DNA from: Eledone cirrhosa
Lineage: Eukaryota
Length of the DNA: 64,000 bases
Direction: 5' to 3'
Assembly: GCA_964016885.1 (NCBI GenBank)
Contig: OZ024751.1
Span: forward strand, 21,824,001-21,888,000
Positions 1 through 64,000 of this stretch are shown here, piece after piece. Position numbers and translations under genes: made by a program. Numbering within the stretch: the stretch's first letter is position 1; every line of letters begins with the position of its first letter. The notes under the pieces are model-generated. The model ran no database searches. It was not told the origin of the DNA and worked only from the letters and a program-made list of their open reading frames with translations.

Positions 1-3000
1 CTGTGGGTGGCCCCCATTGCGTACTGTTGTAGTTGTTGTAGAAGAAACAGGAAGACAACATCTAATCTAATAAGCAACAAATTATCCGCCACAAACCCTA
101 CACCAACAGTCAGCAGGAGGTTTGCTTTACCTTTTATCTCCTGCATCTCCCAATGCATTGAGTACTCCCATGATTAGTGGTTTCCCTGGTCTCAGCAGCG
201 CAGACTCTATATAATTAATTATACATATTTAACTATATATATATATATGTATTAATTATATATAAATAATTAATTCGAGTATATAATATGTAATATAATA
301 TTATTATATAATATATTATATTATTTATTATTTTTTTTAAAGTTAGCGCGCACGTCAATGATGATTTTGCCACGATAGCATTGACATTTGGAACTGGTGT
401 CACTAAAGCAGCAAAAACTGTTTTCTAACTTACCTCCACTTGCCAACACTATTTTACAATATCGTAAGCGATATACAGTTTATTTATTCCCGTGTGTGCA
501 GTAATTATTTAATCATAAACTCTACAAAAACCCTTAGGAAATTACATGTTTATTTCCTTATAAATTCCACACCCCCACCCCAACATACTAAAATAAAAAA
601 TAACATTAATAGTTAAATAAATAAAAGAAACGGATATATATATATATTTTTTTTTTGTTGCAAAGTTTAAAGCAACATGATGGCGAATGATTTAGAAATA
701 TTACGAAATCTAAATAGATTTTTTTTTCGTAACCAAATTTCATTTCGAATATTGTCGGCATTTAAATATGTTATTAATATTATCTAATGGCTTATTAATA
801 TTATTATTATTTACTATCTTTCTCGTATTCAGTAGAACCACCACCGGCTCCCTCTCTTGCGAAACGAGATTTTCAAAAAAAAATTTGTAAATGAAGTAAA
901 ATAAAATAAAATTTCTAAATAACGTATTTTATTTTACAGAAAACGTTTATATTTTTATTTCATTGACAATAGATCTCCTTTGAAAAACAAAAGAAAATGA
1001 CAATATTTCGTCCGATTCGCCAAATTAAATTACGTATAATAAATATATACACGTTCCTTCGTTTGTGTAAGTGTGAATCGGGCGAGATAATTTGTTAGTT
1101 TTCTTATTTCGAGCGCTATTTGTCGGTAAATAAATTAAATAATGGTTTCTGATTTAGGCACAAGGCCAACACTATTTGGGGAAGGGGAAAGTCGATTAAA
1201 TCGACCCCAATGCGTCACTGATACTTTATTAAATAAGGACGAAAGGCAAAGCTAACCTTGACGAGATTTGAACTCAGAACGTAAATAAATTAAATAATGG
1301 AAGGGCAGGGTAGACTACGTGTGTGTGTGTGTTTTGAACGAATATGGCTTTTATAACTAATTTTCTGTGGGGTCCCTCCCTTCCGGACAAATTAAAAGAT
1401 TATCTCAGGTGCGCTCCCAGGATAAAATTGACACCCAGAAAATCTTCGCAAGTTATATATGTGTGTGTTGAACATTGAAAGTAAAATAAAATCGAATATA
1501 GGTTCATTGTTTTACGATCATTTGTGAGGGCTGACTGATGGTAGATTGATATATCGTCTAGCAGATAGTAATTATGTCACTCTCTATATAAGCAGGTGGA
1601 CATCAGTATATATATATAATGTGTGTGTAGTATGGAATATCTGTAAACATTTCCCATCATGGGATATTTGTTCAAATCTTTCTTGGATTTAATTAAAAAA
1701 CTTTCAAACAAAAATATATTGGAAGCAAAGGTGTGAAATAAAATATATAATGTTTATGATTTGCAAAGGGGATGAACACAAGAGCCAGAAGAAAAAAAAA
1801 GATACGGGAGAAAGCATGTACATTATTTATTACACACAAAGTACCAGTAATACACTAGAATAATTGCTGGCCTTGTGCCAAAAGTAGAAACAATGATTTA
1901 TTACACACTTCAAACGAGAAAAATACCGGTAGTTGCCTTCTAGTCTAGAAGTTCTAGAAATTATTTGGGCAAGCCAAGATACGTCATTCACAAAGATTGA
2001 TATGCTGCTACATTGAATTAAATTATTACTTAAATAATCTTTCTATTTTCACACATGTCATAATTGTACCGCAAAACATTGTCGCTTTTCACATTACATA
2101 ATGTATATATGAACTACACTGCCTACCTACATACATATTGCCTCGACCTGCTAGAAATAGTAGCCAAAAATTACCACAAATATAATGCTACTGTCTTAAA
2201 TAAGGAAGAGACAGACACATGAAACATTGTAGAGATGGTCATAGTTAAAATAACTTTGATTATAGGGCTTTTAGGGATGGGGTACTTCTTCAAGATATAC
2301 TAAAAAGATTACGTGTAAAAACTTAATCCAGACGAGTTTTTCGATCGATCAACTCAATACATAAATTAAATCTCCGTCCATACGAACCTATAACATTTTT
2401 TTTTGTTAAATTTAAGGTATTGAATAAAAAAATATTTATTGTTTGGTTTTACATAGATTGTTGTATGCGAATTAAACCAATTTCTGTACATTTTGTATCT
2501 ATCAACATAAATCAATATTATTTAACAAATTTTACTGTTATTTTTAATTCAATAAAATGTTAGTATTTCCCCTCGTGGCTTTATTTTCGTTAACCAACCA
2601 TCCACTTCTAAGTGGATTCTCGACCTGCTAGAAACAGTAGCTAAATGTCATTCAAGTCACACCCGAAGATCTTAAGAGGGGCGAGCACCACACTGGATTA
2701 AAAAAAAGACGTTATGGTCACAACTGAAACGCCTATCATCATAAATCTGCTTTAAAATGGAGAGCACGCGTGCTTTAAGTACTAACTACTGAGAGAAATA
2801 TGATCCCAAATCAAAACTAAGGCAAACTCGTATAATAAATAAACTCGGTGATTAAAAAGGACGATTTTGACCATAACTGACACGTATATATGATATGAGG
2901 TTATGGAGAGAGAAAACAACGGTACATTTCTACGGGATATATAAATCACTCATGAAATTTAATTAATCTGTTAAAGAATAAACTAAAGTTATATTCTCCT

Positions 3001-3019
3001 TTGATGTGTGGTATTTTGT

Positions 3020-3310
3020 CCTGTGGCACCAGTCGACCACCTTATAGGGTGATCTGGGTGCTTTTTGTCGTGACACTTCAGTGTGAGGACAGAGTTCTTT
3101 TTGCCGTGGCACCACCTTAGTGTGGATTGGGTGCTTTTCCTAGTGGCACCTTACAGGGTGGGGTGGATGATTTTTGTCGTAGCACCAGCACAACCACTTC
3201 ATAGGCTGAACTAAGTGTTTTTTGTAGTGGCACCAACACGACCACCTTACAAAGCAGACTGGATGTCTTTTGTCGTGGCACCAGACTACCACCTTATAAG
3301 GTGCACTGAT
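3020..3310. repeat. Degenerate ~46-bp minisatellite from the RTE/SINE tail
   Basis: Repeating gtggcacca...accacctta.agggtgga.tgggtgcttttt. Confidence 0.8.
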
Positions 3311-3503
3311 TATTTTAACTAAATATTTTCTCTTTTATTCAAACATAAAACGCAAGCGAAGTTGCGAACAGTATTTACTAAAAAGCAAAGACGACTGATG
3401 TACGGGTGTAAGACTGAAGCCCTTATCCCTAAAACACTTGCGAGATGACACCCCGTAGGAGGCCAGCTAAACCAACACACGTGAGCTGTAACAACAAAGA
3501 GAG

Positions 3504-3570
<67 letters not shown>

Positions 3571-4739
3571 TTATATAAATTCCTTTCGTCGCAACACTGA
3601 TTCTCTTTAGGCTATCATTCATTCATACATTACAGGGCGAAGAATATGTGTACGTGTAATGTTTCTATTTCATTGAATTTACATAAGTGTAAATTAAACT
3701 ATTTATGTTGAGAGGGTCAGATGAGATAAGATGACTTTGGGTATTTGTTTCGCTCTGTTCTAAATTTAAATCCCGAATTTTGTCATCTTCGAAAAATAAA
3801 ACCGTATCTTTCGTGACTCGGCAAAAACGATGCTATCACACCCACACGACCTCCACCACTTTCTCACACACATGAAATAACTTACCAGCATTCATTTAGT
3901 TTATTGCTTTCTTTCAAGAAAATAAGATTAAAAGAAAAACAAATCCTAGAAATGCAAGAAGATATTTTTTTTTAATTTGAATGATCTAAAAAAATTATTT
4001 GGTCCCTAAGAAATTATTAAAATATTAAAATTTTCGTTTAACAATTTGTATTTTAAACGCGGGTTGGCCTGGCCGGACACCTTTGGATTAACTAAATCTT
4101 CATTCCCCATAATAATCTAAACATTCACTGATTATCATAATTTAACTAGATACATATGTAATGGTGGCATCCCAGCATGGCCTCAGCTTGTCGACTGGAA
4201 CACGTAATAGAGTAATATATATTCATTCTTGTTAATTTTATTTTTCCTCTTTCTTTTACTAAGTTCACAGTCATAAGACTGCGGCCATTCTGGAGCAACG
4301 CCTTGTGTTGTTTTTTTGTTTGTTTGTTTGTTTGTTTTTTCATCTATAGAAGGATGCGTGTACGTGTGTTAGCACACCTAGAAAACCTGTGAAGAAATTA
4401 GTCTAGTAGTCCACAGACGAAGATTATAAACAAATTTAGACAGATATTTTACGAGAAAAGGGGGCGGAAAGTAAAAAAAGAGAAAGATTGGCAAACAGAT
4501 AAAAGCAGAATGAAAAGAAATAATTATTTCACACGCACGCATACAAAGAGAGAGAGAGACGGGGTATTTCTTTACTGAAACTGTATTATAATAACTGTAT
4601 AGCTTTTTTATCCGTCTGTCTGAAACACACGAACGCCCCAATCTGTCAAAATTCTTGAGTCGATATGATTGCATAGGGCCGGGATAGAAATTCTTATGCA
4701 AGATTTCAATGTATTTTCAAAAGTCAAAGGCCTCATTTG

Positions 4740-5165
4740 CTGATGTATGACCGAGGGAGGCACAGGCCCAAGTAAGGTGTTGTTTTGGGGAAGACCAGCA
4801 ATTGCCCATGCATACCAGTCTCCCTTTCACCACGCCACCGATGTAATCCAAAGGAAAGGCAAAGACCAATACTGCTTGGCACCAGTGACGTTGCAACTAA
4901 TATATACACTGTATACACTTTATATATACACTAGAATATATGCCAAATATACACTATGTATGATGTTGTCCAAGGGAAAAGTGAAGGCCAATACAGCTTG
5001 GCACCAGTGAGATGGTAACTCATTTCAACAGCTGAGTGAACTGGAGCAATATGAAATAAAGCGTCTTGCTCAAGGACACAACACACTACCCAGTTTGGGA
5101 ATTGAACTCACAACCTCACGATTGTGAGCCCAATACACTAACCACTAAGTCATGTGCCTTCACAT
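4740..5165 (-). mobile_element. tRNA-derived SINE with internal duplication
   Basis: Reverse of gtgaaggcacatgacttagtggttagtg head and core; tail shared with 11545-11842 and 16030-16170. Confidence 0.75.
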
Positions 5166-5559
5166 TTTCAGTAGTAAGCTGATAATAATGATGAATCTTC
5201 TATCAGTTCCAATGATAATCGTTAAGTCATTTGATCATCTGCTAGTCTGATTCGTGAATTGACACATAATTGGTTGAGTATTCCACAGACATGTATACTT
5301 TGAACGTAATTGTCAGTCAGAATCACTATGACAAAGATGGACCTTTGAATTACAGGCACTACCCAATTTCACTAACAAAACTTGAGTCACCTCAAATTTA
5401 TGGTAAAGACATGTGCTGAAGATGCTACAAAATCAAATTGAACCAGGGACCTCATGGTTGTGAAGCAAACATACTAATCATTCAGCTATGCTTATGTCCA
5501 TACAACAATTTAAGGTTCACTTACACGATATCTCCTATGTATTCTTTCAATTATAGGTA

Positions 5560-6020
5560 CCATCTATTCAACTTGCTTCCAAACAGTTTCCTCGTACCAA
5601 ATTTCACCCACAAGGCTTGCATTAACTTGAGGCTACAGTAAAGATACTTGCTCAAGATGCCTCCGTGAAATTAATCAACAGGCTTCTGGACAGTTTCTAC
5701 CAAATTTCACTCACAAAGGGTTGTGCTGACTCAAGGTTATGGTAAAGACATTTGTTCAGGAAATTGATCGATGGGCTTCCAATCAGTTTCCTTCCATCAA
5801 ATTTCACCCTCAAGGCTTGAGTCCCTGTGAGGCTAGAATAAAGACACTTGCTCAAGATGTCATGCAGTGGAATTGATCGATTGACTTCCAAACAGTTTCC
5901 TTCCACCAAATTTCACCCACACATGAGACTACAGTAAAGACACTTGCTCAAGATACCACGTAGTGGAATTGAACCAGGGACCATGTGATTGCGAAGCAAA
6001 CTTCTTAATCACTCAGACAT
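5560..6020. repeat. Tandem ~80-100-bp SINE-derived repeat
   Basis: Repeating aaacagtttcc...ccaaatttcaccc...agtaaagacacttgctcaagat. Confidence 0.75.
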
Positions 6021-6245
6021 GCAATGGTTGTTAAACTAACTGAACTCTATACAACTCCACTGTACTGGACTGACATTTGAAGCAACATTGAAAGTTTATA
6101 CACTAAACGTTTCAGTAGAATTCACATATCTTCAGCTTAAAGGTTATCTCTGCACACCATATTCCTTCCAATGGATGTAATAGACAACTTTCTGATGTTT
6201 TTCGACTTTTAACTCTTTCAACCATACTATCTATGAAATACACTG

Positions 6246-6618
6246 ATTCTTTTTTCCAAATACTACTTTGGAAGAAGAATCAGGATGGAGAGAGAGGTGC
6301 TGTACCCCAGCAAGTTTTATGAAAGGTGGGTGAAAGTGGCGAGAATGGCCCGGGCCTTCTCTCTATATCAGCCTGTAGGTTGAGGAAAAGGAGGAGGAGA
6401 GGAAAGGAGTACAAACTCTTCGTACTCCTGGAGATGAGGGTTGCACATTTTTTCGGGGGTATGTGTTACCCATATAAACTGTCTCCCCCTATTGGGGAAA
6501 ATCGACTAACTTTTTAAATTGCATTTGTGATAACATTTTACACGTTTTTATTGTATGTAAACTTCCCCCTTTGTATTTGTCCCCTTCTTTTGTGCCCCTG
6601 TGGCTAATAAAGAAACAC
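6246..6618 (+). mobile_element. 5'-truncated L1/Tx1-like LINE end with 17-bp target-site duplication
   Basis: atctatgaaatacactg at 6229-6245 and 6619-6635; RRIRMEREVLYPSKFYERWVKV resembles a Tx1 ORF2 C-terminus; AATAAA at the 3' end. Confidence 0.7.
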
Positions 6619-6919
6619 ATCTATGAAATACACTGCATATATGTTTGTATCAATTTTGAAAATAATACAAAATTTAAATAAAATACATATTTTCGTTATT
6701 AACCCTTTGCTACCAACTGGACCAAAACTATGAAACAAAACCATTCATTTTAAAGGTTTCTATTTAAACTAAAATCTTCAAACATAATTTTAATATGACA
6801 ACCATATCTTAAGTTACTATCTTTGTAATGAAATAATTAATAATTTTAATAAATCCTTCAAAATGTTTCATTAATCAGTTGACATACAGTATATTTCATT
6901 AGAAATACATTCTGATACT

Positions 6920-7435
6920 AGTAATACCACTTTATAGAGTCTACTGTCTGAATGTTGTGGTAACACCAGCCTTACCAATTTACAATGTGTAGTGTGCATT
7001 TTGTGGCACTAGCATTACCACTTTACAGGGTGTACTGGGTGCAGTTTATCATGGCACCAGCAGTATCTCTTTACAGAGTAGACTGAATCAGTTTATCATG
7101 ACACCAGAAGTGTCTCTTTTATTGTGGCACCAACACTACAACTTTATAGAATGGACTAAGTGCATTTTATCACAGCACCAGTACTATCACTTTACATAGT
7201 AGACTGAGTGTAGTTTATCATGGCAGCAGCATTACCTCTTTACAGCATGGAATGAGTGCAGTTTATCACAGCACCAGCAGTATCTCTTTAGAGAGTGGGC
7301 TGGGTGCAGTTTATTATGACACAAACACTACTTCTTTACAGAGTGGATTGAGTGCAGTTTATCATTAAACCAGCACTATCTCTTTACAGAGTGTACTGAG
7401 TGCAGTTTATCATGGCACAAGCACTACCAGTTTAA
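6920..7435. repeat. Degenerate ~47-bp minisatellite (about 10 units)
   Basis: Repeating tttatcatggcaccagcactatctctttacagagtggactgagtgcag. Confidence 0.85.
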
Positions 7436-8184
7436 AGAATATATAAAAGGCATAAGAGAAACTTCCTGAGAAAATCAGTTTAGCTAAATGTTCCGCTGCC
7501 TTCTGCCATGTTTCCCAAACATGACAAGATAATTGTTAGTTTTAACATGATTTCTGCAAATATGAATTCTTCAGGGTCACTTTGACAAAATAATATTTGC
7601 ATCGTGCCAAACACGCTATTTCAGTAATATCAGCATATTAATGTATGTTTTTGATACTAAATATAAATCAGCATCAACTAAAAACAAACTCAGTTATCTT
7701 ATCTCATATAACAACTTCCCCTCCCCCAGCTCTGTTTCTCTCTCCCTCTTTCCATCCTTCCTTAGTTGTCTAACTGACTCATTAGAGGAAGTATAGAATA
7801 GAGGTTCAGTTAGAAAGAGATTAAAAAAGGTAGATAGCAGAACAGAATTCGTGAGAAACAGACAGGGTGTGGGTATGTTCATATATATATATATATTAGT
7901 GTGTCTGTGTATGGGAGTAATGGATGTCTGTATAGGTAACTATCTGAGAGTATGTTTATGTATATGACTTGTATGGATGTATGTGTGTGTGTGAGAAAGA
8001 CAGTAAGTGTAAGTTTCTATTTATGGCTGTGTGAGAACATGTTTGATTGTATGGAGGAGTGTGTCTGTGTGTGGGAGTAATGTATGCCTGCATATAGTTG
8101 TGTGTGTGTATATAACAAGACAGAAATTGTTACCAAAAGGGAGGGAACCAACCTGAACAGTTTATGCTTAAGTAGTTGGCACAA

Positions 8185-8470
8185 TACAGACACAGTCAAC
8201 ACATTAGATGTATTGAGACAATGGCGACACAGTCTATAGTGTTTTATGTTCTATAGAATTGGAGACAAAATACAGATACAGTCTGTAGTGTTCTCTAGAT
8301 GTAGAGACAGTCTATAGTGATTTGTTCTATAGGAGAGACAGTCTAGTGTTTTATTTTTCTGTAGAAGTGGAGACACAATAGAGTCTATAATGTTTGTTCT
8401 ATAGATGTAGAGACACAATACAGACACAGTCTATAGTGTTTTGTGTTCTATACAAGGAGAGACACAGTGT
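8185..8470. repeat. Degenerate ~40-50-bp tandem repeat
   Basis: Repeating gagacacaatacagacacagtctatagtgttt...ttctataga. Confidence 0.75.
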
Positions 8471-9289
8471 ATGATATTTTATAGTATTGATCTTCTTTTG
8501 AAGTTTCATAAAATAAATACAGAAAATTTCCCAGCACATACTGTGTAATTATATATATTAAACATATTTATAAATGTCTAAGAAGTTTGTTTGGAACTAC
8601 ATGGTTCCATGTTTGGCTTCACTGTTCAGCACCTTGGGCTTGTGTCTTATACTGTAACCACAGGCTGACCAATGCCTGGAGAGAGAAGAGTGAAATTTGG
8701 CAGATGGAAGCTTAGTAAAAGCCCATAGTATAACAGAAGCAACAACAATAAACCTTTTAAAGCCATCTTTTCTGCTGAAGCTGAGTTTTGTTAGCTTTTG
8801 TTTATGTAAGGAAAGGTTTCATACAATCTTTTACAGCTGGTTGCCTGTTTCTGGCAGCAACACTTTCAGTTACCTATTGCTATATGCAGGGATATGGTAT
8901 ACCTATTCTAAACTGGATTATATATAAAAAGAAAAAAAAAAACAATGAAGTTTCATTTACATTTTTTTTTATTGAGTATTGACCTGTTACGCACGTTTTG
9001 CAGATGATTGGCTCAAGGTCACTTATGGACACGACTCCAGCATTGATCTGCTTGTCAGACTGGTGATTTAACAAAAAATGTGTTTATGTAGGCATGCCCA
9101 CTTATGTGCGTAAATGTGTGTTTATGCCTGTGTATATTCACTGAATCATCTACACTATACTATATATATATATATATATATAAAATTGTGTGTGTTTATA
9201 CTTGTACTCTCTACTCTATTGTGAGTGTGAATACTCACTTATATATGTGTGTGTATCATCATCATTTTCATACCCTCTTTTCCTGCTAC

Positions 9290-9321
<32 letters not shown>

Positions 9322-10264
9322 TCACCTACATACATACATAAATGTATGTGTGCATGGTTGTCTTCAAGGTACAGCTTATTTATATCCTGTAGTTTAGTGA
9401 TTCAATGAATGAAGACCAGTGGAAATAAGTATTATACTTCAAACAAAATAGAGATGACATCAGGAAGGGTATCTGGTCATAGAATACTGCCTCAAAATGT
9501 CTCATCCAACCCATGCCAGAATGGAAAGTGAGACATAAAAATGCAAGATCATCTGTGAAAGTTACTTGCAGCAGACTAGCACCTCTTCCAGGGGTAGTTT
9601 TATCTTAATCATTTACTTGATGCCTATATAAAGCCAGAGTCAAACACTGGAGCACTGGTTCGCAACTCCCTTACCACTTCACATAAGATACATTTATCAC
9701 AAAACTATTTCTAAATGACATATACTCGATATTTAATAATATTATAACTTCTGCCACGAGTTGCGACCAGTAGATAGTACCACCAATGAAAAGACCAATG
9801 GAAACATTGTTTCTTTGATCTGATTTGAGTAGTTCCACCCTACTCGGTACACAAATAAGGTCTGGGATCTTGTTGATCAATAAATAATAAAAATGTTTTT
9901 GTCACATTTTCCAGGTTGAAATTTACGTAGAAATCCATGTTTATGTTTGTTAACATAGCAACTAACAATTACTTGAGTGTGTGAGTTTATTTGTTTGTGA
10001 TTATAAGAGCATATAAGCATTTTTTTCTCTCTTCCCTGACATGCCACTCTTTCTCTTTCTTTCTTTCTTTCTCTCTACCTGACACTCAGTGTAACTCCTA
10101 CTTGAAACCATACTTTAATCTGCTCTCTCTCTCTCGGCTATGTTGTAAAACAAGTCTTTGTACATAGAAAGTTCCCCTTCTGAGGCACAAGCCCAGGTAA
10201 GGTGGTTTTGTGGAAGACCAGATGTTACCCATGTATACCTATATAGATTAGATAATGAAGATTT

Positions 10265-10357
10265 TGGCACAAAATAATTAATAAACACCAAAGAAAAGTA
10301 TTGAACTTTATTAAGTATTCTTAAATATATTTTATGTAAAATTAACAATCTTTATAC
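10265..10357 (-). terminator. Candidate mini terminal exon (V*) with poly(A) signal
   Basis: cagttttttttctcag|GTA TAA, AATAAA at 10312-10307, then tacttttctttggtgtttattaattattttgtg. Confidence 0.5.
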
Positions 10358-12052
10358 CTGAGAAAAAAAACTGAGTGAAATTGAAATTAAAAAATCCCCA
10401 AAAAACTCTTCGGGTAACAGACAGAAACTAAAAAAAAAAAAAACTTTCCAGAAAAAAATGTTGTTATGGCAAATATTTATTTCAGCAGCAGTTGCTTTTA
10501 AAAGAAACAGCCATGTTAAATATATTGAGATAAAAATAATACATCTCTTAGAACTGAATCATAATTTTAACCCTTATGATGCCAACCCACTTATATATAG
10601 CCATTTCTGGTTCTATGATACATATCTACCCATTTTAAAGAGCTCCTCCTTTAAATTTACTCTTAAACCACATTAATAAGACATCCTTCAGAAGTACAAA
10701 ACAACATAATGACTGCATCACATTAAAAAATTAATCTTTATGCTAATGTAAATTTTTATAATGATCTATCTGTCCACTAGTAAAGACACTAAATATTTGA
10801 ATTTAACAAACCTGTTATTTAAGATATTTTCTGCTAAATTATTACATGATGTTAAAAGTTAAAATCTTCCAGTATAATTTTATATAAGAGCCATATGTTA
10901 AGTTACTATCTCAGTAATGAAATACATTTTTAATTTTAGTAAATCCTTCTAAATTCTTTATTAATTACTTAAAATAGAGTGTATTTCATTAGAAATTCAG
11001 CCATAAAAGGGATAAGTTAGCTTCTTTAAAAACTTGTATGCAAATTACTAATGTTTGATGCTAACCTGCTTGAAACCCTGGTCCTATGATACAAAACTGG
11101 TTATATTTATGTGAATACAAAAGTGATTATATTTATCTGAAAACCTTCCATCATAATCTAATGTAAGACTCATTGTTGAGTTATGCTCTAAATAGCATGA
11201 GAAAGTTACATCACTAAATCTCTTCAAAATGATTTGAAAATCATAAAGAGTGTCTTTCATTAAAGACATTGTAATGAAAGAAGACATTTTTATATTTTCC
11301 TTTTAATCCTTTTGATACCAAACCCGACAAAAATCAACTCTAGTTCTATGAGGCAAAACCTCTCATTTTAAAGGGTTCCTAAATAAATTAAAAGCTTCCA
11401 ACACAAATTTTATTAATGGAAATAATGAATAATTTTAGTAAATCCTTCAATAATTAATTGAAATAGAGAATATTAAAAATATACATTATTTCTAATACCA
11501 TAAATATGGTAAAGTGTTACTCCTGTAATTCATAGGACCCCTTTTGTCATGAATGACCATTGATTTGCACATAGAAGGTTCCCCTCTGAGGCACAAAACC
11601 AGCAGTCAACCATGCATACCAGTCTCCCCCCCACTTCATGCCACCAATGTTGTCCAAAGAGAAAGCGAAGGCCAACCGATACAGCTTGACACCAGTTATG
11701 TCACAACTCATGTCTTCCACTGAGTGAACTGGAACGTGAAAGAAAGTGTCTGACTCATGGATACAATGCACCACTCAGTTCAAGAATCGAACTCACAAAC
11801 TCATGATTGTGAACACAAAATACTAATCACTAAACCATGTGTCTTTATATATCTATTTGTAATTAAATTTTTAATAAGTAAACAGCCTATGTTTCAATTA
11901 ATTTTGAATATAATCAAGATTTTGGAGGGGAGGAGAAATGAAGTATCTGTTAACTTTTATATGCTGGTACATATTATGTTAGTGTAAATAGATATTAACT
12001 GATAAAATTCATACCATGAGATTATTTTGGTCTTGATTTTTAATTAAAATAT

Positions 12053-12239
12053 TTGTTTCTACTTTTGGTACAAGGCCAGCAATTACTCAGTACATTACTG
12101 GTACTTTATTTTATCGACCCCGTAAGGATGAAAGGCAAAGTTAACCTCGGTGGGATTTGAACTCAGAATGGCAAGGGCCGTAACTCTATGCGTCAAAGCA
12201 TGGCGTCCGACCCTCTACCGACGCTGCCAATCCACCGCC
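12053..12239 (-). mobile_element. tRNA-derived SINE (gcctttcatcc...ggtcgataaaataaagtaccag family)
   Basis: Near-identical copy at 17013-17194; partial copies at 1143-1280, 29163-29250 and 39922-40012. Confidence 0.8.
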
Positions 12240-13886
12240 CTTTTTTTAATTAAAATATTAACACTTTAGCATGGATGGGTTGTTATTGTATTTCTAATAA
12301 AATAATACTCTGTACAAAAATTATTATTTCATTAAGATGGCATTTGTAACATAACAAAAGGTTCCTATATCAAATATGTTGGAAGATTTTAATTTAAATA
12401 TGAAACAATTTACTATGTGTGGGTTGGTATTAAAAGTGTTAAAGAAATTTTGTTGAAACAGAATAAATTTAATCAAAAGCCTGGAACAAAACTGTGTATC
12501 CAAAACTTAGCAGCAGCAGCAGTAGTAAAGTCTGCTTACAGCTCTTCTTTGTCAACAAAGACCATTTTCAACTAATTTAGATAGCAATTATATCATCTCA
12601 ACTAATTTAGATAACATTAAATGGTTTTAATTACAGGCAACTTCATCAATTGTTATACATTTTGAAAGTGTAATCTTACACCACAAACAAGATTTGGAGA
12701 AGAGTGAGTTTTTATCATTAACAGATATTTTTTCTCTTCTCTTTTATCTGCATTGTTAGAAAAACTTTAGCAAGAGTGGCTTTCTTGATTAAGCATAATA
12801 AATGATAGTTAACCCTTTTGACACCAACCCAGCTAACACTGGTTCTGGTGCTATGAAATGAAACCACCCATTTAAAATTAATGTCATCCACCATAATTTT
12901 AATATAAGAACCATATGAAAAGTTACTATCTTAGTGATGGTGCCACAAAAAAAAAAAAAAAAGCACCCAGCCCACCCTATAAGGTGGTTGTACTGGTCCC
13001 AAGACAAAAAGCACCTAGTCCGACCTGAATTTGGTAGTGCTAGTGCCATGAAAAAAGTACCCAGTTCACCCTATAAGGTGGTTGGCAGTAGGAAGGACAA
13101 CCAGCTATAGAAAATCAATTGAAAAAATGGAATGTATGAGCAAGATATGGTTATGTGATCTGTCTGGCCTTATAATGTGACAGCTCATCTAACCCATGGA
13201 AGCATGGAAAACAGACATTAGTGATGATGAATATAGAGTCTGTATATTATAGTCATCAGTTAAACTATCTCAAGGACAACCATCAATGGATATTGTTCTT
13301 TTTAATCATTCACAAGCGTAGAGGCTCATCAAGTTAAGGCTTATCCTGGTTTCTGTGGCATTAAGCAAGTAAGAGTACAAGATTCCCACAAGTCCATCAC
13401 AGAGTAAAGACAGTCCTAAACTCGGAGGCTCATAGGGTCAATGCTTATCCCACTTTCCATGGCATGAAGTTACAGTGTACAAGACTACCCCTGGATAGGG
13501 CACCAGTCCATCGCAACGTTAAACCCCCAGTTATTGCTATAACCCATTTTCAGTTGAGTCTACTGGAGCAACGTGAAATGAAGTGTTTTGCTTAAGAACA
13601 CAACACACAACCCAGAATTCATGTTATAATCATAAGTCCAACACTCTTACCACAAGACCACATGCCTACATATAAGATATGGTATGTATAATATAGACAA
13701 CGAACTGGCAGAGCTATTAGAATGTCAGGTAGAATGCTTTGTTCTCAGTTTAAATCTGACTGAAGTCAACTTTGCCTTTCATCCTTTCGAGGTTGATAAA
13801 CAAATTATTAGTGCAGTATTAGAGTCAATTCTTCCTCTAGAAGAAATTGGCTGTGGAACTAGAGGGATGGGCTCCTCCTGGTTTAA

Positions 13887-14102
13887 CCCTTTAGTTACCA
13901 ACACGGCCAAAACTGGCTTTGGTTCTATGAAATAAAGCCACCCATTTTAAATAAAAAATCTTCCAACATAATTTTATAAGAACCTTACATTAAGTTACTA
14001 TCTTAGTAATGAAATAATTAATAATTTTAGTAAATCCCTCAAAAATGTTCATTAGTTAATTAAAATAGAGGGTGTTTCATTAGAAATACAGTCATGAAAA
14101 GG
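13887..14102 (+). mobile_element. piggyBac-type MITE family B
   Basis: TTAA|CCCTTTAGTTACCAA...CATGAAAAGG|TTAA; decayed relatives near 6700, 10575, 10860, 11305, 12810, 24410 and 35385. Confidence 0.75.
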
Positions 14103-14259
14103 TTAAAATGCCCTCACGACTTCATCAGAAGTTATGGGTCCCATTACAGACATATATGTGTATTATAGTTGTCAGTTAGAACAATTGTTGGGTGTTTTCA
14201 TGATAGGGGACCCTAGTTATATCAAGAAAAGCAACCAAAAAAGCACACCACCTAGTTAA

Positions 14260-14630
14260 GGAATTGAACCCATGATTTTCTGATCACAAGTCCTACACCT
14301 TAACCACTAGGCCATGTACCTTCACTAACCAAGTTGTTATGGTGAGAAATCCTACACCTTAACCACTAGGCCTTCACCAAACCAAGCTATAATTATGAGT
14401 ACAACACCATAACCACTAGGCCACGTGACTTCACAAACCAAGTTGTTATAATCATAAGTCCTACACTTTGACCATTTAGGCCACGTGACTTCACAAACCA
14501 AATTGTAATGATCAGGAGTCCTACACTTTACTACCAGTCCACATGCCTTCACTAATCAAGCTGTTATCATAAGTCCTACACCTTGACCACTAGGCTACGT
14601 GACTTCACTAACCAAATTGTAATGATCATA
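14260..14630 (-). repeat. Tandem array of SINE tRNA-head 5' halves (~59-bp unit, about 6 copies)
   Basis: Repeating cctacaccttaaccactaggccacgtgacttcactaaccaag. Confidence 0.85.
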
Positions 14631-14951
14631 AGATACCTTACTGAATACTTTTACACAGCAATAACAGTCTAACACCAGTAACCTTTTGATAGTCATTAAA
14701 ACAATCCAGTCATATTTTCTTTGCAATACTTATCTTGTAAGATTTCCTGTTCTTTGATTTAAAGTTATCTTACATTAGCAGTTAAATATCACCGAACAGT
14801 CATATAATAACATAATACATTTTTATGCTATCTAACCATTCTATCTTTCTCTTTTCCTCTTTTTTCTTTAGACATCAAAAATAATTAAAATTTGTTTTCC
14901 GTTCAGGACATGTAGAGTAGATTTGCATGGTCTCCTAGCCATAATTCTTCT

Positions 14952-15056
14952 CACGTGTAGCTTCTTAGACAAGCAAAGCCAAAACATGTGCACCTTCTAG
15001 GACAAGCAAAGGCAAAACACGTGCACCTTCTAGGACAAGCAAAGGCAAAACACGTG
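14952..15056. repeat. 32-bp tandem repeat, 3 copies
   Basis: cacgtgcaccttctaggacaagcaaaggcaaaa. Confidence 0.85.
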
Positions 15057-16328
15057 GTGGTAGCTGTATTCTTCCTCACAATTTGTGAACAGATTTGACA
15101 ACTGTCATTGTCCAGTTTTAGCCATGAGATGCATTCAAATAGGTTGGAAAATCACAATCAAAATTAGGCAACAAAAATAATTATTTCCAGTTTCTGTGGA
15201 ATTAAAATCTAGATGAAACCAGCTGTTTGTTCTTGCCAGCTACCGTATTTCTCATGAAAGACATCTTATGATTTTCAATTAATTTTGAAAATGACTAATA
15301 ATTTTTGATTATTAAGCTGGTATTTTACATAAAATTAAAATGTTTTTTGAAAAACATTTTAGTTGTGTCTAGGACATGAGACCCCTTGTAGTGCTGGGAA
15401 TCTACACAATAAAAGCACCCAACACACAGTTAAGTGGTTGGGGATAGGGAGGGCATCCAGCTATAGAAAGCTTGCCAAACAAGGAATTAGGAGGATCCTT
15501 CAGTTTGTGCAAAAGACACAACTTCTCTCCACTCGATAGAATGTATGACTATATAAAATGGAAAATCACTCGGCCTGTCTGGGAGAGCAATAGCCCTACT
15601 TCAGTACTGACTTGGTCTATGTAGACATATCCAACCCTTGCTAGCAGGGAAATTGGATGTTAAATGATAATTTTAAAATAAACAGTCTTGTATCAGGAGC
15701 AGTTTCAGGGTATCAAAAAGGTTAATTAGATGAAATCAGCCAAGTTACTGTATAGAGTGCCAAGACCTTTTGTTAGAGGAATTAAATCTAGCACAGGACC
15801 CAACAAATCTTTCATCACTTTTACAGTAATTCTATTTCTTATAAACCTTTTTTTTAAACAAAAACAACTATCAATTCACCACCAACCAGAAAATGAGATT
15901 GTAAAAGAGTAAATAAAAGAAAAAGAGAGGTCTTAATCCGTATGGTGAGCAAATGGGGTGTGTTGTTCTTGAGCAAGACACTTTATTTCACATTGCTCTA
16001 GTTCACTCAGCTATAGAAATGAGTTGCAACATCATTGGTGCCATGCTGCATCAGCATTTCTTTTCCCCTTGGACATCGGTGGCAAAGAGAGGGGAGGCTG
16101 GTAATGGATGGGCAACTGTTGGTCTTCCACAAAAATCATGCCCAGAGGGGAATTTTGTAGGTGCATTCATGATCGAAGGAGGTCTCTACTTCTCTCTCTC
16201 TCTATATATATATATATATAGATAGATATATAAAGACCCCTTCAGTCACAAATGATCGTGAGATTTGCACCTAGAAAGTTCCCCTCTAGGGCACAAGCCT
16301 GTGTAAGGTTATATATATATATATATTA

Positions 16329-16664
16329 GGAGGCACATGGCTTAGTGGTTAGAGCATTGGCCTTGCAATCGAAAGGTTGTGAGTTCAATTCTCAGACCGG
16401 GTGATGTGTTGTTTCCTTGAGCAAGACACTTTATTTCACATTGCTCCAGTTTACTCGGCTGTAGAAATGGGATTGAGAGGGACTGGGGTCCATATCATTC
16501 CACTGCAAAGTGGTCGTGGAGGTGCCACGGCAAAAAAGCACCCAGCACTCACTGTAAATGAGGTTGGTGTTAGGAAGGGCATCCAACTGTAGAAATCAAG
16601 CCAGCATCAGTTCCCGTCCCACCCTTGCAAGCAGGGAAAAAGCGGACGTAAAATGAAATGATGA
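16329..16664 (+). mobile_element. tRNA-derived SINE with RTE-like tail
   Basis: A box tggcttagtggttagagc, B box gagttcaattc, cttgagcaagacac core, tail ending ggacgtaaaatgaaatgatgat. Confidence 0.85.
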
Positions 16665-17559
16665 TATATATACACACACAACTGATTTACTAATGTAATG
16701 TATCCCTATTCTTCTGCCTAGTTCTGTTATATATTTGTAAGATATTAAAATATGTTGTCTCCATAACATTATCTTTTACGAGTGTGCTCTGAACTTTTCA
16801 TTGAGCGGTTAATATATGTATACCATCATCATTACTGTTATACATCTTTTTTCCATACTTGCACAGGTTAGATAAGTTGTCATGTTATGAGGCTAGACAG
16901 ATCAAACAACTGTGTTGCTCATACATTCCATTCTGGTATTGTTTCTGTGACTAGATGTCCTTCCTATTGCCAACTACTGAGTAACAGGTAAGGGTTAATT
17001 ATAATTAGATAACTGTTTCTACTTTCGGCACAAGGCCAGCAATTATCCAGTACATTACTGGTACTTTATTTTATCGACCATGTAAGGATGAAAGGCAAAG
17101 TGAACCTTGGCGGGATTTGAACTCAGACCGTAAAGGGACGTAACTATGCTGGAAAGCATGGCGTCCGACTCTCTACCGATACTGCCAATCCACCGGTTAT
17201 AATTAGATAATAAAACAAAACCAGTATACCTAGAATAATAATCTATTAATATTAACAAATAAAGAGTATTTATAGCAGTGGCGGTTAATATAATCTAGGA
17301 GCTAATCCTACTCTATCTGATAGGATTATCTCTTAGCTGACTACTTTGAAGACACCTTATAGTACTTGTTCTTGTGTTGGCATTCAGCCAGGATGAGCTA
17401 AGCTGGTGTGCTTGGATTCAACCTGTAAATCCACAGCATCTTGAACAAAGACCATATGTGCATGGTGACAGTAATTATAGAAGTTTGATGCAGATATTGT
17501 CAGCTAGTTATCATTCCAATGGCAAACACTAAATGTGCAAGGACTAGATATTAGCTGAA

Positions 17560-17764
17560 CCCTTTAGCATTTACATAACTCTATATTTACTATTATATTT
17601 TTATAGTAAAGACTTTACCTCACATAATATCGAATCTACAAGATTTTGATATTATTTATTTTGAGAACAATACCTTATCAGTATGAGCGGCCGGTTACAG
17701 CCAGTTTGAACAGAAAGAGGTGAGAGAATTCTGGCCAGATATGGCCAGTTTAAATGCTAAAGGG
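17560..17764 (+). mobile_element. piggyBac-type MITE family A
   Basis: CCCTTTAGCATT...AATGCTAAAGGG|TTAA termini; seven similar copies in the window. Confidence 0.85.
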
Positions 17765-18159
17765 TTAAGATACAATTTTTATTGAAAATACCGAGTTTTT
17801 ATTAGTTCATGCCTAAATTTTTCACAGGAGAGAGACAGAGGAATATTTCTTTTGCTATAGTAGTCATCATCAGCAAATAATAACTGTAGTGTTTTGATTT
17901 TTAATAAAGAAATAATTAACTTAAATTATTATAATTAGATTCGATTGTCCACCAACAAAGATAAATTAGTTCTGTCGCCCTCCTGTGAAAATTTCATGGA
18001 TTAACCAATCAAAACTCAGCTTTTCCGATAGTGCTGTCTAACCTATTTCAATTACTCCATGTTGAAACTATATACTGGTGGTTCACACCAGATTTATTCT
18101 CAGACTGACATGTCAAGAAAATAGAATGCAGATACAATTGTGCATCTCTACTTCATTAA

Positions 18160-18380
18160 CCCTTTAGCATTTAAACCGGCCATATCTGGCCAGAATTCTC
18201 TAACCTCACTTCTTTCTGTTCAAACTGGTCGTAACCAGCCGTTCATACTGACGTTAAGGTATTGTTCTCAAAATAAATAACATCAAAATCTTGTAGATTT
18301 GATATTATGTGAGATGAAGCCTTTACCACAAAAGTACAATAGTATATATATATATATAGAGTAATGTAAATGCTAAAGGG
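18160..18380 (-). mobile_element. piggyBac-type MITE family A (inverted relative to the 17560 copy)
   Basis: TTAA|CCCTTTAGCATT...AATGCTAAAGGG|TTAA. Confidence 0.88.
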
Positions 18381-19131
18381 TTAAGAGATATATCATCATC
18401 ACCCCCACACTACCACTTAACATCTATTTTCCCATGCTTGACATGGCCGAGAAGAAAGATCAAATAATAAGCACCACCACAATAGTCCATTGAAACTTTA
18501 TTTGTGGCTGGCTGGGCAGAAGGATGGAGTTGGGTGGAGGACAGGCACAAACAAAAATGACCTGGTTCAACACAACTTTTGTTTGGTACATAAGACCAAA
18601 AGATGTTTATCAGCAATTGAAAAACACACACAGTAATTTATCAAGAGAAAGCATGTAGTGTTATGTGTGTATACATTATACACATACAATAATTTATCAA
18701 GAGAAAGCGTGTATGTATGTGTATATATATATATATACACTCACACACACACACAGTATCAGTAGATAATGCACAAATAAACAGTTACATGAGACGAAGA
18801 GACAGCTGCACCTGTACCTCATCAGCCATCTTACTTGTGTGCAATTTCACACATTATGGTGGCTTTTTAATAAGATGCATGCGAAATTGCACACCAGCAT
18901 GGTGGCTAACGAGATAGAGATGCAGTTAGATGTCTTATGTAATTGATTTTCTGATTTTCTATATATATATAAAGTGTGCTAGCAACCGATGTGTCCAATA
19001 AAGATATATCTGTAGACATATAGTCTGTAACCGAGACTGCACCAATGTATATATAAATATACACTTTCAATATCTAGGTTTGTAAACATACCAGAAAATA
19101 CAAATTTCCCTGGAAATTGAAAAGTTGATAA

Positions 19132-19180
19132 ACACCTTTAATCAATTTTCAGGCCTAATTGGGCCCTCATCAGAAAGTGT
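19132..19180 (-). ncRNA. Minimal type I hammerhead ribozyme, sense to CSTF3 intron 3
   Basis: Minus strand reads acacttt CTGATGA gggcc caatta ggcct GAAA attgat TA aaggtgt: intact core, 7-bp stem I, 5-bp stem II, near-palindromic stem III. Confidence 0.75.
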
Positions 19181-20959
19181 GTATATCATCCAAACAACCA
19201 CAAGGAAAAGTCTTTTAGTGGGTTTACATACCATTGATCTTATTATTATTATTATTATTATATGTGAAAAAGTGTCCTGCATGGCTAAGATCATACAATG
19301 AATCATAACAGTGAGCAAAGACAACAGAAAAACAGATGAAACATAGTACAGCCCTTTCTCTTCAGTTGACCACTGGAGGTCTTTATGGTTTTGATGCTTT
19401 ATAGCCGATACCACTAGCTCCAGTGCACATGGGGACAGTAACAAATGGACACAAGACAAGATGATCCACACACACACATCCAACTTATGCCAGCATGGAG
19501 AGACATGTAATATTATAAACAAAAAGACACACACACACACACATAGCTTGCATCCTCCAAATATCATCAATTAACAATACACATTACATTAGTCTACATA
19601 TCTAAAAACAGCGAAAAGATTTGAATTTCCTGTTACATACATACACACTGTCGTGCCTGTGCATACAGCACATACATATATAGAGTAACCACATATACTA
19701 AACTGTCATATACACCCATAACATGAGCACAAGTACACTTACATATGTTTTTGGATCTCCATTGGTTCCAAGGATGAGTGTTACAGTTGTTCAACCAATG
19801 GAGCTATCTGCCAGTGAAATTAACATGCAAGTGGCTGAGCATTCGATGGATACGTGTACCCTCAAAGTAGTTTGTCAGGTAGATTTGTATGACAGATTGG
19901 CAAAGCCAGATGAGTGGACTGGAACAACGTGAAGTACAAGTTCTTACTCAAGGACACAGCACAACACCAGAAATCAAACTCCTGACCTCACGATTATGAG
20001 CCATTCACCTTAACCACTAAGCCACGCACCTTAACACATCACATGTACACACATTAACTCACTCGTGTTTTCACAAGTCCTTCGAACCATCTTGATCCAA
20101 TCTTACTCAAGAACACAACACAACAACAGAAATCAAACTCCCGACCTTATGGTTGTGAGTCAAACACGCCAACCACTAAGCCACACACTTTAACACACCA
20201 TATGTACATATTAACTCACTCGCATATTTATAAATCCTTGGAACTGTTAATCCAAACAAACAAAAAATGTTGCTACTGACTGGTTTGAATTTTGTTTAAA
20301 AAAAGAAAAAATTACATGTATCTCAAATAACATGCATGCACACATACATGTACACACACACACAAATGCATACACATACAAATTTCAAATAATTCTACGT
20401 GAATGTTCAAATATTGACATTACAAGATTAACTAGATTCCACACCACCATCATTAAGATTCCTGAATTATTTTTTTTTATCACACTACATCCTGGCTTAA
20501 TATCACAAAATATTTCAATATTTTTAAAATATAACACTACAAGGTGAAATCTGTTTCCCCACCACCATCAATCACCATTCTGGTTTAATATCACAAAATA
20601 TTTCAGTATTTTTTTTTTTATATTATGACACTACAAGGTTAAATGTTTCACCACTACCACATTTCCCATGACTTCCACATTTTTTCCCTTTTCTTTTTTT
20701 TGCCTTTTGTAAAAGTACTACATCCTGGTTTAATATAATATCACAGAATATTTTAAATGTTAAATATAATAGAAAAGGAACACAGCAGCAACAACATGGA
20801 AAGAAAAGAAAAAGAATTGGATGGAAATTTAAGAAGGTCTTTGATAGAATTTTTTTTAAAGGGCAAAAGGAGAAAAAAAAAGAAGACATCTGACTGAAAT
20901 GAAAGTTTACTAAACAGTTGCTACAATGTGCAGCAGATATAGGCACGGATAAATAAATG

Positions 20960-21135
20960 AAACAATTCAACGACTAGAGAAATAATGACAAAAAAATGTC
21001 TTTTCTAGTGAAGAACTGTTTATTGGCAGAAAATAGTTCATTTAGTTCAAATACTGCAATTTAAAAAGAACATATATACATATATACACAGACAAACATT
21101 ATATATATATTATATTATATATATAGCGTAAATAC
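20960..21135 (-). terminator. Candidate mini terminal exon (VFTLYI*) with poly(A) signal
   Basis: tgtcatttttttcag|GTATTT acceptor, TAA at 21117-21115, two TGTA motifs, AATAAA at 21024-21019, U-rich downstream element. Confidence 0.5.
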
Positions 21136-22458
21136 CTGAAAAAAATGACATGAAAATACAAACAAACAAAAAACATTATGAAGAACATTTTTTTTCGCTA
21201 CAGATGATTCAACACAAATATTTCTTTTTCTTTCTTTTTTTTTTCTATACCAACAATATAACATCTCACACACAGACTGACAGACAAGACTTAACTTTCA
21301 CATCTCTACCATTCACACAATCAAACATGTTCTGTTCAATGGCAAACTGACTATTTAGTATTTTCTATTGAAAATACTAAAAAGAAAGACAGAAAATTAA
21401 ATTATTATATTTCAACATTTAATTGACATGAAATAAATTTAAATTTAAAATATAAGTGGAAACAGAGACAATTATAACTTGTGCTATTGCACTATTTTAA
21501 TATTCATATTCTTTTTTTTTTTTAAGACAAGATAATCAACTGAAGTCACTTGTCATTGAACAAACTTGACTTTCACAACACCCAAAACATCTTACTCACA
21601 AGCTAAATCTATAATTTATATTTACTATTTTATTTTACATTGTTTTCAATTAACAGTGAAGATTAGCAAAACCTAAAGGATTAGATATTTATATATATAT
21701 ACACACACACACATATATTTCTATAATCAGCCTGTTTGGTGGTGGTACTGAAACTAATCCAACAACTGGTGTCAGATAGTAATTAAGAATTATAAAAACT
21801 ACATTTTGGCACATCATACAACATATACTAAATATCCCCATTCCATAACTTTCTAATTATAACTATACTGATAAATATGAACCAAGATTTCTTCAGTCTT
21901 CAGTAATATCATAATTCTTAATGTACACCACATGAAACTGCATTAGCAAGACAGTCTTAAAAAGTGAAAAACAACACTGACTGCACTACTCTAATACTGA
22001 AAATGTTTACAACAATCTGTCCAGTAGCAAAAATAATTCTTATTTACAGCTCACACGTACACAAATTTAGCTTGCCTACTACAAGGTTGAATCTCATAGA
22101 GGTTTCTTGGCTGTTTTAATAATAGGGGCTCCAATAGAGAAACCATTAAGATACAGATTTATAGATATTTTCTGCTAAATCATAACAGGATGTTGAAGTA
22201 ACTGAAAACACTATCAAATGTTTTTTGTGGCTGTATCGAAGACACCCGTGACTGATCAAATAAGCTATTTTCACTGAGTGTTTGATTTTATAAATTAGGT
22301 GGGAGTGAGGACATTACACCCAATACCCCTAGTTTTGCAATACAAAACAGCTTGTTTTGAACTGTTTATATTTATCTAAAAACCTTATATCAAAATTTTA
22401 TGTAAGAACCTTCAAGTTATGTTCCAAACACAAATCTTAATGAAAAAGATAACTACAC

Positions 22459-22740
22459 GGAGGTGCATGGCCTAGTAGTAAGAGTGTTGGACTTATGATC
22501 ATAACGTTATGGGTTTGATTCCTGGACTGGGTTGTGTTCTTGAGCAAAACGGTTCATTTCACATTGCACCCAGTACACTCATCTGAAAATGAGTAACAGC
22601 AATAGCTAGGGGATTAACCCTGCAATGGACTGATGTCCTGTCCAGGGGGAAGTCAGGTATTTTCAGTCACTTCAAGCTACGGAAACTGAGATAAGCACCG
22701 GTCTGATGAGACCCTAGGCTTGAGACATACTTTAGACTTA
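22459..22740 (+). mobile_element. tRNA-derived SINE (second tail type)
   Basis: tggcctagtagtaagagt / ggtttgattcc boxes, shared core, tail ttaaccctgcaatggactga...actttagactta; reverse copy at about 13380-13670. Confidence 0.8.
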
Positions 22741-23469
22741 GTTACATGACTAAATTTCTCTGAATTCTTCATTAATTTTCAAAATTATTAGAAAAATCAG
22801 TATTTTTCATTAGAAATATAACAAAAGACTAAATTTTCTAAAAAATTTGTTTTACAGAAACAATGAAAGTAAATGAAAGCTAGAGGAACAGCCTGCCATA
22901 TTCTGAGCTAAATTTACCCTCTAGTCTATCTCAGTAAGCACTTGGGATAAAATTAGAACATATCTTTTAATTCACATTATATTCTCTTCCTGGAAGATTG
23001 CCCACATATGTTTCTTTTATTGAAATACATCTCCTGAGAATATGAAATGAATTAAAAGAACTGAGGAATGAGGATGAGAGAGAAGGAGCGAGAGAAAGGA
23101 AAACATATATATATAGAGAGAGGGAGGGGGAACTAAATCAAACTAATGAATGGCATTCTATATGCCTCGCCACCACCAAACTACTATTTGATAACGCGTG
23201 CATGTCATAAATAATAAAAGTAGCTACAAATTAATTTATGTTCTTTATTTTTATAAGCCATTTCTTCAACTTTTAAAGCAAAGAACTAGTTCTCGTTTTC
23301 TATATTTCTGCATATCACTATTACATTTTTTTAAAATCTTTTTTCAGTTTTTTTTCTTATATTATTTATATATAAATATATATATTTGTTATCTAAACTG
23401 AAATGGCCCCAATATTTTCCAAAAGTGTCTTCACATACTATATATATTCAAATGTATATTAGCTTAAAA

Positions 23470-23632
23470 TTAACTACTTCAACACAGGCTTTTGACTATG
23501 AAAAATAGTCAAACAAGTGGGATATATAAGTGCCTAGAGACAGAAAATAGTAAACAGCATTGCAAGTGGAACACACATGCTCAACTGGTTCGACTATTTT
23601 TCCTAGTCAAAAGCCTGCATTGAAGCAGTTAA
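23470..23632. repeat. Inverted repeat / small MITE with TTAA ends
   Basis: About 50-bp arms: ttaactacttcaacacaggcttttgactatgaaaaatagtc / gactatttttcctagtcaaaagcctgcattgaagcagttaa. Confidence 0.8.
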
Positions 23633-23886
23633 CTAAATTAACATTTGAAATTCATGATTCAATTTTCACTCCTTAAAAAATACGATTATATATATATATA
23701 TTATAGTTGTACAATATCCTATAAAAGAACATTATACTACTGCAATAAACGTCACATGCATACTCATACCAAGTCTCACTCACACTAACACTCATATTCA
23801 TATACAACAAACTACAACATACATGCATGCATGAAGGAAGGAAGAAAACACAGTCTAAAATAGCATTGAAGACAAACTCGAAAAAA

Positions 23887-23985
23887 TCAAAACGCAAAAA
23901 GCCTGATGTCAGACTGTTTTATGATTTCAATGTACAGTGGGTTCCCCTCCATCTGGCCTACTGGAGAGGAACTGCCTTTGGAAGG
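23887..23985 (-). CDS. Candidate alternative terminal exon in CSTF3 intron 3 (PSKGSSPVGQMEGNPLYIEIIKQSDIRLFAF*)
   Basis: ttttaatttttaataccag acceptor, phase-0 frame of 32 codons plus TGA, followed by non-repetitive U/GU-rich sequence and AATAAA at 23249-23244. Confidence 0.35.
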   Translation of the reverse strand, partial: PSKGSSSPVGQMEGNPLYIEIIKQSDIRLFAF

Positions 23986-25421
23986 CTGGTATTAAAAATT
24001 AAAAGTGCTGATATCTCTACATTAGCAAACAAAAGTACCAGGACAATTGGAGACTTAAAAAAAAAATTGTAATAAAACTTTCCCCACCTCACCATTAAGT
24101 GGATTTATACGGGACAAAAATCAATCTTTATGTTAAATAAATACCATGTAACTATAAACGTAGTCACATTAAAAATATACAATGAAAAATATTCATTTAC
24201 ATTTATAACGCTAACAAACAGAAAATCATCAGAAATTTATTAATATGCCTCACACTGATACAAGGCCAAAAGAAAAATATAAGAATATATCCATGACCGG
24301 TACTTATTTTACTGACTCCTAACACCAATCATAGGCAAAGTTGATATCAATGACATTTAGCCTCAAGACATTATACTATATAACTATCCTTAAAGACATC
24401 CATTTTAACCTTTTTGGTAGTAACCTTCATGAAACTGCCCTTGATTCTGTAATACAAAACTGCCAATTTTCAAAGGGTTTATATTTTAATCTAAGCAAGC
24501 AGCCTTTCAACATAATATATCTGAAAGAACATTTTGTTATGTTCTAAACACTAGCTTTCAAATGGAGAAGTTAGATATTTTATTAAATCCTTCAGTATTC
24601 TTCATTATTTAAAAAATTAACTGAAACACCTTCACAGCATATTTGATTATGAATCATCATCATCATCATTATTATATATTTGTTTTCCAAGCTGATATAG
24701 GTTGGACTAGAAATATGGGTTAAAGAAATTTACTTTAGATAATTACGTTATTTTCTCTAGTATGCGGGCTTTTTTTTTTATAACATTTAATTTCCTTCTG
24801 AACTAATCCAACAGATGCGCATTTATCATATCAAGATCAATATTTGTTGGTTGAGAAGTGAATGATTAAACACACCTCGTTAACAACATCTAATAAGCCA
24901 CTCAAAATGCTTTCAATTTTTTTCTTTTCCTTCCTATATCTATACAGCTAACCAAAGAAGAATTTTCGAAACAAATATAACAAAAATTTTCAAAAAAGAA
25001 TTATCAAAATGAGAAATATTTCTTAAAAATTTTTTTTCTGTTAAAGTAAAGTCATATTGATTTGTAACCAAATAGATAAGTAGCTACTAAATCAAATTTT
25101 AAAAATAAAATAGATACTACATTTCTCTAGTTATTTTTCAACTTACACTAAATTTTAAAGTATGAATCCAAGTGTTTTGCTCTATTAATTTTATTTGCCT
25201 TTACCCCATTATAAAAATTTATATATTTTATCTTGTTTTCTCCCTGCGTATTCAAGGAGGGAAGGCCACAGACCATGACCCTTTTTCCTGGCCTCTGAGA
25301 CTGGTAGGAAGGAGAGGAAAGTATCCTCAAAATGGAGACCTGGTCCAAATGCTTGCAACAAACTCTACTAAAGGCACCCAAGGGCTAGGTGGTGGTGGTG
25401 TTAAACTGGCCAATGGTTTAA

Positions 25422-25614
25422 CCCTTTAGCATTCACATTACTCTATATATACTATTGTATGTTCTTTAAAGGCTTTACCTCACATAATATCGAATCTATG
25501 AGATTTTGAAAGTATTTATTTTGAGAACAATACCTTAACATCAGTTTGAGCGACCAGTTACAGCTAGTTTCAACAGAAAGAGGTAGAGAATTCTGGCCGG
25601 TTTGAACGTTAAAT
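25422..25614 (+). mobile_element. piggyBac-type MITE family A, right TIR truncated
   Basis: Left TTAA|CCCTTTAGCATT and family body. Confidence 0.8.
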
Positions 25615-26119
25615 AAAATAGCCAATAAAATATACATAAAGCCTAACATTTAAGAGGCATTATATATATATATATATATATATATAAAAACTAATGATAA
25701 AGTGGATGAAGTATTAAATTAGCCAAGTCATATGTTCATATTGGCTGCAAACATTTTGTTGAGTCAGTATACAGAACAATCCTATATACCATGAGAGACA
25801 GCTAGCTAGTGGAAATAAGTACCAGGATCTTATTAAAAAGCTCCCTGAAATAGATTGGCATTCTATATAGAAGGGGGCAGAATGATTTGAACTGCATCTG
25901 CTTAAGGACACTTGTGATTTTCGGAGGAGGGGAAAAAATTATGGCATTATATAAGATGCTTGTTATAAAATCTAAACTGAAGGGAAATCTTTACCCCACT
26001 AAGTTAGGAATTAGAAGTTAAAATTCTGAGTTCTGTACCAAGATGTTAGAAAGAGAAAATAACAACCACAACATATACTGTTTTTATTAGTTTTTGTGTT
26101 TTCTCTCTTCAAAATCTTG

Positions 26120-26210
26120 CTTTCAACACAAACAAAAACAACAGGCTAACAGGAATATAACTGCAGGGGTATTATTTAATATTTTTATGAAAGACATGGG
26201 AATTTTTATT

Positions 26211-26245
<35 letters not shown>

Positions 26246-26388
26246 TGAACTGTATATTTTCTCTTTCATCACAATAATGGAGGGGTGGAGGGGAGGTCTA
26301 AATGATATAAAGATATGTCTCGGGTGTTGTCGGGTACATTTGATAGCCATTGTAGAGATACGCTCCTATATAACAAAGATTTATAAAC
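26120..26388 (-). terminator. Exon 3 read-through extension and proximal intronic poly(A) site
   Basis: Frame stays open for 39 codons past the weak donor to TGA at 26269; then TGTA, AATAAA (26210-26205), ATTAAA (26180-26175) and GU-rich ctgttgtttttgtttgtgttg (about 26143-26123). Confidence 0.6.
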
Positions 26389-26484
26389 CTCTTGCTCAAT
26401 GTAACTCTTCCAATAGCGTCCAGCATTAGGAAACTGCGTTACAAGCCTCTCATAGGTATTTCGGGCATCTCCGATCATTTTCAT
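26389..26484 (-). CDS. CSTF3: CstF-77 coding exon 3 ([32 protein letters not shown]), first HAT repeat
   Basis: ttttcag acceptor, 96 nt, weak donor GAG|gtttat; resembles human [32 protein letters not shown]; inside ORF 26269..26508. Confidence 0.96.
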
Positions 26485-27981
26485 CTGAAAATATAAAATA
26501 GAATCCATGACACCTTAATAAACTTTCTTAAAACAACAACAAAAAAAAAATAAAAAAAAAGGGAAAGAAAAAAATTCAAAGAATAATGTCATATGTGGAT
26601 AAAAGTTAAGGATTATATTTTTGAAATTTATAGCTGATCCCTATACAGCTTTATCCTCCTATGAGGTTGTTCAGATGTTTTAATGATAGAGGTATATGAC
26701 CTGACCCCGAGTCCAAAATTAACTACTAAGCCACGCACCTTCGTGGATTATATCATTACATATAGAAATCTATATTTTCATAATGAAATATAGGTTGAAT
26801 AAAGTATACATCTGTGTATATGTATGTGGGGTAAGCAGACCAAGGAAATCTATTCAAGAATGTATATCAACAAGTATAGTCAATGACTTTTATGGCTGAA
26901 ATGTTTTCTAGTGACAAACAATATCACAATTAGATTTATGTTCCAATTGATTTTTTCGCAAAATATTTTGTGTGTGTTTTAGAATAGATAGACTGCATCC
27001 CTTTTGTATAGAAAGGAGTTGCCACTAGGTAGAGTATCTGGCTGTAAAACATTGGCTCAAAAAGAACTTCTTGAGTATGAAACCTATTGTAGGGGCTTGA
27101 AAGACTAAAACCCCTGCTTTAAAAAGGAAAATGGCCACAAAATACTTTGTTGTACATTGTCAGCTAATCTCCCGATAACATCTGTCTTAAGCACCAAGTA
27201 GATGCATTGTGAAACAATAAGAGGAATTGAATCATAATTATCTTGATCTTGCTTACATACAACGTTACTGCAGCTCTCACATATGAAGGTTTATTTTCTT
27301 CTTTTCATAGATAGCTTCAGGTTTGTTCTAGATGTATCTACATTCAGATCTGAGTATTTAAGGTCTTATATATATATATATATATGAAGGTGGGTTTAGC
27401 TAGCCCCCAACAAAGTTGCACCTCATAGGTATCTCATGTGTATGTAAATTAATTTATTAGAAGAATCCAGTGAGATTTCCCTCATTTAAAAAAAACACAA
27501 AAAAAACAGAAGTTCAATCTGGTACCAGTTTTGATATTTAAAAAAAAAAGTTGTGTTTTATTTTTTGTTGTTTCACATGCATGCATAATAAAAACAGCAG
27601 CTTGCTTTGACAAATGTTTTGCTTGATTTATTGACAACTTTCTTCTGTGCCATATGTTGGTAACCTTCATAGGGAAAATAAAATCTATGGTGATTATAAA
27701 CATTTCTTTGGTTCAATAATGTTTAATAGAATATATAAGTATAAATATATAGTGGATAGTAAGATATTAAATTACCAGTTAATGTGTGACATAATGAGTT
27801 CACATTTGTCACTGCTACAGATGTTTCATTGTATTTCTAGGTTAACACACACATTTACAATTCTAAGTCTCAATTTTCATGATTGATCTACCTGTGGAGA
27901 ATACCACCAAATCTTTGCTATAAGATTGATTGGTATCCTATTCAAAGGAATAGATATTTAGTTCTCAATATTTTACCTTAA

Positions 27982-28177
27982 CCCTTTAGTTACCAACCTC
28001 GCTATGGTTCTACGAAATAAAACCACCCATTTTAAATTTTCCAACATAATTTTATATAAGAATTTACATTAAGTTACTATCTTAGTAATGAAATAATAAT
28101 TTTGGTAAATCCCTCAATATTCTTCATTAGTTAATTAAAATAAGGTGTATTTCATTTGAAATTTGGTCATGAAAGGG
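27982..28177 (+). mobile_element. piggyBac-type MITE family B
   Basis: TTAA|CCCTTTAGTTACCAA...CATGAAAGGG|TTAA, similar to the 13887 copy. Confidence 0.8.
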
Positions 28178-30036
28178 TTAATCAAGAATCCAAAACTAAA
28201 ACATCTATTTTATGATTTGCAAAAGTAGCTAATTGGAGAGAAAAAAAAAATGTACATTTAAATTTGTTTTATGGGTGCAGGGCATGGTTGTGTGGTTAAG
28301 AAGTTTGCTTTGCAACCAGGTGGTCTTGTGTTCAATCCCACAGCATGGCACCTTGGGCTGCTTATACCATAGTCTTGAGCCAACCAACTCCTTGCGATCA
28401 CGTTTGTATGCGTGCCTTAACATCAACATGGTTTAAAAGCAAGTGGCACCATTTGTTTATGCCCCAATGCTAACCAGTTTGACGAAATATGAAAAGTATG
28501 TACCATACTTAAAAATAAAGACATTTGTTAAGTTATGCTCCAAATACCATACAAATAGTTATATTACTAAATCTTTTTTCCAGTAAGTTGAATACTCAGC
28601 AAGCACAGATAAAGTTTTACCTACTACTTTGTTTAATAGTAAAGCAAATATTTCATGAATTTACATAGGATGAATTGGAAAATAAATTTCTTTAACTCTT
28701 AACAATCTGTACCACATGAAATGATATTACCATGACATTCTTGATAAGTACAAAATAGAATTATGACTGCATCAAATTAAAAAAGTCTTTACTCTAATAC
28801 TGCGATTTTTTACAATGATCCGTCCACTAGTAAAGATACTATAAACATTTAAATTAACAAAGTCAGTTTTAGATATTTTCTACTAAATTGTCACAGGATG
28901 TAAAGAGTTAAAGAAAAATTATAATTCAGAGCAAAGAGTCTTGAATTTAATTTTCATAACCAATAATAGCAATCATAGCACAGAGAAATAATTCATGATA
29001 AACCCTTCGAAATCCTGCTGCCATAACTCATCCAATCTATTCTGATATAGTTGGTTGACAGCAAAGAAGAGTATTTTGCATCAAATAATGCAAGGCAAGC
29101 TTATTTATTGTGTAGATCACATCCTTGTACAATCAACATGAACTGGATTGTACATAGTAATAATTGTTTCTACTTTTGGCACAAGGCCAGCATTACCCAG
29201 TATTAATGGTACTTTATTTTATCGACCCCGTAAGGATGAAAGGCAAAGTTAATAGTAATAATAATACTTTCTTGGCCACAAGGAAATAATAATAGTATGA
29301 AACATTCCAACCTTCTAGTTAGTTAGTCCCTCATGAAACATCAAGTCACAATAGATTTCTACCACCCTGCACAGTTGTAATCCTTGTCACAAGCCAACTC
29401 CCAGGCTAGGCCCACACCTGCCAGGTCTACCTCCACAGCCCTCAACTAGGCCTGAAGTCTGCCTCACCCCATGTGCCCTATTCTGGTTTCCCCCCCTAGG
29501 TACTGATATTACCTCCCTACTTATTGCTTTCGGGGGACACAGTTGGCTCCCGGCAGGGGTGAGCCTCATAAGTTGGAATGACTATTTCAACACGTCTCCC
29601 TCACTATTTCTCCATTCTGGTCTAAGATCAATGACAAAAACAAAACACTAGTCACACTCAGGTGAAATAAAAAAGAAAAAAGAACTTTACAGCTCATACG
29701 TATGCAGGTTTATCTGGCTTCCTACAAGGTTGCATCTAATAGGAGGTTTCTTGAGTGTCATCACAGACCAAGTCAGTACTCAAACGGAGCTACAGAGCTG
29801 AGTCGGAGTCTTGCATATTGCTTACATACATTCCAGCACTCTACCAAGTGCTCGGACAGGTTGGTGACCTACATCTCACATTAGGAAGGTTGTTGTCTCT
29901 TTGACACAACTGGAGATTCATCCCAACCCACTGTTTGGCATTTCACATTACATTCAACAAAGATTAAGAAATAGAAATAAAAACAACAGACAAGACAAGG
30001 AAGAAGCTGCAGTTTATTTCATAGAGAGTGACTCAC

Positions 30037-30138
30037 CTGGGCATCTCTGATTAAAACACTCCATGCCTCAGTATCATAGGGGTATGCAGAAATTCTTTTC
30101 TCAGCTTTCTTTACTTTATCGGGTATGTAACCTATTTC
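30037..30138 (-). CDS. CSTF3: CstF-77 coding exon 2 ([34 protein letters not shown])
   Basis: ctttag acceptor, CAG|gtgagt donor, 102 nt; translation resembles the human CstF-77 N-terminus ([32 protein letters not shown]). Confidence 0.96.
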
Positions 30139-30249
30139 CTAAAGTAGGAAGGAAAAAATAACATTTATTTAAATTGGTCAATAACAAAGTAATAAATAAA
30201 TTAAACAAAACAAACATTTTATTGAAAAACAGTAAATAAATTTTGTTAA

Positions 30250-30454
30250 CCCTTTAGCATTTACATTACTCTATATATACGATTGTATTTTCATGGGAAA
30301 AGCTTTATCTCACATAATATTGAATCAATGAGATTTTGATATTTATTTTGAGAACAATACCTTAACATCAGTATCCGCAGCCAGTTAGAATGGGTTTGAA
30401 CAGAAATAGGTGAGAGAATTCTGGTCAGATACAGACAGTTTAAATGCTAAAGGG
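30250..30454 (+). mobile_element. piggyBac-type MITE family A
   Basis: Both TIRs and TTAA flanks. Confidence 0.88.
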
Positions 30455-30853
30455 TTAACTCATCATAAATATTTTTAGACTAGGGAATATTTGACACACA
30501 AAATAATTGTTATCTGCTGGGGATTTGTTCAAAAGTGTCTTCTTTTCACCCTTCAAATATACATTTATGAAAATATACATTACTTTTTTTCAAATCATTG
30601 CTATTGTTTCATACTGTTTGAGCATGAGCAAAGTTATGAACCATTTTAATCAAAATCCAGGTATAGTGAATTTATATATATATTTATCTACTGTAATGTC
30701 AAATGTATACTCCCAAAATTACCTGTAATATGAGTAACTTTTATAAAACACCAATAAAAAAGCCTCTACAGTCACTCAGTGCCAAAATGCTAACAAATTA
30801 CAATCATAAAAGGACACAAAAATGTAGTCCTGGATACACACTATCTCAATTAA

Positions 30854-31047
30854 CCCTTTAGCATTCACATTACTCTATATATATACTATTATATTTTCAT
30901 GGTAAAGGCTTTACCATGCATAATTATGTCACATAATATCGAATCTATGGGATTTTGAGAATACCTTAACATCAGTTTGAGCACCCAGTTACAGCCAGTT
31001 TCAACAGAAAGAGGTAGAGAATTCTGGCCGGTTTGAACATTAAAGGG
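30854..31047 (+). mobile_element. piggyBac-type MITE family A
   Basis: TTAA|CCCTTTAG...TAAAGGG|TTAA. Confidence 0.85.
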
Positions 31048-32089
31048 TTAAAACAATGGCCACAGCTTGAACACCTTTCATTATAGGATTGTTCAATTGG
31101 GGCTGACTTGAGGCTAAATAACCACAAAAACTGTAGTAGTCTCAATAATATTTATATACTATCTCCCTCTATATACTTTCTCCAGTGCCTTGATGTCTGA
31201 AAAGAAATCTGTTTTCTTAGCAAAACATGGTTTTCAGCTATTTAGTTTGAAGAGATGACTCATGTTATATTTTTGTTCACAGTAAGCTGCAACAAGATCT
31301 CCATATTACTTTTGGTTTTAACCAAGGAATTTCTGACAGCATCTAAAAAATGCTTACAAGGCATTTTATTTCTTATTTATTTTTATCACATTATGAATGT
31401 GCTGATATTTTATTTTCCCTGCTTTCAAATTGGTTTCAGTAAGAAACAAACAAAAATATAAGCACAAGAATCTTCAGGCAGTTCAGTTTAAATCCCTTTT
31501 TAATTTTGAAAATAATCGAAATATTTTAGAGATTTTAGTAAAATATTGTATATACTTGAATATAAGCCGACCCACTGTTTTATGCTTGTGAAGTTGGTGA
31601 AAATATTGCCCCCAAATATAACCCGGCACCACTTCTACCATTGATTTTCAGTCACATATTCCTCAGCTTATATTCAAGTATATACGGTAATTTCTTCCTT
31701 TTGAAGCTGGTATTTGGAATATAACTTAAAATGTTGTTACATAAAATTAAGATAGAACAGCTTTTTATCATAGAGCTGTGGGCACTTTCATATCAAAGGG
31801 CTTAATGTGTGATGGTGGAAGCAATATGTTTTTTTTTTACCCAAATTTAATCATGTCTTTCCTTTCTAACTCTAAATCTTAACATTCAATCAGTTCTTTC
31901 TAGTACCCTTTTGATACCAAACCACCTGAAACCGACTCAAGACAAATTAACTTTATCATTATCCATCTGGGTGGAGGGTTGGTAGAATTGCTAGCTTTGC
32001 CTTTAATCCTTCCATGATGGAGAAAATAAAGTGCCAATTAAGTATTGGGGTCGAGTTTGGTTCTGTATTTAAATTAGAAACTATCCAAG

Positions 32090-32350
32090 GTAGTGTGCAG
32101 GAGAGATGACTGCATTAGTACAGGCATATGATGTGCATGGGTGATGATCGATAGGTGAAGAACTGCCAAGAAATCCCAGTGGAAAGAAGCCACAGTAGAG
32201 GTAAACCAAGAAAGACCTGGGCAGAGGTTGTGAGAGCTGATCTCACATTGCTGAGATTCACAGAGGAGATGACAAAGGAGCATGGCGAGTGGAAAGATGC
32301 TCTGCTGAGACAGACCTGTCCAACCCATGGAAAATGGATGTGACGATGAT
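32090..32350 (+). mobile_element. Decayed RTE LINE 3' fragment
   Basis: RGKPRKTWAEVVRADL...WKDALLRQTCPTH, followed by the family tail. Confidence 0.8.
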
Positions 32351-33789
32351 ATTCCTCAAATATTAAAATTTTTACAAAGGTTCTTATATAAACACTTGCT
32401 TTCTAATAATGTGGTAGAGGCATCTAAATTTCTTATGAAAAAAAAAAAAAAAGAATTTTAGATCTGATGTAAAATACAAGAGAAACTGTGCAGTGTAACA
32501 ACTATTGGATGTATTCTCTATGTTATATATCTATCTAGATGAGATTAACTAACTTCTCTATGGCAGAGAATACCTCTAACTCTCATATATTATGGATTAT
32601 TGAACTTAACATCCTAACCCTTCTCATTATAAAATATAATTAAAAACTATATTTTAAAGAGCTTATAATTATCTAAAAATCTATCATTTTGTATAAACCT
32701 TTGTTACATTATGTTCCAGACAACAGTTTAAAAATTCCTTCAAATTCATGATTACTTTGAAAATTATTTGAAACTTATAAGCAGTGCATTTTATTAGAAA
32801 TATGTAAACGAAAGATTTAAATAAAGTAATGAAAACATTGCAGTAATCATGAGAGTTTTAACAATTTAGAAAGAAACCCCACCAATACTTCCACACAACA
32901 GAATGAACTATGTTTATAATGCCACAAAAACCAGGATAAGCACTGAGCTCAAGACAGACTTTAGACATGTTTTAGATTGCCTTAAGCAACCAAGAGTACA
33001 ATATACCCTCCTGGATTGGAAGCCAGTTCATTGCAGGGTTAACCTCCAGCTGTTACTTAAATAAATTGTCTTGCTCAAGAACATAATGCCCATGCTTGTA
33101 CTTGATATTCTCTCCATATAATAAAAACGAGACATGGATGGATATAAAGAGAAACCCTATAGTTTGTTTACTGACGTTGAGGTGATTTAAAATAAGAATG
33201 TATTTGAATAATTTATTTCTAGGATATAATTGCAAATGTTCAATGTAATGTACAAATGACAATCAAGGTTAAATGTATGTGTAACTTTGGAGAGTAACTA
33301 TGTATAGGGACCAATGTAGGGCTGGAACCCTACAATGGAACAACTAATCTAACCCATACTAGCATGGAAAAAAAGGAAATTAAACACTGATGATGATACA
33401 CACACATATAAACACACGTGGCATATTACTATGGTTGGTAACAATCTCATCAATACAATGGGGCTTAATAGGTCATTCTTGACAAGATCACAGCTAAAAG
33501 CTAAGCTATTAATCAATTATTGTCTAGACATGTACTTACACACTCCCCAAGTAATTCCCCTATTAACTATGTAGCTTTCAAACACGTCAAATCTAACTGC
33601 CATAAAGATGATGCTATTTGTTCAGACCAGCCATGACCCAGTTTTGATGACATGTTGTTGCATGTTACCTTCAACTGTTAGAGCACCATGTACCAAATCA
33701 GATTTTTCACATTTTCTGAATTCCATCAGAACACCTAACGCCACTAGTAATGTTAATGTACGAGGATGGAGGATGGCATGAACGGTAAG

Positions 33790-34110
33790 GGCAGACAGTT
33801 GAAGACATGTTTTGGCATGATCAAATAAGATCTGGCCCTCACATATATGGTGACTGTCTTAGGAAACATGAACTGGTACCAGATCAGATCCTCAAATATA
33901 TGGTGTCTACCATTGAAAACATGATTTGGCACGATCAAGTCAGATCTGGTCTTCACACATATGGTGTCTGCCATTGGAAATATGAACTGGCACAATCAAA
34001 TCAGATCTTGAGCTAAGATCTGGTCCTCATATATATTGTGTCTACCATTGAAAACATGGTTTGGCACGATCAAATCAGATCCTCACATATATGGTGTCTG
34101 CCACTGGAAT
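33790..34110. repeat. ~55-bp minisatellite
   Basis: Repeating tcagatctggtcctcacatatatggtgtctgccattgaaaacatg...ggcacgatcaa. Confidence 0.8.
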
Positions 34111-35519
34111 CATAACCAGCTGATATCTACATTAGAAGTCTGTGATTACTGTGCATGGGCAACCTCTGTTTGCAACACTGTGGATGTTCTGGTTGGAACC
34201 AACATCAATCCATCTTATGGAAATACCAACACAAGTAAAAGTAAAAGTTAAGTCATTTCATAGTGATACCTTACCCTACTACATTAATCAGGCTGAGTTA
34301 ACGAGGGAGCTCATGATCATCAGCTACTATACAATTATTTGATCTGTTAGAAATAGCAGCCAAATCTTTCTAGTTTAAGGTTATATACTTGTCAATAGTT
34401 AAGTAAATAGCAATATATCACCTATCCAACATTATTTCATAACCACCATCATCATTTAGTAACCATTTTCCCCCGTTAGCAAAGGTTGGACAGCTTTTCA
34501 CAAACTGAGTCAGTACTTAATCAGAGCTCCTGACCTCTCATTTGAGCCAGGGTACATACACTTCTACACATAACTTAAGTGTCCTCAAAAGTCAGTACTC
34601 ACCAGGGCTTTGAGATTAACTGGGAGCCTGCATCTTGCTGACATACATTCCCACACTCTACTCAGGAAAGAATAGCCAGGCAGATTTTTCAGGAGACCCA
34701 GGGGTAGACCCCAAGCAAGATGGTGGAAATGAAAGCCAAGGGATGTAGTGAAGAGAGGGTATAGAAGATGGGGGGGGGGGGGGGGTGAAATGGAGAAATT
34801 TGTCATGGCTCCCCACAAGGCTAACCCATAATTTAGCAAGGAAAATGGCCTTAAAAACACTTGTACAAATTAATTGTAAAACACAAAGAAAAAAAGAGAG
34901 TTTGGTTCTTGGACCAATCAATCTCCTCCCCCACTGCCAAAGATAACCTAAAGCAGACTAACCCATGCTAGCGTGGAAGATGGACGTTAAACGAAGATGA
35001 TGAGACTAAATTCAGACACAACAGCTATTTCTAATCTCTCTATTTCTCATTCCTCACTGTTCTATTTTCTTTCTATTTCTCTACCTCACATTCCTCAATA
35101 TTCTATCTTCTCTCTATTTCTCTGTCTCTCATTCTTCCCTATTCTATCTTCTCTCTTCAAATCAATCATCTAATTAGTTCAATTTCTAGTCTACATCTAT
35201 GACTGGTTCTCTTTCTCCTCCAAATTATAAAAATTTCAAGCTACAAATAAAATAACATTTGTAACCAGAATCATGTTTTTATATTATTCAATTGTTGGGA
35301 ATAAAGATTTCATTAGTCAGTGGTAACCAAAAACGTGTACATACATATAAAAAAAAGAAGTTTAAACGCTGAAGAAAAGGTTTAACCCTTTTGATACTAA
35401 ACCACCCAAAACCAACCCAGTTCCATTTGTTTTAAAGTGTTTATATTTATCTTGAAAGCCTTTCGTTATAGTTTTATGTATGAACCTTAAGTTTTGTGCC
35501 AAATACAAGATAAATGAAA

Positions 35520-35610
35520 GTAGCAGCTCTCTGATCCCTGAGACACAGAGTCTATCGAGCAACGTTACTCCTGAGGAACTCCATTTCGGTTGCTTGTATT
35601 TGTGACCGAC
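35520..35610 (-). mobile_element. Short decayed RTE fragment
   Basis: RSQIQATEMEFLR...LDRLCVSGIRE resembles the RTE C-terminal IQAAEMRFLR motif. Confidence 0.55.
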
Positions 35611-38600
35611 CGTATTTTAATGATAATGAACAATCTTTGTAGGTTCCTATCTTATCTGACCTAAAATGTCAGTTGTGTTAGCAGTTATCACAATTAATAG
35701 ATACTAAAGATTTGTTGAATCAATATAGCTATCTGTTGGAATATTCTCAACTATTGCCATATTGAAATTCTATTGATCATAGCATCAATCACTGTTTAAC
35801 CTCTATTTTGCAGGCCTGCATGAGTTAAACAGGCTATCATGCTCATTTTTGGCTTGGTTTCTTACAGCTAGATGCCCTTCATAACACCAGACCCTTTACA
35901 GTGTGTACCGGGTCCCTTTTGTTGTGGTATCAACACTATCACTTTACAAGGTGCCTTTTGACATAGCACCAGCACTACCACCTTATAGAGTGAACTGGAT
36001 GCCTTTTGTCGTGGCAGCAATACTACCATCTTTTAGAGTGAACTAGGTGTTTTTTTGTGGTGACACCAGCATGACCAGTGAATATTAAATGAATTGTTCA
36101 AATAGTTTGCCTTTCATTCAAATCAAATATAACAAAGGTTTTATTCTTAAAACAATATTTATTCATACAATAAGAGTGTTAAGGCCATCTTCCCTCTTAA
36201 AATGCGGATTAGTATTGTGGCCCTTGTGACAGAGTTCACACATATATATATATATGTCTTTTTTATGGGCGAGTCAGGTTAATACAGTTTTGATAAGCTA
36301 ATAAATAACATCAGCAAAACTTTGAAGCAAACCACTACCATTAACAACAAATATATACATATTTTAATGACAGATACTTCATATTAATTATTTTAATATA
36401 TTTTTGAATCAGCTAAAAAAAATCTAACAATACACTAACAATAGAATGACAAAGAATGGTCGATCACAAAATAGAACTAATTTACTTTTGGTTAAGAATG
36501 ATGAAAGAAAACTGAAAAATGTCTAAATGAAGGCCCTACTCTCATGCAATATTCATAAAACTGCACACACAACCAATTAGGGCAACAAAAGACCTGTTGG
36601 TGTGTGCAGTATTCTTTCAGATCTATTGTATGCAATGTTCTATAGCTAGTACAGTTGTTCACATGGGTTATACAGCAATAAATAAGCTAATTGTTGATTA
36701 ATAGCTGATGAAAGCTAATCAAGCTAAGTAGAAGTGAAATAATAGGTCGGGGTTAGCAATATGTTCAAAATGAAAACCAAGATACAGATAATGTATCATT
36801 CTATTTATTACAAACTACTCTTAGAAGAAAAAACTTCAAAAATTTTCAATATTAGTTTGAAAATATATAAACAATCGTTTGTTTTGTTTTGAACTGTTTC
36901 AACTCCACATTTGAAAAGAGGGTTATAACCCTGAAATATCATGTTGAAATACACTGGGTTGACATGTGGTGTTTATGAGGCTGTTTACTTGCAAACAGAC
37001 CGAATATTAATATTATGATATTATATTATTATTATTATTCAATTCCGAATACATACATACATATATATATCTTTGTTTTGTTTTATTTGTCATCATTTGC
37101 CCTTTGTATCTCTCTACCACATTGTATTGGCTTTTTGAAAATGATCAACCTTTTATCCTCATGGAAAAAATGCAAGTCCATTTCGTTTTCTGAATAGCAA
37201 ACCTAATGAAAATTTTTTTAGTAATGCAGCCTGCTTTATAAATAGCCATATCTCATGTGACCCACAACTCAAAAAAGGTTGCCCATGCCCAATCTAAATT
37301 ATAACTCTACATCCTTTTTAGCTGTCAGAAAAACAAATGCTACCGTCGTCTCTCAAAAATGTCCTACAATTTGTTGAAATTCATGGAGCACAAAAGTAAA
37401 ACAAAGAAGGGGAATCATGTTGTACAATGCTTTCATTCAAACCAGAAATCAGCATTTTCTGGACAATGTGTTGTCGATTTCCTTCTCTATAGTAATGAAA
37501 AGGTTAATAGCTAGCTAGAAAATATACAGAAAGCAGCTTTTAATACAATTCACTAAGAAAAGAAAAAAAATGATATTGAATTGCATAAGTTGAAGTTTCT
37601 TTGACTTCATTCACATCTTTTAGCCCTTCCATTACTATAAAGGTTCTTACATAAAATTATGATGGAAGGTTTTCAAATATAAAAACAGTTTTGTATTGTA
37701 GAAGCAAAGCTGTTTGGTATCAAAAGGATTAAACAAAAATAAAATTGGGGAACTACTGTAAATACTCAATTATAAGCCAAGGAATATGTGACCAAAATAT
37801 ATTGATGGTAAAATGGGAGGGAGGGGGGGGGGGGAACCATCTAAAGATTGTGTTGATTAGCTGGCTCAGCTTATAAATGGGGTTTGGATTTTTGCCCATT
37901 TCTCAAGACATAAAATAGCAATATTGGCTTATATTCGAGTATATACACTGATTAATTAATTAAATATTGCAAGGATGGTCTGGTGTTTCACTCACCCAGG
38001 GTCAATAAAATAAGCACTAGTTAAGTAGTGGAATAAATTCAAACTGCAAAACCTTCTCTACAAATCTGTGGTCTGTGTTAATGTAAGGAAACAATTCAGT
38101 ACCATACAAAGTGGTTCAGATGTTTGGGAGACAGCCAATCATCAAGCTCAGTGAAATGAAACCTATGTTGGTTTAGCTTGCATTTCAGAGGTTTCTACAA
38201 TGTTTTAATAAGGGCTCCAGTCATATTGTGAAAACAACATGAAATGAAGTGTCTTGTTCAACGACACAATGTGCAGTCTAATCCAGGGATCCAACCTTAA
38301 GATCGTGACCAACAATTTAACCACTAGACCACAGAGTTTCACAACAATCCTAATACATCACAAGAATTACTTTCTACATTCTTAATAAACCCAAAACAGA
38401 GGACCTTCTACTCAACTGCTTGATTTGCTAGAAATAGCAGTCATATTTTCCTCAAATTACACCCTATTATCACAAAATGATAGATACATTAGCTAATGTA
38501 GACCTAGATTTTAAAAAACCATGGCTAGAATACCTATGATCTTTGGTCTGCTCAATCAAGCATAACCTGGGCTAAACGATAATAATTAAACACCAATAAT

Positions 38601-39338
38601 ACAGTGAATTGATTATATTCTTCTTCCTCATAATACAGTGAATTGATTATAATCTTCTCCCTCCAATAAGTATGTGTGTGTGTGTATATACACACATATA
38701 TGTGTGTGAGTGAGTGTTTATGTATATATTCCCAATTTGCACTGTTTCAAATACAGATGTCTGCACGTAGAAAAGTCCAGACGATTTCTTACGAATGAAA
38801 CAGTTCTAGTCCTGTAGAAGTCATGTCTTCCCCCCTCTCTCACACAAAATATATATGCCGTATACATACATACAAATATATATCTCTTCCTCGTTGAGCT
38901 GAAAAATCCTAATAAAATACATTCTCTACAACTAACCTCAATTATATATGAATTAAGTACTCATTTAAAATTCATCTTTGTTTTTCCTAAGAAAATCCAA
39001 TGCATACACGTTTCGCCGTCGGTTTAAGCTTGATCGTGATCGCAAGGCCTATCTTATAATATTAATTATGTATATAAGGATTTTAATAATTAAACTCACT
39101 ACCTAAACATGCATCGAGTACTGCTTTGTCTTCCATACCGTGAACTCTCTCTCTCCTTCTGTATGTTTGTTTGTGTGTATGTGTGTAAATATATATATAT
39201 AGAGTCCAGAAATAGCCGTCGAAACGGCTTGAGCTCTGCCGTCGGGGTCATACTTGTTCCTATTACCCACTCTACTACTCTAAGTATTGAGTACTTCGGT
39301 GCGTTATGGTCCATCTGGTTCCTTACCACAATTCCTTC

Positions 39339-39393
<55 letters not shown>

Positions 39394-40111
39394 CTAAGGC
39401 GAATTATAAATAATTTTATACAAATTAACATATAGATTGTTAATTTGAGATGAAGTAAAAATAGCGACACTTATGTCGTTTTAGCTTGAAAAAAAAAAGT
39501 CTTCGGAACATTGTACTTCAAATAGCAGCGATACAGGTTTTATAAAACAAATTAAATTTTTTTTTAAACCAGAATCTCGTTAGCGGCTTCACAGGCATAA
39601 GATCAAAGGCATTTTCAGCTCAGCCGTCGCAACCTCCTCAGTAACTACATTACTTCATATGGTTTGAAGATGTAGCTATTTCTAACAAGTCGACAGTCCA
39701 TGCAGAGACACCTTTAGACTAGTAAATTAAAACATGTTAATAACATACGTATAGGCGCATGTATATATATATTATATATATGTGTGTGTATGTGCACATG
39801 TGTGTATATACATACACACGTGTGCGTAGAACATGCTGTATATAGAAATATACAAAGCCACGAGGATGGACGTGGTCATTCCACCTGACAAATTTCTATT
39901 AAACTGTGTCCTACATCAAATAATTGTTTCTACTTTTGGCACAAGGCCAGCAATTTCCCAGTACATTACTGGTACTTTATTTTATCAACCTCGTAAGGAT
40001 GAAAGGCAAAGTTTCGGCCATCAAATAATGTAATGTAGTCATAGATACAATAATTCTAAAATGAAAACAATGACTGGGTGCCTTTGTTCATTTCGGGGAT
40101 AACAACTAAAT

Positions 40112-40350
40112 CAGTAGGTCCTCAAACTTTTTTGTAGTGGAAACCTTTTTAAAAAATCGCAGAATCCACAACTACATTTTACGGCAACCTCATCGCCCCA
40201 ATTTTAATAAGACATTTAATGAAACAAAATGTTTTAGAGAGAGAATTTATTCATATATTAAACATATCGATGTTTATTCAATTTCATTATACAAGACACT
40301 TTATTTGGCAGGACTTGGCAGTTCCCTGGAACCCATTTTGTGAAACACTG
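40112..40350. mobile_element. hAT-like MITE
   Basis: cagt...caaa / tttgtgaaacactg ends with imperfect 8-bp flanks aactaaat / acctaaac. Confidence 0.5.
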
Positions 40351-40685
40351 ACCTAAACAGATTGTATTTAAATAAACGAAAGTAACTAACTGTAAGAAAT
40401 CGCTCGGGCTGTTAGAAAAGTCTGTCATATCACCCTCAAGTCACACCCTACTGTATTGGATTAATTTAGGTATAGAAACATTATATCTAAAAATAGAATG
40501 TCAGCACTTTTCACAATGTTTGTTTGATCAGAGTTGACGTGGGGCTAAATAGTAAGCCTTGTTACTATGGAGTGCCCTTAATAAAATGAAGATACACTAT
40601 ATATATATCAACCTGGTAAAAACAGCAGCAGCCGAATCTATTTCAAATTACACTAGACTGTGTATATATGGATATATATATATAT

Positions 40686-40778
40686 ATGGCTTCTACAGGA
40701 CTAGAATTGTTTCATTCGTATGAAAGCATCAGGATTCCTGATGATTTCATACAAATGACACGGTCCTGTAAAAGCCAT
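40686..40778. repeat. Near-perfect palindrome
   Basis: atggcttctacaggac...tcattcgtatgaaagcatcagga t tcctgatgatttcatacaaatga...gtcctgtaaaagccat; half copy at about 38782-38824. Confidence 0.85.
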
Positions 40779-41083
40779 TTCTATAAATGTTTACACTCTA
40801 CTAATGTATTGAGTACCTTCAACTATGGTTACCCCCGATTTTACTTGGGATCTACACACACACACAGACATATATATATATATATATATATATACATACA
40901 TACATACATACACAAACATATATATTAAAAGGCTTGGAAGAAAATTTTTTTTAGCGTAGTCATGGCTGGAACGCCGTCGATCATATGATCCGCTCAAATC
41001 AGGTTTGACTCGGAAGGTGAAAGGTACAAATAATAACACAATCGTATATAAATAAAATATTTTAATTTTTATTTTACACTTAC

Positions 41084-41245
41084 CTCAGGGGGTAATGCCG
41101 CTGTAGCTGTTAAATTAGTTGTGGTAGCAGCCATAGCGGCTGAAGATGATGATGTTATTGATGATGATGATAGTGGAAGTGGTGGTGTAACTATAGGGGT
41201 ACTGGACAAAGCAGCAACCATGGTGCATGTGTTGGTCGCCATCAT
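41084..41245 (-). CDS. CSTF3: CstF-77 coding exon 1 (MMATNTCTMVAALSSTPIVTPPLPLSSSSITSSSSAAMAATTTNLTATAALPPE)
   Basis: 162-nt open frame from ATG at 41245 to a consensus donor GAG|gtaagt, phase 0, in frame with exon 2; lies just downstream of a CpG-rich promoter. Low-complexity sequence, so assigned by position and phase rather than homology. Confidence 0.8.
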
Positions 41246-41889
41246 GTTAACGTGTTTATTGTTGAATATACAACATACACCCGGTTTGTATTGAAATAAT
41301 CGATCAACAAGGTTGCTTCTTTCCTTAGTGTATAAATATATATGTGTGTATGTGTAGGAGTGTAAGAAAGAAAGAAAACTATTTTATATAAATATGTTTG
41401 TTAGTGTGATGTATGTAAACGAATTTAAAGATAGTGTATGGTGATATCTCGTCTATTTGAATATACAGCTAAAATTCTAAATAATCAGCAAAATACTTAA
41501 ATAAAAGGAAGTTGACTAAGGAGGGGAAGGGGAGGAAAGAGAAAGCTTTCCTTTAAAAAAAAAACGGGGACAAGGAACAAAGGAAAATTTAAAGTATTAT
41601 ATGTATTTTAAATATACATATATTATTAGAGAGAGAAAAACATAAAGAAAGAGATGAGGCGAGAATTATCTGTGTCTTTGTTTTGCTTTTTTTTCTATAA
41701 TTCCTACGAGAAACTAAATATAGGCTTACTTACTGATCATGTTTGAAGATAGATAATTACTTTAGGGAAGGGGTTGCTGCTTTGTTTTAAAATAAATTTA
41801 AAGAGTGAATAAAGAGAAAAGAACGTGTGCGCTTTCTTTCTATATATTTTTCGTTTGGTTAACCTTTGCTTCAGAATCTATAGATAATT

Positions 41890-42030
41890 AATAGTCATCT
41901 CCGGTCATGAGTGAAATAGAAAAGATGATGAGGAAAAAGCAAATAACTTCCAAAAAAAAAATAGTCACCGGATAATCTTGTTCATGCGCATGCGTCTTAC
42001 AATCATTTACCGGATGTTAGTGATGTATTC
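41890..42030 (-). promoter_or_regulatory. Putative CSTF3 promoter with NRF1-type and ETS-type motifs
   Basis: TGCGCATGCG at 41985-41994 and ACCGGATGT at 42009-42017 in a CpG-retaining region about 750 bp upstream of the start codon. Confidence 0.6.
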
Positions 42031-42954
42031 GTTTTCCGTTAATTTATTTAGTCTTTCTATTATAATTCAATTCACATATAGAGTACTTTATAGGAATATA
42101 TTAAAATCAACATTTAACTATTTTTTTTTTATTTTATCAACTACTAAAAGTATGTAAGGCAAAGTTGGATATGGACGTAAAGGGCCGCAACTAATACTGC
42201 CAAAGTACTTTTTTCTTTGACGCTCTCCTGTTTCTGTCAATCGTTATTTAGCACCGATTAATCAAATCTACCCTAAACTGGGCGATCCTGCTTTGGTGGG
42301 AGTGTCTAAGACTATATTATCTATTGCATCCTATCCTTTTCTTTTTAAAGAATAGTAGGGAATGGTTTGAGAATTATTTGGCTGCTATTTCTAACATGTT
42401 GAGCGACAGCGAATAGGTAACGCTGCATTTAATTTAGAATGGGAAGGTTTCGCTTTTCACCAAAACAATTCCACTCTTTACTTTCAGTTTGTCAACTGCA
42501 TACGATAGCTTTCACGTCATTTTTTTTTTAATTTGAAGATTACAATATTGTTTCTGGTTCTAATGATTGCTTGGAGACTCTGTATTTATTGTAAATGAGC
42601 GTCAAGCGAAGAAAATTGTTGGGGGTGCAAAATTATAAGACGTTAAATCAAAAGTGAGTCAGTTCAGGACATATGGGCTCTCTCGTCGTTGTTTAGCCCC
42701 AGGTTAACTTTGATGAAGCAATCTAATTGCGACCATTTTGTCTTTTTAATGGCATGTGAAACTACATTATGTCATGTTTTTAAGACAGTAGGGTATAATT
42801 TGAGAGAGATGTAGCTGCTATTTTTAGCAGGTCGAGTGTCCACAAAATCTCTTGCATATGGTGGACAGATTTTTTTTTATATTACACGTGTACCTGTTGT
42901 CTAACTTTTTTTTTTTAGCTACTTGGAACTGATCTTTGCTACCCCCATCTTCCA

Positions 42955-43986
42955 AATTGTCGTCTTTCATGCGCATCACGTGACCGTACCAACGTAGCCT
43001 TCTCTCGAGTAAACAACATCTGATCCCTCTTATTTCTAATTTTTTCCTTAGTTCGTTTATGCTTAGCCGTTCACGCATATTACTATTGCACATCCAGCGG
43101 AGCATGCAAGCTTCGTTCCTCTCTAGTCTGCGTATATCCTCTGCACACAATGCCCAGGTCTCACTGCCATGCAGCATTGCTGTTCGTATAACCTACCTTT
43201 CATTTTTAGGGAGAACCCTTTAGCGGCCAATAGTGGTATAAGCTCTCTGAACTTTTTCCATCCAGTTCTGACTCTAGCTACTGTACTTTCAGAGCACCCT
43301 CCCCCACTGCTGATTTTGTCACCCAGGTAACGGAAGCTGTCCACTATTTCTATACAACCCTCTGCGCAATTGAAAGAGCTAGTATTTTGTGGGCACTTGC
43401 TGCTACTTATTGCACCAAAGCACCGGCCACATGTAAAATCTATGTCCTTAGTTAGCTTACCTGTGATCCCACTACATCTTTTATGCACCCATACTTTGCA
43501 TTTGGGACATAAAATGAAGTTTCTACCTACGCCTTTCCTACACACTGAGCATGGGCATTTCCCGGAAGGGACCGCCGCCTTATTTTCTTTCCTACAAACT
43601 AGAACTTTAGTCTTAGCCATGTTAATTTTAAGGCCTTTTGATTCTAGGCCGTGCTTCCATGTTTGGAATTTCTTCTCTAGTTCGGTCATTGATTCAGCTA
43701 TGAGCGTTAGATCATCTGCGTATAGGAGTTCCCATGGGCAGCCGGTCTTGAACTCCTCTGTTATAGCCTGAAGGGCAATAATAAATAGTAGGGGGCTAAG
43801 AACAGAGCCCTGATGGACACCAACTTTTACGCTAAACTCTTCACTATATTCGTTGTTAATTCTAACCTTGCTGACTGTTTCTTTATACATGGCTTGTATA
43901 GCTCTCACAAGCCATTCGTCAACACCTAGTTTTCTAAGAGCCCACCAGATAATGGAACGGGGGACTCTGTCAAAGGCTTTCTCCAA
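42955..43986 (-). mobile_element. RTE-clade LINE fragment: RT domain with PHD-like Cys/His finger, frameshifted
   Basis: ORF 43123..43986 (EKAFDRVPR, GVHQGSVLSPLLF, LLYADD, FRYLG) continues in another frame as LHGSETW...RRLRWYGHVMRM. Confidence 0.93.
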
Positions 43987-44301
43987 GTAAACAGAATAAT
44001 ACCAGAAAAAAGAGGAGACACAGAGAAGAACAAATATAAATTGAATAGGTCACAGAATGTGTGACAAAAGGGCTTTGACAAAATAACCAGTAACTAATAA
44101 TAATAAAGCTGAAGAGCAAGTCAAATAGTGTGTTTTTATTGGCAAAATGACCACCCCCTAATATATGTTTCAACATACAATTTCACATCAAGAATCTTGC
44201 AAAATATAAATGTATTGAACACACGTGTTTTTACTAAACAATTATTTTCAATTCCTTCCTCTTCTCACTTTCTATCTATTTCATCTTTTATTTCTCATTC
44301 T

Positions 44302-44340
44302 ATATTTTGAAGAAGGATTAGTGTCCGAAACGTAAAGACT
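44302..44340 (+). ncRNA. Degenerate minimal hammerhead motif
   Basis: TTGAAGA a gga ttagtg tcc GAAA cg TA aaga; core C3 changed to T; same family as 60352-60387. Confidence 0.45.
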
Positions 44341-44439
44341 CCTTTTGTACAATATCAAGCATTAAACTAATATATTTCTCCATTGTACTGTAGTGGTGTT
44401 TTTTTGTTGTTTCCATTTACTTTCTGTATATATATATAT

Positions 44440-45279
44440 ATCATCCTCATCATCATCATCTTCGTTTAATGTCCATTTTCCACGCTAGCATGGGTTAGAC
44501 GGGAGTTGTCCCACTTGAGGTAAGGTTGGTCGGGTGACCGTGTCTCGGTCATATAGGACTATCTGGCAGGTTTTCTACGGCTGGATACCCTTCCTAACAC
44601 CAACCACATTTACATGTGGAACTTTTTACCATGTTACCTACGCGACCACATTACAGCGTGGACTGTGTGTGTGTTTTTTTCTCATGACACCTACACAATC
44701 TCGATCTCATTATCTCATTTATTTGGACTGGATGTTGTGGTACCAACTTTACAGTGAGAGGTTGGTGGGAGTGGGAGGATAGGGTAGGGGTAGTGGATTG
44801 GGGTGTATATTTGGTTTAAGAGGTGCCTACTGACTGTAGGTTTCGCTTTGTACATAGGCAAGGCGGGTCTTCTGTATTACTGCGTAGCGCCAAAAATCTC
44901 GATCCAGTGACATTGTCTTAGAGAAGTGCAAGTGTGTAAAGTTGGAATTTATCAGATCGTCCCAGGTTTTTCTGGGTCTACCTACTCCGTAACTATCATC
45001 AAGTTTGATCGCCCTGCACTTTTTTATACAGCTGTCGTCTTTCATGCGCATCACGTGGCCATACCAACGTAGTCTTCTCTCAAGTAAACAGCATCTGATC
45101 CCTCTTATTCCTAATTTCTCACTTAGTTCATTTATGCTTTGCCGTTCACGTACATTACTATTACACATCCAACAGAGCATGCATGCTTCGTTCCTTTCCA
45201 GTCTGTGCAGGTCCTCTGCACGTAATGCCCATGACTCACTGCTATGTAGCATTGCTGTTCGTATACAAGCATCATACAA
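44440..45279 (-). mobile_element. RTE LINE 3' end with 3' UTR and (GAT)n tail
   Basis: ORF 44827..45279 (RRLRWYGHVMRM, GRPRKTW) closely similar to 42955-43200; ends in tggacattaaacgaagatgatgatg. Confidence 0.9.
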
Positions 45280-45287
45280 TAATTATA

Positions 45288-45459
45288 TATATATTATTTA
45301 TCTTCATACCCGGAACAAAAAGTGCTACCTAAGGTTTCAAAGTCCAATTATGACCATCTCCCCAGATTGTGCATGGTAATACAGAGTGGAAGAGCAATCA
45401 AATTTGAAACCTTAGGTACCGCTTTTTATTACATGTATGAACATAAGTAAATAATATAT
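45288..45459. repeat. Inverted repeat / MITE
   Basis: About 55-bp arms including aaaaagtgctacctaaggtttcaaa / tttgaaaccttaggtaccgcttttt. Confidence 0.75.
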
Positions 45460-48400
45460 GAGCACTCATACTAGATTAAGCACTTTTTCTTTTTCATTTT
45501 TCACATACACTACATACACATATACAGTTTAATTGCTCTCATAAATTCTTCCTGGTTTTGTCAGATATTCTAAAATACCTAGCAAGTAACTATATTTCTT
45601 TAAAAGGAACTTTGCATTTTCACATAAATATTTCTAAAAGAATTATTATGAAGTAAATTATTCACTTGTTTTGAACAATACAAGAATTTACAAGAGCAAT
45701 CAAACCAAATGTAATGGCTACGTGAGATATTTGAGTTTTCTATAAAAGTTTTATCATAGAAATTATTTCTTAAGATGTCTTTCTTCTTGACCAGCCTAAC
45801 CTGAAAACCAACATACTCTATTATGTGAGTGTAACAATTGCAAAATCAGAAATATGTATAAAATGCAAAGAATTTATATAATGTTTATAATTTATTTACA
45901 AAAGTAACAAATCAATAAAAAAAAGTTAGAAAAAAGAAGGAAAAAGAAAGAAGACATGTACACTCAGTTACACACTAGTCACCTATAAACATTTCTTAAG
46001 CAAGCCAAGAAACACACACCCTTACTGCAGGTGATAGTGAGGCTAAGACGCTGGAATAGCCAAGTGCCCTGATGAGTATCACTTAATACTTCAGTAAGAT
46101 GAGCTGCCAACGTCGTCAAAAACTTTGTTGTCAGTTGCCCAGTTCCCCTGGAAAATCTTGAAATACTACAGGCTGAAAAATATAGTCTACCAATAAATAA
46201 CAGTATTTCAGTAGTTAAGTCTGTTCAGCAATGGGAGCAGTGATCAACAAGGGTTGGCTGAAAAGTTCATAGGCTGACCAAGATACTCTCATGGAATGAC
46301 CAAATGAGGTTTATTTTTCAACATAGTTCCTAGAAAGAAACAATGCAGTTATTAAGAAGAGTTGAAATTAATGCATACAAGATTTCACAGCCCTAGCATC
46401 ACTCTGCAAGGGCAAAGTATAAGACTATCAGCCCCCTCTTCCAATTAAAGTTGGACAATCTGACTGTAGTAATGTAGCTCATGAGGGGGGGGGGGCAGTC
46501 TACATCAGGCAACACTCTTGGGTCTGTTATATAAGCCTATGTAATATGTTTTGTCTTTTTTTTTGAGAGTGAGGTGGGAGCAGACAGCAAACTTAGGGAC
46601 TGCCCTGTGTGGGACACACTAACTACACTACTGTCAGGCTGTCTCCAGGATTTGAGAAATATTGAGTCTAGCAAAAGGTCCATTTTAAGATTAGGTTTTA
46701 TGCAGTATGGCTAGAGATGTGAGTGGCATTTAGTTGACATGAAAACTCAACAAAGACATTCCCACCCTACAAGCTGGAATCAAGAGGATTGCCACATCAA
46801 CATTTCATTCCCACTCCACCACCACCACCAATAAGCCACCAATATTTACCATTGGCAAAACATCAACTCAATCAGCTGAAAATTTACCACTTACAGAAAG
46901 TAAACACTTTGAATATTTATTAAATTAATCAAGAAGTGAGTCATCATCATCATCATTTAATGACCGTCTTCTCTGCTAGCAAGGGTTGGACTGGTCTTCA
47001 CAAACTAAGTCAGTACTCAAGCAGAGTTACTGACCTCTCAGATGGGTTGAGGCCCTAATTCTCACTTAGATATATTATCATGCTCTACCGTGCATTTTAT
47101 CGTGGCACCAGCAGTAGGGAGATTGTAATGTCTTTGACACAGCTGCCAGTCAAAGAGTTAGGACTTTTAGATTGGCAAATTTTCTCTGGCTGGATGCTCC
47201 TCCTAGCACCAATCACTTTACAAAGTGTACTGGGTGCATTCATCGTGTAGATCACCAACACTAGAGGTTGCCATACCAATTATACAACTGAAGAGTCCTC
47301 TCGACCCTTTTGGTATATCTACAGTGGAATGCCTTTCTTAGAGTCAATCACCTTGCAGGGTGTACTTGTGGTTGAGATTTTCTAGAAATAGTAGCCAAAT
47401 ATCCCCCAAATCACATTATAGCAGACATGGCAAACATAAAATTAAAAAAATTAGTTGTAATGAGCGCAATTAGTTGTGTGTGGCCCTCGGGGGACACTCA
47501 GTTTGACATGCATGCATTAGGAGGTATATAGAGAACTGGACATAAAAAAAAAATGAGGAAATAATTAATATTAAAAGAAAAGGTCCCGCTGTATCAAAAG
47601 CAAAATAATTATGCAACTTCCAAAGGTTTGGATATATCTATCTACCTGACTTAACAGAAGGGCTTTACATTTGGTAATAAATACTGAGAATTATTGGAAA
47701 ACTATTCTTTCCAGCCAGTGACGTTCGAGGGAGCTGGGCCACTGACAACGAAGTTCTTACCGTCGTTTGCAGGCTCCTCTTACCGACGTTTATGGTGATG
47801 CCCGCGGGGATGCTTGGTTATTCCAGCATCTTAGTCTTGCTGTTATCCGCGGTAATACTACGACCGTTTGTTGGCTCGTCTCAAAAATAATTTTGATGTG
47901 ATATATGATTGAATGTGCGGGATCCCCCCCCCCCCCCACCTAGAATGTTGTTCAATAAAATGTACAGAAAAAGAGAGCAGTATTGGAAAGGACTATAAAT
48001 GCCATAGATGAGAAGAAAAGAGCAAGGACTAGTAGGAAACGGAAGGAAGAATGGGGGAAGGGGAAAGGGTGACAGATTCTACACTTAAGCCAGAGTGGTG
48101 TTTCAGCTGCACATCGCACACAAAATTGCAAAGGCATTTCCGTGGATATTAACCAGTTATAATTATAAAGACAAAAACATATGACAGTAGTAAAAGCATA
48201 TTGGAAAATGTGAGTGTATACAGAAAAAGTATAAAATTAAAGTTGGTAGACGGCTTTTCGATTTTGTTGATGCCTTATAATAACTAACACTCACGTTTTA
48301 CGCATGTGTGTCAATAATTGCGTCTTACACTTTTGATGTAAACAGAGACGAAGAGTGTCGTAAAACTTAACACACCACTTCCTTTTCACCTCCTTCGACA

Positions 48401-49589
48401 TCTAATTTTTGAAATCAACTTCCTCGAGTATATAAATCTATGTTTGTAATGTACAGTTTATATTTTATTTAATGCACTCATATTTACGAAATCGACATAA
48501 AGCTTATTTTTATTTTACAGTGACGTCATTTTTAACGATTAGTTTAAAATATGGAATATGTCATATGCGATCTTTTCGCGTAGCTATAGTTTCATTTTAT
48601 TTGGTTACACAAGTATATTCTCCATCTGTAACGGAAAGTATTACTAGACTTTTACTAATTCCCTAGCACTCTGCTTGTTATTTAATATTAATAATTGTTA
48701 TGGTAGTAATAGTATTTGCAACGAATATATTAAAAACATATATATAAAATGAACTAATAAGTATGAATATTTACTTTCTTTTTTTTCTCTCCTACATATT
48801 ATTTGTCTATGAATATATGTATGTTGGTACCCATCTTTTCCCGTTCAGTATGTTTATACGCCTCGTTATCATTAGACTATTTTATTTAGTTTAAAAAAAG
48901 TTACTTCGAAGTTTCTATTTCAATTTTCAAACTGCGTTTGCTACTTTCTAAACATACTGCCTATAGTTGTATATATTTTAGAAATATATTTACATGCTTA
49001 AAATACATTTAGTAATTGCTGCGGAAATGATATGATGTCTGCACAATCCCAAATTATGGCAACTCACGTGTTTGACATGAACGAGACCGGTTTGGAGCTA
49101 CTGGATAGTAATTTACATAATTTTGTGTAGCTCGTCACGTGTTTCGGAGTAGGTAGGATAGTTCTTACTAATAGATAAGAACGAAAGCGGATGCGAATAC
49201 ACTCACATGTATGTGATGCCATAATAAATTCTTGCTGCCATTGTTACCAAATTTTCGTGGGAGAATATAAAAACTAGTTTCACCGTTGCCATTCCGCCAC
49301 AATCCTCTTTCTGCGTAGATATGTATAGTTATTTATTACATTACGGTAATAGTGTTATAAGGTATCTCTATAGCCATTCAAGGAATATAAAACGCACCAC
49401 CTGTTGACTATAACGCCTCACCGCATATATCTGCTTTCTTCCTAAGAGAACTCAACAGATATATACACTGAATAGATTTATATGCAATATAACTAGGACA
49501 TTAAAAAAAATAGTTTTAAAAATATGTATAACAATGGATGATGGGGCGAATACTTAGCTACATAATTCAATGTAAGCTGCATCTAACCC

Positions 49590-49762
49590 CCACTTATTCT
49601 TGAGAGGGTCGTGGGGGAAGAGTCCTTAAACACTCCTTCCAGTGGATGCTGTCAGAATCAACCATCTCCAATTGATCCGGCTGGATCCCCAAGCGGGACC
49701 AACCAAGCTCATTGATGTTATCCAACCATCTTGTTCTGGGTCCCGTCAGTTGGTTTTGCCCG
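49590..49762 (-). mobile_element. RTE LINE 3' fragment
   Basis: GPRTRWLDNI...W..CLRTLPPRPS. Confidence 0.7.
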
Positions 49763-52700
49763 TAAAATCTAAAAAGTGAATTAAAAATAAACACAACTAT
49801 CAGTTTAAGAATTAGAGCAATCGAAGAACAGGAGTTCTATTGTTAAGTAGCTTAGCTCTATCGATAATAATCCCAACTGAAAATCCATCTGGTTTATATA
49901 TTGGATGTTTTGTTCATCCAGCTCTAAAAGTTTTCTCTCTCAAGCCCTAAAATTCGGCAAAATGTCTGCCACTATAACAGAAACCAAACAACCATATTGA
50001 TACGCCATATTTATAAAAATCTCCGATTTGTAATTATTTAAAATTTACACACACATACATAGTGTATTTCCCATTTCAGTAATGTTGCTACAATAGGAAA
50101 TAATCTTTCTAATCACAAGTTCCTGAATTTTAACCCAACATCTGTTTCTGTAAATTGTTATTTCTCTAAAGTTACTCATACATTTATGTCAGTAATCAAC
50201 ATAATCTATAGAATTCTTCTTATGCAAACCATTAATATATTGAAACGCAAATTTCCCAATTTGTATGATTGTTCATATATCCGGTAATCCTACTATATAT
50301 GGCATACCAATTCTGGTCTCCAAAAATGTCATACGTCCAACACTATTATCATTGACAGCACTGATTTACTCGTAATTAACATAATTAGGAACACTACACA
50401 ATGTTATTTTATGACGAATCTTACTGAGCCAAGATGCATGGTAACAAGTTCTTCTTCACACATAATAGCATTGAAATATCAGAACTCGTTGGTCTTTTCT
50501 CCCTAAACAAACTCAGAAATAGAGTAGAAGAAGCAAATATATGATTATATAGAGATCAGTTCAATCGTCTTTCCTTCGGTCATACTAATTTTCATTATTC
50601 ATTACAGAATAATTTTTTTTCGTAATCGTTTTGAGTGTTTATGCTAAACTGTTCGACTTTACCTTTCATCCTTTCGAGATCGATAAAAAAACAGTACCAG
50701 TCAAGTACTGAGGTCGATTTTCCCTCTATATCTCTTCCTCATTTCCCATCACCTTTTCTGGAAGAAATCGGCTGTGTTCAAATCGGGAGAGGAGATGGTT
50801 TAATAAGCCCTGGGAGTTATGTGACCTAAGAGAAGAGTGCTAAAATAATTTGAAATCTTTGATACCAGAAAAATGAAAAAAGAAAGAAAGCCTACAATGG
50901 CTTTACATAATCTAGCTTACCATAATAACATGATAGGTTTGTTTATTTATGGAAATATATAAAGTATTTACATTCCAAACACTCCACAGAGAGAGGATTT
51001 TGGAAGAAAAAGAGCTGGCTTAGCCTCGCGGTAATGCCGTTAGTATCTTGATTTGATTTTTAAATGGTTAGACGTCAGCCCTGGCATTCCATGTTCTGTT
51101 TGAGTGTGCATGTTTCCTGTAGGTTTTAAACAATAACTTTTCGCTTCTTTCAGGCCCTTTTATTTATTTTATTCCTTTTGCAAATTAAATATTATATATT
51201 TTAATACGCAGCATTTGCTTGTTAAATAAAATAATGCGTTTATATATCTAAAAAAAAAGGGTTGGGGGCTAAGAATAATCAGCATAAAAAACGTCTCGGT
51301 GTGTTAGAAGCAAATAGTTCAACTTTCAAGGGCTTCCACTTATATTTATTGACATAACAGACGAGACTGTTAATTTGACTTCAGTTCAAAGCAAATATGA
51401 TAATAAATGAATAAAAAGGCAAAACATACATATAAACAACACTCACACAATATGTATAAAGCTTTAATGGTTAAACTCCATTGAAAACAATAGTAATTGT
51501 AAAACATGTTGAAAAACGTGAGTGTATGAAGTATATGGAAAACGTATAAAAATTAAGGTTGGGAGCACGCCTTTCAGTTCTGTTGACATAAAAACATTGA
51601 CCTTGTAGTAACAATCACGTTTCACGCACGTGTTTCAGCAACTGCGTCTGCGTTTTATTGACCGAGAAAGATACGAGATTGTATGCAAAACTAATGAATT
51701 TAATTTTTTAAACACGCTTATACCTGTACTTTGTTATTTGTTTCAAATGATAAACTTTGAAGTATGGTTATTTTATTATTATATAAGTCTGTGTATGTCT
51801 ATGTAATGTTTATATTTTATATCTTATGCAAGCAATATTTACGAACATATCAACGTACAGCTAATTTCTATTTCATAGTGACGTCATTTTTGAAAGATTA
51901 GTATAAAACGTGGAATGTTGTTTGTTAAACGCTCTTTTCGCGTAATTTTAAGTTGCTTTTTTTAAATTTTCGCATGATAAATGGAAGAAACGTGTTCATG
52001 ATGGTTCGTACGCTGCAATAACAATTACGAAGAAGAGGAATACTGTTTTCTACCTAATGTGTTATGAATCGGAAGAATTTCTTTATATATGTAAACGAAA
52101 AACCACCATCCCTTCCTTCCACTACTCATCTAAGTAACTCATACCTCATACAAACTGTCGGTCCTTCCTCCCTCCTTCTCTAAATAATTCATACATCATA
52201 CCACTCATTTCACATACCTCTTGCGGAGAGACTGAAGCAGTGTGAGAGAGAAAAGGTGAGGTGAGATAGAGGAATGGTAGCTTGACGAGCGAGGTGAGAG
52301 TGAGAAACAGGTATGGAGAAGATAGAAAGAGGGGGAGTAACAGTTGTTTTCTGTTTGTTTCTGTCTATCTATCTGTTTGTCTCTCTTTATCTTTTTATCT
52401 ATCTATTATATATCATCATCATCATTTAACGTCCATTTTTCACACCCTTCCCACCTTCGCCCCCAGTTCATACTGTAAAGTGGTCGTGATGGTGACACGA
52501 CAAAAAGCACATAGTCCACACTGTAAGGTGGTTTGTGTAGGTGTCACGACAAAAAGCACTCAGTACTCACTGTAAATGTGGCTGTCGTTATGGCATCCAG
52601 CCGTAGAAACCAAGTCAAAATCGGTTCTGTATGAGCAAGATATGGTCATCTGACTTCGACTTGCCTCAAACAGGACAACCCGTTTAACCTATGTTAGCGT

Positions 52701-52836
52701 GGAAATGGACGTTCGACAGTGATAGTGATGTAATTGACACATTGGTAAATTATATATATATATATATATATATTTGGGGAGGGTCATATTTGCGTAATAT
52801 TGCCAGAATTAATAACAGAACACACTCACTGTTTGG

Positions 52837-55560
52837 TTGGTTTTCGCTTCTCGCTGTCTTTTATATATATATATCTGCGACAATAACCACAGTGGTAATA
52901 ACAACAATAACCACAGTGGTAATAATGGAAATAGTACATGTAGCAACATCAACAAAAACAAGAAACATAATAATAGTAACAACCACAATGGTAGAAATAG
53001 CAGTAACAACAACAACAATAACGGTGAAGTAAACAACAATACATCTAGCAATCATAACAATAATAATATTAATGCTAAGGATAGAAACAACAACAACCAC
53101 CATGATAACAATAATAGCAACACACACAACTATGACGATAGAAATAACGACAACCCCTTAGAGAAACTATTTTTCAACCCAGCTGACAAAACATATAAGA
53201 TGGGTAATATCTATCCTACGAGGTTACCCTTTAATAAAAGAGTTTGCATACCACAACAAATAGATGACGAGACGGAGGCACAGTTCACCATAGCTAGAAA
53301 TAAGATTAGACAAGTAGTAGACAGGTACACTATGAGACAGAGCAGACCAGAGGCCCAACAACTTGGGATAAAACCTGTAGAAGGCTTGGTTAGCCTCAAG
53401 CAGCGCACAAGGGATGGTGAGGTAGTGTGTCTACCCACAGATAAGTCTGGTAGGATGTCAATAGATAGCATGCCGAACTACATCGAGGCAATGCAACCCC
53501 ACATCACCAACACGAGCGAAGTTGCACAACTAACACACGATGGGAGAGAAAAAATCCTCAACGCTCACATGATGATGTGGACTGACATCCTAAAGCCAAG
53601 CAGACGCACTGCCAACAACTTCCAGGCGTCTAACAATGGCATACCACCCTTGTATGGGCTCCGCAAAGACCACAAGACAGTCGACGACCCGACAATAGGA
53701 CCACCAACAAGACCTGTATGCGGAGCTAATATAGCTAGCAACTACAGGATCTCCTACTTCCTCTCAATGGTTATACGCCCCATAATCAAGATGTCCCCAG
53801 ATGTATGTGAAAGTACAGAGGACCTCCTCAGCAGAATCAGTGAGTGCAACAAAAACAGGAGCCTATCCAACTGCATAATAGGCAGCATGGATGTGGTGTC
53901 ACTGTACCCATCCATTAACATTGATTTTGCTGTGAAAAGATGTGTGGAGATGATCATTGAGAGTGAGGTGGAGTTCTGCGACGTCGACACAGACGAACTG
54001 GGCCTCCTACTTAGACTTACCTACGACACTGACTACCTAGACAGCCATGACCTTAGATGTTTCTGCCCTAGTAGACCTATAAGAGGTAGACCCCCCACCA
54101 TAACCTCAATGGCTAAAAAGACTCCCATAGGAAGGTGGATTGGGTGGACCAAAGCTATACGGACCCCCCAAAACACTGATCAGGTAAGAAAAATGGTCGC
54201 ACATGCAATAGGGGCTAGTATCAAAACTACCCTAAAGGGCCACATATTTAAGTTCAATGAGAAAATCTACACCCAAAATGAGGGAGCAGCCATCGGCGTC
54301 AGCATAGCTGGCGATGTTGCCAACCTTTTCATGGTATGGTGGGAAAGGAGACTTAAAGATCTCCTTAATGAAAGCTCCATAGACCTCATCATGTACTCTC
54401 GTTATGTAGACGATATCAATATAGTTATAAGAACACCCCCACTAGAGAGCACTAACAAGTTTGATTTAGAACGTAGCACGATGGAAAGCATCCAGCAGAT
54501 AGCTAATTCCATACACCAGAGTATAACTGTAACTATAGACTTCCCTTCCAAACACCCTAACAATAGACTACCTGTATTAGACACAGAACTCTGGATTAAC
54601 ACTATAGACGAGAGAGCCCAAATTCTCCACTCACACTATGCTAAACCCATGGCCTCCAAATACCTGATACTCAAAAACTCAGCAATGTCCAGTAGTGCTA
54701 AGTTTAATATTCTGATCGCAGATTTGGTACGAGTGATGAAGAATGTGTCCAGCATGTGCGACCCAACAGAAATGGAAGGACACATCCAACACTTCATCAA
54801 CCGCATGCAGTTCTCTGGCTACAACCAAAGAGACAGAGTCAGAGTATACGAAGGAGCCATGGAAAAGTATAAGACCCTCATAGAACTGGACATGAAAGGA
54901 ATTTGCCCACTATACAGGAGCAAATCATGGAATAGCTTAGATAGGGCTAGACATAAGATAGGGAAGGCCACATCATGGTACGACAACCAGAGATATCAGA
55001 GTGTCATGTTTGTGGACGCCACCCCTGGAGGGAAATTAGCTAACCAGTGTAGAAAGGCCCTGAGAAAGACCCACTTAAAAATAAAGGTGGTAGAAAAGCC
55101 AGGAACCACCATAAAATCCCTGATCAGCAAAACCTACCCTTTTAAGAAAACCCACTGTACCAATAGGAAATGTATCATATGTAAGGTGAACCCCCGGATA
55201 AACTGTAAAACTAGAAACGTAGTCTATAGCATAAGATGTACAGAGGGTACTTGCAGAAACACGACAACAACATACATAGGTGAGACAGCTCGTAGCATAG
55301 GTGAAAGGATAGACCAACACTGGGGGGAACTAAAAGGACGAAAAAACGGGTCAGTACTATACGAACATGCTAGACAACATCATGACGGTAACATAGACAA
55401 CATAGAAATTAGAATAATATCTAAACATAGGAATGACCCAGCAGATAGGCAAATCAGAGAGGCCAGTGAAATAGAAATTAGAAGACCAAAGCTAAACAGA
55501 AAGAATGAGTGGAACAACAACAACACCCAAACAAACAACACTGACCTAAGAGAAGTATAA
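52837..55560 (+). CDS. Penelope-like reverse transcriptase-GIY-YIG endonuclease polyprotein
   Basis: 907-codon stop-free frame with PTDKSG, LYGLRKDHK, PPTRPV, GSMDVVSLYPSI, QNEGAAIG, YSRYVDD and LPVLD RT motifs, Cys-rich linker (HCTNRKCIIC...NC) and VVYSIRC...YIGETARSIGERIDQH. The first ~14 codons come from the inverted pLTR; first in-frame ATG at 53200. Confidence 0.95.
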   Translation: MVFASRCLLYIYICDNNHSGNNNNNHSGNNGNSTCSNINKNKKHNNSNNHNGRNSSNNNNNNGEVNNNTSSNHNNNNINAKDRNNNNHHDNNNSNTHNYDDRNNDNPLEKLFFNPADKTYKMGNIYPTRLPFNKRVCIPQQIDDETEAQFTIARNKIRQVVDRYTMRQSRPEAQQLGIKPVEGLVSLKQRTRDGEVVCLPTDKSGRMSIDSMPNYIEAMQPHITNTSEVAQLTHDGREKILNAHMMMWTDILKPSRRTANNFQASNNGIPPLYGLRKDHKTVDDPTIGPPTRPVCGANIASNYRISYFLSMVIRPIIKMSPDVCESTEDLLSRISECNKNRSLSNCIIGSMDVVSLYPSINIDFAVKRCVEMIIESEVEFCDVDTDELGLLLRLTYDTDYLDSHDLRCFCPSRPIRGRPPTITSMAKKTPIGRWIGWTKAIRTPQNTDQVRKMVAHAIGASIKTTLKGHIFKFNEKIYTQNEGAAIGVSIAGDVANLFMVWWERRLKDLLNESSIDLIMYSRYVDDINIVIRTPPLESTNKFDLERSTMESIQQIANSIHQSITVTIDFPSKHPNNRLPVLDTELWINTIDERAQILHSHYAKPMASKYLILKNSAMSSSAKFNILIADLVRVMKNVSSMCDPTEMEGHIQHFINRMQFSGYNQRDRVRVYEGAMEKYKTLIELDMKGICPLYRSKSWNSLDRARHKIGKATSWYDNQRYQSVMFVDATPGGKLANQCRKALRKTHLKIKVVEKPGTTIKSLISKTYPFKKTHCTNRKCIICKVNPRINCKTRNVVYSIRCTEGTCRNTTTTYIGETARSIGERIDQHWGELKGRKNGSVLYEHARQHHDGNIDNIEIRIISKHRNDPADRQIREASEIEIRRPKLNRKNEWNNNNTQTNNTDLREV

Positions 55561-55823
55561 ATAAATAAGTAAATTAAATAAAATAAAATAAGATAAATAA
55601 ATACATACACAAGCACATAAACACACACTAGTCACCCAGCAGACACAACACTATACACACTAGTCACACATCACACATAACACTATACACACACGCAAAC
55701 GCATGCGCAAAGAAGACAAAATAAAATAAGATAAACAAACAAGCAAATAAATAAATAAATATATAGACAGACTGAACAAAAAAAAAATGGCGTAGACATA
55801 CAACACAACAGGAGGAACAATGA

Positions 55824-55880
55824 ATATAACACCACTGACGATGTTGCAGATGTGCAACGAAAGATTTATGTAAACTATAT
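55824..55880 (+). ncRNA. Minimal type I hammerhead ribozyme-like motif in the PLE pLTR
   Basis: CTGACGA (55835-55841), one extra T, stem II gttgca/tgcaac, GAAA (55859-55862), near-palindromic agattt, UUA triplet; stem I short and interrupted. Confidence 0.65.
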
Positions 55881-56121
55881 ATATATGTGTTTGTCTATAT
55901 TGTATCTGTATTATTTTTGACCGCCGGTCAGTCAATGGCAACATTGAGGACCGAGTAAGTTAGATCGCAGATATATATATATAAAAGACAGCGAGAAGCG
56001 AAAACCAACCAAACAGTGAGTGTGTTCTGTTATTAATTCTGGCAATATTACGCAAATATGACCCTCCCCAAATATAACAATATCTGTTTCGACACACGAT
56101 TTCATATAAAAAACCTCGCAA

Positions 56122-56174
<53 letters not shown>

Positions 56175-56593
56175 ACCAATGTAGCTATCTTTGGATAAGA
56201 ATGGTAATAACAACAACAACAACATAGTAAGAATCCTAATAGACTCCTGAAAGTAGTTAGATACATACTAATTTAGTGGTTATCTGTTTGATAAAGAGTA
56301 AAGAAAATTATTGTAACGTAGTTAGCCATAGCCATGGGAAGGGCATCCAGCTGTAGAAACCAAGTCAAAATACAGATCCATCTGGGCAAGATATGGTCTC
56401 TGGACCTGACTTGCCTCATAAGGTGACAGCCCATCTAACCCATGCAAGCATGTAAAAATAAATGTTAAATGATGATTTAAGTGAATGTGAAATAAAATAT
56501 GGCAATAGTTGGAGTAACAAGAGAGAGAAAGAGTTGAAGATAATAGAGGATTCAGCATCTTTAGATAGAATGCAACAATAGAGAAATTATTAA

Positions 56594-56803
56594 TCCTTTA
56601 TTGTTCAAACCGGCCAGAATTCTCTACTTCTTTCTGTTGAAACTAGCTGTAACTGGTTGCTCAAACTGATGTTAAGGTATTGTTCTCAAAATAAATACTT
56701 TCAAAATCTCATAGATTCGATATTATGTGAGATAATTATGCGAGGTAAAGCCTTTACCATGAAAATATAATAGTATATATAGAGTAATGTGAATGCTAAA
56801 GGG
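56594..56803 (-). mobile_element. piggyBac-type MITE family A
   Basis: Reverse-complement match to 30854-31047, TTAA flanks. Confidence 0.85.
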
Positions 56804-56859
56804 TTAAATTAGTATTTTCTTTACAATAAACCTAGTCATTTTTGACTGGTCATGTCATA

Positions 56860-57830
56860 GTGCAGCCAGTCGTTGGGGTGCCAATCTAGTTGCTTTTGAA
56901 GTCAGTTGTCGCCATTGATCTCTATTCACCATCATGCGTAGAAAGATCTCAGTATTGTGACCAGTCCAGCTTTTGATATTAGACCAGGATTTCTTTTATA
57001 TGCCTCTTCTTTGCTCTCCCTCAACTGTACCCTGAAGGATAGTTTTGGACCAGGAGTTGTGGCTGAATATATGACCATACCAAGCAAGCTTCCATCTTTT
57101 CACTATTGTAAGGAATGGTTCCTGTCTGCCAGCATATTTGATAACTTGCTGCTCAATAAAGTTGTTTGTTTTGTGCTCTGTGTATGGGATGTGTAGCATC
57201 CTTCTAAAGCACGTGTATTCAAATGACTGGATTCTTCATTCCATGTCAACTCTTAGGGGTAATTAGGCTGATTATTCTGCAGTTCTAGCAGAGTCATAAA
57301 TTTCCTTTTTGGGGAATGGATATCATCAGTGATTGGGTCCACTTCTTTGGCCACTTCTTAGTTTCCCATATATTCTGACAGGTAACTGTCAGTGCTTTAA
57401 TAAGTTTTTGCACTCCACGTTTTAGGAGCTCTGATGGGATGTTATTTAAGTCTGTACACCGCCTCTTTGACTTCCTCCTGGAAAATTGGAGTATCCTCAA
57501 TTTCATTGTTCTTATTGGTGGAATTGTCCAGGATGTTGATATCATGTCTGAGTTTGTGGTTATAAAGCTCTTTGCAATACTTGGACCATCTTTTGATGGC
57601 ACAGTGGTGATGACACCAAGCATGAATATGGAATGGGTTTAATCGTTAACAAAACCAGAGTGAGTTCAGTCATCAGCTGTTCACCAGTATCCAGCAGACT
57701 CATCACCATGTGTGTGGCTGCAAGACCACAGTATATTACCATCATACAAGTCTATGCACCAATACTCAATTATGACGATGATGCTATGAGAACCCAGAGA
57801 AAATCATCAGGACAGCTCCTAAAAAATACA
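56860..57830. mobile_element. Decayed, rearranged RTE (BovB-like) LINE fragments
   Basis: Minus strand KLAWYGHI...KTILQGTVEG and IPSELLK...WPKKWTQSLMISIPQKGNL; plus strand endonuclease piece ITIIQVYAP. Confidence 0.8.
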
Positions 57831-58915
57831 TCCTCAGCATCTTTTGATGGGTACTATATATATATATTAATTAAAGGTTAATTAGTCTCTAATATTTAAA
57901 TATCTCAATGAGAGAAGTCTCTCAGAGAAGCAATATTATATATTATAATTAAGTGAGAAAAAACTTTAGTTATGGGAATACAAACAAGATTGACAAAAAA
58001 GTATTCTATCTAACCTTATATATAGATCTTCCTATCATGGTTTCATATGGGGAAGAATTATTATTGGAATCACCAATAATTGAAGAATCTACCATATTCT
58101 TCAGGGGAATTTAATTCTTCAAGAACTAAGAGAAATTGAACAAGATATAATACATACTGTTTCATTTGCTGAGGCAGCATGGTGGAATAAAAACACGCGT
58201 AGTGTTTCATTATCAAAATCTCCTAGCATATCAGGACTACTTGACAGATATATAATCATCATTTAACGTCCATTTTTCTACGTTAGCATGGGTTAGACAA
58301 GTTGCCCCGTTGTGAGACAAGCCAGATCAGATGACCATGTCTTGCTCATACAGATTGTATATATGTATATATACCCATGCTAGCATTGGAAAGGATGTAA
58401 GATGATGATGATGCTATATGTAAACAGTAAACAGAAATAACAAAGTGAACAGTGCAGTACATTGAAGATATATATTAGTTTAACACTTGAAATAGCGAAG
58501 CTCACACATTGGACGAACTTTCTTAGTAACAACATAATATTGGCACATTACTATTTTCCACAGAATAGTTGTTATTTAGTATTAATTATAGTTGTTGTTG
58601 AAGTAACTTTTTTGCCACTATATATGTTTATTATACAAAAATATATTGTAGATGGGTCTACATGCCCCTTTATCATAAACCATTATAACAAAAGGCATAT
58701 AAAAATAGACACATAGCTATTCACAAACTCTTTCTCTTTCCTGAATATCTGCATGTTAAATTCTGTCTATAAATATATATTCGTATATATCTTTAAAAAT
58801 CTATTTATAATGCCTTAAAGATTAGAAGCACACTTTGTAATGTGTGACTGAGTATGTACATCTTCACACCCCACTTTTTCCTGTTTTTTTTAGTACTATA
58901 TATAAATATGTATAT

Positions 58916-59266
58916 GGAGGCACATGGCTTAGTGGTTAGAGGATTGGTCTTGCAATCGAAAGGTTGTGAATTCAATTCTCAGACCGGGTGATGTGTTGTT
59001 GCCTTGAGCAAGACACTTTATTTCACATTGCTCCAGTTTACTCAGCTGTAGAAATGAGATGATAGGGACTGGAGTCCCTATCATTCCACTACAAGGTGGT
59101 CGGGGAGGTGCCATGACAAAAAGAAAAAGCACCCAACACCCACGTCTTCCTTCAACTGGCATTTCCTGGCACTTCTTCACCCATCACCCAGCGGTCATCC
59201 TCCATGTGCATCACATGTCCATACCACCGCAGTCTCCTCTCTCGCACACTACATTCTATCCCTCTC

Positions 59267-59345
<79 letters not shown>

Positions 59346-59461
59346 CATCATTCATCATCATTTCATTTTACGTCCACTTTTTCCCTGCTTGCAAGGGTGG
59401 GACGGGAACTGATTTTGGCTTGATTTCTACAGCTGGATGCCCTTCCTAACACCAACCTCAT
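58916..59461 (+). mobile_element. Same SINE family, interrupted, with tail inverted
   Basis: 58916-59135 matches 16329-16545; 59345-59461 is the reverse complement of 16557-16664. Confidence 0.8.
59140..59266 (-). mobile_element. RTE LINE fragment
   Basis: RGIECSVRERRLRWYGHVMHM and KKCQEMPVEGRRG. Confidence 0.8.
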
Positions 59462-60024
59462 ATATATATATATATATACATATACACATGTATATATATA
59501 TATACATATATATATATATACATATACACATGTATATATATATATACATATATATATATATACATATACACATGTATATATACACACACACACATATATA
59601 TATAGTCTTATTCATTATATAAACTGTTTGTATTTATGATGATGATGATGCTGTAAGCATCTTTAGTCTTTAGCTTTGCTATGGAGAGGAGGATGTAATA
59701 ATATACAAAGTATCCCAAATTATGGCAAGTCACGTGTTTGACATGAAAACAACTGGTTTGGAGCAAGCAGATAATTTGCATAATTTTGTGTAGTCAGTCA
59801 CATGTTCCAGTGTAGATAACAGCATAGTTTTAGCTAATAGATAAAACTGTTATAATCTGATGCCTACAGGTTAGACCAGAGAAGTGTGTGGTGGAGGTGG
59901 TGGTGGTGGTGGTCAGTGGCAGTAGGTTTACACGTGGGCCAGTTGACAATTTTATCGGACCAACATCCCACTCAAATTTTGGTTTTGTGCATGTACGTAC
60001 ATCGTGTACATGCAATATCAATCG

Positions 60025-60061
<37 letters not shown>

Positions 60062-60351
60062 ATATATATATATATATATACACACATACACACACACACA
60101 CAGACATATATATATTATTATTATTATTATTATTATTGAGTCTTGTTACTTTTCGCCTGTTTTCACTTTTCAGCCTTAATAATAATGAATATTAAAACTC
60201 TATTTTGGTATTGAGTACGTCATTCTTTTAGCTGTCACATATGGATATATATATATATATATATGTAAAAGGTAAATGTAAATAACAAAACAATCGGTAC
60301 AGTATATGGAAGGAATATATTTGTTTAACACTTGAAATAGCAGGAAGAGGG

Positions 60352-60387
60352 TCTTAACGTTTTGGACGCTAGTCCTTCATCAGAAGA
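60352..60387 (-). ncRNA. Degenerate minimal hammerhead motif
   Basis: Minus strand tctt CTGATGA a gga ctagcg tcc AAAA cg TT aaga; G12 changed to A at a CpG. Confidence 0.5.
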
Positions 60388-60752
60388 GAGAATGAGAAAT
60401 TAGAAAGATTGAAGGGATTGGCAGGGTGGAATCGGAAAAATGATTTTAGAGAAAAATAACAGGTCCATTCATGTTTCCATCTCTTATATATATATATAAG
60501 ATTTTTGATGATTTAGTGTTAAAGAATAAAAACTAATGAGAAAATAAAAATATATTAAAAAAAAAATGAGGCCTCTGAGGGTATGTGGCCCTAAGCTATA
60601 GTTTATTTAGCTTATAAGTAAGTCCAGCACTAGTGTATGTATACACACACATTTATATAAGTCACACAAGTGCTAAGTAATAAGTATTTCAACAAATGGT
60701 ATCACAAAAGCAGACTATATCTCAATAAAACATTAATTCTATCCTTACTTAA

Positions 60753-60959
60753 CCCTTCAGCATTTACATACTCTATATATACTATTGTATTTTTACAGTA
60801 AAGGCTTTATCTCACATAATATCGAATCTATGAGATTTTGATATTATTTATTTTGAGAACAATACCTTAACGTCAGTATGAGTGGCCAGTTATGGCTGGT
60901 TTGAACAGAAAGAAGTGAGAGAAATCTGGCTGGATACAGCCGGTTTAAATGCTAAAGGG
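60753..60959 (+). mobile_element. piggyBac-type MITE family A
   Basis: Family body and TIRs. Confidence 0.85.
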
Positions 60960-60998
60960 TTATGGTCTCTGATAAGTGATTCTCAAAATCTATAATAC

Positions 60999-61123
60999 TT
61001 AATCTTCAAAGAAAAAATTGCACAGTTGATCTTCACCATTTGTATCTATATAAGCCCAGATATTCAGTCTACTGGAAGAAGATCTTACAGCTTTAGAGGA
61101 CACTGACACATATATCTGAGGAC
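60999..61123 (-). CDS. Possible terminal coding exon of an unidentified upstream gene ((G)PQIYVSVSSKAVRSSSSRLNIWAYIDTNGEDQLCNFFFED*)
   Basis: cttttgttgttaacag acceptor, open non-repetitive frame to TAA; no homology recognised. Confidence 0.25.
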
Positions 61124-62301
61124 CTGTTAACAACAAAAGGATTATCTCTCTGCAAATAGTAGATTGTATGATGGATGTGAGAAATACAATGTTACACAAT
61201 AGCAAGACATGCGTGGTGAATGCATGAATGCAGAAGATAAGTGAAGGTTAGAGAGAAATGAATCAAGCATTCTTCATTAGATGTGTAATATCAGTATGAA
61301 TGAATGGTAAAGCACAGATGAGCTGAATAAAAAAAAATGGGAATATCATCATCATCATCATTATCATCGTTTAATATCCATTTTTCATGCTAGCATGGGT
61401 CAGATGAGTTGTCCTGTTGTGAGACAAGTCAGACAAGGTGACTGTCTTGCTCATATTGGACTGTTTCTGGCTTGGTTTCTATAACTGGATGTCCTTCCTA
61501 ACACCAACCACATTTACAGTGTGGAGTGGGTACTTTTTATTATGGCACCAAAATGAGCAACTGACAGGTTAAACTGGGTACCTTTTCATTGTGTCACCAG
61601 TATGACCCTCTTACAGAGTAGATGGGCACAGGAGAGAAAATTGCGGTGGCATAGACATATAATGTATATAAACGATGATCACTGGGTGAAGAAATGCCAG
61701 TTCTAAGTGGAAGTAAACTGAGGAGAGGAAGACCAAAAAAGATGTAGGATTGACATACTAAAAACTGATGTAAAAGTGATGACGATGGTGGTGGTGGTGG
61801 TGTGGTGATGGTGGTGGTGGTGGTGATGATGATGATGATGATGATGTTAGGGATGATTACGATGACACCAACAACTTTATATTTCTATCATGATGATTAA
61901 CATATACAATTTGCTGAATTTTTTGTGTATTTTTTTAAAAAACAACTGAAGCTACTGAAGTTAGAAGTGACAACTGTGTTAATGAAAGATGCAGACAAAT
62001 AATTCTATTTTACAAATGTAAATACAATTATAAGAGATAATAATGTTTTTGCTGCAGCTTTTGAAACGTGAAATTGAATTGTAGCAAGGAAAACAATCGC
62101 GCAATGAAAGACGTCTTTCTGCTTCAGTGAATAGAACATTTAACAGTGACCGCAAGTCTGACAGAAGGAGATAGAGATATAACTTATTAAAATGAATGAT
62201 ATTTCATTGTTCTGAAAAAGGAGTCTCCATTTTCATAGAGATTTCCACATCTATCCAAAAGGTGAGGATTTGTTGATAATTAATTCAAACATAATCTAGA
62301 T

Positions 62302-62692
62302 CAGGTATGGGAAACCTTTGTTGAGCAGTGAGCAACATGAGATATGGCTCATCATAAGGTGGGACACATGAGATATGGCTCATTATAAGATGGGACACAT
62401 GAGATATGACTCATCATAAGGTGGGACACATGAGATATGGCTCATTATAAGATGGGATACACGAGATATGACTCATCATAAGGTGGGACACATGAGATAT
62501 GGCTCATTATAAGGTGAACCACATGGGATATGGCTCATCATGAGGTGGACCACATGAGATATGGATCATTGTTTGACAGGCCATATGAGATACAGTTCAT
62601 CATGTGGCAGGTTGCAAGTAAAACACTCAAGGTAATTTTTAATTATGTGAGTCACTCAGAAAACTAAAGGGACCACAATTTGCCCATACCTG
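62302..62692. mobile_element. hAT/Charlie-like MITE containing a 30-bp minisatellite
   Basis: TIRs caggtatgggaaa / tttgcccatacctg; imperfect 8-bp flanks atctagat / atttgaat; internal array 62335-62600. Confidence 0.7.
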
Positions 62693-63223
62693 ATTTGAAT
62701 AATATGAATTAGGATGTTATGACTATTGTAAGAAAATACTTTTCTCCTCATCTTCAAAATCTAGAAGGGCATCTGACAAGTTTAAAATACAATGATTTCA
62801 GCTCGTACTTTCTTCAGTTGCAGAGCAGATCCAATAATGCAATATCCATTTTCTCTTTTAGAGGGTCCAGTTGGTTGTGGGGGAAACATAATTATACAGT
62901 ACTTTACAAATAATTCTGCCATAGATGGTTCCAAGTCTGGTTGGGTAAGTTTGGAGGGTTGGCCATGGCTGGAGAGATACTATGATTGTAAGAAAAGAAG
63001 ACCAATGAATTGATGAATTCAGTGATGAAGCAAAGGACAACAAAGATATGTGAAGTCATTGATACCACCAGACAGAACGATGCCCATGGACATTAAGAAG
63101 ACATTAAAGATAGAGTTGAGACTATTTTTTGCAATTTCAAAACCAAATCTGCCATTAGGCACACTCAGGTGATGAGAAGGAAGTAAGGAAAAGAACTGAT
63201 GTAGTCTTGGTTGATCCAAGACA

Positions 63224-63424
63224 TACCATACATACTCAAGTATAAGTCAAGGAATATGTGATCCCACCTCCAAAAAATCTATGGTAGAAGTGGGGTCGGC
63301 TTACATTCGGGGGCAATATTTTGACGAATTTCTCCAATTTCAAATTCTACATAAATAAAGTTTAGATTTTTGGCCATTTCTCAGACATAATATATTCGAC
63401 ACTTATATTCGAGTATATACGGTA
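63224..63424. mobile_element. pogo/Tigger-like MITE
   Basis: taccatacatactcaagtataag / cttatattcgagtatatacggta TIRs; relatives at 31545-31689 and 37755-37950. Confidence 0.7.
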
Positions 63425-63597
63425 ATTTGCTTCCACCAAGTTGATTTATAAACAAGGCTCACTTTCACTGCCAAGACTATATGAGTTCTCTCTCGTTTGT
63501 TTCTCATCATCACAACAGACCCTAAAGAGAGTTTCAGTATTGGAAACATAAGCTCAGTTGATTGATGATGATGATGAAGCTGATGATGATGATGGTG

Positions 63598-63920
63598 GTG
63601 AAGGTGCTTGGCTTAGTGTTTAGAGTGTTCAGTTGACGATCGTAAGGTCGTGAGTTCGATTCCTGGATAGGGTGGCGCGTTGTGTCTTTGTGCAAGACGC
63701 GTTATTTCACGTTGCTCCAGTCCACTCAACTGGCAAACATTAGTTGTATCTGTAATTCAAGAAACCAACTTTGTCACGCCGAATCTCCATGAGAACTACA
63801 TGATGGGTGCTCGTGTCTGAAATGTTTAGCCACTTACAACGGACATTTCACGAGCAGACAGTTCCGCTGATTGAATCAACTGGAGCACTCGTCGCCAGAA
63901 ACCACGGAGGTCCAACAACA
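63598..63920 (+). mobile_element. tRNA-derived SINE (third tail type)
   Basis: tggcttagtgtttagagt / gagttcgattcc boxes, core, (caa)n end; reverse relatives near 19745-20030 and 5190-5370. Confidence 0.8.
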
Positions 63921-64000
63921 AGATTGTCAACTTAATGTTTATGATACATTAAATAAACAATTATTAGTACTCTTATTTTGTAAATAATTTACCTGCGTAC

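Follow-up and report, generated by a model that had tools for sequence, protein, structure and literature searches.

The 46-kb intron 3 of octopus CstF-77 as a probable attenuator of the vertebrate CSTF3 type

The closest described systems are the poly(A) autoregulation of vertebrate CSTF3 in intron 3 (Luo et al. 2013, PMC3708835), of Drosophila su(f) at an intronic site, and of PCF11 in intron 1 (PMC6428223, PMC7471841). Luo et al. present the loop as a vertebrate-wide feature that arose by convergence in the fly, where the site is non-homologous, and report no such site for C. elegans (PMC3708835). They give for human CSTF3 21 exons, an intron 3 of 33.2 kb (43%) and an exon-3 donor at the 0.7th percentile, which reads GAG/GTTACT in a primer of Table S1. 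In human reporters, a longer distance from donor to site lowers the use of the site.

Gene structure and the exon-3 donor

The gene in the window (the whole 64,000-nt stretch of Eledone cirrhosa DNA analysed) is octopus CstF-77. It lies on the minus strand, as do all features given below by window position, and has 21 exons, with a frame of 710 aa unbroken across exons 2 to 21. The transcript would start near 41960. The coding part of exon 1 (54 codons; 41084..41245) encodes an N-terminus that aligns with O. bimaculoides XP_014768041.1. It is followed by intron 1 (10,945 nt; 30139..41083), exon 2 (34 codons; 30037..30138), intron 2 (3,552 nt; 26485..30036) and exon 3 (32 codons; 26389..26484), a CstF-77 match whose end corresponds to human residue 75. 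Exon 4 was located outside the window, at G000:C11:21804236, and intron 3 is therefore 46,152 nt long, with positions 1..26388 inside the window, and does not stop around 8.9 kb. This intron makes up 60% of the gene, most of it beyond the region covered by the initial annotation, while introns 4 to 20 measure 0.26 to 2.05 kb each. It occupies the position of human CSTF3 intron 3, after codon 75 and in phase 0, and the exon-4 boundary is identical in both species. The octopus intronic sequence could not be aligned to human.

Consensus donors of exons 1 and 2 and a weak donor of exon 3 had been claimed, and all were present: GTAAGT at 41083, GTGAGT at 30036 and GAG/GTTTAT at 26388 (26383..26391). 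When ranked within the gene's own 20 donors, the exon-3 donor was the lowest, with the fewest U1 matches (5/9) and the weakest U1 duplex energy (-4.2 kcal/mol; next weakest -4.5). It was also the only one with T at +3.

A GTT donor was found at exon 3 in 16 of the 20 invertebrate loci holding this exon, 15 of these 16 coming from a single clade, and at exon 2 in none of 21. The remaining four loci carried GTC or GTA, one of these donors being strong. Across six loci of the GTT clade, alignments over the opening 430 nt of intron 3 reached z of at least 4 in 13-14 of 15 pairs, as compared with 4/15 pairs for intron 2 and 3/15 for intron 3 beyond +480. The conserved stretch closes with an A-rich and then a GU-rich block. 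Conservation of intron-3 sequence was thus seen near the donor.

Transcripts and proteins reading into intron 3

Past the donor, the frame continues for 39 codons to an in-frame stop ending at 26269 (26269..26388). The first 22 of these codons are conserved in other octopods, whose read-through frames stop after them. Proteins in which exons 1, 2 and 3 are spliced together and the C-terminus comes from intron 3 were found in Logan clusters of octopods (29+4 and 13 contigs), in O. bimaculoides XP_014768041.1, in oyster XP_052720768.1 (21 contigs), and in Tegillarca and Arion; exon 1-3 products of this kind are present in three octopod protein clusters and in other molluscs. The spliced gastropod-like contig L068 reads through GAG/GTT and carries AATAAA 62 nt before its end. 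Of 125 short proteins sorted by type, read-through at intron 3 accounted for 79, continuation to exon 4 for 35 and other types for 11; the named ones may be gene predictions split at the long intron. Arthropod- and nematode-like rows were excluded from the evidence because they are possibly genomic frames without intron 2. An Argopecten bivalve model ends in intron 4, not in intron 3, and a few records show read-through proteins at intron 4 also. The shared position at human residue 75, the weak donor and the read-through transcripts bear out the claim that this intron is equivalent to vertebrate CSTF3 intron 3.

Run X4, a single run of unrecorded kind seen as contigs, was judged to be RNA from the behaviour of these contigs. 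One contig departs from the genome at 26487, exactly where the exon 2-3 junction is expected (shared CAG), and a word share of 0.56 fits the loss of intron 2, which is apparently missing from the run. From exon 3 to 21005, contig depth was 45.9, 39.7, 37.7, 35-37 and 22.9, and beyond 21005 at most about 10. The read-through RNA passes nine AATAAA before the one at 21024, and the last X4 contig stops 14 nt after the latter, at 21005, in single-copy DNA. DNA contigs, unlike this one, continue past 21005 (chance of such a stop about 0.04). No poly(A) tail was seen in the X4 contigs. The run hints weakly at a read-through exon of 5.4 kb ending near 21005, the contig end as such being rated less than a weak hint of an end. 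X4 further differs from the DNA runs by three A>G changes at 23490-23492, which fit editing. They were not counted as editing because X4 is another sample.

Such read-through RNA could be unfinished pre-mRNA without a regulated intronic end, if intron 3 were merely spliced slowly and thus removed late or retained. Late splicing is predicted by the weak donor together with the 46-kb length, contigs cannot show ends, and the read-through proteins at intron 4 point the same way. However, X4 depth stays level across 5 kb and drops at the hexamer by more than half to three-quarters, with no taper over 46 kb; in another clade, intron conservation closes with the A-rich/GU-rich block, itself conserved; and the end of L068 lies close behind its AATAAA. 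Slow splicing as the whole explanation is considered unlikely.

Candidate poly(A) sites and cassettes

The initial annotation had placed a read-through poly(A) site at about 26.2 kb and cassettes of acceptor, stop and AATAAA at about 23.9, 21.1 and 10.3 kb, with a possible further one at 9.0 kb. At the donor-proximal site (26040..26210), the hexamers (AATAAA 26210, ATTAAA 26180, AATAAA 26088), the U/GU tracts and the in-frame stop were present, but run X4 reads flat through it, with little drop in contig depth, as it does through the 23.9-kb site. The latter (23760..23985) is a single-copy stretch with a modest acceptor, an 11-bp hairpin, CATAAA and a U/GU tract, and gave no sign of use as an exon or end. 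AATAAA is absent from the 685 nt after 23985, where only CATAAA at 23923 occurs, upstream of the in-frame stop, and the cassette claimed here was not confirmed. At 20950..21160, the strong acceptor at 21135 scores above the median of real acceptors and is followed by GTATTT; the stretch also contains two UGUA, a stop at 21115, AATAAA 21024 and a U-rich tract. The parts of this cassette were thus found as claimed, but not its use as a spliced exon, an X4 contig being unbroken over 21135. The hexamer may instead be real in closing a read-through exon that is left unspliced, with a candidate main end near 21005. The motifs claimed at 10.3 kb were confirmed (10250..10430; acceptors 10427 and 10357, a stop, AATAAA 10312 and a U-rich tract), though the 10357 acceptor is mediocre. 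At 8900..8973, AATAAA 8973 and a T-run resemble background; the best acceptor within 500 nt of this hexamer scores 2.6, a value exceeded by 18 of the 20 real acceptors, which speaks against a cassette at 9.0 kb.

The signals at 23.9, 21.0 and 10.3 kb are not taken to stem from repeats, because their hexamer regions are single-copy. Rfam returned nothing at the candidate sites (one weak tRNA-like match in 84 kb, none in 10 related loci), and for this reason the hairpin at 23.9 kb was no longer considered a snoRNA or miRNA. Folding z-scores at six sites ranged from +0.2 to -2.0. Display of CATAAA in a loop of the 23.9-kb hairpin was ruled out, the motif being paired in the fold.

The frequency of such cassettes was compared with 280 kb of matched intragenic DNA, for which 30 of 46 control loci were left after a composition filter. 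With a T-rich tract taken as at least 45% T, AATAAA plus tract occurred 2.17 times per 10 kb in intron 3 and 2.15 times in the controls; the values were 1.95 and 0.93 at a threshold of 50%, and 3.68 and 4.61 at 40%. Full cassettes in the 46 kb numbered 2-8 (binomial p = 0.02, 0.37, 0.12, 0.16 and 0.06) under five definitions with thresholds set after the sites had been seen. The strict definition gave 2 in 46 kb and none in the 280 kb of controls read in the sense direction. Local shuffles, which break up T-tracts, yielded fewer strict cassettes, and 0/40 reached 2. Cassette density was not robustly above background (p 0.02-0.37).

Serial, graded exits through the proximal site and spliced terminal cassettes at 23985, 21135 and 10357, as first proposed, would agree with this strict count (p=0.02, one of five definitions) and with the spliced alternative endings after exon 3 in other animals (P0032, with a stop, and P0027). 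Nevertheless, p was 0.06-0.37 under the other four definitions, two of the four cassettes lack a stated part (AATAAA after 23985, a good acceptor at 9.0 kb), and a cassette peptide was present in 0/3 octopod clusters. Single X4 contigs pass unbroken over both 23985 and 21135, and no joint from exon 3 to either of them was among the 15 listed of 351 in X4. A multiplication of spliced cassettes is regarded as improbable.

The sites at 21135 and 10357 are both acceptors followed by GTA and might serve as AG/GT points for stepwise, recursive removal of the 46-kb intron. GTATTT works as a donor in intron 16, and AG/GT points number 2 in 46 kb as compared with 3 in 280 kb of sense controls. Against this, the motif does not clearly exceed the controls, antisense controls giving 5 and the antisense strand of intron 3 giving 1, neither site has a GTAAGT donor, RNA is deeper over the 5 kb upstream of 21135 than over the DNA downstream, and no such junction was among the joints listed. 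Recursive splicing is thought very unlikely.

Proposed attenuation and described systems

The best explanation, held with fair confidence, is that spliced exon 1-3 transcripts of octopus CstF-77 read past the gene's weakest donor into the 46-kb, vertebrate-position intron 3, where they likely undergo cleavage and polyadenylation, the main site probably lying 5.4 kb from the donor, near 21.0 kb. This would form a negative-feedback attenuator of the vertebrate CSTF3 type. U1 would bind the GAG/GTT donor poorly and exon 4 would be transcribed only 46 kb later, so that cleavage would compete with splicing, as is established in human. When CstF activity is high, the intronic end would be used more, and full-length protein would give way to a truncated frame of 159 aa with a 3' UTR of about 5.3 kb. 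Feedback would follow from this arrangement in octopus.

The findings are best read as a vertebrate intron-3 attenuator that lophotrochozoans have as well, and the agreement in position, donor and intron size suggests that it descends from the protostome-deuterostome ancestor. Control of the gene's own level by early cleavage would then be far older than assumed. More tentatively, the attenuator may date from the last such common ancestor, with the fly having moved it and nematodes having lost it. In octopus it might then discard most transcripts by way of a repeat-rich read-through exon of 5.4 kb in which the proximal signals are bypassed, and the choice among several unspliced ends, perhaps with RNA editing, might tune global 3'-end processing between tissues. 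A mollusc gene whose third intron is vertebrate-like in position, in size and in its weak GTT donor, and the read-through products of cephalopods, bivalves and gastropods, point to a bilaterian age of this control of global 3'-end processing.

PCF11 resembles octopus CstF-77 in encoding a 3'-end factor and in having a weak donor and an intronic site that senses cleavage activity, although gene and intron are different (PMC6428223, PMC7471841). Drosophila su(f) shares with octopus the gene and, presumably, the logic. According to PMC3708835, its flanking sequence and exon structure are not conserved with vertebrates and it has no in-frame stop; octopus departs from that layout, with its in-frame stop at 26269 and its vertebrate position. 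Compared with vertebrate CSTF3, the octopus intron measures 46 kb and its apparent main end lies about 5.4 kb in, past nine AATAAA, with a feedback that is presumed, whereas a single PCR fragment was enough to clone both the donor and the site of human (PMC3708835). Vertebrate CSTF3 agrees with octopus in the gene, the intron position and phase, the 21 exons, the large introns 1 and 3, the weak GAG/GTT donor and the in-frame stop of the composite terminal exon, an exon that is putative in octopus.

The CstF-77 gene and its exon-3 donor

One gene was matched by the Suf family in the window (G000:C11:21824001-21888000, in a genome of 3.0 Gb), on the minus strand. Exon 3 (26484-26389, minus strand), recognized by its CstF-77 match, ends at human residue 75, and exon 4 was located at C11:21804236 by adding the stretches adjoining the window. 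The model comprises 21 exons, exons 2-21 forming a 710-aa frame without a break, and the protein is near-identical to O. bimaculoides XP_014768041.1, which identifies it as that of an octopus. Introns 1 and 2 of this minus-strand model measure 10,945 nt and 3,552 nt, and introns 4-20 measure 264-2,053 nt. Intron 3 extends over 46,152 nt, or 60% of the gene, 26.4 kb of which was visible in the initial annotation.

The exon-3 donor, GAG|GTTTAT, had been described as weak, and it proved to be at the bottom of the gene's 20 donors, both in matches to the generally known U1 motif (5/9) and in U1 duplex energy (-4.2 kcal/mol). It is the only one with T at +3. The donor of intron 8 (window coordinate -25171 on G000:C11) is of the GC-AG type, CAG|GCAAGT. 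AATAAA occurs 10 and 18 nt past the strong intron-1 and intron-2 donors (window 30026, 30018 region), each with a T-rich tract.

A GCGCATGCGC-like promoter motif, which we take to be of the NRF-1 type, is situated at ~41985-41996 (minus strand), about 25 nt upstream of the start of record 32, a contig of sequencing run X4, if exon 1 is unspliced. Immediately upstream of exon 1 lie pieces of a non-LTR retroelement (42824-45282, minus strand), which gave matches to RT and to a PHD finger. An intact 914-aa frame at 52816-55560 (plus strand) weakly matches reverse transcriptase, has a C-terminus presumably resembling a GIY-YIG nuclease, and looks like a Penelope-like retroelement. Intron 3 contains tandem arrays (48-nt and ~58-nt) at 7004-7440 and 14283-14632, and a weak antisense tRNA-like match of 31 bits, probably SINE-derived, at 3319-3376 (plus strand) of L009, a stretch with part of this intron.

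Read-through and proposed cassettes in intron 3

Four runs of one study, none recorded as RNA, cover the stretch, and their contigs were compared over 20700-26530. Runs X1-X3 behaved like DNA. X4, with 88 Mb of contigs, had a depth of 35-46 over this stretch. Record 32 departs from the genome at 26487, the exact split point of spliced exon 2 (shared CAG), and the X4 word share was 0.56 versus 0.89-0.92, consistent with a missing intron 2; we therefore infer that X4 is an RNA run. Record 32 spans the exon-3 donor without a break. Contig depth was 45.9 at first, 39.7 at 25698-26208, 37.7 in a single contig spanning 23985 (22521-25444), then 35-37, falling to 22.9 at 21005-21676 in a contig spanning 21135, and about 10 at most beyond 21005. 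The last X4 contig ends at 21005 in single-copy DNA, 14 nt past AATAAA (21024-21019), unlike the DNA-run contigs, which go on; the chance of a random end so placed is ~0.04. Based on one run, as contigs with no tail seen and with 15 of 351 joints shown, this hints weakly that in the X4 sample most exon 1-3 RNA reads 5.4 kb into intron 3, past proximal signals, and, equally weakly, that it terminates around 21.0 kb with no splice to any cassette. Late splicing of intron 3 without a regulated end, to be weighed against the same contig end and depths, is unlikely, and recursive splicing of the intron is the most improbable reading considered. Three adjacent A>G differences in X4 (23490-23492, sense strand), at the base of a small hairpin and absent from the DNA runs, are possibly A-to-I editing or an allele.

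The initial annotation had proposed serial cassettes of acceptor, stop, AATAAA and U/GU tract. Those at 21135 and 10357/10427 match this description; at 23985 AATAAA is missing and the stop is preceded by CATAAA alone, and the cassette at 9.0 kb lacks a good acceptor. An acceptor matrix built from the gene's 20 introns was scanned over intron 3 and over controls, 30 of 46 myosin-gene loci passing a composition filter (280 kb). The density of hexamer plus tract was 2.17 per 10 kb versus 2.15 in controls (T>=45%), above controls at T>=50% and below at T>=40%. For full cassettes, five post-hoc definitions gave p = 0.02, 0.37, 0.12, 0.16 and 0.06; any slight excess would rest on two sites.

A protein search with exon 3 plus the read-through frame (all seven candidates listed) gave one spliced exon 1-2-3 protein with an intron-3 ending, in 29 + 4 contigs of the Logan collection. 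Among the best 14 of 31 candidates of a second search were another octopod cluster (13 contigs, spliced exons 1-3, intron-3 ending) and read-through in O. bimaculoides, oyster (21 contigs), Tegillarca and Arion, several named short records being predicted genes, possibly cut in two by a long intron. The Argopecten short model ends in intron 4, counter to this pattern. All three octopod clusters among the matches listed stop after 22 intronic codons, and none of the three contains the peptides expected from splicing to 23985, 21135 or 10357. The Eledone cirrhosa genome has CGA at that stop (26320-26322, minus strand), by allele, species change or assembly error, and the frame extends to 39 codons. 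With cassette frequency not clearly above controls, no cassette peptides in these clusters and X4 contigs spanning 23985 and 21135, the proposed expansion was not upheld and a series of spliced cassettes seems quite unlikely, if less so than recursive splicing; the 21.0-kb site is better explained as a read-through end.

Exon 3 and intron 3 in other animals

Exon 3 was present in 20 of 23 metagenome loci of other animals, with a GAG|GTT donor in 16, GTC in one and GTA in three; GTT occurred in none of 21 exon-2 donors. Fifteen of the 16 belong to one clade, so that the 16 together represent two further lineages, not sixteen. In this clade intron 2 is 141-769 nt, and exon 4 was absent from the sequence 3' of exon 3 (up to 3,668 nt). 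Intron 3 is 3.0 kb in the sole locus containing both exons. Among six loci picked to cover its subgroups (15 pairs), 13-14 pairs align over intron 3 as far as +430, compared with four for intron 2 and three past +480. The conserved part (L069, L071, L075, L076, L079, L087) includes a block near +190 and closes with an A-rich then GU-rich block at about +330-400 that has no canonical hexamer and that might serve this clade as a non-canonical poly(A) site. Rfam gave no match for these blocks.

Counting against read-through, spliced alternative endings were seen in one oyster member and in protein record P0027; past exon 3, such endings also mark record P0032 and loci L077 and L084, the P0027 type not being found in the intron of L084. 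Stronger GTA donors at the loci closest to P0027 hint, from sequence, at a skipped-exon form of the attenuator. In a third search (best 120 of 221 hits), arthropod- and nematode-like rows were left out because genomic frames produce the same pattern.

Comparison with the vertebrate attenuator

The proposal that the octopus keeps a loop in the intron equivalent to the vertebrate one stood as to position, size, weak donor, read-through products and near-donor conservation, but not as to multiplied spliced cassettes. By extension from human work, internal cleavage in intron 3 would compete with splicing, and transcripts would be lost under strong 3'-end activity or scarce U1. The short RNA is predicted to code for 159 aa and to carry a ~5.3-kb 3' UTR. 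Octopus CstF-77 likely has an intron-3 attenuator of the CSTF3 type, here outside the vertebrates and with putative feedback. Full-text searches of openly accessible papers listed no account of such a site in a mollusc or other lophotrochozoan. According to Luo et al., the CSTF3 site is vertebrate-conserved, the fly site convergent and none is present in C. elegans (PMC3708835). In the human work, intronic cleavage is set by donor strength and intron size, with feedback from the CstF-77 level. Human CSTF3 has 21 exons, an intron 3 of 33.2 kb (43% of the gene) and an intron-3 donor in the 0.7th percentile of strength (PMC3708835). The human exon-3 donor reads GAG|GTTACT, per a primer in Table S1 (PMC3708835), so that the GAG|GTT start is common to human and octopus.
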